A stretch of DNA of 64,000 nt from Ignavibacteriales bacterium (lineage in GTDB: Bacteria > Bacteroidota > Ignavibacteria > UBA10030), in the NCBI GenBank assembly GCA_037446575.1, contig JBBIII010000004.1:9583-73582 (forward strand), in the 5' to 3' direction. Under the pieces are notes generated by a model, which was not told the DNA's origin, made no database searches, and was given only the letters and a program-made list of their open reading frames with translations. A program made the position numbers and the translations under genes. Positions 1 to 64,000 of this stretch are shown here, in pieces (the stretch's first letter is position 1; every line of letters begins with the position of its first letter).

Positions 1-950
1 CAAAATGATCATATGAGTTTTCTTTTGAAGAATAGTTGTCAACACTTTTTCTAACGAGGCGGTTTCCGGCAAGAAGAAAGCGTCTCGTATCACAGAATCT
101 AAAGAAAAATTTGGCTGTAAATGTATATCGTGCTTGAAAATATCTTTAGTATATACAATACCTATGATGTTATCTATAGAATCGTTAAAAACTGGAAATC
201 GGGAATACTTGTGCTTTCTCATTATTGCAATATTATCTTTTACGGGGGCATGAACAGATAAGGCAATAATTTCTTTACGCGGTACCATCGCATGCCGTGC
301 CTGCTTCCGATAAAAATCTATCGCGTTAAGTGTAATCATTTTTGTGAGAGCCGAGCCGTGATGATCATGCGTAAGAAGGAGGCGCAGTTCTTCTTCGGAA
401 TGTTTTAACTCTGATTCGGTTACAGCGTGGATACCAAATATGCGAAGTATAATATTGGCTAATTCATTCAACGACCAAATTATCGGTTTGAAAACGACGG
501 AAAAAACCTTGAGTGGATACGCCACCCAGAGTGTAACTTTTTTTGCTTCAAGTATTGCCAACGATTTAGGGGCGAGTTCGCCGAGTACGATATGAAGAAA
601 AGTAATAATCGAAAATGCGAGTCCGAATGACACTGCATGCAAAATTTCAGAAGATTTAATTCCTATGTTGAAAAACAAAGGACGTAATTTATCGGCAATA
701 AGTGGTTCGCCAATCCAGCCGAGCGCAAGACTTGTCATTGTAATACCGAGCTGAGTAGCAGAAAGGCAAGCATTTAAGTTAGTTATAAGGCTTTTAGCTA
801 TTTTTGCGCGCCAATTTCCTTTTTGAACTAATGGCTCTATTTGCGTAAAGCGCACCTTAACAATTGCAAATTCTGCCGCAACAAAAAAACCGTTTAGAAA
901 AACAAAAAATAAAATTATTAATGCGTCGAATATATATTCCCAAATACTCA
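1..950 (-). CDS. CNNM/CorC-HlyC family transporter, DUF21 transmembrane domain (CBS/CorC part lies beyond the window start); partial, 5' end at 950
   Basis: The reverse-complement ATG at 948-950 opens MSIWEYIFDALIILFFVFLNGFFVAAEFAIVKVRFTQIEP..., a typical DUF21 N-terminus ('GFF.AAE.A'). The frame stays open to position 1 and is absent from the ORF track because it runs off the edge. Confidence 0.7.
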
Positions 951-1113
951 TCTAAGCTCCAATGGTAACTGTTACAATATAATCGTTTATGATAAAGGCT
1001 TCAAGAAACGAGATAGAAGCAAAAATGTTTGTTGAACAGAACAACTATTTTATTACGCTTCTAAAATTTTTATTCAAAAATTAATTTCGCCTTTACTTGA
1101 CTGCACGACAAAA

Positions 1114-1941
1114 ATGTCGTATCGTTTTTTAGGCAATATGAAATCGGTTTATAATATACAACCCCAGAAAACTGCAGTGTTTGATATAGAATCAGGATAC
1201 AAAGATGCAAACATTCAGATACATTCCAGCAGCATCATTCGAGCATTTACCGAGGAACCCGGCAAAATTTTTCTTCTCTATGGCGAAGCTGGAATATTTC
1301 AACTTTCGCTTCAAATGGCTTCGTTTGCAATGGCAAACGGAAATTCAATAGCCGTTGTTGACGGATGCAACCGATTTGATGCGCATGCGCTTTCGCGTTT
1401 TGCGCGCGCGCGTAAAATAGACCCCGACAAGTTTTTGGAAAGAATTTTTGTCTCGCGTGGTTTCACTTGCTATCAAATAGAGCAAGCAATTACACGCAAA
1501 CTTCCATCGTTTCTTGGTAAAATTAAATCAAACACGGCATTGATTTTTGGCGTGCTCGATACGCTTTACGATGAACAGGCCTCATTGCATGAAGCTCAGC
1601 AAATCTTACAAAGGATTTTGAATGCGTTTAAAAAAATGAAATCGAAAGGCGTATCGTTATTATTAGCATGCTCTGAACGTAAAGTAGAGCCGCCCGAACG
1701 CAATCAATTATTTGTTACGCTAAAAAGCAATGTTGATCGTGTGTATAAATTCGATATAGATAACAATGGCGCGCTTCGACTTTATTTAGAACCGCATCGA
1801 CTAGAACAAAATATCACAAAAGGAGCGTTAAGCAATGGGACGAACAGTGCCAACCTTTACCAATCTGATAGACGCAGAGCTAACAAGCTGGTCAAAGTTC
1901 CGGCGCGGACTGCGCAAAGAAGATCAGGATGTGTTCGATGA
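1114..1941 (+). CDS. RecA-fold protein with a degenerate P-loop (ImuA/SulA-like, ATPase-dead); 3' end uncertain
   Basis: The 275-aa ORF has 'FLLYGEAGIFQLSLQMAS' where RecA/RadA/KaiC proteins carry GxxGxGKT, so the Walker-A lysine is missing. It also has a RecA-like 'SIAVVDGCNRFDAHALSRFARARKIDPDKFLERIFVS' segment and a Walker-B-like 'ALIFGVLDTLY'. The last ~40 aa (…SDRRRANKLVKVPARTAQRRSGCVR) are Arg-rich and low-complexity, and overlap the next ORF, which has its own SD. Confidence 0.5.
   Translation: MSYRFLGNMKSVYNIQPQKTAVFDIESGYKDANIQIHSSSIIRAFTEEPGKIFLLYGEAGIFQLSLQMASFAMANGNSIAVVDGCNRFDAHALSRFARARKIDPDKFLERIFVSRGFTCYQIEQAITRKLPSFLGKIKSNTALIFGVLDTLYDEQASLHEAQQILQRILNAFKKMKSKGVSLLLACSERKVEPPERNQLFVTLKSNVDRVYKFDIDNNGALRLYLEPHRLEQNITKGALSNGTNSANLYQSDRRRANKLVKVPARTAQRRSGCVR
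1820..1825 (+). promoter_or_regulatory. Shine-Dalgarno AAGGAG 9 nt upstream of the ATG at 1835
   Basis: The sequence aaAAGGAGcgttaagcaATG is visible directly. Confidence 0.5.
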
Positions 1942-2089
1942 AATTTTCCGTGCGGCAAAATTGCACCTTGCTGAAAATTTTTATGCTATGCGCGCAGTGC
2001 CGTTCGAAAGTATGATGATGTCGATTATAATCGAACAGCAAAAAAAGATTAAGAAATTGGAAAAAGAAGTCGAGAGATTGAGATGTTGA
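1835..2089 (+). CDS. Small hypothetical protein (84 aa) with a C-terminal coiled coil, in the ImuA-like/PolB cassette
   Basis: The ORF is preceded by the SD at 1820-1825. Its sequence is non-repetitive with a K/E-rich helical tail (QQKKIKKLEKEVERL). It overlaps the 3' tail of the 1114..1941 ORF in another frame. Confidence 0.4.
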   Translation: MGRTVPTFTNLIDAELTSWSKFRRGLRKEDQDVFDEIFRAAKLHLAENFYAMRAVPFESMMMSIIIEQQKKIKKLEKEVERLRC

Positions 2090-2222
2090 GATAATAAGAG
2101 TTTTCAGTAGTTGAGCCTATGAGTATTTGGGAATAATATGCACTACAGAGTTTTTATGATAATTATTCGTCAGATGTTGCGGTATTTAATAAGAATTTTG
2201 AGGAGTACTTAGGATTAATTTC

Positions 2223-4565
2223 ATGCTTCAATCCGCAATCTACAATCAAAAATTGCAGATCAAAAATCGTCAATCCATTTCTGCTTGGTTATTTGATGTT
2301 TATCCAAACGAACATGGCGTTACGCTTTGGTTTATAGATATGCAGGGAAATCGGTTGCGGTTCACACGTTCCTTCACACCCTCTTTTTTTCTGCATCTTA
2401 ACGCAACGGATATCAAACGCGCACAGGTTCTTATTCATTGTTCTCCTGTTCCCATTTCGCTCAAGTCGGCAACCCGCACTGAAATTTATTCGGGCGATTC
2501 AGTAAATGTGTTGCAGGTCTTTGTTCACAATCCGCTAAAATTTCGGGAAGCTGTATGGCATTTTGAAAAATTCTTTCCTCATTTTGCTTTCTTTAATTCA
2601 GACGTAGCGGTTGAACAGCAATTTTTGTACGAAACTCAATTATTCCCGCTCGGAATGTGCGAGGTTGAAGTCAACGAAAGAAACGAATTGCTTTCATGGC
2701 AATTGACCGACAACCGTGAAGCTTATGAATACGAACTTCCACCGCTTTCTATAATGCAATTGCGTAACAGCAACGATTTCGTTCCGCCGAAGTATCAGAA
2801 GTTTTTGCAGTTGGAAATCAGTTACGACGGACGAACGTATGCGTTGGAGCAAAACACGCCGCAAGAATTATTAGAATCATTCAACTGGCACCTATACCGA
2901 TGCGATCCCGATCTGCTTGTAACTGATTACGGCGATTCGGTGCTGATGCCAAAAATTGTCCAACTTGCAAAGCAGTATAATGTTCCGTTGCTTCTCAACC
3001 GCGATACTGCGGCGGCGTATCGCACAACAAAAGAATCTAGTTTTTTTCAGTACGGAAAAATTGTTCACAAGGATGGCGCTTTTACGCTTGCCGGGCGCTG
3101 GCATGTGGACGCGCATAATTCTTTCACAGTTACAGAAGCTGATTTAGAGGGATTGTTCGAGATGACACGTCTAACTCAAATGTGCGGTCAGCGGCAAGGG
3201 CGTGCAAGCATCGGTACTTCTATGTCTTCAATGCAACTTTCATGGGCTTATAGGAACAAAGTTTTGATTCCATCCAAAAAGCGCGAGCCGGAGGAATTCA
3301 AATCCGCCGCCACGCTTCTGCTTGCAGATAGAGGCGGACTTATTTTTAATCCGCCGCTCGGTTACCACGAAGAAGTTGCGGAATTAGATTTCGTTTCGAT
3401 GTATCCGAGCATTATGGTAAATCACAACGTCTCGCCAGAAACAATAAATTGCAGATGTTGCCGTAATAAACGAGTGCCTGAGCTTGATTATACAATTTGC
3501 GAAAAACGAATCGGTGTTGTGCCGGATACACTGCGCGCTGTAGTTGCCAAGCGTGCATACTACAAGCAGAAGAAAAAAGAATTCAAGGGAAAAGATGATG
3601 CGCTTTTTAAGCGTTATGACTGCAGACAAAACGCTCTCAAATGGATGCTTGTGAGCTGTTTTGGTTATCTTGGTTATAAGAACGCGCGCTTCGGCAGAAT
3701 AGAAGCGCATGAATCCATCAACGCATTTTCGCGCGATATGATTCTTATTGCAAAAGAAATTGCCGAAAGTCGCGGCTTTCAACTTCTTCACGCTATTATA
3801 GATTGTGTATGGCTTAAGAAACCGGGCGCAACTCAAACCGATTATGAAGAACTTGCACGCGAAATATCCACGCGAGTCGGAATAGATATTTCACTTGAAG
3901 GAATTTACAACTGGATACTTTTTCCCGCTTCAAAAACAGACCCTTACATAACAACAACAAATCATTATGTAGGATGGTATAAACATGGCGAAATAAAAAT
4001 GCGCGGTGTTGAAACACGCCGGCGCGATACTCCAAAGTTTATCAAAAACATGCAGAAATCTATGTTAGATAAAATGTCTACAGCTAAAAATACTGAAGAA
4101 CTCTCTTCGCTTGTTCCAGAAGTTTTAGAAGTAGCGCAAAACTTTATCTCAATTTTGCAAAGCGGCAGAGCTAACCCAATGGAGTTAGTGCTTAAGCGGC
4201 ACATCACCCGCGAAGCAGATGAATATCTCAACAACAGCATCAGCGCTATTGTCTCAAAAATGGTGGAAGATATGGGTGTGCATCTTTCGGCGGGAGAATC
4301 AATCGAATTCATAATACTCGACCAATCCGGTAAAAAGAAGCCCGAAAAAGCCAAACCGATTGCTCTTTACGCTTTTGAAGACGGCTACGACATCGAACAA
4401 TACACCGAGATGACTTTGCGCGCTATAGAAACCCTTTTACTGCCATTTGGATATGATGTTGAAAGACTAAAAACCCACTACAGCATTGGCAACAAGCCAA
4501 AGCGAAAGAAGATTGCTTCAACATCAAAAAAGCGCGAATTGCCGTTGTTTCAGATACAAATTTAG
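2223..4565 (+). CDS. polB: Family-B DNA polymerase (E. coli Pol II-like) with apparently inactivated 3'-5' exonuclease motifs
   Basis: Motif A is DFVSMYPSIMVNHN (DxxSLYPS). The motif B region is KWMLVSCFGYLGY. Blocks 'RAQVLIHC', 'YNVPLLLNRD' and 'VWLKKPGA' align to E. coli Pol II. The positions of Exo I (…SIMQLRN… instead of …SIDIET…) and Exo II (…DSVLMPKI… instead of …NxxxFD…) lack the acidic residues. There is no canonical YGDTDS; the best candidate is HAIIDCVWL. Confidence 0.8.
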   Translation: MLQSAIYNQKLQIKNRQSISAWLFDVYPNEHGVTLWFIDMQGNRLRFTRSFTPSFFLHLNATDIKRAQVLIHCSPVPISLKSATRTEIYSGDSVNVLQVFVHNPLKFREAVWHFEKFFPHFAFFNSDVAVEQQFLYETQLFPLGMCEVEVNERNELLSWQLTDNREAYEYELPPLSIMQLRNSNDFVPPKYQKFLQLEISYDGRTYALEQNTPQELLESFNWHLYRCDPDLLVTDYGDSVLMPKIVQLAKQYNVPLLLNRDTAAAYRTTKESSFFQYGKIVHKDGAFTLAGRWHVDAHNSFTVTEADLEGLFEMTRLTQMCGQRQGRASIGTSMSSMQLSWAYRNKVLIPSKKREPEEFKSAATLLLADRGGLIFNPPLGYHEEVAELDFVSMYPSIMVNHNVSPETINCRCCRNKRVPELDYTICEKRIGVVPDTLRAVVAKRAYYKQKKKEFKGKDDALFKRYDCRQNALKWMLVSCFGYLGYKNARFGRIEAHESINAFSRDMILIAKEIAESRGFQLLHAIIDCVWLKKPGATQTDYEELAREISTRVGIDISLEGIYNWILFPASKTDPYITTTNHYVGWYKHGEIKMRGVETRRRDTPKFIKNMQKSMLDKMSTAKNTEELSSLVPEVLEVAQNFISILQSGRANPMELVLKRHITREADEYLNNSISAIVSKMVEDMGVHLSAGESIEFIILDQSGKKKPEKAKPIALYAFEDGYDIEQYTEMTLRAIETLLLPFGYDVERLKTHYSIGNKPKRKKIASTSKKRELPLFQIQI

Positions 4566-4654
4566 ACCGTAATAATAAATTACCTTGCAGGATTGGCGGA
4601 GAAATATTATCTTTCTCATACAAATTTCTTGTTTAAAGCATTAAGTGGAAATTT

Positions 4655-5044
4655 ATGCATAAGTTAAAACTTCAACTACTTGATGAAAAGTTTGCAATCA
4701 GTATAATGCCGCAATTTGCCGAACTGCCATCGGTATTTACAAAAGGGGAGATGTGTTTTGTAATGCGGACAGATCGAGATTTGACTATTGTATCTCCAGA
4801 ATTTATGGCGCCAAATAATGTTCAACAAGAAGTAGGTTACCGTTGTATCCGTACAAACGATCAACACCCGCTAAATAGTATTGGTATTCTATCTTCGATT
4901 ACAAATCCTTTAGCTTCTGCAGGAATTAGTGTGTTCACCGTATCAACTTTTCACACAAATTATATATTTTTACTAGAAGAACATTTAGTACAGGCGACAC
5001 AGGTATTACAGCATGCTGGACATGAATTTGTTCACGAAGAGTAA
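4655..5044 (+). CDS. ACT domain-containing protein (ACT_7-like)
   Basis: 129 aa; a βαββαβ-type small-ligand-binding domain pattern is typical of this family. Calling it a separate gene is inference. Confidence 0.55.
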   Translation: MHKLKLQLLDEKFAISIMPQFAELPSVFTKGEMCFVMRTDRDLTIVSPEFMAPNNVQQEVGYRCIRTNDQHPLNSIGILSSITNPLASAGISVFTVSTFHTNYIFLLEEHLVQATQVLQHAGHEFVHEE

Positions 5045-5098
5045 AAAAAAATCGGCAACAAACAACTATCAACAAACAGTAGCGGTAGTTCTATTTTC

Positions 5099-5701
5099 TT
5101 ACTTCATTCTCTTTTTTAATTCTTCAGCAATATTTTCCAGCGTCATTCCTTGTTGACTTAAAAGAACTATTAAATGATATATTAAATCAGCAGTTTCTTC
5201 GGTCAGTCTTTTTTTATCGCTAAGCACAGCCGCAAGCGCGACTTCAACTCCCTCTTCGCCTATTTTTTGCGCAATGCGCGGAGTCCCTTCTTTGAAGAGT
5301 TTTGATGTGTACGATCCTTCTGGCAGATTTTCTTTCCTGCTCTTAATAATTTCTTCTAATCGGCAAAGAATTATTCCCACATCGGTTTTTTCATCTTCAC
5401 CAAAACAAGTAAATTGATTTGTGTGGCAAATGGGTCCGTGCGGAATAGCTTTTATTAAAAGAGAATCATTATCGCAATCTATTGATGCAGAAACAAACTC
5501 CAAATAATTACCAGAAGTTTCACCTTTTTGCCATAAACGCTGTTTAGTTCGGCTCCAGAAAGTAACTTTCTTATCGGCAAGTGTTTTCTCAAGCGCATCT
5601 TTATTCATAAAGCCGACCATCAGAACCTGATTTGTTCTCGAATCCTGTACAACTGCAGGAACAAATCCATTGAGCTTTTCGAAATTCAATTTTTCTATCA
5701 T
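5099..5701 (-). CDS. hisIE: Bifunctional phosphoribosyl-AMP cyclohydrolase / phosphoribosyl-ATP pyrophosphatase HisIE
   Basis: The HisI Zn-site 'CHTNQFTCFGE' sits in the N-terminal half and an HisE-like C-terminal half follows. It is the last gene of the his operon. Confidence 0.9.
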   Translation of the reverse strand: MIEKLNFEKLNGFVPAVVQDSRTNQVLMVGFMNKDALEKTLADKKVTFWSRTKQRLWQKGETSGNYLEFVSASIDCDNDSLLIKAIPHGPICHTNQFTCFGEDEKTDVGIILCRLEEIIKSRKENLPEGSYTSKLFKEGTPRIAQKIGEEGVEVALAAVLSDKKRLTEETADLIYHLIVLLSQQGMTLENIAEELKKRMK

Positions 5702-6453
5702 AGTCTCACCGGAATATTTTGTGAATGAAGATATGATTTTAATTCCGGAATCGGAATTTTTCCATAATGAAAAATACTTGCGGCAAGCACTGCATCTGCT
5801 TTTCCAAGAAGAATTGCATCTCTTACATGCTCCTTAGTCCCTGCGCCGCCGGAAGCAATGACTGGAACGGATATAATATTCGACAGCTCATTTAGCAAAT
5901 CTAAATCATAGCCAGATGTTGTTCCATCTCTATCCATCGATGTAACCAACAATTCTCCGGCTCCACGCTCCACAATTTCTCTTGCCCATTGAAGCGCATC
6001 GCGCCCTGTAGATTCTGTCCCGGCTTTTGTGAACACAATCCAATTTAAATCAATACGTTTTACATCAATTGCAACTACAACAGATTGAGAGCCGACTCGT
6101 TTGCTTGCTTCATTAACTAAGCTTGGTTTTGCGAGAGCGGCAGAATTTAATGAGACCTTATCAGCTCCCGCTTCTAGTGCGCGAGATACGTGTTCAACTG
6201 TACTGATTCCACCACCCACAGTGAAAGGAATTTGAATCGCTTCTGCAACACGCTCTACCATTTTTAAAAAAGTTGACCGTCCCTCTAAAGTTGCGCTAAT
6301 ATCGAGAAATACTAATTCATCTGCCCCCTCATCTGAATAACGCGCCGCTAATTCTACAGCATCGCCGGCATCTCGCAAGTTTAAAAAATTTGTCCCCTTG
6401 ACAGTGCGCCCGTCTTTTACATCCAAACATGGAATAATTCGTTTAGTCAGCAT
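5698..6453 (-). CDS. hisF: Imidazole glycerol phosphate synthase cyclase subunit HisF
   Basis: 'KRIIPCLDVKDGRTVKG' and (βα)8 phosphate-binding motifs are present. The gene overlaps hisIE by 4 nt. Confidence 0.95.
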   Translation of the reverse strand: MLTKRIIPCLDVKDGRTVKGTNFLNLRDAGDAVELAARYSDEGADELVFLDISATLEGRSTFLKMVERVAEAIQIPFTVGGGISTVEHVSRALEAGADKVSLNSAALAKPSLVNEASKRVGSQSVVVAIDVKRIDLNWIVFTKAGTESTGRDALQWAREIVERGAGELLVTSMDRDGTTSGYDLDLLNELSNIISVPVIASGGAGTKEHVRDAILLGKADAVLAASIFHYGKIPIPELKSYLHSQNIPVRL

Positions 6454-7175
6454 AAAGCTCCGTTAAATTTTGAAAGTTCCTCTAAAGGAATTTTTCCTTC
6501 ATAAATAGCTTTCCCTACAATGACTGCTGGAACATTACAATTTTTTAAATCCATTAAATCTTTTGTCGATGAAATTCCGCCGGATGCAATAAAAGTCAAA
6601 TCGGGAAATGCTTTTATCAAGTTGCTGTAGAGTTCAATATTTGCGCCGGTAAGCATTCCATCGCGCGAAATATCGGTGCAGATAAAAGTATTCGCTCTAC
6701 GTTTTTTTAAATCAAAAATAAAATCTGCCGGTGTGCGCTCGCTGTCTTCCAACCAACCGCTAATAGCAACTGATTCATTTTTAATATCCATCCCGATTAT
6801 AATTTTATCAGTTCCGAATTGATTTATCCAATACTCGACTAAGTCTGGTGACTTTGCCGCAACACTGCCAATAACAACACGCGTAACGCCAAGTTCAAGC
6901 AAGCGTTGAATGTCTTCGGTTGTTCTAATTCCTCCGCCGACTTCTATTTTTAAGTCTGGGATTGATAATAAGTTTTTTATAGAATCCCAATTAATGATTT
7001 TTTTTTCTTTTGCACCCTGCAAATCAACGACGTGCAAAAATGAGAAGCCAGATAATTTAAACTGAATCGCTCTATCATACGGCGAATCGGAATAGACAGT
7101 TTTTCGACTGTAATCACCTTGAGTTAGACGAACGCATTTGCCATCAAATATATCTATTGCTGGAATTACTAACAT
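6447..7175 (-). CDS. hisA: ProFAR isomerase HisA
   Basis: The 'MLVIPAIDIFDGKCVRL' N-terminus and 'GGGIR' are present; the gene sits between hisH and hisF. Confidence 0.9.
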   Translation of the reverse strand: MLVIPAIDIFDGKCVRLTQGDYSRKTVYSDSPYDRAIQFKLSGFSFLHVVDLQGAKEKKIINWDSIKNLLSIPDLKIEVGGGIRTTEDIQRLLELGVTRVVIGSVAAKSPDLVEYWINQFGTDKIIIGMDIKNESVAISGWLEDSERTPADFIFDLKKRRANTFICTDISRDGMLTGANIELYSNLIKAFPDLTFIASGGISSTKDLMDLKNCNVPAVIVGKAIYEGKIPLEELSKFNGALC

Positions 7176-7762
7176 AACTCTATAAAATTTTTTAGCAATT
7201 GAAGTCCGGCTTTTCCCGATTTTTCCGGATGAAATTGAACTCCATAAAAATTTTTATGTTTTATTGCAGAAGTGAACAGAACGTTATATTCTGTCGTTCC
7301 AATTGTATCTGAAACGACCGGCGCATAATAGGAATGAACAAAGTAAAAGTAATCTCCAGATTTAATGCCGGCAAATAAAGATGAACTATTTTTGTGCAAT
7401 ACCTGATTCCAACCCATATGAGGCGCTTTAATTTTGTTGTTTCCCTCATTAAATTTTTGATTTAATCCGGGAATAATTCCTAAACAGTCGGTATCGCGTT
7501 CCATTGTTCTTTTAAAAAGCAACTGCATACCAAGGCAGATACCTAAGAAAGGAACCTCTACTTCTCGTAACCAATCTTTCAACCCGGAGTTTGCGAGAGC
7601 ATTCATAGCGCTTCGTGCTTCACCGACTCCCGGGAAAAAAAGTTTTTCAGCTTTATCCAATTCGATCCTGTTGCACGAAATAAAATGTGGAACCTTCAGA
7701 CGGTTTAGCGCGTTGCTTACAGATCTAATATTTCCGGCACCGTAGTCTATTATTCCAATCAT
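7169..7762 (-). CDS. hisH: Imidazole glycerol phosphate synthase glutamine amidotransferase subunit HisH
   Basis: The class-I GATase pattern 'GICLGMQLL' and a 'HPE' catalytic triad are present. Confidence 0.9.
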   Translation of the reverse strand: MIGIIDYGAGNIRSVSNALNRLKVPHFISCNRIELDKAEKLFFPGVGEARSAMNALANSGLKDWLREVEVPFLGICLGMQLLFKRTMERDTDCLGIIPGLNQKFNEGNNKIKAPHMGWNQVLHKNSSSLFAGIKSGDYFYFVHSYYAPVVSDTIGTTEYNVLFTSAIKHKNFYGVQFHPEKSGKAGLQLLKNFIELC

Positions 7763-7808
7763 TAGTTATAAGCTTTCAGTATTCAGTTATCAGATTTCAG
7801 GTGTAAAA

Positions 7809-8906
7809 CTAAATGATTCCTTTTGTCGAAGGAATAATTTCGGATTGCTGTTCATTGCGAGATACCGCTTGCCGTAATGTTCTGGCAACCGATTTAAAAA
7901 TTGCTTCAATTTTATGGTGATCGTTTCTACCTTCAACTTTTATATGCAGATTTGCTCTAAGGCCATCAGCAAATGCTCTGAAAAAATCTTCAACAAGCTC
8001 TGTTGGAAGTTCGCCAACTTTTTCTCTATCAAATTTTGCTTCAAAGTAACAAAATGGTCTTCCGCCCAAATCAATTGCGACCTGAGCGAGAGATTCATCC
8101 ATCGGTAAAAGAAATCCATAACGTTCAATACCTTTTTTATCGCCAAGCGCTTGACGAATTGTTTCACCTAAAGCAAGCCCTGTATCTTCAACCGTATGGT
8201 GTTCATCAACTTTAAGATCTCCCTTTACAGAAATATTCATGTCAATTCCTGCATGCTTTGCGAGTTGCTCAAGCATATGATCAAAAAATCCGATTCCAGA
8301 TTTAATGTAAGACTCTCCAAATCCGTCAAGAGTAACTTCGACAACAATATCTGTTTCTTTGGTTTTGCGCTGAACAATAGCTGAACGCGATTGTTTTATG
8401 ATGAACCGACATCCATCAAGAAAACTTGTTGCTTTAAAATCCGCTTTTGTTGAATCATCTTTCGTTAATCTGATAGACTTACATCCGAGATTCTGCGCAA
8501 GCTCAACATCTGTCTCTCTATCGCCAAATACAAATGATCGTTTGATATCAACATTCTTTTCTTTAAGAAACTTATCTACAAGTCCTGTCTTAGGTTTACG
8601 GCAATTGCAATTATCTTTTGCGCTATGCGGACATATCAAAATATAAGAAAACTTAATTCCCTCGCCCTCTAGCAATCTGATTAATTTACTCTGAACGTGA
8701 TCGTATGCAGACTGCGGATATTTCGGTGTTCCTAAATTATCTTGGTTAGTAACCATCACAAGATTATAACCAGCTTGTTTAAGTAATTGCAGTCCCTGAA
8801 TTGCGCCGGGAATCATTTCCAGTTTTTCGAGCGTATCAATCTGTTCGTCAGGCGGCTCTACTATTATAGTCCCATCCCGGTCTAAAAAAACTACTCTCAT
8901 CTGCAA
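7809..8906 (-). CDS. hisB: Bifunctional histidinol-phosphatase / imidazoleglycerol-phosphate dehydratase HisB
   Basis: An N-terminal HAD phosphatase domain (FLDRDGTI…TNQ) is followed by a C-terminal IGPD domain (…KTKETDI…DEHHTVEDTG…). Confidence 0.9.
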   Translation of the reverse strand: MQMRVVFLDRDGTIIVEPPDEQIDTLEKLEMIPGAIQGLQLLKQAGYNLVMVTNQDNLGTPKYPQSAYDHVQSKLIRLLEGEGIKFSYILICPHSAKDNCNCRKPKTGLVDKFLKEKNVDIKRSFVFGDRETDVELAQNLGCKSIRLTKDDSTKADFKATSFLDGCRFIIKQSRSAIVQRKTKETDIVVEVTLDGFGESYIKSGIGFFDHMLEQLAKHAGIDMNISVKGDLKVDEHHTVEDTGLALGETIRQALGDKKGIERYGFLLPMDESLAQVAIDLGGRPFCYFEAKFDREKVGELPTELVEDFFRAFADGLRANLHIKVEGRNDHHKIEAIFKSVARTLRQAVSRNEQQSEIIPSTKGII

Positions 8907-9943
8907 TACTCCTTTATTGCTTGAATTAGCAAAGAGTTTTCTTCAGGCGTGCCAACTGTTATGCGCAAACAATTTTGCAGAAGTGGCTCATTGCTTCTGT
9001 TACGCACGATTATATTTCGTTCAGCCAGGTAACGATAAAGCGCATTTGCATCTTTACATCGCGCCACTAAAAAATTTGCATCTGACGGAAAGACTTGCTC
9101 AACGCAAGATATACTTTTTAGCTGATTAGTTAAATTAGCTCGTTCTTTTATAATCGCTTCGATTTTATTTCTTGCTTCATTTTCTTTCTGCAAAGCTTCG
9201 ATAGCCATTTTACTTGTGAGTGCATTTATATTGTATGGAGCTTTAACTTTCAAAAAATACGAAATCACATTTTTATCGGCAATTGCGTAACCAAGCCGTA
9301 TCCCAGCCAATCCCCATGCCTTTGATAGCGTTCTCATTACAATCAGATTCGGGATTGAAAGAACCTGAGAGCCAAGCGATGCAGTTTTAGCAAAGTCTAT
9401 ATAAGCTTCATCAACTACTACAATTGCTCCCAAATTGCACAATTCGAGAATATCCTCCGTCCTCAATAAATTAGATGTTGGATTGTTTGGAGAACAGCAG
9501 AATATAAGTTTTGTTGATGGATCAAACTGTTGTTTAACTTTTGTTAAATCAATTTGAAAATCTTTTGTAAGCAAACATGAGCGTACATTCACATTTTGAA
9601 TATTTGCCGCTACCCGATACATTCCGTATGTTGGCTCGAGCAATAAAACGGAATCTTTTTTCGGCTCACAAAATATCCGCATAAGCAAATCTATTACTTC
9701 ATCTGAACCGACGCCGACAAAGACATTATCCATTGTAACCATACTGCGTTCTGCAAGAAGCGAACGAAGTTCACGTTGAAAAGGATCGGGATAACGATGA
9801 AGCATTATAGATTCGCTTTCAATAACGCTCCCGAAAGAATTCTCGTTAGCATCCAACAGTACTCCGGTCAAATAATCTTGACGCGCGCTGTGATATGGCT
9901 TTAATGCACGAATATTTTCACGAACTAAAAAATTTATATCCAT
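8897..9943 (-). CDS. hisC: Histidinol-phosphate aminotransferase HisC
   Basis: A class-II aminotransferase fold with a 'SKAWGLAGIRLGY' PLP-lysine region; its position in the operon fits. Confidence 0.85.
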   Translation of the reverse strand: MDINFLVRENIRALKPYHSARQDYLTGVLLDANENSFGSVIESESIMLHRYPDPFQRELRSLLAERSMVTMDNVFVGVGSDEVIDLLMRIFCEPKKDSVLLLEPTYGMYRVAANIQNVNVRSCLLTKDFQIDLTKVKQQFDPSTKLIFCCSPNNPTSNLLRTEDILELCNLGAIVVVDEAYIDFAKTASLGSQVLSIPNLIVMRTLSKAWGLAGIRLGYAIADKNVISYFLKVKAPYNINALTSKMAIEALQKENEARNKIEAIIKERANLTNQLKSISCVEQVFPSDANFLVARCKDANALYRYLAERNIIVRNRSNEPLLQNCLRITVGTPEENSLLIQAIKEYCR

Positions 9944-9951
9944 AAATATTT

Positions 9952-11244
9952 TTACTTTATTTCCAGACGCGAAGTAACTGCACGACTATGCGCTTGCAGT
10001 CCTTCTGATTTTGCTAATATCGTAAGCGCTGGAGCGAGTCTTTCTAAACCATTTTTTGTTAAGAGCTGAAATGTTATATTTTTTTGAAAACTGTCTAAAG
10101 AAACACCGCTTGCCCAGCGCGCAGTGCCGGAGGTTGGCAATGTATGATTTGTGCCAGAAGCATAATCGCCCGCCGTTACAGGTGAAAACTCACCAACAAA
10201 CACAGACCCTGCATTTTTGATAAACGGGACAAACGATTCTGGATTATTGATATTTAGAATCAAATGCTCCGGCGCATATTGATTAGAAAAATCTATTGCC
10301 GATTGAAGCGAGTCAGTTACAAGAATATAACCTTGTTCTATTGATTTCTTTGCAATGTCAATACGAGGAAATTCATTAATGCGAATTAATAACTCTTGTA
10401 CAACAGCTTTAGCAAACGATTCGTCTGGAGTAACAAGTATTGATTGTGCGTCTGGATCATGCTCTGCCTGCGAAATTAAATCATAAGCGGTAACATCTGC
10501 ACGCGCCGATGAATCTGCAATTATTAATACTTCTGATGGTCCTGCTAACAAGTCGATAGCGGTTCCATACGGATCGGTTGAAATAAATTGTTTTGCGGAT
10601 GCAACAAATTTATTTCCGGGACCAAATATTTTTTCAACTTTTGGAATTGTTTCGGTTCCATAAGCCATTGCGGCAATTGCTTGAGCGCCTCCAATTTTAT
10701 AAATTTCTTTTATGCCGATTATTGAAGCGGCAGATAAAACATGAGGATCAATCGAACCATTCGATTTAGGAGGAGAGCAAAGAATAATTCTCGAACATCC
10801 TGCAAGTATTGCTGGAATTCCGAGCATCAACACTGTAGAAGGCAGTGGAGCCGAACCCGCTGGCACATATAGTCCTACTGATTCAATTGGTCTCGATTCG
10901 CGCCAGCAAGTTACGCCGGACGTTGTTTCGATTTTCTGAGAATTGATTTTCTGTGATTCGTGAAATATTCGAATATTAGAAACTGCAACTTTAATAGCAG
11001 ATATAAATTCGTTTGATACTGAATTCAGCGCTAACTTTACTTCATCTTCAGAAACACGAAACTCGTTTATATCAATGTCATCAAATTTCTTAGAATAATT
11101 TCTTGCCGCCTGATCTCCATGATTTTTTACATCAATACAAATATTCCTAACAGTTGAAATGACTTCATATTGCAACTGACTTGGCCTTGTAAGAAGATTC
11201 TGAAGTTCTTCTTTGGTCAATCTATTTTCATAAAATATTTTCAT
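9952..11244 (-). CDS. hisD: Histidinol dehydrogenase HisD
   Basis: 430 aa with HisD signature segments (…GPGNKFVA…, …SQAEHDP…). Confidence 0.9.
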   Translation of the reverse strand: MKIFYENRLTKEELQNLLTRPSQLQYEVISTVRNICIDVKNHGDQAARNYSKKFDDIDINEFRVSEDEVKLALNSVSNEFISAIKVAVSNIRIFHESQKINSQKIETTSGVTCWRESRPIESVGLYVPAGSAPLPSTVLMLGIPAILAGCSRIILCSPPKSNGSIDPHVLSAASIIGIKEIYKIGGAQAIAAMAYGTETIPKVEKIFGPGNKFVASAKQFISTDPYGTAIDLLAGPSEVLIIADSSARADVTAYDLISQAEHDPDAQSILVTPDESFAKAVVQELLIRINEFPRIDIAKKSIEQGYILVTDSLQSAIDFSNQYAPEHLILNINNPESFVPFIKNAGSVFVGEFSPVTAGDYASGTNHTLPTSGTARWASGVSLDSFQKNITFQLLTKNGLERLAPALTILAKSEGLQAHSRAVTSRLEIK

Positions 11245-12116
11245 CGGATAATGGTTTCAATAGGGACAACTATAATATCGCTTGCGCCGGCTTTTTTTAA
11301 TTTTTCCATTACATCCCAGAAAATATCCTCGGCAACTACAGAGTGTATTGCTACCATTCCTGTATCTGCCAGCGGCATAACTGTCGGACTTTTCAGACTC
11401 GGTATAACTTTTTTCAATTTTTCTACAGACGATGATGGAGCATTCATCATAAGATAACGTTTACCGCGTGCTTCTTGCGAGCCGCGCACACGAATCATCA
11501 ACCGGTCAATTAATTGACGTTTCTTTTTATCTTGCATCGCTTCTCGGTTAGCAACAAGAACTGCTTCAGATTGCAGCACGGCGCAAATTGTTCTAAGATT
11601 GTTCATCTTTGCGGTCGTACCTGTGGAAACTAAGTCGCAAATAGCGTCGGCAACATTAAGACTGGGAGCAAGTTCAACTGAACCGCTTAGTTCTATAATT
11701 TCAGCTTTCACTTTATGCGCCTTCAGAAAAGATTTAAGTATTACCGGATACGTTGTTCCTATGCGCTTATACTTTAAATCGGAAATATTTCTAATTTTTG
11801 ATCGCTGAGGCACGCTGATCATTAATTTGCATTCGCCAAAGCCGAGATGCGAAAGCAACTGCACTCGGGCTTTTCGTTCAAGCAATATGTTTTCCCCTGC
11901 TATTCCAAGATCAGCAACGCCATCTTGCACATATTCAGGGATATCGTCATCTCTAATTGCCAGAACATCTAATTCATAGTTGCGGCAAGGCGAATATAGA
12001 CTTTGTCTTTGAAATTCAAAATCCAATCCGCAGGCGCGTAACAACGCAACTGAATCGTCGGTTAATCGTCCGTTGCGCTGTATTGCTATTTTCATTCTTC
12101 CGTTAGTCGCTAACAT
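11241..12116 (-). CDS. hisG: ATP phosphoribosyltransferase HisG (long form)
   Basis: 291 aa; the HisG catalytic region is followed by a C-terminal regulatory domain. It is the first his gene. Confidence 0.9.
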   Translation of the reverse strand: MLATNGRMKIAIQRNGRLTDDSVALLRACGLDFEFQRQSLYSPCRNYELDVLAIRDDDIPEYVQDGVADLGIAGENILLERKARVQLLSHLGFGECKLMISVPQRSKIRNISDLKYKRIGTTYPVILKSFLKAHKVKAEIIELSGSVELAPSLNVADAICDLVSTGTTAKMNNLRTICAVLQSEAVLVANREAMQDKKKRQLIDRLMIRVRGSQEARGKRYLMMNAPSSSVEKLKKVIPSLKSPTVMPLADTGMVAIHSVVAEDIFWDVMEKLKKAGASDIIVVPIETIIR

Positions 12117-12151
12117 ACTTTATCATGATAAAGTGATTAATCCAAAAAAAA

Positions 12152-12436
12152 TTATTTTGCTGTTCGTTTTAACATCATTGCATAACCGCCCTTGCCGTTT
12201 TTCATCCAGCGTGCAACACGTGCAATTGTGCGAGTGCTAAGTCCGGTTTCTTCTTCTATCTTAGTATATGGAATACCTTCGGCGAGCATACGCGCCGCTT
12301 TCCATCTTTCCACGAATTCTTTTATTTCATATTCCGTTAAAAGATCGCGGAAAAATTTATGGCATTCATCCAGATTCTTCAATTGGAGAATTACGTTATA
12401 AAGTTCGTCTATTTCTTTTGCGCTTGGTTTCTTCAT
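12152..12436 (-). CDS. TrpR-related YerC/YecD family DNA-binding protein
   Basis: 94 aa; '…ARMLAEGIPYTKIEEETGLSTRTIARVARW…GKGGY' matches the YerC/YecD (TrpR-like HTH) family. It lies 35 bp upstream of hisG on the same strand. Confidence 0.75.
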   Translation of the reverse strand: MKKPSAKEIDELYNVILQLKNLDECHKFFRDLLTEYEIKEFVERWKAARMLAEGIPYTKIEEETGLSTRTIARVARWMKNGKGGYAMMLKRTAK

Positions 12437-12677
12437 AATCCTAATACTTTACTGAAATAAAGATGCGTTTTTTTTTATAAAGTGTCAAGCTTTATTTTAT
12501 AAAATATTTCTAAATGGATTGCTTACTAAAGGTAAGAAATTTTAATGGCTTCTTTTTAAGCAAAAACTTGCCCGTTTGTCAAAACTTTTATAATTTGAAC
12601 ATGAATTAATCAATTTTCAGTAATCAATTATCATTATTTTTAAATAATTAAACAATAACAAATTAAGAATAGAAACC

Positions 12678-13424
12678 ATGAAACTTGCAGTTTGTATAAA
12701 CCATGTGCCTGATACTGCCGCAAAAATAAGTATATCGGCAGATGGAAAAAATATAGAAAAAACAGGCGTTACATACGTGCTTAATCCTTACGATGAATTT
12801 GCGATTGAAGAATGTCTTAGACTCAAGGAGAAGTACACAGGGGAAGTAATAGCAATTTCTCTTGGCGGTGATGCGCATAAAGAAACTTTGCGAAAAGCAT
12901 TGGCAATGGGCGTAGATAAAGCAGTTCTATTAAAAGATGAAAACGCGCGCGATTCATTTGCCGTTGCCTTTGGTATTGCAGAATATCTGAAAGAAATTTC
13001 ACCTGATGTTATTTTCTTCGGAAAGCAATCTGTAGATTTTGATGATGCAGCTGTTGGTACAATGGTTGCCGAAATGCTGAATCTTCCTTCCGTTTCAGTT
13101 GCCGTAAAATTGGAAATTTCAAATAATTCGGTTAAAGTAGAACGCGAAATAGAAGGTGGAAAGGAAATTGTTGAAGTTACATTGCCTGCAGTTTTTACCG
13201 CGCAAAAAGGATTAAATGAACCAAGATATCCGGCTTTGAAAGGAATCATGGCGGCTAAAAGCAAACCGATTGAAGAAAGAATTCTTACATCTGTCGATTC
13301 AAAAACAGAAGTTATTAAGATGTATAAACCGCATTCAAAAAACGCCGGTAAAATAGTTGGGACCGATGTAAGCGCGGTTTCAGAATTAGTCCGCTTGTTG
13401 CGCGAAGAAGCAAAGGTGATCTAA
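12678..13424 (+). CDS. etfB: Electron transfer flavoprotein beta subunit
   Basis: 'MKLAVCINHVPDT' and ETF-beta family conservation. Confidence 0.9.
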   Translation: MKLAVCINHVPDTAAKISISADGKNIEKTGVTYVLNPYDEFAIEECLRLKEKYTGEVIAISLGGDAHKETLRKALAMGVDKAVLLKDENARDSFAVAFGIAEYLKEISPDVIFFGKQSVDFDDAAVGTMVAEMLNLPSVSVAVKLEISNNSVKVEREIEGGKEIVEVTLPAVFTAQKGLNEPRYPALKGIMAAKSKPIEERILTSVDSKTEVIKMYKPHSKNAGKIVGTDVSAVSELVRLLREEAKVI

Positions 13425-13481
13425 ATTAGCAACAATAACTTTGAATGAAGGAAATTATTAACTATTAACTTTGGAATTGAA

Positions 13482-14456
13482 ATGAAAATTTTAGCATTCG
13501 CAGAACAAAGAGATAATAAATTAAAGAAATCAGCTTTTGAGGTAGTTAGAACAGCGCGGATTATTGCTGATATGTCTGGCGCCGACGTTGTTGCACTATT
13601 AATAGGAAATCAAATCCGAGGATTAGCCGGAGAACTTGGAGGTTTCGGAGCGCAAAAAGTTATTACAGTTGAAGATCAAAAATTAGAAAAATATTCTTCT
13701 ACTGCATATGCAAAAATAATTGCTGAGGTTGCAAAAAAAGAACAAGCCGATATCATTTTTTTACCGGCAACCGCTATAGGAAAAGATTGCGCGCCGCGTG
13801 TTGCGGTTAAACTCGATGCCGGTCTTGCCTCCGATTGCACAGCTTTAAAAATTGAAAATGGCGAGCTAATAGCTACGCGCCCTATTTATGCGAGTAAGTT
13901 ATTAACAGATGTCAAAATAAATTCTCACGTAAAGATATTTACATTGCGTCCGAAAGTTTTTCCGACAGGAAATAGCAGTGGTTCTTCCTCAAACATAGAA
14001 TCTTTAAATATTGCATTGTCAGATGTAGATTTTGCCTCACATGTAAAGGAAATAAATCAGGCATCAGGAAAATTAGATGTAGCAGAAGCAGATATAATAG
14101 TATCTGGCGGACGCGGATTGAAAGGTCCAGAAAATTTTAATTTGATTGAAGAATTGGCAAGCGTTGTAGGCGCGGCTACAGGCGCATCACGAGCCGCGGT
14201 GGACGCAGGTTGGCGTCCGCATTCGGAACAAATCGGTCAGACCGGAAAGACAGTATCGCCAACTCTATATTTTGCAGTAGGTATTTCGGGGGCAATACAA
14301 CATCTTGCAGGTATGTCATCCTCGAAGTATATTGTAGCTATAAATAAGGATAAAGACGCTCCAATTTTTCAAGTTGCTGATTACGGAATTGTTGCCGACG
14401 CGATTGAAGTACTTCCGGCATTAACACAAGAATTAAAAAAACTTCTTGGGAAATAA
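13482..14456 (+). CDS. etfA: Electron transfer flavoprotein alpha subunit
   Basis: The ETF-alpha FAD-binding C-terminal region (…[10 protein letters not shown]…) is present; the gene follows etfB. Confidence 0.9.
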
Positions 14457-14458
14457 AA

Positions 14459-15049
14459 ATGTCTGACGAAGAAAAAGTACAAGTAGACATAATGGGATTA
14501 TCGAGTAGTCAATCTAGCGGAGGCGCGTATGCATTGATTTTAAAAGAGGTCAATGGCGATAGACGCTTGCCAATAATTATAGGCGCATTCGAGGCGCAGT
14601 CGATTGCGTTAGAAATTGAAGGCATTAAACCGCCTCGTCCTCTTACGCACGATTTACTGAAGAATGTTATTGAATTGTTAGGCGGGGATTTAGTTAATGT
14701 GTTTATAAATGATCTTCGAGACGGCACTTTTTTTGCGCGCCTCGAACTTGAAACGCAAGGAATTGATTCGAGACCGAGCGATGCAATTGCTTTAGCTGTA
14801 AGATTTGGCGTTCCAATTTATGTTGCTGAGAAGGTCATGGACGAGGCATCGTTTATAGCAGAAAGTGAAGAAAGCGAAAAGCAAACCGGCTCAATTCCCA
14901 AGATTGGCCAAAAAGAAGCAGATAAACCAAAACTTACAGAACGCGAGCAACTTGAGAAAAAACTAAATGACGCGATCTTAAAAGAAGATTACGAAAAAGC
15001 GGCGCAACTTCGTGATGAACTAAAAAAATTACAAGCGCGTAATTCCTAA
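14459..15049 (+). CDS. Bifunctional nuclease (BFN/DUF151) family protein with a C-terminal UVR motif
   Basis: A BFN-like core (…PIIIGAFEAQSIALEI…THDL…) is followed by a C-terminal 'DYEKAAQLRDELKKLQ' UvrB/UvrC-type helix. It starts 3 nt after etfA. Confidence 0.7.
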   Translation: MSDEEKVQVDIMGLSSSQSSGGAYALILKEVNGDRRLPIIIGAFEAQSIALEIEGIKPPRPLTHDLLKNVIELLGGDLVNVFINDLRDGTFFARLELETQGIDSRPSDAIALAVRFGVPIYVAEKVMDEASFIAESEESEKQTGSIPKIGQKEADKPKLTEREQLEKKLNDAILKEDYEKAAQLRDELKKLQARNS

Positions 15050-15088
15050 ATACCATTAATATCACTTCTTAATCAAAGGAGGATTACA

Positions 15089-15883
15089 TTGAAACACTTT
15101 AAAATATTTTTCCTGTACTTGTGTGTTGCTCTTCTCTTAATTTTCATGCAAAGAGCTAATGCTTTACTAATTGATTCGAGCAAAGTGAGCACACTTATTA
15201 GCGAAGGAGATAACTTTGCTGAAAAAGTTTTTGATAATCAGAATGCTCTCGATAAATATAACGAAGCTTTAAAATTATCGCCGAATAATTTTGAAATATT
15301 ATGGAAACTAAGCCGTGCCTATGTTGATATAGGCGAGCATTTGCCTACAAAAACAGATGCGGAAAAACAAAAACAATTGGAATTTTATGAGAAATCTTTA
15401 GAGTATGCAAAGAAAGCTGTAGAGGTTAATCCGAATGGTGCAATGGGATATACTCGTGTAGCCATAGCGAATGGACGCATAGCGCTTTTCCGCGGTGTGT
15501 TTGAATCTCTGAGTTTAGTGAAGCAAGTTAAAGCGGACTGTGAGAAGGCAATCTTGTTAGATGCCAATGAACCTGCAGCGTACTACGTCTTAGGTAGAAC
15601 GCATGTAAAACTTTGCGAAAAACCAAAATTTGTTCGATGGCCTCTCGGAATTGGTTGGGCAAATATGGATGATGCAATCAAGAATTATGAGAAATCAATT
15701 GAACTTCGTCCTACATTTATTATGTATCGACTCGATTGTGCTAAGGCATATATTGAAATGAAAGAATATGCAAAAGCTCGCGAGCATCTGACTAAAATTG
15801 CAACACTTCCTACGGAAGATGAAGATGACGATATCTTCAGGAAAGAAGCCGGTGAGTTGTTAGAAAAGATAAAAGGTAAATAA
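15089..15883 (+). CDS. Secreted tetratricopeptide-repeat protein
   Basis: An N-terminal signal-peptide-like hydrophobic segment and TPR-like 34-aa periodicity (…YNEALKLSPNNFEILWKLSRAYVDIGE…). Confidence 0.6.
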   Translation: MKHFKIFFLYLCVALLLIFMQRANALLIDSSKVSTLISEGDNFAEKVFDNQNALDKYNEALKLSPNNFEILWKLSRAYVDIGEHLPTKTDAEKQKQLEFYEKSLEYAKKAVEVNPNGAMGYTRVAIANGRIALFRGVFESLSLVKQVKADCEKAILLDANEPAAYYVLGRTHVKLCEKPKFVRWPLGIGWANMDDAIKNYEKSIELRPTFIMYRLDCAKAYIEMKEYAKAREHLTKIATLPTEDEDDDIFRKEAGELLEKIKGK

Positions 15884-15939
15884 CGAATAGCAATTTCGCA
15901 GGAAAGAATTAAGTTTAATAATTTGCTGTTTCATCTATA

Positions 15940-15980
15940 CCCGACATTTTACTTTCTATTCAAAAATGTCGGGTTTTTAT
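15940..15980 (+). terminator. Rho-independent terminator
   Basis: CCCGACATTTT-(12 nt)-AAAATGTCGGG followed by TTTTT. Confidence 0.7.
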
Positions 15981-16086
15981 TTACATTCAGTATGTTTATA
16001 TAAACTTCAACCGTTGCACAACGAATCATTTTTGGTTATCATACAGCAAATAAATATTGATTTTATAGTTTGTGAAAGGGTAATAA

Positions 16087-17268
16087 ATGGATCATCATAA
16101 AAAAGAGTGTCCCGGCAAAGAAAAATACCTTCAAGGAAAACGAGTTCTACCTAAACCTGTTTCACCGGAAATGAGTCTTGCATCTATTATTGATAATATG
16201 GATGCATATAACGGCGGCAGATTGCGTGCCGCCTGCCAATTAATGAAAGAAAAATATTCGCAGGATGATGTTACTATCGGGCTAAGCATCGCCGGAGCGC
16301 TAACTCCAGCCGGACTCGGACCTTCAACAATAATTCCTTTAATGAATCACGGCTTTGTTGACTGGCTTGTGGCTACCGGAGCAAACATGTATCACGACCT
16401 CCATTTTGCATTCAATATGCCCTTGTTTCGCGGCAGTCATAATGTTGATGATGCCGACTTGCGCGATAAAGGCGTTACAAGAATTTATGACATCCTGTTC
16501 GATTATCAAGATGTATTGATGGAGACAGATAAAATTTTGCGCAAAATAATGCTGCGTCCTGAATTTCAGAAGGAAATGGGCACACGAGAATTTTATCATC
16601 TTCTCGGAAAAGTAGTAGATGAATATGAACGAAAAAATAATATCGGTCAAGTAAGCGTTCTTGCCGCCGCTTATCGGAATGGTATTCCGGTTTTTACTTC
16701 ATCGCCAGGTGATTCTACAATCGGAATGAATGTAGCCGGATTGGAATTGCTTGCTGAAGCATCGGGTTTGCTTGATAAATTTAAGCTGAAAATTAATCCG
16801 AGTATTGATGTGAATGATTCAACGGCAATTATTCTTAATGCAAAAAAATACGAAAACGGAAAAACCGGTGTACTACTTATAGGCGGCGGAAGTCCAAAGA
16901 ATTTTATGCTTCAAACAGAACCTCAAATTCAAGAAGTGCTTATGATACCGGAAGCTGGGCAGGATTACGACATCAACATCACCGATGCACGTCCCGATAC
17001 AGGTGGACTTTCTGGCGCGCCACCAAGTGAAGCGGCAAGCTGGGGTAAAATAGACCCATCTAAATTAGATGAAACAGTAACAGCTTACATTGATGTTACT
17101 GTTGCTTTTCCGCTATTAGCGGCATACGTAATTCAAACAACAAAACCTAAAAAATTGAAACGTTTATATGATAGAGGCGCAGAACTTCGACAAAAACTTA
17201 TCAAATCTTATCTTGAAAATAATAAAGAAGTTGAAGAGCTAAGGGCTCTCATAAAAAAACTTATTTAA
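16087..17268 (+). CDS. Deoxyhypusine synthase family protein (possible homospermidine-synthase-like)
   Basis: 393 aa; a DHS-like NAD-binding fold ('…GLSIAGALTPAG…', '…LLIGGGSPKNF…'). Confidence 0.7.
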   Translation: MDHHKKECPGKEKYLQGKRVLPKPVSPEMSLASIIDNMDAYNGGRLRAACQLMKEKYSQDDVTIGLSIAGALTPAGLGPSTIIPLMNHGFVDWLVATGANMYHDLHFAFNMPLFRGSHNVDDADLRDKGVTRIYDILFDYQDVLMETDKILRKIMLRPEFQKEMGTREFYHLLGKVVDEYERKNNIGQVSVLAAAYRNGIPVFTSSPGDSTIGMNVAGLELLAEASGLLDKFKLKINPSIDVNDSTAIILNAKKYENGKTGVLLIGGGSPKNFMLQTEPQIQEVLMIPEAGQDYDINITDARPDTGGLSGAPPSEAASWGKIDPSKLDETVTAYIDVTVAFPLLAAYVIQTTKPKKLKRLYDRGAELRQKLIKSYLENNKEVEELRALIKKLI

Positions 17269-17351
17269 TAATAATGAAAACCGCTAAGAACGCCAGCAAT
17301 CACAAAGGGTATCCCTTGTGATTTGGGATATCTTATTTTATAGGACAGAAT

Positions 17352-18485
17352 ATGAAAGAAGAACTTCTAAAATTAGTCGCTAAGCATGGATCGCCTTTGT
17401 GCATTCTTGACCACGAAAAAATTCGAGAAAATTATAGGATATTCAAAAAGCATCTTCCGCGCATTCAATGTTATTACGCCGTAAAAGCAAATTCTACGCA
17501 GGAAATTATTGAAACGCTTTTTAAGGAAGGTTCGAGTTTCGATGTCGCTTCTTACAATGAATTCATGCAGGTCTATCAGTATATAATTAACTTCAAAGAG
17601 AAAGATAGAAAGCATTTCGTTTGGGATAAAATAATTTTTTCCAACACAATTAAGGATCGGCATACGCTTCAAAATATTAAGGAATATAAACCATTAGTTA
17701 CATATGATAATTTTGATGAAATCAAAAAGATTAAAACTTATTGCAATACGGCTGGGCTTGTATTACGACTAAAGGTTCCGGATACCGGTTCGCAAGTTGA
17801 GATGGCGTCGAAATTTGGGGCTGAACCAGCAGAAGCGTCAAAATTAATTCAACATGCGTTTGATGCAGGACTTACTGTTGAAGGTCTTAGTTTCCATGTC
17901 GGGAGTCAATGCACAAACTTTGATAATTATACCGAAGCGCTCGCAATTACATCAGAGATTTTTAACGATGCAAGGAAGAAAGGTTATAAGTTAAACATTG
18001 TTGATATTGGCGGTGGTTTTCCTGTTCCGTATGATCCGCAAGTTCCGGATTTTAAAAAACTTGCTGATATTTTAAATTCCGAAATTAAAAGACTTTTCCC
18101 AGACGATATAGAGATACTTGCCGAGCCAGGACGATTTATTGTAGCAACCGCCGCAACATTAGTTGCAGAAATTATTGGAAAAGCTAGAAGAGACGGAAAG
18201 GTATTTTATCACATTAACGATGGTGTTTATCATACTTTCTCAGGTGTAGTGTACGATCACTGGATTCCGAACTTCAATTCTTTTAGAAATGGATTTCAGG
18301 AAATATGCGCCATTGTCGGTCCCACCTGTGACAGCTTCGATAAAATTACTCTTGGAATTGCATTGCCGGGTGATTTAGAGGTTGGAGAATTTCTTTTTAC
18401 AGAAAATATAGGCGCTTACAGCACAGCGTCATCTACCAAATTCAATGGATTTGATGGAGCGAAAATAGTGCATAAAAACTTATAA
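17352..18485 (+). CDS. Type III PLP-dependent decarboxylase (Orn/DAP/Arg decarboxylase family 2)
   Basis: A 'YAVKAN' PLP-lysine motif and a 'GGGFPV' glycine-rich loop are present. Confidence 0.8.
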   Translation: MKEELLKLVAKHGSPLCILDHEKIRENYRIFKKHLPRIQCYYAVKANSTQEIIETLFKEGSSFDVASYNEFMQVYQYIINFKEKDRKHFVWDKIIFSNTIKDRHTLQNIKEYKPLVTYDNFDEIKKIKTYCNTAGLVLRLKVPDTGSQVEMASKFGAEPAEASKLIQHAFDAGLTVEGLSFHVGSQCTNFDNYTEALAITSEIFNDARKKGYKLNIVDIGGGFPVPYDPQVPDFKKLADILNSEIKRLFPDDIEILAEPGRFIVATAATLVAEIIGKARRDGKVFYHINDGVYHTFSGVVYDHWIPNFNSFRNGFQEICAIVGPTCDSFDKITLGIALPGDLEVGEFLFTENIGAYSTASSTKFNGFDGAKIVHKNL

Positions 18486-18526
18486 TTTTTTTGCACCAAC
18501 TATATTTCAAAGGTATATATTAATTA

Positions 18527-19399
18527 ATGGCGACAAAAAATCTTAATCCATATTTGCTAGGCGCGCATATGTCTATCGCCGGCGGTATGCACACATCTGT
18601 AGAACGCGCTTCTAAAATTGGCTGTAATGTTATGCAAGTTTTTGTTAAGAACAACAATCAATGGCGCGGTAAGAAATTATCTGACAAAGAAATTTTATTA
18701 TTCAAAGAAAAGCTTACGCAATCAGATATCAAATACGTAATGGCTCATGATACTTATCTAATTAACTTATGCGCAATAAATAAGATGATATTGTCAAGAT
18801 CACGCGCTACATTAAAAGACGAGTTTGATCGTTGTGAGCAACTCGGAATCGAGTATTTGAATTTTCATCCCGGCTCACACATGGGTCAAGGCGAAGTTGA
18901 TGGAATCAAACTTATTGCAGATTCATTGAATATAATTCATGGGCAAACAACAGGTTACAAAGTAAAAAGTGTTCTTGAAACAACTGCCGGTCAAGGAACC
19001 GCTATCGGTTATAGGTTTGAACAACTACAGGCAATAATTGATTTGATTGAAGAAAAAAATAGAATGGCCGTATGTATAGATACATGTCATATTTTTGCCG
19101 CTGGATATAATATATCGAACGAAGCGGGATGGGAAAAGACATTTAATGAGTTCGATGATATTATCGGTTTGGAACGATTAGTTGCATTTCATGTGAATGA
19201 TTCAAAACGGGAATGCGGCTCTCGTATAGATAGGCATGAACATATTGGGAAAGGGAAAATCGGTCTTGAAGGTTTCCGATTGCTTATGAATGATCAGCGA
19301 TTTCTCGATACTCCCAAAATTCTTGAAACGCCGAAGGGTGAAGATATGAAGGAAGATATCGAGAACATTAAAAAACTTAGACTATTGGCAATGCCTTAA
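18527..19399 (+). CDS. nfo: Endonuclease IV (AP endonuclease family 2)
   Basis: Xylose-isomerase-like TIM barrel with Nfo metal ligands (…AHDTYLINL…, …LNFHPGSH…, …FHVNDS…). Confidence 0.85.
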   Translation: MATKNLNPYLLGAHMSIAGGMHTSVERASKIGCNVMQVFVKNNNQWRGKKLSDKEILLFKEKLTQSDIKYVMAHDTYLINLCAINKMILSRSRATLKDEFDRCEQLGIEYLNFHPGSHMGQGEVDGIKLIADSLNIIHGQTTGYKVKSVLETTAGQGTAIGYRFEQLQAIIDLIEEKNRMAVCIDTCHIFAAGYNISNEAGWEKTFNEFDDIIGLERLVAFHVNDSKRECGSRIDRHEHIGKGKIGLEGFRLLMNDQRFLDTPKILETPKGEDMKEDIENIKKLRLLAMP

Positions 19400-19575
19400 T
19401 TTATGTTTTTTCAAAAATGAAGAACACATTTGCAGGTGAAGTTAAACTAATTTATATTAGAACGAGTTGCCTCTATAAAAATGTTGTAGCCAATTTTCGA
19501 GAATTATTTTTCTAATAGTTGGTTACTTTCGAAACTTAATTTGGTTGTAAGCATACAATAATAAAGGATAAACCC

Positions 19576-20601
19576 ATGAATAACCTCAGTGCTTACATAC
19601 GTAATAATTTATCTAATGTCCGCTATATCACCCTTCTAATAATTTTAACCTTATGTTTTATTCAATGCGGACAACCCGTTAAGAAATATCGTGTAGGAAT
19701 AATGTGCGGATTAGGTTTTTTTGCTAATACGATTGACGGATTCAAACAAAAGATGTCTGAGTTAGGGTATGTTGAAGAAAAAAATATTTACTATGATATT
19801 CAAAGAGCCGAATCGAACGTGGATTCTGTAGAGATTATAACAAAGAAATTTGTGAGTGATAAAGTCGATCTAATTTTTGTTTTTCCAACAGACGCTACTT
19901 TGAAGACAAAAGAAGTTGCACGAGGTTCTTCAATTCCAATTTTATTTGCAAACGCAAATATTGAGGGGGTTAATTTAGTTAAAAGTATAAAGGAGCCGGG
20001 AGAGAATATTACCGGTGTAAGATATCCTGGCCCTGATCTTACGATAAAACGATTTGAAATTATGTGCGAAATAGCGCCAAAAGCAAAAACATTTTTTATT
20101 CCTTATAAGCGAAATAATCCGATAGTGCCGAGTCAATTAGAAGTATTACGTATAGCTGCAAATGATGCAGGCATAAAACTTATCGAAGCTCCGGCTAGTT
20201 CTGTTGAAGAATTGCGCGAAAACTTAAAAAAGCAAGTAGTAAATAATAAAACGAATATTCATGCGATATTAATGATAGCTGAACCTCTTGCAGTTATGCC
20301 GCCATATTTTTTGGAATTAGCGAAATATGCTGTAAAATATAAAATTCCGTTTGGAGGCGCACTAATGATGGTTGAAGGATATAGTTCAATTTTTGGAGTA
20401 TCCACCGATAATGTGGCAGTTGGCAAACAAGCCGCGCCTTTAGCTGATAAAATATTAAAAGGAGCTCGTGCAGGTACAATCCCTGTTGTGTCGGCAGAAA
20501 ATTTTCTACAAATAAACTTAGTGGCTGTAAAACAATTAGGCATTAAAATTCCCGAGGGCATCTTAAAGCAGGCAAATAAAGTAATTAATATTCTTGAATA
20601 A
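19576..20601 (+). CDS. Periplasmic substrate-binding-protein-like protein (ABC_sub_bind / type-2 PBP fold), probable sensor partner
   Basis: A signal peptide plus the 'YRVGIM…' β-strand start typical of PF04392-like binding proteins. It lies immediately upstream of the hybrid kinase. Confidence 0.5.
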   Translation: MNNLSAYIRNNLSNVRYITLLIILTLCFIQCGQPVKKYRVGIMCGLGFFANTIDGFKQKMSELGYVEEKNIYYDIQRAESNVDSVEIITKKFVSDKVDLIFVFPTDATLKTKEVARGSSIPILFANANIEGVNLVKSIKEPGENITGVRYPGPDLTIKRFEIMCEIAPKAKTFFIPYKRNNPIVPSQLEVLRIAANDAGIKLIEAPASSVEELRENLKKQVVNNKTNIHAILMIAEPLAVMPPYFLELAKYAVKYKIPFGGALMMVEGYSSIFGVSTDNVAVGKQAAPLADKILKGARAGTIPVVSAENFLQINLVAVKQLGIKIPEGILKQANKVINILE

Positions 20602-20606
20602 AATTA

Positions 20607-23600
20607 ATGAAAAATATTTTTAGGTTAGAGGGAAATAGAAGCTTAACGACAACTCTCACATCTTCTTTTTTTGGCGTCAGTCTAATTGGCTTAATAATAT
20701 TGGGCGGCTTGCTTCTTTTCTTTAATATTCGTGTTCACCAAACTGCAATTTATACCAACCAACATTTAATAGCGCATGATGCCGCAAAAACTGTAAGTAA
20801 TTTTTTGCTTGAAAAAATAAGCGTTTTGGAAACAATATTTTGGATATATAATCCGAATGAAATGACAGTGGTTGGCAGAAAAGAGATTTTGCATGGATTA
20901 CTAGGAATTCAACCTTCATTTAAACAGATAATAATATTTGACAAGGAAGAAAAAGAAACATCGCGTGTTTCACGTCGTTCAAGAATGGAGTTTATGAGGT
21001 ATGAATTAAAATTTAAAAAAGAAATAATTGCACAAATTAAATTAGGTCTTACTTATTTAAGCCCTGTTTATATTGATGAGTTCACTTTAGAGCCGCTTGT
21101 AGTTGTTGCTGTTCCTGTAAAGGATATAGTAGGTGATGTCCAAGCTTCGGTAGTAGCAGAAATCAATTTAAAATTCATGTGGGATTTGGTCGACCAAATA
21201 AAAATTGGCGATACTGGTTACGCTTATGTTGTAGATAGAAACGGAAATTTAATCTCTTTTGGAGATGCTTCTCGTGTTTTGCAGAATGAAAATGTTAAAC
21301 ACATATCTGCAGTATCCGAATTTATTCTCGATACAAATTCTTTACGTTCGCCGTTTGTAAGCACGTATAAAGGCATTAAACAATCAACGGTTGTTGGAAC
21401 TTACGTTCCACTTGGGAATCCGGATTGGGCAGTTGTTACAGAATTGCCCTGGGAAGAAGCATATAGCCAAACTATAATTGAAATAATTATTGCAATTATC
21501 GCACTCGTTTTAATTGTATTTATAATCAGCATTTTAGGAATTTATGTTGCAAAGCGGCTTTCTATTCCGATAGTCAATCTCATGAATACAGCAACATCAA
21601 TTGCTGGCGGTGAAAAAAATATTTTAGCGGAGATAAAGGGTCCAAAGGAAGTCGCCGCTCTTGCTGAAGCTTTTAACAGCATGACAACTCAATTACGAAG
21701 CATAAACAAGGAATTGGAACAACAAATTGCAGAAGTTAAGCGCACTGAAAAAGAATTGCGTGAAAAGACAAAAGAACTGGATAACTATTTTACTAACTCA
21801 CTCGATTTGTTATGTATTGCCGATACAGATGGAAATTTCCGTCGATTGAATAAAGAATGGGAAATTGCATTAGGATACTTTCTTCACGAATTAGAAGGAA
21901 AGAAATTTTTAGATTTTGTGCATCCGGAAGATATAAAATCAACTGAAGAAGTCGTTGCCGAACTTGGCAAACAAAAGGAAGTGCTTAATTTTGTGAACCG
22001 GTATAAATGTAAAGATGGTGCTTATAGATGGTTAGAATGGCGGTCATTTCCATTTGGAAATTTGATCTATGCGGCGGCAAGAGATATAACTGAACGAAAA
22101 ATAATTGAAGAAGCATTACAATTAACGCGTTTTACTGTTGATCATGCGGCAGATGCAATATATTGGATTGATTCCAACGCTAAGATAGTTGATGTTAATC
22201 AATCAGCTTGTAATACGCTTGGTTATAAACGCAGTGAATTAATAAAAATGTCTCTGATGGATATTGATTCGCAATTTTCTATCGAACATTGGACGGAAGC
22301 TTGGGAAAAAATAAAACAATATGGAACTTTAACGCGCGAAACTATTCATAAAACTAAAGACGGACGGTTGATTCCAGTTGAGATTATTGCCAATTATATA
22401 AAATTCGGCGGACAAGAATTAGACTGCGCATTTGTAAGAGATATAACCGAAAGAAAGCAGGCAGATGAAACTAAACGGTTATTAGCACACACGATGGAAA
22501 GTATTTCTGAAATTGCCACCATCACAAATCTTGAAGATAAATATACGTTTGTGAACGAAGCATTTCTGAGAACTTATGGATACGAACGTAATGAAGTAAT
22601 TGGAAGACATGTAAGTTTAGTGTGGTCTTCTAATAATCCACCGGATCTTCACACGCAAATTCTTGAACAAAGTCGGGTAATGCCATGGCGTGGAGAAGCA
22701 CTAAACATAACAAAAGATGGGAAAGAATTTCCAGTTTTGCTTCGCACATCTCAAGTTAAAGATGAAAATGGTACTGTTATCGGACTTGTTGGCATTGCTG
22801 AAGATATAAGCGAGCGAAAGCAATTGGAAGCTCAACTAATGCAGTCTCAAAAAATGGAAGCGGTAGGCAGACTGGCAGGTGGAATAGCGCACGATTTTAA
22901 TAATATGATAAGCGTAATTCTTGGTTATGCGTCGTTACTTGAAAAAAGTCTTACTCCTTCTGATCCATTAATGCAAAATATTAATGCAATCACTAATGCC
23001 GCCCAACGTTCAGCAAATCTTACAAAGCAATTGCTTGCCTATGCTCGTAGGCAGGTCATTATGCCGATTGTTGTTAATTTAAATGATGCTCTTTCAACTC
23101 TTTCAAAAATGTTAGAACGCCTGTTAGGCGAAGATATTTCACTAAAGCTTAATTTGGCAAATGATTTATGGAATATTAAATTCGATCCAACGCAATTAGA
23201 TCAAATATTAGCCAATTTAGCTACTAATGCGCGTGATGCAATTGAAGATGTAGGATCAATTGTCATAAAAACCTCAAATGTAGTCATCGATGCATCCGAT
23301 GCGCAAGAATATATAGATGTCGTACAAGGTGAATATGTTTTGCTCTCTTTTAGTGATAGCGGAAAAGGGATAGATAATGAAACTCAATCGAGAATTTTTG
23401 ATCCATTCTTTACTACAAAACCAAAAGGACAAGGGACTGGACTTGGCTTATCAACAGTTTTTGGAATAATGAAACAAAACAATGGATTTATTTTAATTAA
23501 TAGTGAAATAGGGCAAGGCACGACTTTCAAATTATACTTCCCTCGATTTTACGGTAAAGCAGAAAAACGGTCTGAATTTACAATGCAAGAACCGCAACGC

Positions 23601-23969
23601 AGGCATGAAACTGTCTTAATTGTTGAGGACGAAAAAGATCTTCTCGAATTGAATAGAATAACTTTAGAGATGTACGGATATAACGTTCTTACCGCTCAAT
23701 CTCCGGGTGATGCAATACTTCTTGTTGAAAAAAATAAACAGAAAATAGAACTTCTTATCACTGATGTAGTGATGCCCGGAATGAATGGGAGAGAATTGAA
23801 GAACCGTATCGAATCAATTAAACCAGGGTTAAAAACAATTTATATGTCCGGCTATACTGCAGATGTAGTTGCCAATAGGGGAATATTGGAAAAAGGCGTA
23901 CATTTTATTCAGAAACCTTTCAAGCCAAACGAATTGATAATTATGGTTCAGAAAGTATTAAGCGTATAG
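20607..23969 (+). CDS. Hybrid sensor histidine kinase / response regulator with multiple PAS domains
   Basis: 1120 aa. It has two TM segments flanking a periplasmic sensor region, a HAMP-like region, three PAS-like repeats, an HisKA 'HDFNNM', an HATPase_c with 'GTGLGL', and a C-terminal receiver domain (…VEDE…DVVMPGMNG…). Confidence 0.85.
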   Translation: MKNIFRLEGNRSLTTTLTSSFFGVSLIGLIILGGLLLFFNIRVHQTAIYTNQHLIAHDAAKTVSNFLLEKISVLETIFWIYNPNEMTVVGRKEILHGLLGIQPSFKQIIIFDKEEKETSRVSRRSRMEFMRYELKFKKEIIAQIKLGLTYLSPVYIDEFTLEPLVVVAVPVKDIVGDVQASVVAEINLKFMWDLVDQIKIGDTGYAYVVDRNGNLISFGDASRVLQNENVKHISAVSEFILDTNSLRSPFVSTYKGIKQSTVVGTYVPLGNPDWAVVTELPWEEAYSQTIIEIIIAIIALVLIVFIISILGIYVAKRLSIPIVNLMNTATSIAGGEKNILAEIKGPKEVAALAEAFNSMTTQLRSINKELEQQIAEVKRTEKELREKTKELDNYFTNSLDLLCIADTDGNFRRLNKEWEIALGYFLHELEGKKFLDFVHPEDIKSTEEVVAELGKQKEVLNFVNRYKCKDGAYRWLEWRSFPFGNLIYAAARDITERKIIEEALQLTRFTVDHAADAIYWIDSNAKIVDVNQSACNTLGYKRSELIKMSLMDIDSQFSIEHWTEAWEKIKQYGTLTRETIHKTKDGRLIPVEIIANYIKFGGQELDCAFVRDITERKQADETKRLLAHTMESISEIATITNLEDKYTFVNEAFLRTYGYERNEVIGRHVSLVWSSNNPPDLHTQILEQSRVMPWRGEALNITKDGKEFPVLLRTSQVKDENGTVIGLVGIAEDISERKQLEAQLMQSQKMEAVGRLAGGIAHDFNNMISVILGYASLLEKSLTPSDPLMQNINAITNAAQRSANLTKQLLAYARRQVIMPIVVNLNDALSTLSKMLERLLGEDISLKLNLANDLWNIKFDPTQLDQILANLATNARDAIEDVGSIVIKTSNVVIDASDAQEYIDVVQGEYVLLSFSDSGKGIDNETQSRIFDPFFTTKPKGQGTGLGLSTVFGIMKQNNGFILINSEIGQGTTFKLYFPRFYGKAEKRSEFTMQEPQRRHETVLIVEDEKDLLELNRITLEMYGYNVLTAQSPGDAILLVEKNKQKIELLITDVVMPGMNGRELKNRIESIKPGLKTIYMSGYTADVVANRGILEKGVHFIQKPFKPNELIIMVQKVLSV

Positions 23970-24005
23970 TTTTAGTTCGGTTTTTATTTTTTAAAAATTT
24001 GTAAT

Positions 24006-25055
24006 ATGACTCTTAAAGATATTTTAGATAGTCATACAAAAGAGGGAACACTCTATGCCCAACAAAAGCAGGAGTGGGTGCAATGTTTTGCTTGTGGCCA
24101 TCGGTGTAAGATTCCGTCCGGTAAAGATGGTATATGCAAAATCAGATTTAACAAAAATGGAAAATTATTTGTACCATTTGGTTATGTTTCAGGGATTGCT
24201 GTTGATCCAATCGAAAAGAAACCCTTTTTTCATGCATATCCTGGATCTAACGCATTAAGCTTTGGTATGCTTGGCTGCGATTATCACTGTCCGTTTTGTC
24301 AAAACTGGATAACTTCTCAGTCGTTGCGAGATCCACATGCTGTATCTTCTATTCAGGAAGTAACCGCCAAAGAAATAATCGATCTTGCTGTCAAACATAA
24401 AGCTCCGGTTATTACAAGTACATATAATGAGCCGCTTATTACTACGGAATGGGCAGTTGAAATCTTCAAGTTAGCGAAAAAAGAGGGCTTAGTTACTTCT
24501 TATGTATCCAATGGAAATGGAACCTCGGAAGTTCTGAATTATTTAAATCCATGGATTGACCTTTTTAAAATTGACTTAAAAAGTTTCAGGCAAAAATCAT
24601 ATCAACAAATGGGCGGAATTCTTCAAAATGTACTTGACACAATTCAATTGCTTTTTAATCAAAGGAAATGGATTGAAATAGTAACTCTTATAATACCTAA
24701 AATGAATGATTCAGATGAAGAATTAAAAGATATTGCAAATTTTATTTTTTCTATTTCTCCAAATATTCCTTGGCATGTAACTGCATTTCATCAAGATTAT
24801 AAAATGTCGTCATCTGAAAAAGTAACTCCAATTTCCACGCTCCTACGCGCCGCCGAAATAGGTTACAAAGCCGGTCTGCATTTTGTTTATACAGGTAATA
24901 GACCGGGTGAAACACACAATTATGAAAATACATATTGTTGGGTGTGTAATGAATTGTTAATTGAGCGTTGTGGGTTTAGAATTTTAAACAATCACATTTC
25001 CGACGACGGTTGCAGAAAATGCGGAACAAAAATAGCCGGCAGATGGAATGCTTAA
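24006..25055 (+). CDS. AmmeMemoRadiSam-system-type radical SAM enzyme
   Basis: An N-terminal Cys-rich ribbon (CFACGHRC…C) is followed by 'VDPIEKKPFFH' and the radical-SAM CxxxCxxC 'CDYHCPFCQNW'. Confidence 0.7.
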   Translation: MTLKDILDSHTKEGTLYAQQKQEWVQCFACGHRCKIPSGKDGICKIRFNKNGKLFVPFGYVSGIAVDPIEKKPFFHAYPGSNALSFGMLGCDYHCPFCQNWITSQSLRDPHAVSSIQEVTAKEIIDLAVKHKAPVITSTYNEPLITTEWAVEIFKLAKKEGLVTSYVSNGNGTSEVLNYLNPWIDLFKIDLKSFRQKSYQQMGGILQNVLDTIQLLFNQRKWIEIVTLIIPKMNDSDEELKDIANFIFSISPNIPWHVTAFHQDYKMSSSEKVTPISTLLRAAEIGYKAGLHFVYTGNRPGETHNYENTYCWVCNELLIERCGFRILNNHISDDGCRKCGTKIAGRWNA

Positions 25056-25218
25056 ATATATGGGAAAACTTATTATGCTTTTAAATAAATTTTTAATAGA
25101 GACATCAAAAATATTATGTAAGAAAAGTTATTACAATCCCAATAGAATCTGTAAAATCCTACGCCCTTCGCAGGGTGACAAACTTACCTGTAAAAGTGCG
25201 GTTATTTCGTTTTATAGA

Positions 25219-26004
25219 ATGTTTTCAGTTTTTCAGAGGTCTCTATTAAAAAATATTATATCAATTTTAATAGCAGTAATTTTTTGGGGTTGTCCTTCAA
25301 CAGCTCCAAAGGTCGAGAAAACTGTTATTGCAAAACCTGAAATTACAATTCGAGTTGCAAGTTTAAGCTTAACTAATTTGAATAAACGAATAGAACGTAG
25401 ACACATTTCAAATTTAGTAAAAATTCTTAAGCGCGAGGGGGTTGAAATTTTTGCGGTACAGGGCATATCGCGTTATCCAAGTCTATCAACACGAATAGAC
25501 ATTGTGAATGAACTTACCGCTCAAATGGAATGGCGAAATGCATTTGGTGAAATGCTCAACATGTCCGGGCGACAAACTGGAAATGCGGTTTTTTCAATGT
25601 ATCCTATTCTTTCTCAGTTTAACCACTTGTTCGATGTCGTGAAATCGGATTATTATGAATCAGCACTGCAAACAGTGATTGATGTTGGAGTAGGTTCTGT
25701 GTCTATAATTAGCAGTCAACTGCCAGAAAAAGTGGCAGTTAAGGAACAAGAAAAATGCTTAAATATAATTACAAGCTTAGTTGAGAATTCAAGAAAAGGG
25801 ACAATTATTGCTGGCAACTTGCCAGCGATTGAAAAAATTCAATCCTTAAATACATTTGCGGAATCTATTAATTCTGAGACTCAAAAAAATACAAATACAA
25901 AAATTTGGTATTCAACAAATACATCTTTCAAACATCTAAATTCGTACATTGCTGATACAGAGTTAGGCAGTGTTGTGATTGTGCAATTTGGCATATTTAG
26001 GTAA
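25219..26004 (+). CDS. Hypothetical lipoprotein, weak endonuclease/exonuclease/phosphatase-fold resemblance
   Basis: The start is more likely Met25219 (MFSVFQRSLLKNIISILIAVIFWGC, a lipobox-like Cys) than the ORF-track start at 25048. Segment order resembles the EEP fold (IRVASLSL…, GNAVFSMYPI…), but the usual catalytic N/E/H residues are not evident. Confidence 0.35.
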   Translation: MFSVFQRSLLKNIISILIAVIFWGCPSTAPKVEKTVIAKPEITIRVASLSLTNLNKRIERRHISNLVKILKREGVEIFAVQGISRYPSLSTRIDIVNELTAQMEWRNAFGEMLNMSGRQTGNAVFSMYPILSQFNHLFDVVKSDYYESALQTVIDVGVGSVSIISSQLPEKVAVKEQEKCLNIITSLVENSRKGTIIAGNLPAIEKIQSLNTFAESINSETQKNTNTKIWYSTNTSFKHLNSYIADTELGSVVIVQFGIFR

Positions 26005-26101
26005 ATGTATCGTTTGGTATATCGCATTTGATATTCTTTTTCTAAACTATTATTATGTTGCAGTAGTAACTATTAAAGCACATATAATGAAATAATATAT
26101 T

Positions 26102-27298
26102 ATGGCAGAAGAAAATAAAGTTGATCCACAAGTAATTAAAGAGCGTATAGGCAAACATTTACGTACTGCTGACGAGCACACTCGTTTTCAACGCTATGAA
26201 GAAGCTATCAGGGAAATAGAATTAGCGTTAGACCTAGATCCGAAGAATAACTATGCTCGTTCGTTTCTCGAAAGAGTCAAATTAATGAATAAGCGCGCTC
26301 ATGAAAAAGAAGTTGCGCACCAAGGGACAGCGGAAATGTCTTTGGAAGAACGAATGGCGTTAATCTCGCAACATTTAGCGGTGGCAGAAGAATATATCAA
26401 TAAAAAGAATTATAAAAGGGCGTTAGATGAAGTAGCTCGGGTGTATAAAATTGATGCAAATAATTTTTATGCCCAAGCGTATTCCGAACGAATCGATGCA
26501 TTAATGTTGGAAGAAAGCGCTGAAGGCGCAAAACTTCTTAAATCCGCTGTTAAACAAGTTGCAGAAATTACACCGCAAGTTGAAAACAAACAGCCGCCGC
26601 CCTTGCCGAAAAGCGGAAGCTCGTTGATGTATAGAGAATTGCTTAGGGATGTTTGGTCCGACGGAAAAGTGACGGAGCAGGAGGCAAAAGAACTTGAAAC
26701 AATGCGCGAACTTTTTGGAATTACGAATGAAGCGCATCAACAGTATGAGCAAGAAATCAAAATTGAAGCATACCTTGAAGCGTTGCGTATTGCGTGGCGT
26801 GATAATATAATGACCGATTTAGAGCAAAAAGCGCTTCAAACAATGCGTGATAAATACGGAATCACACCGGAAGAACAAACCATTGCTGAAAAAAGATTTG
26901 ATGAAATTAAAAAGCTCTCTAAAACGCGTGGAACGATTTTGGTAGTCGATTCAAATCGAGACGATCTTGTTGCATTAGGCAAGGTATTAAAGCAACGCGG
27001 CTTTACTATCTTTATGGCGCAAAAAACTGAAGACGCACTTCAAATACTTATAAATCAGAAGCCAAACATAATTATTTCTGAAATTCTTTTTCCAAATTCG
27101 CAGTTAGATGGAGTAGGTTTTTTAAAGAAATTAAGAGAACACTCCGCGTTACGACATACTCCCTTTTTCTTCATTAGTGGTATTATAGATAAAAAAGTAT
27201 TGCAAGCCGCTTATCGTTTAAGTGCTGACCACTTTTTGAGTAAGCCAATTGATTATGAACTGTTGTTCTCTATGATAGATGGAAAGCTAAACATCTAA
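26102..27298 (+). CDS. Response-regulator receiver protein with N-terminal TPR-like and tandem TerB-like repeats
   Basis: The C-terminus has an REC domain (ILVVDSNRDD…ISEILFP…DG…). Two 'DGKVTEQEAKELETMRELFGIT' / 'DNIMTDLEQKALQTMRDKYGIT' repeats sit in the middle. There is no DNA-binding output domain. Confidence 0.6.
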   Translation: MAEENKVDPQVIKERIGKHLRTADEHTRFQRYEEAIREIELALDLDPKNNYARSFLERVKLMNKRAHEKEVAHQGTAEMSLEERMALISQHLAVAEEYINKKNYKRALDEVARVYKIDANNFYAQAYSERIDALMLEESAEGAKLLKSAVKQVAEITPQVENKQPPPLPKSGSSLMYRELLRDVWSDGKVTEQEAKELETMRELFGITNEAHQQYEQEIKIEAYLEALRIAWRDNIMTDLEQKALQTMRDKYGITPEEQTIAEKRFDEIKKLSKTRGTILVVDSNRDDLVALGKVLKQRGFTIFMAQKTEDALQILINQKPNIIISEILFPNSQLDGVGFLKKLREHSALRHTPFFFISGIIDKKVLQAAYRLSADHFLSKPIDYELLFSMIDGKLNI

Positions 27299-27301
27299 CC
27301 A

Positions 27302-28402
27302 TTATTCAGCGCTTAAAATCTCTCCCGACATCGGTAGATGATTAAGTTTTAATTCTTTCGTACCATCTTTAAATACTGTTACGCGTTCGAAGTAAAATTT
27401 CAATCCCTTTGCAGTTTGCATAAAAGGCGAATCCTGTAGGTGATAATGAATAACGGGTTCGGTCGAGTTACCTGAATTGCCACATAATGCAATTACTTGC
27501 CCGCGCTTAACATTCTCACCGACTTTGACTCTTACACTGCCTTGTTTTAAATATGAAAGTACCGAATATTCACGATTTGTATGTTGTATAATAATTGCAT
27601 TGCCGATAGCCGCATAAGGATTACGTAACCCCGGTGAATTCTCTCTAATTCCATCTATTGTCTCCACTACAATTCCATCAGCTGGTGCTAATACTTCTTT
27701 CCCATATCCATAATATTCTTCGTTTGTTTTACCATCTTTATTATATCTAAGACCTGCTTCATTTGTGGCAGAAAATTCGTAAGCATATTGTTGTTGCAGC
27801 AAGTTTCTTTGCGCGGCGCCTTCGCGTAACTCTCCACCATAAATTACAGCCCAAGTTCCTTTGAATGGCGGATATAATACTGTCTGCTGTTTATCTGCGA
27901 CAACCGGAGGCACAGGTTGAGGTTCAGATTTAACTATTGTTGTAGGTTGTTCTGGTTTGGGATCTGTCGCCGCCGTAGTTGGAGGAATTTGTGTCGGTTG
28001 TGTTTCTGTTGGTTTAGGTGTTGGCGTTGGTTCTGCTACAATATGAGTTGTAAAAAGAAATCCTTTAATTTTTCCTTGATCTGTTAAATAAATATTTAAT
28101 ACTTGTGCCCCACGTTCGAAAAACATAACGCAAATAGCATGATCTGCCCCTTTAATCTGAGGCGCTTCAATTCTACTTACTTTCCCATATTGATTTTCTA
28201 GATTCTTAAAAAATATAGTAGTCTTATTTAAAGGAAAAGCAGTCAACATTCCTGAATCATATTCACTTACCATAGCTTCATAGTTCGATGTATTCATTGC
28301 TTCTACTAATCTATTAATTACATTTACAAACTTTTCATTGTTTTGCTGGCCAAAAGTTTGAATGCTTAAAACTAATATTAGTATTAATTGTTTTATCGCC
28401 AT
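27302..28402 (-). CDS. Secreted M23 family metallopeptidase with a Pro/Thr-rich linker
   Basis: A signal peptide, a PTPTPKPTETQPTQIPP linker, and an M23 'HYHLQ'/'GNSGNSTEPHLH'-type C-terminus (…ALCGNSGNSTEPVIHYHL…). Confidence 0.8.
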   Translation of the reverse strand: MAIKQLILILVLSIQTFGQQNNEKFVNVINRLVEAMNTSNYEAMVSEYDSGMLTAFPLNKTTIFFKNLENQYGKVSRIEAPQIKGADHAICVMFFERGAQVLNIYLTDQGKIKGFLFTTHIVAEPTPTPKPTETQPTQIPPTTAATDPKPEQPTTIVKSEPQPVPPVVADKQQTVLYPPFKGTWAVIYGGELREGAAQRNLLQQQYAYEFSATNEAGLRYNKDGKTNEEYYGYGKEVLAPADGIVVETIDGIRENSPGLRNPYAAIGNAIIIQHTNREYSVLSYLKQGSVRVKVGENVKRGQVIALCGNSGNSTEPVIHYHLQDSPFMQTAKGLKFYFERVTVFKDGTKELKLNHLPMSGEILSAE

Positions 28403-28859
28403 AATTTACATCTCATTAAGTTATTAAACATTAGCACGATTTTTGGAAAGAATCAATATATTTGAAACTCTAAATAAAAAGCCGAGCTACTAAGTTCTCC
28501 TTTTCCATATCGATTTATTACCTAATATTTCCCAAACATCAAAATAAAGAACAAATGTTTCGCTTCACTCTATTATTTGAAAAAACACTATTCAAACACT
28601 TATAGTCAATAACTTAAACATATACAGTTTCGAAAAAGTTTGTTATGTAATAACATATTTGTACGCCTATGTAAAGTCATAATTACTATTAGAGACATCT
28701 GAAAAAAATTTCGAGTCATTGAGAGCAATCTCGATTTTATCGAATATTTAGCAATGAAATTGGAAACAAATATTTCAGAAGTCTCTATTATATTGTAATT
28801 AATAGAAGTACAATTTTAACAGTCTCGTGTTTTTTATTTGGGGAGAACTGCTTCAACGT

Positions 28860-29306
28860 TTAAAGATTTGTAGAATTAATAGATTGCTGTTTCATGAATT
28901 TGTGAAATTCTTTAATAATTTTTAGTGTTAACCAAAAGCCAACGATCTCCATAACAAGTATGCAACCATACGTAACCTCATAAATAATTTTCCAAGAATA
29001 ATTAGCGGGTAAATTGCTTATATATGGAGATGCAATGAATCTTGTGTAGATATTATAAATCAATTCTGCTGGAAGTGAGCCAAGCAAAATTATCGAACTC
29101 TGGCGACTGGCTTGAGTCAAAAGAAATAAGGATGACAACAAAGGAACTAAACACAGAATTAGAAGTAAAGGTAAGTACGCATCTATTATGAACATAAAAT
29201 CAATTTTCTGGCGGGCATAAAAATGAAGCGTATAAACAATGGCATGAGCCGTCATAATAAAAATAACTTGTTTTGAAATCGAACGAATACTATCTGTCAA
29301 TGTCAT
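28860..29306 (-). CDS. Hypothetical integral membrane protein
   Basis: 148 aa with four predicted hydrophobic helices; no recognisable motif. Confidence 0.4.
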   Translation of the reverse strand: MTLTDSIRSISKQVIFIMTAHAIVYTLHFYARQKIDFMFIIDAYLPLLLILCLVPLLSSLFLLTQASRQSSIILLGSLPAELIYNIYTRFIASPYISNLPANYSWKIIYEVTYGCILVMEIVGFWLTLKIIKEFHKFMKQQSINSTNL

Positions 29307-29339
29307 ATCATCTCCTTTTATATAAAAATTAGGAACAGC

Positions 29340-30479
29340 TTAAATTAATCTGCGCGCTCTAACGAATTTCTTTAATAATGATTTATCAAAATATTTTGAT
29401 GATGGATTGAAACTACCCAATTTGACTTGCTCTGAACTATGAATGAACGTTTTATTACCTAAGTAAATTGCTACATGTGTAATTCGTTCTTGTCTCTTAG
29501 TTGTTGCTTTTTTCCCGAAGAAAAGTAAATCCCCCTTTTTAAGTCTATCAAAATTATTACCTGGTTCAATATGTGCGCCTTGTAAAGCTTGTTGGTTTGC
29601 ATCACGATTTAATTCTAAGCCATTTAATCTGAACACCATTTTTACAAACCCAGAACAATCCAATCCTCTGGCTGAAGTTCCACCCCAAAGATATGGTGTT
29701 CCCAAAAATAATTTCGCTGTCTTTTCAATGTTTTTAACTGTTAACGAACGATTCTTTACCCACTTTTCATAATTCTCAATGCCATCGCTTTGGATATACC
29801 CTGTTGTTCCATCCGACAATTCTACTAGTGTCCATTTATTCAGAATGCTGTCGCATTTAACAATGCAACCTATAGATACATTAGTAATCAGAGTTGAATT
29901 AATTAGCGGTTCTTTTGTGATTTTACCTTGTAATGCCGTTACAATGATCTTTTGTGTTTTATTCCAATGATTCAAGCCATCTTGGCTCATTTGAATTACT
30001 ACAGAGCTATCTATCCATCCAAGATATTTACAAGGAGTTTGAACTAAAAGGAATTTTCTTTCTTTATCTATGATTTTCACAATTGAACCCATTAAAGCTT
30101 GATTTACAAGTTCCGCACTGTCATTAGGCTTACGCCTCATGTCGCAAACTTCCGTTAATATTATTCCATATGGATATTTGCACAAATTTGTATCAGGAAG
30201 AATTCTAATCTGATCTATTATATTATTTTTAAATGATAAGCTTAATGTGTCTATAAGAGATTTTTTTGCGTCAGCATTATCGACTTTGCCACGCAGTACA
30301 ATTCCTGATTTTGTTTGCCGGTAAGAAATATTAAATATAGCCGTCCGTTTATCCGGTGCATATTTTTGTTGAATTGATTTTATGATAGATTTAATCAAAT
30401 CTTTCTGGTCGCTTATATTGTACCCTAAAAAAGTGAAACTAAGAAATAATAGAAATATTTTACTACAAAACAACATCAT
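29340..30479 (-). CDS. NlpC/P60 (C40) family peptidoglycan peptidase with N-terminal SH3b-like domains
   Basis: The catalytic region is 'GTPYLWGGTSARGLDCSGFVKMVF…H'. A signal peptide is present. Confidence 0.8.
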   Translation of the reverse strand: MMLFCSKIFLLFLSFTFLGYNISDQKDLIKSIIKSIQQKYAPDKRTAIFNISYRQTKSGIVLRGKVDNADAKKSLIDTLSLSFKNNIIDQIRILPDTNLCKYPYGIILTEVCDMRRKPNDSAELVNQALMGSIVKIIDKERKFLLVQTPCKYLGWIDSSVVIQMSQDGLNHWNKTQKIIVTALQGKITKEPLINSTLITNVSIGCIVKCDSILNKWTLVELSDGTTGYIQSDGIENYEKWVKNRSLTVKNIEKTAKLFLGTPYLWGGTSARGLDCSGFVKMVFRLNGLELNRDANQQALQGAHIEPGNNFDRLKKGDLLFFGKKATTKRQERITHVAIYLGNKTFIHSSEQVKLGSFNPSSKYFDKSLLKKFVRARRLI

Positions 30480-30542
30480 AAAAGTAGCGCCTATTTTAGT
30501 TTATGAAAAAATAAATGAATTATCTAAATCCTTCAAACGAAA

Positions 30543-31184
30543 TTATAAGAAGCGTTCTAGAAAAATGTTGATATCTCTTATACTTTCCTCGCTAATTGAA
30601 TGAGCTATAGGATATTCCTGATATGTAACATTAGCGTTTTTCTCTTGTAATAATTGGAGAGTACTTTTTGCAAATGTTAGTGGGATTGTTTGATCATATA
30701 TTCCGTGCGCCATATAATAAGATAAATTATCTATTTTATCCCATTCGTATTTTAGATTTTCAGATTTGGGTAAAAATCCGCTATGCGCTATCACTCCGTC
30801 ACATAAATTCGGAAATAAAAGGGAATTAACAAAAGCCATCATAGCTCCCATACTAAATCCCATTAAAAATATTTTATTGAAATTTAATTGAAATAATTCT
30901 TTTATATTACCGATGCATTCTCTAAGTAAAATAGCGCTTTTAATAATTTGATTACAATCGGCTTCCAATTTTTCATCGAGATCGAACCAGGTATATCCAC
31001 CAAATTGATATTTATGTGGTGCCCGAATGCTTACAATAACCAAACGTGAGTCTAAATAATTTGATAGTTCTAATAGATCGTTTTCATCGCTTCCACGACC
31101 GTGTAATAGTATGAGGATTGTTCGAGAGCTTTGAATTTGATTGTTAGGAACTGCAATTTTATAATATAGTTGTTGTCCACTCAT
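30543..31184 (-). CDS. Alpha/beta hydrolase, phospholipase/carboxylesterase family
   Basis: 'ILILLHGRGSDEND' and a GFSMG nucleophile elbow are present. Confidence 0.7.
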   Translation of the reverse strand: MSGQQLYYKIAVPNNQIQSSRTILILLHGRGSDENDLLELSNYLDSRLVIVSIRAPHKYQFGGYTWFDLDEKLEADCNQIIKSAILLRECIGNIKELFQLNFNKIFLMGFSMGAMMAFVNSLLFPNLCDGVIAHSGFLPKSENLKYEWDKIDNLSYYMAHGIYDQTIPLTFAKSTLQLLQEKNANVTYQEYPIAHSISEESIRDINIFLERFL

Positions 31185-31195
31185 TTTAGCATTTG

Positions 31196-31240
31196 ATAAA
31201 AAAAACTGCGAGGCATCTTATATTGCATCGCAGTTTTTTA
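31196..31240. terminator. Bidirectional rho-independent terminator (A-run, CTGCGAGGCA…TGCATCGCAG, T-run)
   Basis: Stem-loop flanked by A6/T6 runs, located downstream of the minus-strand gene 31262..31648. Confidence 0.6.
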
Positions 31241-31261
31241 TAACAGATCAAGGAAAAAAAA

Positions 31262-31648
31262 TTACTTGACTTTAACTGTGGTCGGTGCAACTGCAACCCA
31301 ACTACCTTGAATATTATGCACTTTAGAATCTGCCCAAGTTTTTACCACTACAGTAAATCCATCACGCGAAACACCATCAGCTTTTACATTTACACGAACA
31401 TTTGACTTTGTTTCTGCGTCAATTGTTGTTATAGAGACTATTACGTCGGGTTTTACATTAAATGGTTTCGGGAAGTTAACTGCAACCGTTATTTGTCTAT
31501 CGCCACTACCGCTTGCCAAGCCAGCGCCGGTTGTTGAAAAAGTGCCAACCTGGACTTGAGGCACCTCAATGGATTTTTGCGCCATCAATGGGTGCGCTGC
31601 TATTAGCGCGATAATAAAAAGTCCTATAAATCCGATTAAGTTTTTCAT
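31262..31648 (-). CDS. Small secreted beta-rich protein, possibly H-type-lectin-like
   Basis: 128 aa with a signal peptide and an alternating hydrophobic pattern (…VAVNFPKPF…PDVIVSITTID…GFTVVVKTW…). The lectin assignment is a weak pattern match only. Confidence 0.35.
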   Translation of the reverse strand: MKNLIGFIGLFIIALIAAHPLMAQKSIEVPQVQVGTFSTTGAGLASGSGDRQITVAVNFPKPFNVKPDVIVSITTIDAETKSNVRVNVKADGVSRDGFTVVVKTWADSKVHNIQGSWVAVAPTTVKVK

Positions 31649-31768
31649 ATATATCTCTCCTCTATAGTAAGTTTATTGATTGTTGATTATTAATCAGTTT
31701 TTGATGACTGATCCTAAGCATAAAGTCAATTCAAATTATTTTATAACTCAAATTCGATATATAAAATA

Positions 31769-32155
31769 TTATTGAATAAATTCTTCTATGTTTCCAGGGC
31801 GCATTAACATTAATATTGAAGAATGCGATACAATAAGATACTTTTCACCATCATATTCTACTTCAATAGCCGCATCACGTATAAATATTGCATAGTCTCC
31901 TTCTTCTGCCTGCAATGGGATGTATTTTACAGGGTCTTTTGGAGTTGTTGACCATGATTCTTGATCTATATATTGTGGATTAGGAACCGCATACCCGGGC
32001 CCAACGCGGACGACATATCCGCTTTGGACTTTATCTTTTTCTTTTACTCCCGGTGGCAGATAAAGTCCATGTGCTGTTCTATCGCTTTCTTTATCTGGGG
32101 CTATTAAAACCTTATCGCCCACCAGGATAATTTTTTTTCGTGTTTTTATATCCAC
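31769..32155 (-). CDS. GroES (Cpn10)-like co-chaperonin homolog with a ~30-aa internal insertion, not adjacent to groEL
   Basis: 'KKIILVGDKVLIAPDKESDRTAHGLYLPPGVKEKDKVQSGYVVRVGPG' tracks the GroES N-terminus and mobile loop, and '…EGDYAIF…EVEYDGEKYLIVSHSSILMLM' tracks the C-terminus. The extra segment YAVPNPQYIDQESWSTTPKDPVKYIP lies between them. Confidence 0.55.
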   Translation of the reverse strand: MDIKTRKKIILVGDKVLIAPDKESDRTAHGLYLPPGVKEKDKVQSGYVVRVGPGYAVPNPQYIDQESWSTTPKDPVKYIPLQAEEGDYAIFIRDAAIEVEYDGEKYLIVSHSSILMLMRPGNIEEFIQ

Positions 32156-32186
32156 AATTCTTCTTTATTAAAATTAGCCGATTATG

Positions 32187-32261
32187 TCGGGACGGCGGGA
32201 TTTGAACCCGCGACCCCTTGCACCCCAAGCAAGTGCGCTAGCCGGGCTGCGCCACGTCCCG
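32187..32261 (-). tRNA. tRNA-Pro (anticodon GGG)
   Basis: The reverse complement CGGGACGTGGCGCAGCCCGGCTAGCGCACTTGCTTGGGGTGCAAGGGGTCGCGGGTTCAAATCCCGCCGTCCCGA folds as a cloverleaf: acceptor CGGGACG/CGTCCCG, D-arm GCGC…GCGC, anticodon stem CTTGC/GCAAG with loop TTGGGGT, and a T-arm GCGGG-TTCAAAT-CCCGC. Confidence 0.85.
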
Positions 32262-32309
32262 TTTATTTTTTGAATTCATGATAACTACTTTTTAATAAGC
32301 TTGCAAATG

Positions 32310-32894
32310 CTAAACAAGTCCACGCTTGATAAAATTTTTCACATTTTTTTGTATGTTGTCTAACGTAATTAATTCGGGTTGCTGTGCCCATTGACGTAAG
32401 ACATTTCGTAATCCACCAATAATGAAATAGCGAAATATTCTTATATCAGCGGCTTCATTAAATAATTTTTTCTGTACACCTTCACGAATAATTTCTTCTG
32501 CAATATCAAAAAAATCATTATAGTGTTTTCCGACATTGCCTCGTCTATTTTTTATCAATATGTGTTGTTCGTTAACAAAAACGGTTGCTATTGCAGGATT
32601 TGCTATAAATAGGTTAAAAAAGTTATCTATTATAATATCTAATTTTTGCGAAGGACCGATATCTGATCGATTAATTGTTACTTTTAGATTTTGTGTAAGC
32701 TCAAGCCATAATTGATCGAATATTGTAAGTAATATTGCCTCTTTATTTTTATAATACAAATAAACGCTCCCTGTAGCTACGCCTGCTTCTTTTGCTATTG
32801 TTACAATTTTTGAATTGTTGTAACCGAATTTTGCAAATACTTTTATTGCCGCATTAATGATTGCTTTTTCTTTATTACCTTCTCGTCTTCGCAT
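32310..32894 (-). CDS. TetR/AcrR family transcriptional regulator
   Basis: N-terminal HTH '…FAKFGYNNSKIVTIAKEAGVATGSVYLYYKNKEAIL'. Confidence 0.8.
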   Translation of the reverse strand: MRRREGNKEKAIINAAIKVFAKFGYNNSKIVTIAKEAGVATGSVYLYYKNKEAILLTIFDQLWLELTQNLKVTINRSDIGPSQKLDIIIDNFFNLFIANPAIATVFVNEQHILIKNRRGNVGKHYNDFFDIAEEIIREGVQKKLFNEAADIRIFRYFIIGGLRNVLRQWAQQPELITLDNIQKNVKNFIKRGLV

Positions 32895-33041
32895 TTTGTT
32901 TACGTATTATTTTGAATTTTTATTCAATTATACACACCAAAAATTGTAATGTCAAATTATAGCAAGTCGAAAAAAGTTATTTTTGTATAGATTGCACAAT
33001 GTATTCGAAGTAAAGAGAAAAATGGCACAAACTAGCCAAAT

Positions 33042-33145
33042 GAGACAAGATTTCCATCGATTTTGTGTCTGTTCGTATCGTATACTTTTTTTGTGCTTGC
33101 CACTTTGGGGTTATCATTGTTCTTTAATTTTATAATTGCTCAAGC
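33042..33145 (+). repeat. Copy 1 of a ~104-nt conserved intergenic element (≈77% identical to 39324..39427)
   Basis: It shares a perfect 15-mer CGATTTTGTGTCTGT plus blocks TACTTTTT.TGTGCTTG and GGGGTT.TCATTGTTCTT.AATTT.ATAATTG with copy 2. Confidence 0.7.
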
Positions 33146-33231
33146 TTTTTTATAAGAATAACTATGTCTAGAAATAATTTGTTTAGCAATTACCTCGTGT
33201 TTATATATGTTCAAATATTATATTAAGACAA

Positions 33232-33269
33232 ATAAAAAAGGCAAGGTACTAATACCTTGCCTTGGTTTT
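33232..33269. terminator. Rho-independent terminator GGCAAGGTA-ctaa-TACCTTGCC followed by TTGGTTTT (A-run upstream)
   Basis: A perfect 9-bp stem followed by a U-tract. It sits in an ORF-free stretch between the repeat copy and the response-regulator gene. Confidence 0.65.
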
Positions 33270-33512
33270 GACGTTGCCCCTAATACCCCTTCAGTCTCAG
33301 CATCTCCCTGTATGCTTCGTACTGTTGAAAGCTGTTTTATGCGCACAGCTTCTATGGTAAGTGATCCGATTTATCGGATGCAGTATTACAGGTGGACACT
33401 ACCGTTGAACTGTAACATGCTATTGCAAATATAATATCGCTATATGATATTCGGTATCACGCAAATACGTGATTTTGTTCTTAGGTGTTTTTTGTCAGTG
33501 TTACAAATTCTA

Positions 33513-34190
33513 TTAAAGAATTTGATTTTTGATAGCTTTAACTATAGCGCTACTTCGATTATTTACTTGTAATTTGGTGTAAATATTGCGTATGTAAGTA
33601 TCAATTGTATGGAAACTTAAATTAAGCTTAGAGCTTATTGCTTTTTTTGTTAGTCCATCTATCATCAATCTCAATACTTCTCTTTCTTGCGAACTTAAGT
33701 AGCTTGCCACTACAGGTTGATTTAAAGATGCAAAAGTTGATAATACTTTACGCGCTATTTGTGGATTGATTGGGGAACCGCCATTTAGGACGTCGCGTAT
33801 CGACTCAATCATTTTTTCCTCGGATGTTGTTTTTAATAGATACCCAACCGCACCAGCGCAAATTGCTTGGTAGACTGTCTCGCAATCCTCGTGAATTGTT
33901 ATAATTATAATTTGAATAGACGAATCACATTCTTTTATCTTTTGAATACCTTCTAATCCACTTATGCCTGGTAAGCCTATATCCAATAGAATTATCTTGG
34001 GAGCAGGATTAGTTGATAAGAAATTTAATGCTTCCTCGCAGGATCCAAACTTGTTAGTGCATTTTAAATCGGTAGTAAGATTGATGACTTCAGAAAGACA
34101 ATCTCGAAATAATATAAAATCTTCCACAATCCATATTTCGGATTTGGAATCTGAAATTTGATCGTTATTATAAGTATTCAATTTGTTCAT
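33513..34190 (-). CDS. NarL/FixJ-type response regulator (REC + LuxR HTH)
   Basis: REC '…ILLDIGLPGISG…' and a C-terminal LuxR HTH '…EREVLRLMIDGLTKKAISSKLNLSFHTIDTYIRNIYTKLQV'. Confidence 0.85.
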   Translation of the reverse strand: MNKLNTYNNDQISDSKSEIWIVEDFILFRDCLSEVINLTTDLKCTNKFGSCEEALNFLSTNPAPKIILLDIGLPGISGLEGIQKIKECDSSIQIIIITIHEDCETVYQAICAGAVGYLLKTTSEEKMIESIRDVLNGGSPINPQIARKVLSTFASLNQPVVASYLSSQEREVLRLMIDGLTKKAISSKLNLSFHTIDTYIRNIYTKLQVNNRSSAIVKAIKNQIL

Positions 34191-34330
34191 AGTTTGAATT
34201 TGAATGTTCTTTTTTCACTTTACTAAATTAATAAATTCTGAAACTTATAGCAATATTTACTTCTTATATAAAATTGCTCTCTTATCGCTCTTCTTGCTAA
34301 TAGAAGGATTATTGCCTAAATTTTCCACTG

Positions 34331-37300
34331 ATGAAAAAGTTACTTATAATATTTTATTTATTACTCATTCCTTTATTCATAGTTTTAGGGCAGGATTCAA
34401 AGGAAAATGCAGACTTCAAATTAGCGGTGAATCTCTATAAAGATAAGTTGTATGACCTTGCTTTAGAGCAATTCCAAACTTTTATTAGTCTTTATCCAAA
34501 CACACCACAAGGAATTGAAGCCCGATTCTATCTCGGTTTAACACAATCAAAACTAAAAAAACATGAAGATGCAAGAATAACATTTCAGAACTTTGCATTA
34601 ACATATTCTGAAAACATCAAAGCTCCTGAAGCTTGGATGAATGTTGCAGAAGAATACGTTTTCCTGAAAAATTTTAGTGAAGCGGCATTAGCTTTTGAAA
34701 GAGTAAAAACTTTTCATCCGAAAAGTAAATTTGCCCCAATAGCATTATTAAAAGCGGCAGATTATTATGAAAAAATTGGAGATAAATCGAATATTCGTCG
34801 TGTATTGAGAGTATTAACGCAAGAATATAGTACGCCTGAGGTGCTTCCTGCCCGATTGAGGCTTGCGGAATTATTTATTGCAGAAAATCAATTTGAACAA
34901 GCAAGAGCAGAAAGCAAGCGTACTGTTGATGCAACTAATGATTCGCAATTAAAATCGCGGGCATTGGTATTATTAGCAAAGTCGTTAATTGGGTTAGGAA
35001 AAAATAATGACGCTGAGCTTGCAATATCGGAAGTAACAAAAAATTTCAAAAATTCTGCAAGTTATCACGAAGCATTGTTTATGCTTGGTTCACTGAAAAA
35101 TTTTGCAGGAAATTTGGATGAAGCAATGAAAGTTTGGCGAACGCTGGTTGACGATAGTTTAAAAGGGCCAAAACTATTGAGGCAAGACGCATTTATTGAA
35201 ATGGCAGAAGCCAACATGCGTGTTCGCGATTTTTCGCGTGCATCGCATCTTTTTGAACGAGCCGCTGAAATAAAAGCAATGCGCAATAGAGAAGCTTTGT
35301 ACAAAGCAGGAGTATCTGCTGAAAAAACCGGAGACTTAAGAAAAGCGGCGCAATTTTATTCAAAAGCCCTGCAAGACAGCTTGAATAATTTTGATTATAG
35401 AGCAATTTTAATTGGAGCGCTAAAAGCGGCAAAAATTACTGAAAATAATTCAGAAGTTGTTAAACTTATAGAGCAGTACAGACTTCAATTTCCTTTAGAT
35501 TACAATTTACCGCGAATATTAATAGAGGGCGCACAAATTGCTTTAAACAAACTTAATGCCGCCAACCTTGCAATTGATTATTGTGAAATGATAATTAAAA
35601 ACTTTCCACAAAGTGAATGGGTTGACGATGCCACATTTCTGATAGGAATGGCGAAGAAGAAAAATGCCGATGCTAATGGCGCAGTTGCAGTATTCGAAAG
35701 TTTGCAATATCGTTATCCAAGCAGTGAATTTATTCCGGAAATACAAAATCAAATTCGTTTAATCAAAGCATTCGATAGAAGCGGTAAGGAAGAAAGCATC
35801 CAAAAACTTGCACTTTTAATTGGCGATGTAATTGCGCAAAAAACAAGAGGTGATCTTGCTTTCAGATTGGCTGAAATTTATTTTCACGACTTAAAAGATT
35901 ATCAACTTGCAGCTCAACAATACACATCTGCGCTACAGTTAGATATTGAAGAATCATTGCGTAAAGATGCGTGGTTTAAACTTGCACAATCATTCGAATT
36001 GCTCGCGTTTTACGAGGGAGAAAAAAGCGAAATAGGAAAAGCTAATCTATTAAAAGCTATAGCTATATATGACTCGATCTCTATTAAATATCCTAATAGC
36101 GCATTATCTGAAAAATCTGTTGTTAACGCATTTATACATCGACTCAAACTAACTGATAAAGGCGATGAAATTCGTGCTTTAGGTACAGAATTTATTAATA
36201 AATCAACTGCAACGCAGGGCAGAGATTTAGCATTGCTTGCATTAGGAAATTCCTACTACCAAACGAAGAATTACAAAGACGCAATTCCGATATATTTACT
36301 GATATTAAAAAATTTTCTCAGGAGCGAAAATTATCCATCTGCACAATATCAATTAGGAAAGTCGCTGGTTGAAGTAGCGTTAAAAGATTCAGCAGTAAAA
36401 GTTCTCGATACGTTTATTTCACAAAATCCGAATCATCCGCAAAGCGCAAAAGCAATATCTTGTTTAGCAAAATTTGCCGCCGATAGTGGAAATGTGGTGA
36501 AATCGCTTGAATATTATGATTTGCTTGAAAAACGTTACTTCTATAGTCGGGCTAGTGTTGATTTGGAAACTTTAAAAGCCGACGCATACTTTAATGTGGC
36601 TGATTATAAAAGAGCAATTGATTGGTATGTGAGAGCGTATGAAAAAATTAAAAATGATTTCTTTTTTACCAATATAGAACCGGAAGCTGAACGCAAAATA
36701 ATATTTAAACTTGCTGTTTGCAACGAAAGGTTAAATAATAAGTCAGACGCAAAAAAATGGTATGCAGAATATGTAACCCGAGATCAATCGACAGCGCAGG
36801 CTGGACAAGCTTATTATGCACTTGCTTCGATGGCAAAAGTAGAAAACGATGTAGATGCCGCCGCTAAATATTTACAAGAAGTGAGCCGGGTGTCGGTAAT
36901 CTCAGGTGTAAAGAACGTTGCTGTTGCGGCTGAGACTGGAGATATGTTGTTTCGGAATGAAAAATATTCCGAAGCCATACAGAAGTACAATGAAGCGATT
37001 ACACAAACAAAAAATGATAGTATGATACAATATCTTCAGGCAAGAATTGTCGTTTCATATTTTAGATTAGATAACTTACTTGAAGCGGACAAAAGAGCAA
37101 TGGATTTTTTAAAAGCAAATCCAAGAGCGAATGAATATGCCTCAGAATTCGAATTGGAACGAGGAAAGTTTCAGTTACGAAAAGATGATCTAACAAAAGC
37201 AAAAGAAAAATTTGAAATTGTAATCAAGAAGTATCCCAAATCAAAAGTTGTTCCGGAAGCATTTCTGTGGTTGGCTCGTGTGCATGAACTTGATCAAAAG

Positions 37301-37984
37301 ATTCCTGTAGCTGTTCAAGTTTATGATTCGTTAATTCGGTTATTTCCGAAAGACGCAATAATTCCGCGGGCAAGGTTAAATCTTGGTAATGCGTATTATT
37401 ATCTTGAACAATGGGATGCGGCTTCTAGGCAATATAGGGCAATAGTAGAAAACGAACAGCTTTCTCCGGATTTAGTGCCGTCAGCAATGAGCAATTTAAT
37501 TATGACTTACAAAGAAATGGAAATGTTTGATGGCGCGTTAGAATTGACTAGAAAATATATAGAGCGTTTTCCGGACGCGCAAGATTTAATTGACAAGAAA
37601 ATAGATATTGGCGTGCTTTACCAAAAATTGGGATTTTATGGTCAATCAATATTTCAACTTCAAAGTCTAATAGAAGCCGGTAATTTCGATCTTGAAGCGG
37701 AATTAAGATATTATATAGGAGAAGCACATTTTTACAAAGGGGATTATCAACAAGCAATTCTCGAATTTCTCAAAGTTCCATATTTAGTAACGAAGCTTAG
37801 TAAAGTTGATTGGATATCAACGTCGTATTATATGGCGGGTCAATCTTATGAAAAAATGTCGAAATACGATCAAGCTATAACAATGTATAAGCAAATTATA
37901 GAGAGAAAAGAAACCGATGTTCAATTTAAAACAGCGGCGCAAAAAGAAATTGACAGAGTGAAGACTATATTGGGAAAAAAATAA
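34331..37984 (+). CDS. Large secreted tetratricopeptide-repeat protein (1217 aa)
   Basis: A signal peptide, then >20 TPR/BamD-YbgF-like repeats (recurrent A..Y..G.....A...F pattern throughout). Confidence 0.7.
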   Translation: MKKLLIIFYLLLIPLFIVLGQDSKENADFKLAVNLYKDKLYDLALEQFQTFISLYPNTPQGIEARFYLGLTQSKLKKHEDARITFQNFALTYSENIKAPEAWMNVAEEYVFLKNFSEAALAFERVKTFHPKSKFAPIALLKAADYYEKIGDKSNIRRVLRVLTQEYSTPEVLPARLRLAELFIAENQFEQARAESKRTVDATNDSQLKSRALVLLAKSLIGLGKNNDAELAISEVTKNFKNSASYHEALFMLGSLKNFAGNLDEAMKVWRTLVDDSLKGPKLLRQDAFIEMAEANMRVRDFSRASHLFERAAEIKAMRNREALYKAGVSAEKTGDLRKAAQFYSKALQDSLNNFDYRAILIGALKAAKITENNSEVVKLIEQYRLQFPLDYNLPRILIEGAQIALNKLNAANLAIDYCEMIIKNFPQSEWVDDATFLIGMAKKKNADANGAVAVFESLQYRYPSSEFIPEIQNQIRLIKAFDRSGKEESIQKLALLIGDVIAQKTRGDLAFRLAEIYFHDLKDYQLAAQQYTSALQLDIEESLRKDAWFKLAQSFELLAFYEGEKSEIGKANLLKAIAIYDSISIKYPNSALSEKSVVNAFIHRLKLTDKGDEIRALGTEFINKSTATQGRDLALLALGNSYYQTKNYKDAIPIYLLILKNFLRSENYPSAQYQLGKSLVEVALKDSAVKVLDTFISQNPNHPQSAKAISCLAKFAADSGNVVKSLEYYDLLEKRYFYSRASVDLETLKADAYFNVADYKRAIDWYVRAYEKIKNDFFFTNIEPEAERKIIFKLAVCNERLNNKSDAKKWYAEYVTRDQSTAQAGQAYYALASMAKVENDVDAAAKYLQEVSRVSVISGVKNVAVAAETGDMLFRNEKYSEAIQKYNEAITQTKNDSMIQYLQARIVVSYFRLDNLLEADKRAMDFLKANPRANEYASEFELERGKFQLRKDDLTKAKEKFEIVIKKYPKSKVVPEAFLWLARVHELDQKIPVAVQVYDSLIRLFPKDAIIPRARLNLGNAYYYLEQWDAASRQYRAIVENEQLSPDLVPSAMSNLIMTYKEMEMFDGALELTRKYIERFPDAQDLIDKKIDIGVLYQKLGFYGQSIFQLQSLIEAGNFDLEAELRYYIGEAHFYKGDYQQAILEFLKVPYLVTKLSKVDWISTSYYMAGQSYEKMSKYDQAITMYKQIIERKETDVQFKTAAQKEIDRVKTILGKK

Positions 37985-37996
37985 CTAGACTTTCAT

Positions 37997-39271
37997 ATGG
38001 GATATATTTTTGAAGCAGAGATAGACGCAATTATTCATTCAGTTCGCATAAAAACTATTGGCGAAGAAGATGAGATTACACTTAAGAAAACTCTTAATGC
38101 TAAAATTCATCCTGCTATTAAGGCATATTTTAAAGCCGAGGTTGAAAAGATGCTCGAATTGGAACGAGGTTTAGAGTATCGTTCGAAAAAATTTCCTTAT
38201 TCACTCCCTGAAGTTAAAAGTCTTGAACGGCAAATAGATTTGCTTTTAATTCAGAATTACCATTTTAACAAACAAGAGTTTGAAACCTTGTTAGACGAGT
38301 CGGTTCATTTCCAGTTTAATTATCTTTGCAGGCCTCAATGGACGTTGATGAATTTTATTATTGGCGAACAGCGAAGAATATCCACTTCTGTAATTGAGAA
38401 ACGATTGAAATATACTGTCGATTATGCGTATTTTTCTGAGTTAATTAAACGATATATAATAGAGCATGGGTTAGCGGAAATTACTTATGAGGAATTTAAA
38501 TCCATAATAGAAAAAATAGATTGCGAGGTAATTGCTCAACATTCAAATATTGAATTAGCAAATATGACTCGAGCTTTATTCGATTTTGTAGAATCAGGCA
38601 AAATGACGCCTCAAACAGAATTCGAACAACAAACACTTCCCATTAACGCAGCAATAGTTTTTTTTGAAGACAAAAAATTAGACGATATTCGATTAAGATT
38701 AGAATTCGAACGGGATCGCAATCGTGTATTACAATTAACTGCAGAGCGATTAGCTGAAATAATAGAAATAGTAAAAACGGAAAGAGAAGTATTAGAAAGC
38801 GAGTCAACGTCAAAACAACCAATTATAATGGAGGAAAATAAACCAATCAATAAGGATGAGTTAATCTTTGAGACAGCGGAAGTCGATGTTAAGACAAATA
38901 TGATCTCGAAGAGCGCAGAAGAAAATTTGGTAGTTAAAGAGGTGTTCAACCAAGATGAAAAGGCGCCTAAATTAGTTTTTGGAGAGGATGACGAGAAATA
39001 TTTTATATCGGCTCAGGGAATTAGTCAAAAAGAGATACAAGGCTTGTTTTCAAATTCTGAACGTAAGATTTTGGTAAAGAAAATTTTTTATGATGAAGAA
39101 CCTGCGCTTGATGCAATAATTACAGAAATTAGTCTGCAACAAAATTGGAAACAAGCGGCGGTTATTTTAGACACTCTTTTTGTAACAAATAAAGTTGATC
39201 CTTTTTCTGAGGTCGCGGTGCTGTTTACAGATAAGTTGTTTACGCTTTTTAAAAATATAAATAAATCGTAA
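37997..39271 (+). CDS. Hypothetical acidic protein
   Basis: 424 aa, Glu/Lys-rich and predicted helical, with no recognisable motif. It starts 13 nt after the TPR gene and is likely co-transcribed. Confidence 0.4.
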   Translation: MGYIFEAEIDAIIHSVRIKTIGEEDEITLKKTLNAKIHPAIKAYFKAEVEKMLELERGLEYRSKKFPYSLPEVKSLERQIDLLLIQNYHFNKQEFETLLDESVHFQFNYLCRPQWTLMNFIIGEQRRISTSVIEKRLKYTVDYAYFSELIKRYIIEHGLAEITYEEFKSIIEKIDCEVIAQHSNIELANMTRALFDFVESGKMTPQTEFEQQTLPINAAIVFFEDKKLDDIRLRLEFERDRNRVLQLTAERLAEIIEIVKTEREVLESESTSKQPIIMEENKPINKDELIFETAEVDVKTNMISKSAEENLVVKEVFNQDEKAPKLVFGEDDEKYFISAQGISQKEIQGLFSNSERKILVKKIFYDEEPALDAIITEISLQQNWKQAAVILDTLFVTNKVDPFSEVAVLFTDKLFTLFKNINKS

Positions 39272-39323
39272 TAACTCGGTGAGACCATCGTAAAGAAAAG
39301 CATAGCACGCAGAATACACAGAT

Positions 39324-39427
39324 GAAACAAGATTAAGGCCGATTTTGTGTCTGTGAGCATCATGTACTTTTTCTGTGCTTGTCCAATCGGGGTTTTCATT
39401 GTTCTTGAATTTCATAATTGTGTACGC
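39324..39427 (+). repeat. Copy 2 of the ~104-nt conserved intergenic element, immediately upstream of obgE
   Basis: See copy 1. It ends about 80 nt before the obgE ATG and contains a CATAATTG box compatible with an FCB-type -7 element. Confidence 0.7.
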
Positions 39428-39507
39428 TTTTCTACGAGAACAATTGTATCTAAAATTAATTTGCCGAGTAATTACAATAAATCAATATAAGGTATAACCA
39501 ATATTAT

Positions 39508-40518
39508 ATGCATTTTATTGACGAAGCAAGAATTGTTGTAAAAGCCGGCAATGGTGGCAACGGATGTATAAGCTTCCGACATGAAAAATTTGTCCCAAAG
39601 GGAGGTCCGGATGGTGGTAACGGCGGCAAGGGAGGGAATGTAATCATTCGGGCAAACCGGCAATTAAACACTTTGCTTGATTTTAAGTACAAAAGGCATT
39701 ATCAAGCAGAGCGTGGAGAAAACGGACGTGGAAAAAATCAGGAGGGGAAATCGGGTAAAGATGAAATTATAAAAGTTCCCTGCGGCACGCTTATTAAGGA
39801 TTCAAATAAAGGGAAAGTTATTGCCGACTTAACAATAGATGGAGATGAAATAATTATTGCACGCGGAGGTAAAGGGGGACGCGGAAATGGAGAATTTGCA
39901 ACATCAACTAATCAAGCCCCTCGATTTGCTGAACCTGGAATTATTGGCGAATGGCGAGAACTTATTCTTGAACTCAAATTGTTGGCAGATATAGGACTTG
40001 TTGGATTTCCTAATGCAGGTAAATCTACATTAATTTCTGTCATTTCAGCCGCTAAACCTAAAATAGCCGATTACCCATTCACTACGCTTAATCCACATCT
40101 TGGATTAGTGAGATATGCAGAAGGTAAAAGTTTCATTGTAGCAGATATCCCTGGTATAATAGAAGGGGCGCATGAAGGCAAAGGGTTAGGCATCCAATTT
40201 ATCCGGCATATAGAACGGACAAAAATTCTAGTTTTCCTAATAGAATCTGTTAGCGAAGATCCAAAAAATGATTTTAAGATTTTATTGAATGAACTTTTTT
40301 CTTACAATCCATCGGTAGCAAAAAAGAAAAAAATTGTAGCTCTAACAAAACTTGATATAGCTGATGATATTTGTAAAAAGAAGATTGCTAAAATCAAATT
40401 TGGCAGAGGTGTAAAAACTATTCAAATTTCAGCGGTTACCGGTATTGGAATACAGAATTTATTAGATGCAATGTGGAGTGCATTGGACAAGAAAAAAGGC
40501 AACAAGAAAGAGAATTAA
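39508..40518 (+). CDS. obgE: GTPase ObgE/CgtA
   Basis: An Obg N-terminal glycine-rich fold (GGNGGNGCISF…GGPDGGNGGKGG) and a G domain with GFPNAGKST and DIPG motifs. Confidence 0.9.
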   Translation: MHFIDEARIVVKAGNGGNGCISFRHEKFVPKGGPDGGNGGKGGNVIIRANRQLNTLLDFKYKRHYQAERGENGRGKNQEGKSGKDEIIKVPCGTLIKDSNKGKVIADLTIDGDEIIIARGGKGGRGNGEFATSTNQAPRFAEPGIIGEWRELILELKLLADIGLVGFPNAGKSTLISVISAAKPKIADYPFTTLNPHLGLVRYAEGKSFIVADIPGIIEGAHEGKGLGIQFIRHIERTKILVFLIESVSEDPKNDFKILLNELFSYNPSVAKKKKIVALTKLDIADDICKKKIAKIKFGRGVKTIQISAVTGIGIQNLLDAMWSALDKKKGNKKEN

Positions 40519-40536
40519 TAACTTTAGTATAATTAC

Positions 40537-42852
40537 TTACCAATTAATTTTACTTTTTTTGCGAATAGTTTCTTCTTCTTTTAATTGATTCCAATCTATT
40601 GAGGTATGTTTGTCGCAAAGACTTATCGTGTACTTAGAATTAAAAATCTCGGTAGTTTTTTCAGGGCAAAATTCCCGCGCTTTTTTCTTGGTTTCGACAC
40701 ATATTGTGTCTGAAATAATTCCTGCTGGCTGATTAAAATACTCGACAGAAAGATTTAAAGATGGGTCTTCATAGACTTTTTGCATAAACCTGCCAAAAAT
40801 AGGGGCAGCCGCTCTGCCGCCTTGTCCGTCGGAGCTTTTGAAACGAATCCGAGGTTCATCGAAACCTACCCAAACGCCGGCAACTAAATGCGGTGTAAAT
40901 CCGATAAACCATGCGTCTGCATAGTCGTTTGTTGTACCAGTTTTTCCAGCGCATACGCCATTAAAGAATGACCGCACTCCGCGTGTAGCAGTTCCGCCGT
41001 TAACAACGCCTTTTAATAAATCGGTCATAAGATATGATGTTTCTTTGCTTAGCACTTCTTTTTTTGTTGGAGCTTTTTCTTCTAATAAATTTCCATTTTT
41101 ATCTTCTATGCGCAGAATGGAAGTTGGACTCACAAGCACACCTTCGTTTGCAAACACACCGTACGCTGATGTTAATTCGAGAGGACTTACCTCTACAGTG
41201 CCGAGAGCTATTGATTCATAAGGTGGAATTCTGGATATAATTCCCATTCTTCTAGCGTATTCTGATACTTGCTTGGCGGGCGCAATTTCAAGTATAACAC
41301 GCACTGTAACAAGATTAATAGAAAGCTTCAAAGCATTTCTGAGTGTGTATTTCCCTCCAATGCTTTTATCATAATTTTCTGGGGACCAACGTGTACCATC
41401 AGGCATTGGAATTGTAACAGGTTGATTCAGAACTTCATAACAAACCGGATAACCATTATCGAGCGCAACCGTGTAGACAAATGGTTTAAAAGCTGAGCCA
41501 GGTTGACGACGAATTTGTATTACGTGATTTATACCATATTTAAATGTTCTATAATTGCGTCCGCCCACCATCGCTTTTATATGCCCCGTATGCGGATCAA
41601 TTACCACAAAACCAACTTCAATTGTTTGCGCAACTTTTTTAATCGAATCGATAAAAGCTTTGCTGTTAAGTAAATATTGTCTGATGCTATCCTGTATTTT
41701 AGAATTCCTTGATTTTTTATAATCTTCGTAATCTAATATAGATTTGTTAATAACGTCCTTCAATAATTCAGGTTGATCGTCCCAAATCCATGTTGCATCG
41801 AAAGTTTGTTGATAGTTTTTTAAATGTTCTTCGACTGCTTCTATTGCATATCGTTGCATTCTGCTGTCAATAGAAGTATAGATATTTAATCCGTCTCGGT
41901 AAATGTTGAAATCATTTAATTCCGCTTTTTTTAATAATTGTCGCCTTGTCCATTCAACGAAATGTGGAGCGATGCCGGAATTAAATTCGGATTCAGCAAA
42001 TTTAAAATTTAAAGTATCAGAACGTACTTTTTCCGCCAATTCGTCTGTTAGAAATCCCTCTTTTACCATTTGAGATATAACAATATCGCGCCTATTTAAA
42101 GAGCGGTCTAAATGCTGAGTTGGATCGTAATAATTAGGACCTTTTAGCATCCCAATTAAAAGAGTATATTCGGGGGGTGTCAAATCAAACGCTGATTTAC
42201 CGAAGTATGTCCGAGCCGCCGATTCAATTCCGTATGAATTTTTTCCAAAGAAGGCAACATTTAAATAAAGTTCTATAATCTCATTTTTTGTGAAATTGCG
42301 CTCTATTTGGACTGACGTAATAAACTCGCGTATCTTCCTCGTTATTTTATCGAATAGCGATTCGTTCTTACTTTGAAGTTTATATAGATTACGTGCAAGT
42401 TGTTGAGTTATAGTGCTGGCGCCTGCTTGACGAAAAGTAATTAAATTTATTACCATTTGTCGAACAAAACGTGGTAAATTTACCCCCCAATGTTTGTAAA
42501 AATTTTTATCTTCGGTAGCTATTAGTCCTTTTATTAATCCTTCTGGAAGTTTATCTAAAGTAATACGCGTTCGGTTTTTATACGCAAACTGATCCAGCAC
42601 TTCACCATCTACTGAATATACCTTAGTTGCAAGTTCTGGCCTCGGATTTTCTAATTGATCAAGAGTTGGTAATCCGTTAATGATGTAAACAGAATACCAA
42701 GATAAAAGCATTACAAATATAAAAATCCCGCTATAAAGAAAGGGGTGTTTCCATGTAAAAATATTTCTTCTGCGCTTCATGTGTAAGTGTCGATATTCTG
42801 GATCGTTAAAATATCGTTCCATTTCATCTGAACTAAATTTCTTGTTTGCCAT
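40537..42852 (-). CDS. mrcA: Class A penicillin-binding protein (PBP1A; transglycosylase + transpeptidase)
   Basis: GT51 motifs (…EDKNFYKHWG…, …GASTITQQLA…) and transpeptidase SxxK (SAFKP), SxN and KTGT (GKTGTT) motifs. Confidence 0.9.
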   Translation of the reverse strand: MANKKFSSDEMERYFNDPEYRHLHMKRRRNIFTWKHPFLYSGIFIFVMLLSWYSVYIINGLPTLDQLENPRPELATKVYSVDGEVLDQFAYKNRTRITLDKLPEGLIKGLIATEDKNFYKHWGVNLPRFVRQMVINLITFRQAGASTITQQLARNLYKLQSKNESLFDKITRKIREFITSVQIERNFTKNEIIELYLNVAFFGKNSYGIESAARTYFGKSAFDLTPPEYTLLIGMLKGPNYYDPTQHLDRSLNRRDIVISQMVKEGFLTDELAEKVRSDTLNFKFAESEFNSGIAPHFVEWTRRQLLKKAELNDFNIYRDGLNIYTSIDSRMQRYAIEAVEEHLKNYQQTFDATWIWDDQPELLKDVINKSILDYEDYKKSRNSKIQDSIRQYLLNSKAFIDSIKKVAQTIEVGFVVIDPHTGHIKAMVGGRNYRTFKYGINHVIQIRRQPGSAFKPFVYTVALDNGYPVCYEVLNQPVTIPMPDGTRWSPENYDKSIGGKYTLRNALKLSINLVTVRVILEIAPAKQVSEYARRMGIISRIPPYESIALGTVEVSPLELTSAYGVFANEGVLVSPTSILRIEDKNGNLLEEKAPTKKEVLSKETSYLMTDLLKGVVNGGTATRGVRSFFNGVCAGKTGTTNDYADAWFIGFTPHLVAGVWVGFDEPRIRFKSSDGQGGRAAAPIFGRFMQKVYEDPSLNLSVEYFNQPAGIISDTICVETKKKAREFCPEKTTEIFNSKYTISLCDKHTSIDWNQLKEEETIRKKSKINW

Positions 42853-42875
42853 TATGGTTAAATAATTTTAAAAAA

Positions 42876-43637
42876 TTATTTCGTCCATTTTTTTAATTCA
42901 ATTTTTTTGCCGTCAAAAACCGCGTATGTGTTTTCAAGAATCCAGTTGCCAAGATTTATATAAGCACCGGCGCCAAATTTTTTGTGACAAGATTTATGGT
43001 TATGGCCCATTACCACAAAATCAAATCCCTCATTAATTTTTTGAGCCGCAAAATTAAACATTCCATCACCTTCAAAAGTTCTTTTGTTCGTATAACGGCG
43101 GCTTGTACGTGATGACCATCGAGCTATACTGCCAGTAATATCTGGATGAATAAGAGAAAATAAAAAAATGTTGATTTTACTGCGCAATATAAGTTTGAGC
43201 GTTTTATAACCAAAATCGTCTTTTAGCAGTCCATCGCCATGATGAATGAGAAATCGCTTGCCATAAATTTCTGTTTCAATCGGGTCTAAGTGTATTTCCA
43301 TTCCAAGTTCTTTATAAAAATAATTTTTCACCCAAAAATCGTGATTGCCAGCGATAAAAAAAATCCTAATTCCTATATCAGTTAATTCCGCAATTTTTGT
43401 AAGAATTCTAAAAAATTTTTTTGGCACAACCGATTTGTATTCAAACCAATAATCAAATAAATCACCCACAATATATAATTGCTCGGCGTCTCGCTTAATA
43501 GAATCTAAGAATCGAATAATTCGCAATTCTTTAAGTCGCTCTTCCTCGTCGGAGCCAATGCCAAGGTGAGCGTCTGAAAAAAAATAAATTTTCTTTCGGT
43601 TCACTTTTATTTTATGAATAAATTTCTTTTTTACCAT
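42876..43637 (-). CDS. UDP-2,3-diacylglucosamine diphosphatase-like metallophosphoesterase (LpxH family)
   Basis: Calcineurin-like motifs 'FFSDAHLG', 'YIVGDLFD…W' and 'GNHD'. Confidence 0.7.
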   Translation of the reverse strand: MVKKKFIHKIKVNRKKIYFFSDAHLGIGSDEEERLKELRIIRFLDSIKRDAEQLYIVGDLFDYWFEYKSVVPKKFFRILTKIAELTDIGIRIFFIAGNHDFWVKNYFYKELGMEIHLDPIETEIYGKRFLIHHGDGLLKDDFGYKTLKLILRSKINIFLFSLIHPDITGSIARWSSRTSRRYTNKRTFEGDGMFNFAAQKINEGFDFVVMGHNHKSCHKKFGAGAYINLGNWILENTYAVFDGKKIELKKWTK

Positions 43638-43760
43638 TAAAAATAATCCTTACAATTTATTAGATACCGAAAAATTGAAGGAAAATCAAGAAATACAAGC
43701 TCATATATAACCTTGCATCTCGGAACCTATTTCTTTATTATTCAATCGGAAAAATTGCAA

Positions 43761-44816
43761 ATGAAAACATCGAAAACATCTTCACGAAAACGACAGCACA
43801 TTGATATTACGCTTAAAAAGGATGTCTCGTTTCGGAGTAAAACCGCAGGGTTCGAAAAATGGGAATTCATTCATAATGCTTTGCCAGAAATAAATCGTTC
43901 AGAGATAAATACTTCATCCTCTTTTTTAGGCAAGAAAATTTCATTCCCGTTAATCATTTCTAGTATGACTGGCGGTTATTCGGATGCCGAAAAAATAAAT
44001 CGTTTATTAGCTGAAGTATGCGCGCAAAAAAAAATCGGTTTGGGTGTTGGTAGTCAGCGCCAAGCATTAGAAAGCAACAAGCATCATCGTTCATTTTCTA
44101 TTGTACGCGAGATTGCGTCCGATATTCCGATTTTTGGAAATATAGGCGCTGTAGAAGCGGCAAAACTAAAAGATGTGTCGCCGGTCTTAAGACTAATAGA
44201 TTTGATAGAAGCGGATGGTTTTGCGATTCACCTAAATCCGTTGCAGGAACTTTTACAACGCGAAGGCGAACCGAAATTTCGAGGCGTCCTTTCGGCAATC
44301 GAGATGTTTGCAAAATCGATTTCAATTCCTATTATTGTAAAAGAGATTGGGTCTGGAATTTCTGCCGAAGTAGCTAAAAAGCTGATAGATGTTGGCGTGC
44401 AAATTATAGATGTGGCTGGCGCCGGCGGCACAAGCTGGGCAGGCGTTGAGATAATACGAAGGGGAGAGAAAAATAAGAAGAAAAATAATTTTTCGGAATT
44501 TTGGGATTGGGGTATTCCAACCGTTGAAGCTTTGAGAGATGTATGCGCGCTTAAAAATAAATCGACTGAATTAAAAGTGATTTCATCTGGAGGAATAACA
44601 AACGGCGTGGAAATGGCAAAATCAATAGCTTTCGGAGCTGATTATGTTGCAACGGCGCGTCTTATATTAATTGCGCTGATTAATGGCGGTTTGAAAACCG
44701 CGCTCGAGTTAGTAAATGAATGGGAGAATGAACTAAAAAACGCGATGTTTTTAACCGGGTCGAGCTCGATTTCAGTTTTACAAACAAAAAAAATGGTAAG
44801 GAAAGATTGGCTTTAG
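43761..44816 (+). CDS. fni: Type 2 isopentenyl-diphosphate delta-isomerase (FMN-dependent IDI-2)
   Basis: 'RKRQHIDI' N-terminus and an FMN TIM barrel (…SSMTGG…, …VKEIGSGIS…, …VAGAGGTSWA…). The ORF track starts at 43713; Met43761 matches the family N-terminus better. Confidence 0.8.
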   Translation: MKTSKTSSRKRQHIDITLKKDVSFRSKTAGFEKWEFIHNALPEINRSEINTSSSFLGKKISFPLIISSMTGGYSDAEKINRLLAEVCAQKKIGLGVGSQRQALESNKHHRSFSIVREIASDIPIFGNIGAVEAAKLKDVSPVLRLIDLIEADGFAIHLNPLQELLQREGEPKFRGVLSAIEMFAKSISIPIIVKEIGSGISAEVAKKLIDVGVQIIDVAGAGGTSWAGVEIIRRGEKNKKKNNFSEFWDWGIPTVEALRDVCALKNKSTELKVISSGGITNGVEMAKSIAFGADYVATARLILIALINGGLKTALELVNEWENELKNAMFLTGSSSISVLQTKKMVRKDWL

Positions 44817-44819
44817 ATT

Positions 44820-45797
44820 ATGAATCCACAAATGAAATACGATAGATGTAAATGCGCAATAGAAAAATATCTGCGTAATTTTATCTGCATTCAAAAACCT
44901 TATTCTTTATATCAGCCGATAAAATATGTTCTATCAAGCGGAGGCAAAAGAATACGCCCTGTTATCACATTGCTTTGTTGTGAAGCAGTTGGAGGAGAAA
45001 GTTCAAATGCTTTACACGCCGGCGCGGCAATAGAAATATTACATAATTTCACACTTGTTCATGATGATATAATGGATAATGCTACGACACGGCGAGGCAG
45101 GCTTACAGTGCATAAAAAATGGGATGAAAATGTGGCTTTGCTTGCTGGTGATGCGCTTCTTTCCTTGGCATACCGCGCTTTGTTAAGAACAGAATCTTCA
45201 CGCATAAGAGAAATTAGTAAAATATTTACAGAAGGCGTTCTAACAATATGCGAAGGACAGGCGTTAGATAAAGAGTTCGAAACCCGGCATCGAGTTCATG
45301 TTAATGAATATCTATCTATGATCGAAAAGAAAACAGGGATGCTTGTTTCTGTATCGGCGCAAGTAGGCGCATTAATTGGAAACGCTCAACCAGCAGAATT
45401 GACCGCTCTGCGTCGTTATGGAGAGTATGTTGGCCGCGCTTTTCAAATACAGGATGATTTGTTAGATATAATAGCGGATGAAAAAGAGTTTGGAAAAAAC
45501 ATTGGGAGCGATTTAGTAGAAGGAAAAAAAACATTTTTATTGCTCGAGGCGCTTCGTAAAGCAAAAGGCGAACAAAAGAAATCGCTTCAAAAAATATTCA
45601 TTAATGGAGGCGCACCGCGTAGTCAAATAAAGTTGTACCGCAAAATCTATGAAGAGACCGGAGCAATCGATTCTGCAAAGAGAAGGATTTCCGACGATAT
45701 AGTTGAAGCAAAAAATCAGCTTTCGAACTTGAAAGCGTCGGTAGCAAAAGAGACCCTTTTGTGGCTTACGGATAAACTTTTGAATAGGACTTATTAA
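44820..45797 (+). CDS. Polyprenyl diphosphate synthase (FPP/GGPP synthase family)
   Basis: FARM 'LVHDDIMD' and SARM 'QIQDDLLD' motifs. Confidence 0.85.
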   Translation: MNPQMKYDRCKCAIEKYLRNFICIQKPYSLYQPIKYVLSSGGKRIRPVITLLCCEAVGGESSNALHAGAAIEILHNFTLVHDDIMDNATTRRGRLTVHKKWDENVALLAGDALLSLAYRALLRTESSRIREISKIFTEGVLTICEGQALDKEFETRHRVHVNEYLSMIEKKTGMLVSVSAQVGALIGNAQPAELTALRRYGEYVGRAFQIQDDLLDIIADEKEFGKNIGSDLVEGKKTFLLLEALRKAKGEQKKSLQKIFINGGAPRSQIKLYRKIYEETGAIDSAKRRISDDIVEAKNQLSNLKASVAKETLLWLTDKLLNRTY

Positions 45798-45801
45798 AAT
45801 A

Positions 45802-46071
45802 ATGATTGAGCGGGAAGTAACGATTCGAAATAAAGCGGGTCTCCATACGCGTCCGGCAGCGGCAATAGTAAAATTAGCCGCAAAATATCAATCGGAATTT
45901 TATATTGAAAAAGACGATATGCAAATCAATGGTAAAAGTATTATAGGTGTTATGACTTTAGCCGCAGAACAAGGTTCTGTTCTTACTTTGAAATTTGATG
46001 GTTCTGATGAAGAAGATGCGTTTAAAGCGATGGCTGAGTTGTTCGAAAGCGGATTTGGAGAACCTAAATAA
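45802..46071 (+). CDS. ptsH: Phosphocarrier protein HPr
   Basis: 'GLHTRPAA' active-site His region and a 'GKSIIGVM' Ser-46-like region. Confidence 0.85.
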   Translation: MIEREVTIRNKAGLHTRPAAAIVKLAAKYQSEFYIEKDDMQINGKSIIGVMTLAAEQGSVLTLKFDGSDEEDAFKAMAELFESGFGEPK

Positions 46072-46113
46072 AAAAGTTACCATATAAAACTTGAAAAAAT
46101 AACATGTGAAAAT

Positions 46114-47868
46114 ATGGATCGAATTATAAGAGATGAACAAAAATTAAAAGGCATAGCAGCATCGCCAGGCATTGTTATTGGACCTGTTTACATTTATCGT
46201 AAGCATGAACCTACCATTCAAATTCGCACAATTGATAATGCCGAAGTAAAAATAGAAGTTGAACGATTAAAAAATGCAATTGCGCGATCTAAAAAAGAAA
46301 TATCAAAAATATATGAATTTGCAGAGCAGAAATTAGGCAAGGAGCAATCTAAAATTATTGAGGCGCAATTATTAATTCTTGAAGATAAAATATTATTTGA
46401 CACAATTATCGGACGATTGCGGAAAGAGAAAAAAAACGTAGAGTTTTTATTAAACGATGAAATGAAAAAATATCATCAGTTGATGTTGATGTCAAAAGAT
46501 GCGTATGCGCGCGAACGAGCCGATGATTTGCTTGATGTCGAAAACCGGATTTTACGTAATCTTGAGGAACAGAAGCTGACGTCTAAAATTGACGGTTCTC
46601 AGATAATTGTCTCGCATAATATTGCCGCTGCCGATGCTTTGATCTTCAGCAGAAACGATGTGCTTGCCTATGTTACCGAATTAGGCGGTTCTACATCGCA
46701 TATGGCTTTGTTAACACGAGCGTTGAAAATACCTGCAGTTGTAGGCGTGCGCCAGGTAGCGTCAATTGTCAATACTAACGATGAAATAATTGTAGATGGT
46801 TATAGCGGAGTTGTAATTATCAACCCAACTGCCGAAACATTGAGACGTTATAATAGAAAGAAAGAACAATTCAGCGCTTATGAGGAAACTCTGGCAAAAT
46901 TAAAAAATCTTTCTGCGGAAACGCTTGATGGACGCCGAATTAAACTTGGGGCAAATATTGAATTAGAAGAAGAACTTGAATTTATAAAACTTCAAGGCGC
47001 TGAAGGAATCGGACTTTATAGAACTGAAAGTTTGTTGTTGGGCAAAGAAGTATTTCCTAGTGAAGATGAACAATATGAAGTCTACCATAGAATAGCTGAG
47101 TCTGTCTATCCGGAGCAGGCAATAATCCGCACATTCGATATTGGCGGAGATAAATTTATGGCTCATACTTTTAAGGAAAATAATCCATTCCTTGGATGGC
47201 GTGGTATTCGAGTTATGTTGGATAAACCTCAAATCTTTTTAGATCAATTGCGCGCAATTCTTCGTGCGAGCTTAAGGAAAAATCTTGCTATCATGTTCCC
47301 GATGGTAACAAATCTTAAAGAAGTACAGCTTGGCAAACAGCTTATTAATCAAGCTAAAGATGATTTACGTAATAAAGGGATTCCTTTCGACGAGAAGATC
47401 CAATTAGGCGTTATGATTGAAGTGCCTGCGGCGGCTGTTATAGCAGATCATTTAGCAAAAGAGGTAAGTTTTTTAAGTATAGGCACAAACGACTTGATAC
47501 AATACTTGCTTGCGGTAGATAGAGGAAATGATGTTGTTTCAGATTTATTTCAAGAATTTCATCCGGCAGTAATTCGGTTTTTAAGACGTATTATCGAACG
47601 AGGAAAACAAGAAAATGTGTGGGTTGGAATGTGCGGGCAAATGGCAGGCGATCCGCTTGCGACAATTTTATTAATTGGGCTTGGATTAGATGAATTCAGC
47701 GTTGTGCCTTCTGTGCTTCCGGAGATCAAAAAAATAATTCGTTCTATTCATTATACAGAGGCGCAACATGTAGCAGAACGCGTCCTTTCCATGCAATCTG
47801 AAGATGAAATTGAAGCTTTCCTCAAAAATTTAATGAGACATAAATTTCCCGATATACCTGTAAGTTGA
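46114..47868 (+). CDS. ptsI: Phosphoenolpyruvate-protein phosphotransferase (PTS Enzyme I)
   Basis: 584 aa; phospho-His domain '…GGSTSHMALLTRALKIPAVVG…' and a PEP-utilising TIM barrel '…GTNDLIQY…'. Confidence 0.9.
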   Translation: MDRIIRDEQKLKGIAASPGIVIGPVYIYRKHEPTIQIRTIDNAEVKIEVERLKNAIARSKKEISKIYEFAEQKLGKEQSKIIEAQLLILEDKILFDTIIGRLRKEKKNVEFLLNDEMKKYHQLMLMSKDAYARERADDLLDVENRILRNLEEQKLTSKIDGSQIIVSHNIAAADALIFSRNDVLAYVTELGGSTSHMALLTRALKIPAVVGVRQVASIVNTNDEIIVDGYSGVVIINPTAETLRRYNRKKEQFSAYEETLAKLKNLSAETLDGRRIKLGANIELEEELEFIKLQGAEGIGLYRTESLLLGKEVFPSEDEQYEVYHRIAESVYPEQAIIRTFDIGGDKFMAHTFKENNPFLGWRGIRVMLDKPQIFLDQLRAILRASLRKNLAIMFPMVTNLKEVQLGKQLINQAKDDLRNKGIPFDEKIQLGVMIEVPAAAVIADHLAKEVSFLSIGTNDLIQYLLAVDRGNDVVSDLFQEFHPAVIRFLRRIIERGKQENVWVGMCGQMAGDPLATILLIGLGLDEFSVVPSVLPEIKKIIRSIHYTEAQHVAERVLSMQSEDEIEAFLKNLMRHKFPDIPVS

Positions 47869-47880
47869 AAAAAATAGGAG

Positions 47881-48939
47881 TTGAACATGACGCTCGAAGA
47901 CATAAAAAAAGTTGATCCAAAAGGAATGTATAATTGGATAGCGAACTTTCCAAATCAAATTGAAGAAGCTGTAAGAATTGGGAAGCAAGCCAATTTCAGA
48001 CTAAATACAAAAGGAATTAAAAATATTCTATTGACTGGTTTGGGTGGTTCTGCAATTGGAGGCGATTTATTGCGTTCATATCTTTCTACAGAGTTGGAGA
48101 TTCCATTTATAGTGAATCGATACTACACGCTTCCGAAATTTGTATCTTCTCGAACATTAGTTATAGTATCCAGTTATTCAGGAAATACAGAGGAGACAAT
48201 ATCTGCTTATAAAGAAGCAATAAAAAAGAGAGCACAGATTTTGTGCATAAGCACTGGAGGCGAAGTTGCAAAAATTGCGCAGAAGCGAAGACATCCGTGG
48301 ATACAAATTCCGCCCGGCTTGTCACCGCGCGCCGCGTTGGGATTTTCTTTTTTCCCCCTGCTCATTGCTCTAACCCGACTTGGTTTAATAAAATCGAAAG
48401 AGAAGGATATAAAAGAAACGGTTCAACTTTTAAGAACTAAAATATCAATTTATAGCGACCCAGCGGACAGTACTAATGCGCCGCTTAACTTAGCAAAGGA
48501 GCTTAAAGATAAATTGCCGGTAATTTATTCGCCCGCTGAATTTTTTGATACCGTAAATATCCGTTGGCGAGGTCAAATTGCTGAAAATTCCAAACAACTG
48601 GCTTGGGGTCATGTATTGCCAGAAATGAACCATAATGAATTGGTTGGATGGAAAGTATTAAAAGATTTGATGAAACAGATGCATGTGGTTTTTCTTAAAG
48701 ATTCTGGAACTCACAAACGCGTAAAGACACGCGAAGAAATAACAAAGCAAATAATTCTTCAATATGCCGGAGCTGTAACAGAAATACATAGTGAAGGCAA
48801 GTCCCTTTTAGCCCGTTTATTTTCTCTCATACATTTAGGCGATTGGGTAACTCTTTATCTTTCCATTCTTAATAATGAAGACCCAGAACCAGTTGCGGTA
48901 ATTGACCATCTGAAAAATGAATTATCTAAAGTGAAATAG
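47881..48939 (+). CDS. Bifunctional phosphoglucose/phosphomannose isomerase (SIS-domain, archaeal-type PGI/PMI)
   Basis: An SIS motif 'LLTGLGGSAIGGDLL' and a second SIS half. Confidence 0.7.
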   Translation: MNMTLEDIKKVDPKGMYNWIANFPNQIEEAVRIGKQANFRLNTKGIKNILLTGLGGSAIGGDLLRSYLSTELEIPFIVNRYYTLPKFVSSRTLVIVSSYSGNTEETISAYKEAIKKRAQILCISTGGEVAKIAQKRRHPWIQIPPGLSPRAALGFSFFPLLIALTRLGLIKSKEKDIKETVQLLRTKISIYSDPADSTNAPLNLAKELKDKLPVIYSPAEFFDTVNIRWRGQIAENSKQLAWGHVLPEMNHNELVGWKVLKDLMKQMHVVFLKDSGTHKRVKTREEITKQIILQYAGAVTEIHSEGKSLLARLFSLIHLGDWVTLYLSILNNEDPEPVAVIDHLKNELSKVK

Positions 48940-49130
48940 ATAAATATTTGGAAAAATCGCAATATGTTATCATTTACAATTAGTGTATGGAATGCTTAAA
49001 ATTTTTTTAGAGATGATACTTTTTGAAAGTAACCTATAAATATCTTGCATTTCAGCACACGAGAGAATATATTACAAACACTTAAGTGTCCGATGAAAAA
49101 TAAGTCAAACAAATTATTCAGAAAACAGTT

Positions 49131-49817
49131 ATGCTTACAGAAGAAATAAATTTTCTCAGGAACGTGCCAATTTTTGCCGATCTTGATGATAAAGATTTGC
49201 AAAAAATTATAAAATTGGGCACTCGCCAAAAATATAAAAAGGGAAACATCGTTGTATTAGAACAAGAAAGCGGAGCGGCGCTTTTTGTAATTATTTCTGG
49301 CAAAGTTAAAGTTGTGAGAATGGACGAAGATGGGCGCGAGGTAATTCTCTCTATGTTTGGTCCAGGTGAATTTTTCGGAGAGATGGCGCTTTTAGATGGA
49401 CTTGCGAGATCGGCAAGCGTTGTAGCAACTGTAAAATCGGAATTGTTTATGATTCATCGGCGAGACTTTTTGGAGCTTCTACATGATTTTCCAACAGTGG
49501 CAATTTCATTGCTCGCCGAGCTGGCAATGCGTTTGCGTAAAGCTGATATGCAAATAAAAAGTTTATCTCTAAAAGACGCCGCAGGGCGTGTAGCTAATGT
49601 TTTACTTATACTTGCAGATGATGTAGGGATATTTCGTAAGGGAAAAGTTGAGATTGACGATGTTCCCCTTCAACAGGATATTGCCAACATGGCAGGCACT
49701 TCGCGTGAAACGGTTTCACGTATGCTTCATCAATTTATTGAAGCAGGGGAAGTACAAGTGAAGGGAAGTCGAATCATATTGAACGATTATGAAACATTCC
49801 GAAAAAAATATTTATAA
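49131..49817 (+). CDS. Crp/Fnr family transcriptional regulator
   Basis: A cNMP-binding domain (…GEFFGEMALLDG…RSASV…) and a C-terminal HTH (…QQDIANMAGTSRETVSRML…). Confidence 0.85.
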   Translation: MLTEEINFLRNVPIFADLDDKDLQKIIKLGTRQKYKKGNIVVLEQESGAALFVIISGKVKVVRMDEDGREVILSMFGPGEFFGEMALLDGLARSASVVATVKSELFMIHRRDFLELLHDFPTVAISLLAELAMRLRKADMQIKSLSLKDAAGRVANVLLILADDVGIFRKGKVEIDDVPLQQDIANMAGTSRETVSRMLHQFIEAGEVQVKGSRIILNDYETFRKKYL

Positions 49818-49889
49818 AAGTGCCCCATTGCAATTAAAAAAAATGCGCGGGACACATGAGTGTATGAATTCAGACGTTAATAGGAAAAT

Positions 49890-50759
49890 ATGGTTGAGAA
49901 CGGGCATGGGCTAATAGAAAAAACAAATAGTCTCGATAATGTTCGTGTGGATCTTCATCTGCATACTACATATTCAGATGGAGTGCTTTCAGTTAGCGAA
50001 CTTATGAGGCGAGTAAAATCCGCAGGACTTTCTGTAATTTCAGTAACAGATCATGACAATGTAGGCGCAATTGATGAGGCGGTCGAGACTGGCAACAGTT
50101 TAGGCATAGAAGTAATTACAGGCGTTGAGTTAAGCATTGCCATGAATGATAAAGACATTCATTTGCTTGCATACTTTATCGATCACAAGAATCAGAAATT
50201 GGTAGATTATTTAACATTTTTTAGGTATGAACGCCTTAAGCGTGCAGAGCGAATTGTACAAAAGCTGAATGAAATTAATATTCCTCTCAAATTGGACGCC
50301 GTACTTGATCAAGCTGGTATAGGTTCAGTAGGACGTCCGCATATTGCAAGCGCGCTACTGGAAGAGGGACTTACCGAGACATATCAAGAAGCTTTTATGA
50401 AATATATCGGTTTTGGCGCCCCTGCTTATGAGAAGAAGTATCAACTCTCGCCTTTAGAAATGACGAAGCTAATCGCGCAGGCGGGCGGACTTTCGTTTTT
50501 GGCGCATCCCGGAAAATACACAACTGATTTTGAATTATCTACGCTTATTCATTCCGGTTTAGATGGAATTGAAGTCGTACATCCTTCACATAACGAAAAC
50601 AGGCAAGATTTTTATAGAAGTGTTGCTCAACAATATTTTTTACTTGAATGCGGCGGTTCAGATTTCCACGGCGGTAAAAAGGAAGACGATGAAACGCTTG
50701 GCACTTATACTGTATCGCTAGATGTTGTAGAAGATATGCGCAATAGACTTTTTATATGA
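49890..50759 (+). CDS. PHP-domain phosphoesterase (TrpH/YciV-like)
   Basis: 'VDLHLHTTYSDG' and later His/Asp metal ligands (…LAHP…, …GIEVVHPSH…, …GGSDFHG…). Confidence 0.75.
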   Translation: MVENGHGLIEKTNSLDNVRVDLHLHTTYSDGVLSVSELMRRVKSAGLSVISVTDHDNVGAIDEAVETGNSLGIEVITGVELSIAMNDKDIHLLAYFIDHKNQKLVDYLTFFRYERLKRAERIVQKLNEINIPLKLDAVLDQAGIGSVGRPHIASALLEEGLTETYQEAFMKYIGFGAPAYEKKYQLSPLEMTKLIAQAGGLSFLAHPGKYTTDFELSTLIHSGLDGIEVVHPSHNENRQDFYRSVAQQYFLLECGGSDFHGGKKEDDETLGTYTVSLDVVEDMRNRLFI

Positions 50760-50765
50760 GGTAAC

Positions 50766-51257
50766 TTGAATAGAAAAAATATAGATAAAAAAAAACTTAC
50801 TGTTTTAGCAGAAAAATTTAGAATTGCAATTGTTGTAAGCAATTTTAACGATTTTATAACCTTGAAGCTTTTAGAAAGCGCGGAACAATGTCTAAAGGAA
50901 CATAAAGTCCCTCAAAAAAATCGATGTGTTTTTTATTGTCCCGGCGCGTTCGAATTACCGCAAGTTGCCAATATGTTAGCGGCGAAAAAAAAGTGGGATG
51001 CCATTATATGTCTTGGCGCAGTTATTCGCGGAGAGACCCCTCATTTCGATTACGTATGTTCTGAGACTGCTAGAGGAATTCAAGACGTAGCTCTAAAACA
51101 TTCTATTCCGATAGTTTTTGGCGTTCTAACTACTGATAATGAAAAGCAGGCGCTCGCAAGAGTTGGCGGTTCTCAAGGAGATAAAGGTTGGGATGCGGCG
51201 CTAACAGCATTAGAAATGGTCTCACTTCAAAAGAAAATCAAATTGAATAGATTTTAA
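50766..51257 (+). CDS. ribH: 6,7-dimethyl-8-ribityllumazine synthase
   Basis: 'RIAIVVSNFNDFIT', 'CPGAFELP', 'GAVIRGETPHFDYV'. Confidence 0.9.
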   Translation: MNRKNIDKKKLTVLAEKFRIAIVVSNFNDFITLKLLESAEQCLKEHKVPQKNRCVFYCPGAFELPQVANMLAAKKKWDAIICLGAVIRGETPHFDYVCSETARGIQDVALKHSIPIVFGVLTTDNEKQALARVGGSQGDKGWDAALTALEMVSLQKKIKLNRF

Positions 51258-51267
51258 CAGCACTAAA

Positions 51268-53520
51268 ATGATGCGCTATTTAATAACATTAGGAATTTTA
51301 ATTTTTGCGTTGTGTAAAGTTGAAAGCCAGCCACAGCGGATCGGCGAATGGAGAACATTTACAAATATGAGCGTTGTTCGTAATGCGGTGATGGTTGGAA
51401 CAAACGTTTGGGCGGCAACTTCCGGTGGAGTTTTTGTTTATGATACAATTGAAAATTCGTTCACTAAATTTACAAATATTGAGGGATTAAGCACAAACGA
51501 TATACGAGTAATCGCTTATGATGGCTCAGACCGGATTTGGGCAGGCGCAGACGGCGGCTTGATCAATGTATATAACTTGAAAAATAGACAATGGTCAAGA
51601 ATAAATGACATCGCTAATAAGAAAGAAATAACGCGACGAGCTATTTTATCATTTAATTTTAAAGGAGACTCTGTCTTTATTGTAAGCGAATTCGGAGTTT
51701 CTGTCTTTCGGATTTCAACATGGAATTTTGGAGATACATATAATAGCCAAAATTTTGGTTTTACAACTACGCCTTTAGTAAGTTCAATGGCATATTGGAA
51801 AGATTCGATCTGGGTTGGGACGTCCTTTGGCATTGCAACAGCATCGCTATCCAATCCATATTCTTGGAAAATTTATAATTCATTGGGGCTTGCTTCTAAT
51901 GCTGTAAATGTGCTTTCGATTTTTAGAGACACATTATTAATTGGCACAGGGAGGGGATTATCATACTATTCAAATGGAATATTTACTGCTGTAGCAGGTT
52001 CATTTAATGGATATTCGGTTGTTGACATTAAATCGCATAACGGTAGCTTGTCGGTTCTTTCAGCATATGCAACATCAACATTGGAAAAACGTCATTCAGT
52101 TCTCGGCGCATCGCAATTAATAATTAGTAACAATGTACAATGTAATAATATTATACCTGTATCATCAATCTGGCTGGCGTCGATAAAAGGATTGGCAATA
52201 TGGACTTCATCTAACGATTGGAGCTATATTTATCCGTACGGGGCAAGTTCAAATATGTTCACTGATCTTGCTGTAGATGAGAATGGAGTATTATGGGTGG
52301 CACCAGGTTCGAATGTACAAGTAGGATTTTCCAGATATGACGTATCTCTCCACCCCAAAGATCAGTGGAAAAATTTCTTGAGTTCGGGATATCCATTCGG
52401 TTGTTACAGAGTATCGATAGGAAAAGAAGGAACTGTATGGATTAGCACATGGGGAGATGGTGTAATAGAAGTAAAATCTGATACAATAAAGCGCAAGTTA
52501 AATTTTTATTCTAAACCAAGTTTACCGGGGGCAAGAGTTAGTATTCCAGCGTATGTTGTAAGCGGCGATGTTGTTGAAGATGGCAACGGAAAAACTTGGA
52601 TGTGCCACAGAGTTGAAGATAACAATAAAAGTCTGTTAAAATTAGATGACGATACAACAGCTATTTTCTATAACAATCAATTTGATAATAGGGGTTGGTT
52701 TCATACAATGATTATTGATCAAAATGGAACTAAATGGCTTGCGGGAGATTTGCCGTGGGAATCAACCGGCAATGGCATATATCTATATAATGAAAAACAA
52801 ATGCTAAGCGGCATCCAATCGTATAATAAGTGGAGCTTTTTATCAGATGGGCTAAAAAGTAGAAGTGTTATTTCTTTAGCAGTTGATATAGATGGGGCAG
52901 TTTGGATTGGAACAAGCGCCGGTGTCAACATAGTCTTAAATCCTCAATATCCGCGACAATTTTCAATCTGTTACGCATTACAAGCGTATCAAGTAATGAT
53001 TCAGACAATAATGGTTGATCCGTTAAATAATAAATGGATTGGCACAAAGGAAGGTGTATTTGTCTTGAATCCAGATGGAACTCAGATCTTGCAGTACTAT
53101 ACAGTTGCTTCGACAGGGGGCAAATTATTAAGCGATGACGTTCTTTCAATTGCAATGGATAAAAAAAACGGTATAGTCTATTTTGGAACACAACAAGGAT
53201 TATCAAGTTTAGCAATTGAACCTATTCAAGCAAGTAAATCTTATACTAGCTTAAAAATAGGTCCAAATCCTTTTTTTGTTCCTTATAACAATGACGATCA
53301 ATTACAGATAGAAAATTTAGCCGCCAACAGCACAATAAAAATTATGACTATTGATGGAATTATAGTTCGTCAATTTGAGGCGCAAGGCGCAGGTAGAGCG
53401 CGTTGGGATGGACGTAATAAAAATGGCGCATTTGTATCTTCGGGCGTTTATTTTATTGTGGCTTACGCAGAAAATGGTAAACAAAATATTATCGGAAAAG
53501 TGGCTGTTATTCGCCGCTAA
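51268..53520 (+). CDS. Secreted beta-propeller (two-component-regulator-propeller-like) protein with a T9SS C-terminal sorting domain
   Basis: A signal peptide, repeated '…W.GT..G……' propeller blades, and a C-terminal 'LKIGPNPF…IEN…I.DG…V' Por-secretion CTD. Confidence 0.7.
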   Translation: MMRYLITLGILIFALCKVESQPQRIGEWRTFTNMSVVRNAVMVGTNVWAATSGGVFVYDTIENSFTKFTNIEGLSTNDIRVIAYDGSDRIWAGADGGLINVYNLKNRQWSRINDIANKKEITRRAILSFNFKGDSVFIVSEFGVSVFRISTWNFGDTYNSQNFGFTTTPLVSSMAYWKDSIWVGTSFGIATASLSNPYSWKIYNSLGLASNAVNVLSIFRDTLLIGTGRGLSYYSNGIFTAVAGSFNGYSVVDIKSHNGSLSVLSAYATSTLEKRHSVLGASQLIISNNVQCNNIIPVSSIWLASIKGLAIWTSSNDWSYIYPYGASSNMFTDLAVDENGVLWVAPGSNVQVGFSRYDVSLHPKDQWKNFLSSGYPFGCYRVSIGKEGTVWISTWGDGVIEVKSDTIKRKLNFYSKPSLPGARVSIPAYVVSGDVVEDGNGKTWMCHRVEDNNKSLLKLDDDTTAIFYNNQFDNRGWFHTMIIDQNGTKWLAGDLPWESTGNGIYLYNEKQMLSGIQSYNKWSFLSDGLKSRSVISLAVDIDGAVWIGTSAGVNIVLNPQYPRQFSICYALQAYQVMIQTIMVDPLNNKWIGTKEGVFVLNPDGTQILQYYTVASTGGKLLSDDVLSIAMDKKNGIVYFGTQQGLSSLAIEPIQASKSYTSLKIGPNPFFVPYNNDDQLQIENLAANSTIKIMTIDGIIVRQFEAQGAGRARWDGRNKNGAFVSSGVYFIVAYAENGKQNIIGKVAVIRR

Positions 53521-53559
53521 TTAAATAGCCGTACGATATCTCATTATACTTAGTATTCA

Positions 53560-54210
53560 ATGTACAATTCAATTTTAGTTACTATAATAAACTATCAAAC
53601 GCCAGACCTTTTAAAAATTTCATTCGAATCATTCCGCAATTATTATCCCAATGTTCAGGTGTTGTTAATAGACAACGGTTCTCGGGATAATTCTCCTGAG
53701 GTTATAAATAAATTAATAGAAAAATTTCCAAGCTCAACGCAAAATATATTTTTAGAAAAAAATTTTTATCACGGTCCTGCTATGCACAAAGCAATTTGCA
53801 TAACTGATAAGGAATATATTTTTTTTCTCGATTCGGATACTGAAACTAAGAAAGGCGGATTCTTAGAACAAATGTACGAGCAAATGCAAAATTCAAAAAA
53901 TACTTATGCTATTGGGAGGCAAATCATTGTAAACAAGCGCGGGTTCTTATCTAACAAAGGTACTCCTATTCTTACCCCAGCTTATTTAATGCTACGTGTA
54001 AATATGTATAAGCTATTACCTAAATTTGAGCATCATGGTCAACCGGCGCTAAAAAATTTTATTGCGGCGCACAAAAAAGGTTATTTGCTAAAATCATTCC
54101 CCATCGAAGAATTCATTGAACATAATTGGAGAGGAACTGCATCGCGTTTTGGATATGGATTGGGGCTAAAGGGAAAAATCGATTTTGTGCTGAATAAACT
54201 CGGCATCTGA
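53560..54210 (+). CDS. Family 2 glycosyltransferase (small)
   Basis: 'VTIINYQTPDLL…LLIDNGSRDNS' and a DxD 'LDSDTE'. Confidence 0.6.
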   Translation: MYNSILVTIINYQTPDLLKISFESFRNYYPNVQVLLIDNGSRDNSPEVINKLIEKFPSSTQNIFLEKNFYHGPAMHKAICITDKEYIFFLDSDTETKKGGFLEQMYEQMQNSKNTYAIGRQIIVNKRGFLSNKGTPILTPAYLMLRVNMYKLLPKFEHHGQPALKNFIAAHKKGYLLKSFPIEEFIEHNWRGTASRFGYGLGLKGKIDFVLNKLGI

Positions 54211-54407
54211 TTCAATTTAACTCCTTTACAGCTTCGTTTTCCAATTTCCAGCCGTTTTAGAATTTATCCTTGATTCTAAGGAATGATTTCGATATATTTT
54301 TACACGTTTTTTTAAAGTGTAATTCGTTAGATAAAGACCCTAAAGAGTAAATATGGTCAATATAGGCGGGAAGTTTTAACTTGCCGTAATAATCTAACGA
54401 TTTTTTT

Positions 54408-54956
54408 ATGTGTCTCTGCTTAGCTGGAGAATTGCAAGGTAGATCGGTGTCGGAATTTCGGATAAATATCTCAAATCTTTCAGAGGGGATACACGAATAT
54501 TCCTTTGAAACCGAGCCGTTTAAAATTGGTTTGGATGAATGCTTTAATACAGCCGTCAAAGTGGCGGCAACGCTTGATAAAAGCTTACGTCAGATATTGC
54601 TTCAGGCAAAAGTTACTACGAGCGGAGTATTTGAGTGCGATCGGTGCCTTGAACAGTTTTCCAAACAATTGAATGTTGCATATACGGTTGTTTATATTCA
54701 GGATAACCGAACAGCAATTGATGTAAAAAAAGAAGAAGAGGTACAAGTTTTATCCGCAGATACGAATTATATAGATTTGGATGAAGATGTAAGGCAGTAC
54801 ATTTTACTTGCTCTTCCTCAAAAGCTTCTTTGTGTAGAGGATTGCTTGGGGTTGTGTCCAAATTGCGGAATTAACAAGAATAGCTCAAATTGCACTTGCC
54901 AGAATCAAACATTTGATTCAAGGTGGGATGCATTGAAAAAGCTATCAAGTAGTTAG
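54408..54956 (+). CDS. yceD: YceD/DUF177 family protein (large-subunit accumulation / fab cluster-associated)
   Basis: A C-terminal Cys cluster '[17 protein letters not shown]' and its conserved position upstream of rpmF–plsX. Confidence 0.75.
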
Positions 54957-54987
54957 AGAAAAAGAAAAATATTCGAGGAAATATAAA

Positions 54988-55170
54988 ATGCCAAATCCGA
55001 AACGCAGACATTCAAAGACTCGTGGTCGAAAACGTAGAACGCATTACAAAGCTTCTGCTCCAGCATTACAAGAATGCCCAAATTGCCATGAGCAAAAGTT
55101 GCAACATCGTGTATGCCCGCATTGCGGGTTTTACAATGGTCGTTCTATAATCACACCGAAAGAAGCCTAA
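54988..55170 (+). CDS. rpmF: 50S ribosomal protein L32
   Basis: '[19 protein letters not shown]' and a C4 zinc ribbon. Confidence 0.9.
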
Positions 55171-55219
55171 GAGATAGGAACCGTTTCGAAGCAAATTATT
55201 CGTAATCGAAACGAAATAG

Positions 55220-56239
55220 ATGGAATCTACTTATAAATTACGTATTGCAATCGATGCTATGGGTGGAGACTATGCACCAGAGCGTGAAGTAGCCGGCGCC
55301 ATTGAAGCTCTTAGCTCAAGTCAAAGCGCGTTTGAAATAATCTTAGTTGGCGATGAGCATTCAATTCGACATGAGCTGAAAAAGTTTGATTCAGAAAATC
55401 TTCCAATTTCAATTATCCACGCAACACAAACAATTACGATGGAAGACTCGCCAACCGCCGCTCTAAAGCAGAAAAAAGATTCATCGCTTGCTGTTGGAAT
55501 GCGGTTGCATCAAGAGCGTAAGGTGGACGCATTTGTCAGTGCAGGCAATACAGGCGCGGTACTTTCTGCTGCGACTTTAATTTTAGGAAGAATAAAAGGC
55601 ATTAGCCGACCTACAATAGGCACATTTATTCCTGCAGATTTCGGAGTAACGCTTATGTTGGATGCAGGAGCAAATGTTGACTGCCGACCGCAGCAGTTAT
55701 ATGAATTTGCAGTAATGGGAAGCACCTACGTTCAATTGCTTAAGAAAATTGAGAAGCCGAAAGTAGCTTTATTAAATGTTGGAGAAGAAAAATCCAAAGG
55801 AACAGAAGCTGTGCTCGAAGCACATAAATTACTTTCAGAAAGCAATTTGAATTTTATTGGGAATGTTGAAGGTAGAGATATTATTAGATACAAAGCAGAT
55901 GTTGTTGTGTGTGATGGGTTTGTGGGTAATGTGATTTTAAAATTCGGCGAAAGCGTTCCTTTGTTCTTAAAAAGCAGACTTAAACAATTTGCGTCTCGCG
56001 GTTTTTTAAACAAAGTAGCGGTTGGTTTAGCTCGGTTTCCCTTAAAAGCATCGCTTAGCGATTTGGACCCAAATATTGAAGGCGGCGTTCCTATCTTGGG
56101 AGTAAACGGAGCGGTAATTATCGGGCACGGGAGCTCGACTCCTATAGGAATTAAGAATATGATTATTAGGGGAATGGAAGTAGCAAAGAATCAAGTAAAT
56201 CTTAAAATTGAAGAAGCATTGGCATCAAAAAAACAATAA
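55220..56239 (+). CDS. plsX: Phosphate acyltransferase PlsX
   Basis: '[12 protein letters not shown]' N-terminus. Confidence 0.9.
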
Positions 56240-56247
56240 GGATAACG

Positions 56248-57258
56248 ATGGAGTTAAAAAGAGCGACAATAACAGCGGTTAGCCATTATGTTCCGGAAAA
56301 GGTACTTACAAATTTTGATCTTGAGAAGATGGTCGATACAAGCGATGAATGGATTAGGACACGAACAGGGATCAGCGAGCGCCGTATTTTAGAACAAGGC
56401 GCGACCTCAGATTTAGCTTATAGAGCCGTTAAGCAATTATTAAAGAATAGAGGCATAGACAAATCGGAAGTAGAATTAATTATTGTTGCAACAATTACGC
56501 CGGATATGGCTTTTCCATCAACAGCATGTATTGTTCAAGAAAAAATCGGCGCAAAGAATGCGTGGGCATTTGACCTTAATGCCGCATGCTCAGGATTTGT
56601 TTATGCACTGAGCGTCGGGTCTCGGTTTATTGAAACCGGACTTCATTCAAAAGTTGTAGTGGTCGGTGCGGATAAGATGAGCGCTATTACTGATTATACA
56701 GATAGAAATACTTGTGTTCTTTTTGGCGATGCAGCCGCGGCAGTATTGTTAGAACCTACAGATGAAAAAGAATACGGAATTCTCGATCAAAAATTATATA
56801 GCGATGGCTCAGGTAAGGAATTTTTACACATGAAAGCAGGCGGAAGCTTAAATCCACCAACTCACGAAACAATAGATAAGAAGATGCATTATGTATATCA
56901 AGACGGAAAATCTGTTTTTAAAAACGCAGTTGTGGGAATGGCAGATGTTGCCGCCGAAATTATGAAGCGCAATAATCTTAAAGGTGAAGATATAGCTTGG
57001 TTAGTGCCACATCAGGCAAATATGCGAATTATAGACGCTACCGCCGACCGAATGGGAATTGAAAAAAATCGGGTTATGATAAATATTGAAAAATATGGGA
57101 ATACTACTGCGGCTACAATTCCTTTATGTTTATCTGAATGGTGGCAAGCAGGTAAATTAAAGCGTGGTCAAAATGTTGTGCTGGCGGCTTTCGGCGCAGG
57201 GTACACTTGGGGTGCAATTTTACTAAAATGGTCTCTTCAAACTCTGGAGAAAAAATGA
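56248..57258 (+). CDS. fabH: 3-oxoacyl-ACP synthase III
   Basis: Active-site 'AACSGF', plus …HQAN… and …GNTTAA…. Confidence 0.9.
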
Positions 57259-58172
57259 CAAAGACAGCATTTGTTTTTCCCGGGCAGGGTTCACAATTTG
57301 TAGGTATGGGCAAAGACCTATACGATGGCAATTCTGAAGCGAAAGCTTTATTCGATAAAACAGATTCAATTTTGGGATTCCCGCTAAGCAAAATTTGTTT
57401 TGAAGGTCCGGAAGAGGAGCTAAGACAGACAAAAAATACTCAGCCGGCAATTTTTGTTCATAGTATTATCCTCTTTCATCTTATTAAAAATCCGAAATTT
57501 GATATGGCGGCAGGACATTCGCTTGGCGAATACTCTGCTTTAGTTGCGGCAGGTTCTTTGACATTAGAAGATGGCTTGAAATTAGTCCGTTTGCGCGGCG
57601 AATTGATGCAGAAAGCAGGAGCGGAAAATCCAGGAACTATGGCGGCTATCGTAGGGCTTAATTCAAAAATTGTTACCGAAATTTGTACAGAATCCTCTGT
57701 TGATGGAATTGTAAAAGCGGCTAATTTCAATTCGCCGGGTCAGGTTGTAATTTCGGGTTCGTTAGCCGGCGTAAAAAAAGCAATGGAAATTTCTTTAGCT
57801 CGTGGCGCAAAAATGGCAAAGGAACTTCCTGTTAGCGGAGCTTTCCACTCTCCATTAATGGAATCGGCGCAAGATGGATTAAAAAGTGCAATCGATCACG
57901 TTAATATTAAAGACGCAGTTGTTCCTGTTTATGCAAATGTAACTGCAAGACCAATGAAGAACAGCGAAGAGATTAGAAATTTTTTACTAAGACAACTTAC
58001 TTCACCCGTGCGCTGGGAAGAAAGCATTGCAGAAATGATAACTGACGGTTGTGCAACATTCAAAGAAATAGGACCAGGCAAAGTATTACAAGGTTTGATT
58101 AAAAGAATTAACAATAATGTTGAAACTGTCGGCATCGAAAAATTAACAGATTTAAAAATCGAGGTTCAGTAA
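57255..58172 (+). CDS. fabD: Malonyl-CoA:ACP transacylase
   Basis: 'FVFPGQGSQ' and '[10 protein letters not shown]'. The true start is Met57255 ([14 protein letters not shown]), overlapping the fabH stop as ATGA; the ORF-track N-terminal extension from 57207 is an artefact of the open frame. Confidence 0.9.
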
Positions 58173-58238
58173 TAAATATTTATTTCTTGACCTACGGGTA
58201 ATAAAAAAATATTTTTGTATTATTGAATAAGGAAATAT

Positions 58239-58985
58239 ATGAGAATACTTGAGAATAAGGTTGCGTTGATAACAGGAGGTGCGCGGGGCATCGGGCGTGA
58301 AATTGTGCTCAAGCTTGCATCTGAAGGGGCAAATGTTGCTTTTACAGATATTAGACTTGAAGGTGTTGCTGATGAAGTTATAGAGCTATCACGTTCAAAA
58401 GGCGTTAAAGCTTTCGCATTTCAATCAGATGTGCGAAGCCTATCAGAAGCTCAAACTACCATTGAAGCAGTAGTAAAAGAATTTCAGCGTATCGATATAC
58501 TTATAAATAATGCCGGCATTACGCGTGATAATTTGATAATGCGAATGACGGAGGATGAATGGGATTCGGTTATAGCGATTAACTTGAAAGGAACATTTAA
58601 TTTTTGCAAAGCCGCCTGCAGACAAATGCTCGGTCAACGAGAAGGTAAAATTATCAACATCGCATCAGTTGTTGGCGTTATGGGCAATGCCGGTCAGGTA
58701 AATTACTCAGCATCAAAAGCCGGCGTAATAGGACTCACGAAAACTCTTGCAAAAGAATTTGCTTCTCGCAATATTCAAGTAAATGCAATAGCCCCAGGAT
58801 TTATCGATACAGAAATGACACAGAAACTTAATGAACAACAGCGTGAAGCATTAACGAATGCAATTCCAATGAAACGCATCGCAAAACCTGAAGAAATAGC
58901 GAATGTAGTTGCTTTTCTTGCTTCACCAGCCGCTAATTATATCACTGGACAAGTGATTAATGTTGACGGCGGCTTGGTTATGTAA
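58239..58985 (+). CDS. fabG: 3-oxoacyl-ACP reductase
   Basis: SDR 'TGGARGIG', 'NAG' and 'YSASKAG' motifs. Confidence 0.9.
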   Translation: MRILENKVALITGGARGIGREIVLKLASEGANVAFTDIRLEGVADEVIELSRSKGVKAFAFQSDVRSLSEAQTTIEAVVKEFQRIDILINNAGITRDNLIMRMTEDEWDSVIAINLKGTFNFCKAACRQMLGQREGKIINIASVVGVMGNAGQVNYSASKAGVIGLTKTLAKEFASRNIQVNAIAPGFIDTEMTQKLNEQQREALTNAIPMKRIAKPEEIANVVAFLASPAANYITGQVINVDGGLVM

Positions 58986-59038
58986 AAAAATAATAAACCA
59001 TTAGTAAAATCTATAACAACAATTTAAGGAGTAAACCA

Positions 59039-59275
59039 ATGGCAGATACAGCTGAGAAAGTGAAAGAAATAATAGTTTCAAAATTAGGCGTCGATGCGGC
59101 GCAAGTTACCCCTGAAGCTTCTTTCACGAATGATCTCGGTGCTGATTCACTTGATACAGTTGAATTAGTTATGGAATTCGAGAAAGCGTTCAACATTCAA
59201 ATTCCGGATGAAGACGCGGAAAAAATTGCGAATGTTGGCGACGTTATCAATTATCTAAAAGCAAAAGGTTTGTGA
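59039..59275 (+). CDS. acpP: Acyl carrier protein
   Basis: The '[16 protein letters not shown]' phosphopantetheine site. Confidence 0.95.
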
Positions 59276-59503
59276 TAGTTAGCTTGTTTTTATAAATGTG
59301 GCTGTACAAAAAGTTATTTTTACCGCTACAACATTGCAGAAGAATAATTTTAGTCATTGAACTCAATATTAAAATTATAAATAAAAATTCTTCAATGCAT
59401 CTTGATATTACTTATTAGGATGCTTTATGTACAGCCACAAGTTTGCTTAATTTCTTTCTAAGTATTTTTATTTACTTTATAAATGAATTAAGGACAATGA
59501 AAA

Positions 59504-60766
59504 ATGGCTTTTGATGGAAAAAAAAGGCGGGTTGTTGTAACCGGGATGGGTGTAATTACACCTGTTGGCAACAGTGTTCAGGAATATTGGCAGGCGCTAT
59601 TAAATGGAAAGAGCGGCGCCGCGCCTATTACTTACTTCGATACGAGTAAACATGAAACCAAATTTGCTTGCGAGGTAAAAGGTTTTGATCCATTAAATTA
59701 TATGGATAGAAAGATTGCGCAACGCGCCGATCTTTTTACTTTATATGGAATTGCCGCATGCAAAGAAGCGATTAAAGATTCCGGATTGAATTTGGAAGTA
59801 GAAGATCGCGAACGTATCGGCGTTATTTACGGATCGGGAATCGGCGGCATGTGGACATACCATAAGCAATTTATGAATTTTATTGAAGCCGGCGGGCCAA
59901 GAATGATAAGCCCATTTTTTATACCGATGTTAATTCCGGATATAGCCGCCGGACGTATTTCAATGATGTACGGTTTAAAAGGTCCTAACTACGCTACCGT
60001 TTCAGCTTGTGCTACTTCTTCTCATGCTATAGGCGTTGCCTGTATGCACATTCAATTAGGAAATGCAGATGTAATGGTTACGGGCGGAGGCGAAGCCAGT
60101 ATTTGTCCGATGGGTGTAGGAGGATTTAATGCGCTTAAAGCGATTTCGACACGTAACGACGCTCCGGAAAAAGCAAGCCGTCCTTTTGATAAAGATAGAG
60201 ATGGTTTTGTGATGGGTGAAGGCGGTGGTATAATTGTACTAGAAGAACTTGAGCATGCAATCAAACGTGGAGCCAAGATATACGCAGAACTTGCCGGTGT
60301 TGGTTTTACGGGTGATGCACACCATATAACCGAACCGGCTCCAGGCGGCGAAGGAGCAGTGCGATCTATGCGGATTGCAATACAGAATGCAGGTTTATCT
60401 CCAAATGATGTTGATCATGTAAATACTCATGGAACGTCTACGCCAGTAGGTGATCCGAGCGAAACAACAGCTATCAAAACTGTCTTTGGAGAAAGAGCGT
60501 ATAAGCTTGCTGTTAATTCTACAAAATCAATCGTTGGTCATTTGCTCGGCGCAGCCGGCGTTGTTGAAGCCGTTGCAACAATTATGGAAATTCAAACAAA
60601 CAAGGTGCATCCAACAATAAATTTAGACAACCCAGACCCTGCGTGCGACTTAAACTATATACCGCATAAAGCACAGGATTGGAATGTAGATATAGCAATC
60701 AGTAATACGTTCGGTTTTGGCGGTCATAATGCAACTCTTCTCTTTAAAAAAATCCAAGAGAGATGA
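59504..60766 (+). CDS. fabF: 3-oxoacyl-ACP synthase II
   Basis: KAS II active-site 'ACATSSHAIG', plus …HGTSTPVGD… and …GHLLGAAG…. Confidence 0.9.
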   Translation: MAFDGKKRRVVVTGMGVITPVGNSVQEYWQALLNGKSGAAPITYFDTSKHETKFACEVKGFDPLNYMDRKIAQRADLFTLYGIAACKEAIKDSGLNLEVEDRERIGVIYGSGIGGMWTYHKQFMNFIEAGGPRMISPFFIPMLIPDIAAGRISMMYGLKGPNYATVSACATSSHAIGVACMHIQLGNADVMVTGGGEASICPMGVGGFNALKAISTRNDAPEKASRPFDKDRDGFVMGEGGGIIVLEELEHAIKRGAKIYAELAGVGFTGDAHHITEPAPGGEGAVRSMRIAIQNAGLSPNDVDHVNTHGTSTPVGDPSETTAIKTVFGERAYKLAVNSTKSIVGHLLGAAGVVEAVATIMEIQTNKVHPTINLDNPDPACDLNYIPHKAQDWNVDIAISNTFGFGGHNATLLFKKIQER

Positions 60767-60796
60767 TTCCAAATCCAGTAATGGATTAAAAACATT

Positions 60797-61639
60797 GTGT
60801 TGAACAACTTATTTTATCGGCTTTTGTGCCGAATTATTCCGAAAAGTATTTTTTGTGTTTCAAGGGACAAAAAAAACAAATCCTTGATAGAAAAACTTCG
60901 TTCAAACGGTTTTAATTTCACGAAGTTCGAACAAGCTATTCAATACCGCCCGCACAATTGGAAATTCTTTTTGCAGGCATTATTACACCGGTCATACCTG
61001 CAATTTTTAGATGATGAATGGAATTCCAACGAGCGTCTTGAATTCTTAGGGGATGCAATTCTAAACTTGGTTGTCGCTGAATACTTATATAAAACCTATC
61101 CAGAAGTAAAAGAAGGAAGTCTGACAAAAATGCGCTCGCGTTTAGTCAATAGAAAATTTTTAGCGCAACGTGCAAAAGAAATGAATTTGTCGAAATTTTT
61201 ATTGTTAAGCACGAGCGCTGCGCAATCTATTGGAAGCGGTTCAGAATCTATAACTGCAGACGCATTCGAATCGGTAATCGGGGCGCTATATTTAGATGGC
61301 GGTTATAAAGCCGCGAAGAAATTTATCTGTAATAATCTGCTAAATGATCCTAATGTTTTTAATTATGCTTTAACAGATGATAATTATAAAAGCGCATTAC
61401 TTGAATATTCGCAAGCTCTCTCGCTTGGAATACCACGCTATTCCGTTTTACGCGAAGATGGTCCTGAGCATAATAGGCGTTTTACTATAGAAGTATATGT
61501 CGGCGAACAATTGTATGGAGTCGGTTCGGGAAAAAGCAAAAAAGACGCCGAGCAATCTGCGGCGGCGAATGCTTTAGATCAATTAAAAAATTATACTACA
61601 ATTGATAATAGAAATGGTTATGCAATACAAGACAAATGA
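60797..61639 (+). CDS. rnc: Ribonuclease III
   Basis: 'ERLEFLGDAILNLVVAEYLY' RNase III signature and a C-terminal dsRBD (…GSGKSKKDAEQSAAANAL…). It carries an N-terminal ~35-aa extension, or its real start lies later. Confidence 0.85.
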   Translation: MLNNLFYRLLCRIIPKSIFCVSRDKKNKSLIEKLRSNGFNFTKFEQAIQYRPHNWKFFLQALLHRSYLQFLDDEWNSNERLEFLGDAILNLVVAEYLYKTYPEVKEGSLTKMRSRLVNRKFLAQRAKEMNLSKFLLLSTSAAQSIGSGSESITADAFESVIGALYLDGGYKAAKKFICNNLLNDPNVFNYALTDDNYKSALLEYSQALSLGIPRYSVLREDGPEHNRRFTIEVYVGEQLYGVGSGKSKKDAEQSAAANALDQLKNYTTIDNRNGYAIQDK

Positions 61640-64000
61640 ATACTTAGCAAGACATTTAGGCCCGCGCCTGCGTGAAATTCCAGACATGTTGAATGCAATC
61701 GGTGCGCATTCAATTGATGAACTAATTGACCAGACGGTCCTGAATAATATCCGCACAAAGCGGATGATGCAACTTCCAGCTCCTATAACTGAATTCGAGA
61801 TGCAAAAAATTTTAGATGAAATTGCCGGCAATAATATTCTGTTAAAATCTTACCTTGGGCAAGGTTATTATAATTGTATCACGCCAAGCGTTATTCAAAG
61901 AAATATTTTTGAAAACCCCGGTTGGTACACGCAATATACTCCATATCAAGCGGAAATTTCTCAAGGCCGCCTCGAAGCATTAATCAATTTCCAAACTATG
62001 GTTGCCGATATGACAGGTTTGCCGGTTGTCAACGCCTCGTTATTAGACGAAGGTACCGCCGCGGCGGAAGCAATGAGTATGGCTTACGGTATTGCAAATA
62101 AAGCTCCAAATTCTTCCGCGAATAAATTTTTTGTTTCAGCAAGATGCTTTCGCCAGACAATTGATGTTATACTTACACGCGCCGCTCCATTAAACATCGA
62201 AGTCGTTGTAGGGAATGTTGATACAATAGAACTAAATAAATCTTACTTTGGCGCGCTTATTCAATATCCGGGTGAAGATGGAGTAGTAATTGATCCGCAA
62301 ACTTTTATTAAAAAAGTTCATAATGTCGGTGCTATTGCAATAGTTGCTACAGATTTACTCGCGCTTGCACTTATAACGCCTCCGGGAGATTTCGGAGCTG
62401 ATATAGCTATTGGAAATTCCCAGCGCTTTGGCGTTCCACTCGGCTATGGTGGTCCGCATGCGGCGTTCTTTGCAACTAAAAATGAATTCATACGCTCGAT
62501 GCCCGGAAGAATTATTGGAGTATCCGTTGACGCGCAAGGCAACACAGCTTATAGAATGACACTTCAAACACGCGAACAACACATACGCCGCGAGAAAGCT
62601 ACTTCTAATATTTGTACTGCGCAAGCTTTACTTGCAATTATGGCTGGCATGTACGCTGTCTATCACGGACCAGAGGGAATAAAAAATATTGCTTCCCGCG
62701 TTCATCGCCTGACTAAATTGTTAGATGGTGAACTGATGAAGCTCGGTTATTCACAACTCAATGAAATTTATTTTGACACTTTACGACTTGAATTAAAAGA
62801 TAAAAAAGAAACACAGCAAATTATTAAACTTGCAATAGAAGCTGGTTATAATCTAAGGTTCGTTGAAGATAAATTCATATACATTTCTTTAGATGAAACG
62901 ACAGAAATTGCAGATGTTGAGGCAATAGTTAACGTGTTCGCTAAAGTAAAAGGGAGCAAAGAAAAAGTTAATTCGCTCGAACCGCAATTCAGGTTAGCGA
63001 CAGTTTCATTCCCATCTCCATTTCAAAGAGCAAGCGCCTTCTTGAAACATCCGGTTTTTAATTCATATCATTCCGAAACCGCAATGATGCGATATTTAAA
63101 AAGCTTGGAGAATAAAGACTTATCTCTTACAGGTTCTATGATTCCGCTTGGCTCGTGTACAATGAAACTAAACCCAGCAACGGCAATGATGCCGATTTCT
63201 TGGCAAAAGTTTTCCGCAATTCATCCATTCGTTCCTATTGAGCAGGCAAAAGGTTATCAAATAATTTTTAAAGAATTAGAAGATGCGCTGTGCCAAATAA
63301 CCGGATTTGCGGCGGCGTCGCTTCAACCGAATTCCGGCGCACAAGGAGAATTTGCAGGATTACTTGTAATCCGCGCGTATCATCAAGATCATACACAAGC
63401 TCAGCGAAATGTTGTGCTTATTCCATCCTCCGCTCACGGCACAAATCCGGCAAGCGCAGTTATGGCTGGAATGAAAGTAGTTGTAGTAGCGTGTGATCTG
63501 CAAGGTAATATTAGCATAGAAGACTTGCGTTCGAAAGCAGAACAAAACAAAGAAAATCTTGCCGCGTTAATGGTTACTTATCCATCAACTCATGGCGTAT
63601 TTGAAGAAGACATAAAAGAAATTTGCGACATAATTCATCAAAATGGCGGCTTAGTTTATATGGATGGCGCAAACTTGAATGCGCAAGTCGGACTTACGAC
63701 TCCGGCAGAAATTGGCGCCGATGTCTGTCACATCAATTTACATAAAACATTTGCTATACCGCATGGCGGAGGCGGACCTGGTATGGGACCAATTTGCGTA
63801 GCGAAACATCTATCGCCTTATTTACCTGGCAATCCGATAATAAAAGTTGGAGGCGAAAAGGCAATCCATGCAGTTTCATCAGCTCCTTGGGGAAGCGCAA
63901 ATATTTTGCTCATTTCTTATGCCTACATTAAAATGTTAGGCGCAGATGGATTAACCGATGTTACTAAAATGGCAATCTTAAATGCCAATTATTTAAAATC
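61620..64000 (+). CDS. gcvP: Glycine dehydrogenase (decarboxylating) GcvP; partial, continues past the window end
   Basis: '…ENPGWYTQYTPYQAEISQGRLEALINFQTMVADMTGLPVVNASLLDEGTAAAEAM…' matches the GcvP N-terminal domain. The frame is open from 61614 or 61620 to position 64000. The start overlaps the rnc stop. Confidence 0.85.
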   Translation, partial: MQYKTNEYLARHLGPRLREIPDMLNAIGAHSIDELIDQTVLNNIRTKRMMQLPAPITEFEMQKILDEIAGNNILLKSYLGQGYYNCITPSVIQRNIFENPGWYTQYTPYQAEISQGRLEALINFQTMVADMTGLPVVNASLLDEGTAAAEAMSMAYGIANKAPNSSANKFFVSARCFRQTIDVILTRAAPLNIEVVVGNVDTIELNKSYFGALIQYPGEDGVVIDPQTFIKKVHNVGAIAIVATDLLALALITPPGDFGADIAIGNSQRFGVPLGYGGPHAAFFATKNEFIRSMPGRIIGVSVDAQGNTAYRMTLQTREQHIRREKATSNICTAQALLAIMAGMYAVYHGPEGIKNIASRVHRLTKLLDGELMKLGYSQLNEIYFDTLRLELKDKKETQQIIKLAIEAGYNLRFVEDKFIYISLDETTEIADVEAIVNVFAKVKGSKEKVNSLEPQFRLATVSFPSPFQRASAFLKHPVFNSYHSETAMMRYLKSLENKDLSLTGSMIPLGSCTMKLNPATAMMPISWQKFSAIHPFVPIEQAKGYQIIFKELEDALCQITGFAAASLQPNSGAQGEFAGLLVIRAYHQDHTQAQRNVVLIPSSAHGTNPASAVMAGMKVVVVACDLQGNISIEDLRSKAEQNKENLAALMVTYPSTHGVFEEDIKEICDIIHQNGGLVYMDGANLNAQVGLTTPAEIGADVCHINLHKTFAIPHGGGGPGMGPICVAKHLSPYLPGNPIIKVGGEKAIHAVSSAPWGSANILLISYAYIKMLGADGLTDVTKMAILNANYLK

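What the first reader, a model, noticed from the sequence alone, without database searches (positions are those of the whole stretch)
2223..4565. Pol II-like polymerase appears exonuclease-dead and lacks a canonical motif C (YGDTDS)
The protein is clearly colinear with E. coli Pol II: blocks RAQVLIHC, YNVPLLLNRD, DFVSMYPS (motif A), K…FGYLGY (motif B) and VWLKKPGA are conserved. At the Exo I position it reads …LSIMQLRNSND… where Pol II has …SIDIET…, so the D and E are lost. At the Exo II position it reads …YGDSVLMPKI… where Pol II has …N..QFDLRML…. Upstream of the conserved VWLK, where Pol II has YGDTDSTF, it reads HAIIDC, so at most one Asp of the DTD pair is retained. An exo-minus PolB is what error-prone synthesis would need. 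A damaged motif C would instead argue for a non-catalytic, ImuB-like role. My Pol II reference is from memory, so exact residue correspondences need a proper alignment.
Basis: partly seen in the sequence, partly recalled or inferred. Interest (0 to 1): 0.7.

Follow-up and report, generated by a model that had tools for sequence, protein, structure and literature searches.

The report
Bacterial PolB2 translesion polymerase operon
The odd-looking polymerase belongs to the already described PolB2 family, repair polymerases that lack proofreading and have an altered active-site motif but are active in the archaeal members tested, and it sits in that family's usual three-gene operon, so the finding is real but ordinary.

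Summary
ORF 2223..4565 (780 aa) is a full-length family B polymerase. It has no exonuclease carboxylates at Exo I or Exo II, and it reads HAIIDC where canonical enzymes have YxDTDS.

The interpretation needs correcting in two ways.
- It is not a Pol II-type enzyme. It scores 395 bits on archaeal-type PolB models against 54 bits on Pol II models. It carries the published PolB2 signature (YxDTD replaced by HxxxD, plus a D[K/R]GG loop).
- It lies in the published bacterial PolB2 "mutasome" operon, in the published order. Upstream are an inactivated RadA/Rad51 homologue (iRadA, 1138..1941) and a small protein starting MGRT (PPB2, 1835..2089).

The retained Asp527 aligns with the metal-binding second Asp of motif C. 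It is invariant in all 52 aligned homologues, as are motif A Asp389, steric-gate-position Tyr394, fingers Arg444 and Lys448, and Lys473. The exonuclease-site positions vary freely.

Sulfolobus Dpo2 has the same HxxxD motif. Published work shows it is a robust, exonuclease-free extender of mismatches and lesions. An ImuB-like non-catalytic role is therefore unlikely.

A conserved palindromic operator in the promoter suggests SOS-type control. No bacterial PolB2 biochemistry turned up in my literature searches.

Novelty: already known. Interest: low.

The parts
1097..1125 (+). Promoter-like site: -35 TTGACT, 17-nt spacer, -10 TATCGT. The perfect palindrome ACGACAAAAATGTCGT (1105..1120) lies between the hexamers and is a probable operator for a LexA/CI-like repressor.
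   Evidence: The promoter scan gives 9 of 12 matches. The palindrome is the only match in the window. The same ACGACA-N4-TGTCGT, with at most 1 mismatch, lies just upstream of iRadA in about 25 of 68 related loci. It also flanks the HTH_3 + Peptidase_S24 repressor gene in those relatives. Function is inferred, not shown.
1138..1941 (+). iRadA: an inactivated RadA/Rad51-family protein of 267 aa. The mechanical ORF and the public annotation start at ATG 1114, which lies inside the operator. ATG 1138 is the more likely start.
   Evidence: Sequence matches to RadA/Dmc1 are weak: E 0.003-0.007, E 0.035, and E 0.003 with a profile. The AlphaFold2 core (residues 23-221) has pLDDT mostly 85-95. The top 50 Foldseek PDB hits are all Rad51/RadA/DMC1 chains, mostly ATPase-core constructs, at E about 1e-7. 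The Walker A position reads YGEAGIFQLS, with no GK[ST]. There is no N-terminal helical domain. The tail after residue 222 is disordered in the model.
1835..2089 (+). PPB2: an 84-aa PolB2-associated protein with the N-terminal 'MGRT' arm. It overlaps the iRadA ORF by 107 nt in another reading frame. The public annotation of the source contig does not call it.
   Evidence: It starts MGRTVPTFTN. An ORF with this same N-terminus lies upstream of PolB2 in 48 related loci. The MGRT motif, the size of about 90 aa and the position between iRadA and PolB2 are the published PPB2 features (PMC11791011). It matches phrog_26583 over its full length, E 6e-13. The gene call is missing in L070.
2223..4565 (+). 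PolB2: a family B DNA polymerase of 780 aa with an exonuclease-like domain that has no active site.
   Evidence: The AlphaFold2 model has pLDDT 87.6 and pTM 0.83. Foldseek gives full-length matches to Thermococcus 9°N and KOD PolB at TM 0.70-0.73.
2757..2774 (+). Exo I-equivalent QLRNSN (residues 179-184). The Asp and Glu of DxE are replaced by Arg181 and Ser183.
   Evidence: hhalign against E. coli Pol II SIDIET, supported by the secondary-structure order. These positions vary across homologues: R/Y/S/K/F at 181 and K/A/S/E at 183. HMMER offers an alternative placement at residues 158-162, which also has no acidic pair.
2928..2945 (+). Exo II-equivalent YGDSVL (residues 236-241). The catalytic Asp is replaced by Leu241.
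   Evidence: Position 241 is Ile or Leu in 51 of 52 homologues.
3123..3137 (+). Exo III-equivalent FTVTE (residues 301-305). YxxxD has become FxxxE.
   Evidence: hhalign against Pol II YNLKD. Phe is present in 47 of 52 and Glu in 48 of 52 homologues.
3327..3338 (+). D(K/R)GG loop motif (D369-R370-G371-G372), a PolB2-specific motif.
   Evidence: D369 is invariant in 52/52, and position 370 is Lys or Arg in 52/52. The motif follows a lower-confidence loop in the model (pLDDT 66-74 for residues 351-370). It corresponds to the published D(K/R) motif, 253-DK-254 in S. islandicus PolB2, which is modelled as contacting the PPB2 arm (PMC11791011).
3387..3410 (+). Motif A, DFVSMYPS (residues 389-396). 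Asp389 aligns with the metal-binding Asp and Tyr394 with the steric-gate Tyr.
   Evidence: It aligns with DFRSLYPS and DYKSLYPS. D389 and Y394 are invariant in 52/52.
3552..3566 (+). Fingers residues R444-A-Y-Y-K448, which align with the 'RQKIK' basic pair of archaeal PolB.
   Evidence: HMMER alignment to Pyrococcus PolB. Both are invariant in 52/52. The triphosphate-binding role is from my own knowledge of KOD and RB69 structures.
3639..3677 (+). Motif B, KWMLVSCFGYLGY (residues 473-485). Lys473 is kept. The canonical Asn is replaced by an invariant Val477.
3789..3806 (+). Motif C, HAIIDC (residues 523-528). This is the PolB2 'HxxxD' form of YxDTD. Asp527 aligns with the metal-binding second Asp.
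   Evidence: H523 and D527 are invariant in 52/52. The same motif form was found in about 140 of 149 distant representatives. HxxxD is the published PolB2 signature (PMC8764526), and S. islandicus has 401-IID-403 (PMC11791011).
3951..3968 (+). KKRY-equivalent TTTNHY (residues 577-582). The lysines are lost and Tyr582 is kept.
   Evidence: It aligns with TKKKY of archaeal PolB and KKRY of Pol II. Y582 is invariant in 52/52 and N580 in at least 90%.
4533..4550 (+). C-terminal RELPLF (residues 771-776), a candidate beta-clamp-binding motif in a disordered tail.
   Evidence: Close relatives end in Q[E/D]LPLF or KQIPLF. The tail (residues 758-780) has pLDDT below 50. E. coli Pol II ends in QLGLF. 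Bacterial PolB2 or iRadA is reported to carry such a motif (PMC11791011). Clamp binding was not tested.

Best explanation
The gene encodes the catalytic subunit of a bacterial PolB2 'mutasome'. This is an archaeal-derived family B polymerase that has lost proofreading but probably keeps polymerase chemistry.

**Shown by sequence or model**
- The fold is a complete PolB.
- The exonuclease pocket lacks its carboxylates.
- The polymerase site keeps motif A Asp389, the second motif C Asp527, Tyr394, Arg444, Lys448 and Lys473. An invariant His523 stands where the canonical Tyr is.
- It is encoded in the order iRadA-PPB2-PolB2.

**Inferred from published work on archaeal PolB2 (Dpo2) and on AlphaFold models of the complex**
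- One PolB2, one ATPase-dead iRadA and a PPB2 trimer assemble. The PPB2 MGRT arm inserts between PolB2 and iRadA, close to the modelled DNA.
- The complex is recruited to the beta clamp through the C-terminal RELPLF tail.
- It extends mismatched or lesion-opposed primer ends without excising them, which fixes damage-induced mutations.

**Inferred from the conserved operator**
- Transcription is probably repressed by a LexA/CI-like XRE-S24 repressor bound at ACGACAAAAATGTCGT in the promoter, and is released after DNA damage.
For: **Family assignment**
- NF004416 and NF004418 (archaeal-type PolB) score 395 and 382 bits. Pol II models score 54 bits or less.
- The best PDB matches by sequence are archaeal PolBs, E 1e-46.
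- The model has pLDDT 87.6. Foldseek gives TM 0.70-0.73 to 9°N and KOD polymerases over the full length.

**Signature**
- HxxxD, D[KR]GG and the KWMLV(S/T)xFGY motif B are present here.
- They are also present in a 34%-identical archaeal homologue (L065) and a 33%-identical Saprospirales homologue (L064).
- HxxxD was found in about 140 of the best 149 cluster representatives.

**Active-site conservation**
- D389, Y394, R444, K448, K473, H523, D527 and Y582 are each invariant in 52/52 homologues. The exonuclease-equivalent positions vary.

**Operon**
- A PPB2 ORF starting MGRTVPTFTN lies upstream of PolB2 in 48 related loci.
- iRadA has a Rad51/RadA fold and a dead P-loop.

**Regulation**
- The operator palindrome is conserved. 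An adjacent S24 repressor gene is present in 21 related loci.

**Literature**
- Dpo2, with HxxxD, is a robust polymerase with no exonuclease activity and works as a mismatch and lesion extender (PMC8764526).
- Dpo2 is required for damage-induced mutagenesis (PMC7390963).
- The iRadA-PPB2-PolB2 complex models, the MGRT arm, the clamp motifs and the lexA association are described in PMC11791011.
- Bacterial group G2 is equated with PolB2 in PMC12926913.
Against: - My literature searches found no biochemical or genetic study of a bacterial PolB2. Activity is extrapolated from crenarchaeal enzymes that are only about 30-40% identical at best. I could not obtain the Dpo2 sequence to align it directly.
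- The complex is known only from published AlphaFold models. I could not model the complex here.
- The repressor gene is not in this 64-kb window. Damage induction is an inference from a conserved palindrome.
- The clamp motif starts with Arg where relatives have Gln.
- Motif B Asn (Val here) and the KKRY lysines are also changed. I cannot judge the consequences of those changes.
Confidence: 0.85

Rival explanations
1. The protein is a non-catalytic scaffold, ImuB-like or an 'inactivated polymerase'. It would bind DNA, the clamp and its partners but would not synthesise DNA, because motif C is damaged.
For: - The first Asp of DTD, the motif C Tyr, the motif B Asn and the KKRY lysines are all replaced.
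- This was the published view of PolB2 up to 2014 (PMC4104785).
- iRadA, the partner protein, is itself an inactivated enzyme.
Against: - The residues aligned with those that do the chemistry are all kept and are invariant in 52/52 homologues: D389, D527, Y394, R444, K448 and K473. A scaffold would not need them. The truly dead exonuclease site shows what relaxed positions look like in the same alignment.
- Sulfolobus Dpo2, with the identical IID/HxxxD motif, is about as active as the replicase Dpo1 (PMC8764526).
Confidence: 0.07
2. The protein is a diverged orthologue of E. coli Pol II (bacterial group G1) that has recently lost proofreading.
For: - It is colinear with Pol II over 545 aligned columns at 97.7% hhalign probability.
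- It shares 'VPLLLNRD' with 'LPLRLGRD' and shares 'VWLK'.
- The C-terminal LPLF resembles QLGLF of Pol II.
Against: - Identity is only 19-23%. BLASTP gives E 1e-6 over 173 residues.
- Pol II NCBIfam models score 54 bits or less against cut-offs of 570-1435 bits.
- Archaeal PolBs match far better.
- The accompanying iRadA and PPB2 genes and the HxxxD and D[KR]GG motifs are PolB2 features. Pol II works as a single subunit (PMC11791011).
- The substitutions are ancient and family-wide, not recent.
Confidence: 0.03
3. The polymerase belongs to a mobile element or virus (casposon, pipolin or prophage) rather than being a chromosomal repair enzyme.
For: - PHROGs holds families that match all three proteins: phrog_262, phrog_16666 and phrog_26583.
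- PolB2 was transferred horizontally from archaea to bacteria (PMC11791011).
- Some homologues carry inteins.
Against: - The flanking genes are housekeeping genes: a CNNM/CBS transporter, an ACT-domain protein and the his operon. The rest of the window is ordinary chromosome.
- G+C shows no step across the operon.
- No integrase, Cas1 or terminal-protein gene was seen near the operon.
- The operon sits in differing chromosomal contexts across 60-odd Ignavibacteriota genomes at 60-85% identity, which is consistent with vertical inheritance.
Confidence: 0.03

Closest known systems
Bacterial PolB2 (B-family group G2) mutasome operon iRadA-PPB2-PolB2 (Timinskas, Timinskas & Venclovas 2025, PMC11791011; PMC12926913; first noted in bacteria by Rogozin 2008 and Makarova 2014, PMC4104785)
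   Same: - Gene order is iRadA-PPB2-PolB2.
- PPB2 starts with MGRT.
- iRadA has no N-terminal domain and no ATPase site.
- PolB2 has an exonuclease-like domain without an active site, the first Asp of DxD replaced, a D(K/R) loop motif, and a candidate beta-clamp motif at the C-terminus of one partner.
- An S24 (LexA-like) repressor gene is nearby in relatives. A DUF72 gene lies two genes upstream on the source contig.
   Different: Nothing essential differs. In this genome the repressor gene is not linked to the operon. iRadA overlaps PPB2 by 107 nt out of frame instead of abutting it or being fused to it. The clamp-like motif begins with Arg rather than Gln.
Sulfolobus (Saccharolobus) islandicus and solfataricus Dpo2 (archaeal PolB2), the only biochemically characterised members (PMC8764526, PMC7390963)
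   Same: - Motif C is HxxxD, with Ile-Ile-Asp.
- The Exo motifs are lost.
- It has iRadA and PPB2 partners.
- Regulation by DNA damage is expected.
   Different: - Dpo2 is the smallest PolB2 and its exonuclease domain is largely deleted. The window protein keeps a full-size, confidently folded exonuclease-like domain (pLDDT about 90).
- Dpo2 uses PCNA and Orc1-2 regulation rather than the beta clamp and an S24 repressor.
- Dpo2 comes from a thermophile, whereas this protein comes from an uncultured Ignavibacteriaceae genome assembled from a metagenome.
- I did not align the Dpo2 sequence itself.
Eukaryotic Pol zeta (Rev3-Rev7 with Pol31/Pol32)
   Same: It is a multisubunit B-family polymerase without proofreading that extends from mismatched or lesion-opposed termini. 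This is a functional analogy drawn in PMC8764526 and PMC11791011.
   Different: Pol zeta has different accessory subunits. As far as I know it keeps a canonical motif C. It is not a specific relative.
E. coli Pol II (PolB, group G1)
   Same: It is a bacterial, SOS-linked B-family polymerase with a C-terminal clamp motif, and it is colinear in fold with the window protein.
   Different: Pol II has an intact DEDDy exonuclease (D156, E158, D229, Y331 and D335 in ORF numbering), has YGDTDS, and works as a single subunit. Identity is only 19-23%.
ImuA-ImuB-DnaE2 and Pol V (UmuD'2C-RecA) mutasomes
   Same: The architecture is analogous: a translesion polymerase, a RecA-family protein and a small accessory subunit, under SOS control.
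   Different: The polymerase families are unrelated (C and Y). In those systems the non-catalytic member is ImuB, not the polymerase. Here the inactivated partner is the RadA homologue.

Membership tests
PolB2 (archaeal PolB2 / bacterial group G2) | Complete family B polymerase fold (N-terminal, exonuclease-like, palm, fingers and thumb domains). | tested here: met
   The AlphaFold2 model has pLDDT 87.6 and pTM 0.83. Foldseek gives TM 0.70-0.73 over about 760 residues of 9°N, KOD and Pab PolB. Pfam DNA_pol_B matches at E 8e-38.
PolB2 (archaeal PolB2 / bacterial group G2) | Motif C YxDTD replaced by HxxxD (first Asp lost, His in place of Tyr, second Asp kept). | tested here: met
   H523-A-I-I-D527 is aligned by HMMER, BLASTP and hhalign. 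It is invariant in 52/52 homologues. The definition is from PMC8764526 and PMC11791011.
PolB2 (archaeal PolB2 / bacterial group G2) | Exonuclease motifs deleted or lacking their catalytic residues. | tested here: met
   Exo I maps to R181/S183 or, alternatively, to residues 158-162. The Exo II Asp maps to L241. Exo III YxxxD maps to FxxxE. Pfam reports no exonuclease-domain match.
PolB2 (archaeal PolB2 / bacterial group G2) | Conserved D(K/R) motif in a flexible loop before motif A. | tested here: met
   D369-R370-G-G is present. D369 is invariant in 52/52 and position 370 is Lys or Arg in 52/52. The preceding loop has lower model confidence.
PolB2 (archaeal PolB2 / bacterial group G2) | Groups phylogenetically with PolB2 rather than with PolB1, PolB3 or Pol II. 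| tested here: inconclusive
Indirect support: nearly all of the best 149 representatives carry HxxxD. An archaeal homologue at 34% identity shares the signature. Archaeal-type NCBIfam models score far above the Pol II models.
PolB2 (archaeal PolB2 / bacterial group G2) | Polymerase active, no 3'-5' exonuclease activity, proficient mismatch and lesion extension. | not testable with these tools
   This needs biochemistry. It is known only for Sulfolobus Dpo2 (PMC8764526).
PolB2 mutasome operon | Three co-oriented adjacent genes in the bacterial order iRadA-PPB2-PolB2. | tested here: met
   The genes are at 1138(1114)..1941, 1835..2089 and 2223..4565, all on the + strand. The same arrangement is seen in roughly 35-48 related loci.
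PolB2 mutasome operon | PPB2: a helical protein of about 90 aa with the conserved N-terminal MGRT arm. | tested here: met
   The 84-aa ORF starts MGRTVPTFTN. That N-terminus is identical across relatives. Helical structure and trimer formation were not tested.
PolB2 mutasome operon | iRadA: a Rad51/RadA ATPase-core fold without the N-terminal domain and without ATPase-site residues. | tested here: met
   The top 50 Foldseek hits are all Rad51/RadA/DMC1. The profile against PDB finds RadA at E 0.003. The Walker A position reads YGEAGIFQLS. Only about 22 disordered residues precede the core.
PolB2 mutasome operon | A beta-clamp-binding motif at the C-terminus of PolB2 or of iRadA. | tested here: inconclusive
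   PolB2 ends ...KKRELPLFQIQI. Relatives have Q[ED]LPLF or KQIPLF. This resembles QLxLF, but Gln is replaced by Arg here and no profile search or complex model was run. The iRadA tail has no such motif.
PolB2 mutasome operon | Physical heteropentamer of PolB2, iRadA and three PPB2. | not testable with these tools
   No multimer modelling was available. The complex is known only from published AlphaFold models (PMC11791011).
PolB2 mutasome operon | DNA-damage-responsive regulation (association with lexA in bacteria). | tested here: inconclusive
   A conserved palindrome lies between -35 and -10. An HTH_3 + Peptidase_S24 repressor gene is adjacent in 21 relatives but is absent from this window. 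Expression was not tested.
E. coli Pol II family (group G1) | Intact DEDDy exonuclease site and YGDTDS motif C. | tested here: not met
E. coli Pol II family (group G1) | Reaches the NCBIfam Pol II model cut-offs. | tested here: not met
   Scores are 54, 28 and 23.5 bits against cut-offs of 570, 1103 and 1435 bits.
Catalytically dead polymerase homologue (ImuB-like role) | Loss of the metal-binding carboxylates of the palm domain. | tested here: not met
   Asp389 (motif A) and Asp527 (motif C, second Asp) are present and invariant in 52/52 homologues.

The most novel reading that the evidence does not exclude
In Ignavibacteriota the PolB2 operon may belong to a lineage-specific SOS-type circuit that has not been described. 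The repressor would be a self-cleaving XRE-S24 protein, CI-like rather than a canonical winged-helix LexA. It would bind the 16-bp palindrome ACGACA-N4-TGTCGT, which overlaps the promoters of its own gene and of iRadA.

In this genome the repressor gene has moved away from the operon while a perfect operator remains.

A more speculative add-on, at 5% or less: the conserved out-of-frame overlap of about 100 nt between iRadA and PPB2 could allow a frameshifted iRadA-PPB2 fusion like the gene fusions seen in other bacteria.
Probability: 0.45. Interest if true: 0.3.

Novelty: already known. Interest (0 to 1): 0.2.

Why it matters
**Annotation.** Public records call this gene only 'DNA polymerase II' or 'DNA polymerase domain-containing protein'. 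They call iRadA 'hypothetical' and do not call PPB2 at all on this contig. All three can be named correctly.

**Biology.** The case shows that a 'broken' catalytic motif can be a family signature and not a sign of inactivation. Only the second Asp of motif C is retained, and it is invariant.

**Open question.** The bacterial branch of PolB2 appears never to have been tested at the bench. It is widespread in Ignavibacteriota and in Leptospira, which is cultivable. Whether bacteria use a B-family, Pol zeta-like extender mutasome alongside or instead of Pol V or ImuABC therefore remains open and testable. This window adds no evidence on that beyond what comparative genomics has already published.

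Tried and rejected
- **Direct alignment with S. islandicus Dpo2.** I could not obtain its sequence. The database tools return unnamed relatives. I relied on motif descriptions in PMC8764526 and PMC11791011 and on an archaeal homologue, L065.
- **Residue-level 3D superposition on Pol II or KOD.** The tools return scores only, not coordinates. The Exo I placement therefore rests on hhalign plus the order of secondary-structure elements. HMMER against Deep Vent gives a conflicting placement at residues 158-162, which I judged less likely.
- **Lookup of the window ORF.** The look-up of encoding contigs on the window ORF found nothing. The identical protein P0001 did work.
- **PADLOC.** The only hit was to an intein-containing PolB 'homing endonuclease' model. 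It matches the polymerase part and I dismissed it as irrelevant.
- **Repressor in the window.** tblastn found no hit for the S24 repressor.
- **Second operator in the window.** None was found with up to 2 mismatches. A single 16-mer match at that mismatch level is not statistically remarkable by itself (1.2 expected). Its weight comes from conservation of sequence and position across loci.
- **Published SOS box for Ignavibacteria/Chlorobi.** One literature search found nothing relevant.
- **FxxA motif.** I considered whether F359-K-S-A362 is a Rad51-type FxxA motif that binds iRadA. The Phe is not conserved in the Leptospira/Saprospirales clade, so I make no claim.
- **iRadA tail.** I considered whether the iRadA tail that overlaps PPB2 is functional. 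It is disordered in the model, varies in length (0, 38-44 or 83-107 nt of overlap), and its stop codon is set by conserved PPB2 codons. It is probably incidental.

Full report
**1. What is there**

ORF 2223..4565 (+ strand, 780 aa) is intact. Pfam finds only the polymerase domain of family B, at residues 336-717, E 8e-38.

NCBIfam places it nearest the archaeal-type 'type B DNA-directed DNA polymerase' models. NF004416 scores 395 bits and NF004418 scores 382 bits, both below their cut-offs. The three E. coli-type Pol II models reach only 54, 28 and 23.5 bits.

The best solved structures by sequence are Pyrococcus and Thermococcus PolB, E about 1e-46. An AlphaFold2 model built on a 52-sequence alignment is confident, with pLDDT 87.6 and pTM 0.83. 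It matches 9°N, KOD and P. abyssi polymerases over their whole length at TM 0.70-0.73. The N-terminal, exonuclease-like, palm, fingers and thumb domains are therefore all present.

The window comes from contig CAYNSK010000002.1 of assembly GCA_964400055.1. Its closest relatives are Ignavibacteriota/Bacteroidota genomes assembled from metagenomes, at 60-86% identity.

**2.

I fetched E. coli polB (b0060) and translated it. Numbering below is that of the translated ORF.

| Motif | Canonical residue(s) | Window residue(s) |
|---|---|---|
| Motif C | Y543-G-D545-T-D547-S (Pol II), YIDTDG (archaeal) | H523-A-I525-I-D527-C |
| Motif A | D419 (Pol II) | D389 in DFVSMYPS |
| Motif B | KxxxNSxYG | K473-W-M-L-V477-S-C-F-G (Lys kept, Asn to Val) |
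| Exo II | F228-D229 (Pol II) | V240-L241 |
| Exo III | Y331-N-L-K-D335 (Pol II) | F301-T-V-T-E305 |
| KKRY | KKRY (Pol II), TKKKY (archaeal) | TTTNHY, Tyr582 kept |

For motif C, BLASTP, the hhalign profile comparison (97.7% probability, 545 columns) and HMMER against archaeal PolB all agree. The first Asp is Ile525 and the second Asp is kept as Asp527.

For Exo I the two methods disagree.
- HMMER against Deep Vent aligns FDIET with residues 158-162.
- The predicted secondary structure shows a hairpin at 145-161, then strand 1 (177-182), strand 2 (197-201), strand 3 (204-208) and helix A (213-227). That order fits the hhalign placement.
- In either case there is no acidic pair.

Two details are wrong: the N-terminal block 'RAQVLIHC' lies outside every significant alignment, and overall identity to Pol II is only 19-23%.

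**3. It is a family signature, not decay**

I aligned 52 homologues. They span Ignavibacteriota (70-84% identity) and a Leptospira/Spirochaetia/Saprospirales clade (29-35% identity).

These residues are invariant in 52/52:
- D369 of a D[K/R]GG loop
- D389 and Y394 of motif A
- R444 and K448 in the fingers
- K473 of motif B
- H523 and D527 of motif C
- Y582

R444 and K448 align with the 'RQKIK' basic pair of archaeal PolB. As far as I know, that pair contacts the triphosphate of the incoming nucleotide.

The exonuclease-equivalent positions are not conserved. Position 181 is R/Y/S/K/F, position 183 is K/A/S/E, and position 241 is I/L.

A full HMMER scan of 1.84 billion cluster representatives found 795 proteins at E ≤ 1e-30. 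A pattern search found H-x-x-x-D[S/C/A/G] in about 140 of the best 149 (31-43% identity), found nothing in the other 9, and none of the motifs found reads DxD.

This pattern shows purifying selection on the polymerase site and none on the exonuclease site.

**4. The neighbours identify the system**

Two ORFs lie directly upstream on the same strand.

*ORF 1835..2089 (84 aa).* It begins MGRTVPTFTN. An ORF with this same N-terminus precedes the polymerase gene in 48 related loci.

*ORF 1114/1138..1941.* Its sequence similarity to RadA/Dmc1 is only weak: E 0.003-0.007, E 0.035, and E 0.003 with a 33-sequence profile. The AlphaFold2 core, residues 23-221, has pLDDT mostly 85-95. It returns Rad51/RadA/DMC1 chains, mostly ATPase-core constructs, as all 50 top Foldseek hits at E about 1e-7. 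The Walker A position reads YGEAGIFQLS, with no GK[S/T]. There is no N-terminal helical domain.

**5. Comparison with the literature**

These features match the published PolB2 system.
- PolB2 was noted in 2008-2014 as an 'inactivated' archaeal PolB. It is linked to an inactivated RadA and to arCOG07300, it occurs in some bacteria, and lexA is sometimes in the operon (PMC4104785).
- Feng et al. showed that S. islandicus Dpo2 is the polymerase required for damage-induced mutagenesis (PMC7390963).
- They also showed that purified Dpo2 is a robust polymerase with no exonuclease activity. It is accurate on undamaged DNA and efficient at extending mismatches and lesion-opposed termini. They define the PolB2 motif C as 'YxDTD mutated into HxxxD'. 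They note that the second Asp is the metal ligand and that bacterial G2 proteins share the Exo II and PolC changes (PMC8764526).
- Timinskas et al. (PMC11791011) describe several further points:
  - the operon, which in bacteria occurs only in the order iRadA-PPB2-PolB2;
  - the PPB2 'MGRT' N-terminal arm;
  - the D(K/R) loop motif, 253-DK-254 in S. islandicus;
  - the 401-IID-403 motif C of S. islandicus;
  - beta-clamp motifs at the C-terminus of either iRadA or PolB2;
  - enrichment of lexA, SRAP and DUF72 genes nearby;
  - AlphaFold models of a PolB2-iRadA-(PPB2)3 heteropentamer.
- A 2026 survey lists this group as bacterial B-family group G2 (PMC12926913).

The window protein even reads I-I-D, as the Sulfolobus enzyme does. 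Its C-terminus...RELPLFQIQI, resembles a clamp motif. Relatives have Q[E/D]LPLF or KQIPLF. On the source contig a DUF72 gene lies two genes upstream. In the Saprospirales homologue L064 an SRAP gene follows PolB2.

**6. Regulation (inferred)**

A promoter-like site lies at 1097-1125: -35 TTGACT, a 17-nt spacer, and -10 TATCGT. The perfect palindrome ACGACAAAAATGTCGT (1105..1120) sits between the hexamers.

The same palindrome, with at most one mismatch, lies in the same position upstream of iRadA in about 25 related loci. It occurs again next to a gene for an HTH_3 + Peptidase_S24 protein, which is a LexA/CI-type self-cleaving repressor. That gene is adjacent to the operon in 21 loci.

The repressor gene is absent from this 64-kb window. 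One 16-mer match in the window is not significant by itself. The argument rests on conservation across loci.

The ATG at 1114, which is used by the public annotation, lies inside the operator and upstream of the -10 hexamer. The relatives point to ATG 1138 as the true start.

**7. Mechanism proposed**

*Shown*
- The protein has a PolB fold with a dead exonuclease pocket.
- It has a conserved one-Asp motif C and an otherwise complete polymerase site.
- It lies in an operon with iRadA and PPB2.

*Inferred from homology and published models*
- The three proteins assemble into a mutasome.
- The complex is tethered to the beta clamp.
- It is induced after DNA damage.
- It extends primer termini that a proofreading polymerase would reject.

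The ImuB-like non-catalytic alternative is disfavoured by the invariance of every catalytic residue and by the activity of Dpo2.

**8. Context**

The operon is flanked by a CNNM/CBS transporter gene (minus strand, 4..951, running off the window start), an ACT-domain gene and the his operon. The rest of the window is housekeeping: ETF, PBP1, PTS enzyme I, Obg, FabF and sensor kinases. G+C is unremarkable. Nothing suggests a mobile element.

**9. Verdict**

It is wrong on the family name and on the 'non-catalytic' branch.

This is a typical member of a described family. The only things I could add are small. They are the candidate operator and unlinked repressor, the un-annotated PPB2 gene, the likely mis-called iRadA start, and the out-of-frame overlap between iRadA and PPB2.

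My literature searches found no experimental study of a bacterial PolB2. That leaves some residual interest.

Noticed in passing
window 1105..1120 (within promoter-like site 1097..1125): The perfect 16-bp palindrome ACGACAAAAATGTCGT lies between the -35 and -10 hexamers. It is conserved in sequence and position upstream of iRadA in about 25 related loci, and it occurs next to an XRE-S24 repressor gene in relatives. It is probably an SOS-type operator. One literature search found no published motif for this lineage.
   Followed up: partly
window 1114 vs 1138: The ATG at 1114, used as the iRadA start by the ORF finder and by the public annotation, lies inside the operator palindrome and upstream of the -10 hexamer. 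Relatives start about 24 nt further downstream, so ATG 1138 (MKSVYNIQ...) is the more likely start.
   Followed up: partly
window 1835..1941: The iRadA ORF runs 107 nt into the PPB2 ORF in a different reading frame. The overlap is 83-107 nt in most close relatives, 38-44 nt in three, and absent in others. The overlapping iRadA tail is disordered in the model (pLDDT about 40). It is probably incidental, although iRadA-PPB2 gene fusions exist in other bacteria.
   Followed up: partly
L070 (source contig CAYNSK010000002.1), locus coordinates about 2613..2867, which is window 1835..2089: The public gene calls for this contig list iRadA and PolB2 but have no gene for PPB2. The likely reason is that PPB2 is overlapped by the longer iRadA ORF.
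   Followed up: yes
L005 3153..3800 (minus strand) and 20 other related loci: A gene for an HTH_3 (XRE) + Peptidase_S24 LexA/CI-like repressor is transcribed divergently from the operon in most of these loci and lies downstream of PolB2 in L038 and L060. No homologue is present in the 64-kb window.
   Followed up: yes
L064 2351..3133: In the Saprospirales homologue the PolB2 gene is followed immediately by an SRAP gene (SOS response associated peptidase), Pfam E 4e-47. This agrees with the published enrichment of SRAP near polB2.
   Followed up: yes
L070 1..357 (outside the window, two genes upstream of iRadA): A DUF72 gene lies close to the operon on the source contig. DUF72 is one of the families reported to be enriched near polB2.
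   Followed up: no
representatives P0245, P0274, P0284, P0288, P0294, P0295, P0306, P0312: Several PolB2 homologues are 1200-1300 aa long, and their match to the query is split at about residue 480, inside motif B. This suggests inteins inserted at that site.
   Followed up: no
window 1835..2089 and 1138..1941: PPB2 matches phrog_26583 (E 6e-13, full length) and phrog_30126. iRadA matches phrog_16666 (E 1e-11). All three are PHROG families of 'unknown function', and they could now be named.
   Followed up: no
L017, L055, L057, L058 (about 30-80 nt upstream of the PolB2 match): In these relatives the operator palindrome lies directly upstream of PolB2, and no MGRT ORF was found upstream. This may be a different operon arrangement or a diverged PPB2.
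   Followed up: no
window 4..951 (minus strand), 4655..5044 (+), 5099..12116 (minus strand): The flanking genes are a CNNM/CBS (CorC/HlyC-type) transporter that runs off the window start, a small ACT-domain protein, and a his operon made up of hisIE, hisF, hisA, hisH, hisB, hisC, hisD and hisG.
   Followed up: partly
window 14459..15049 and 18527..19399: A bifunctional-nuclease-domain protein with a UVR motif and an AP_endonuc_2 (xylose isomerase-like TIM barrel) protein lie about 10-15 kb from the operon. There is no evidence that they are linked to it.
   Followed up: no
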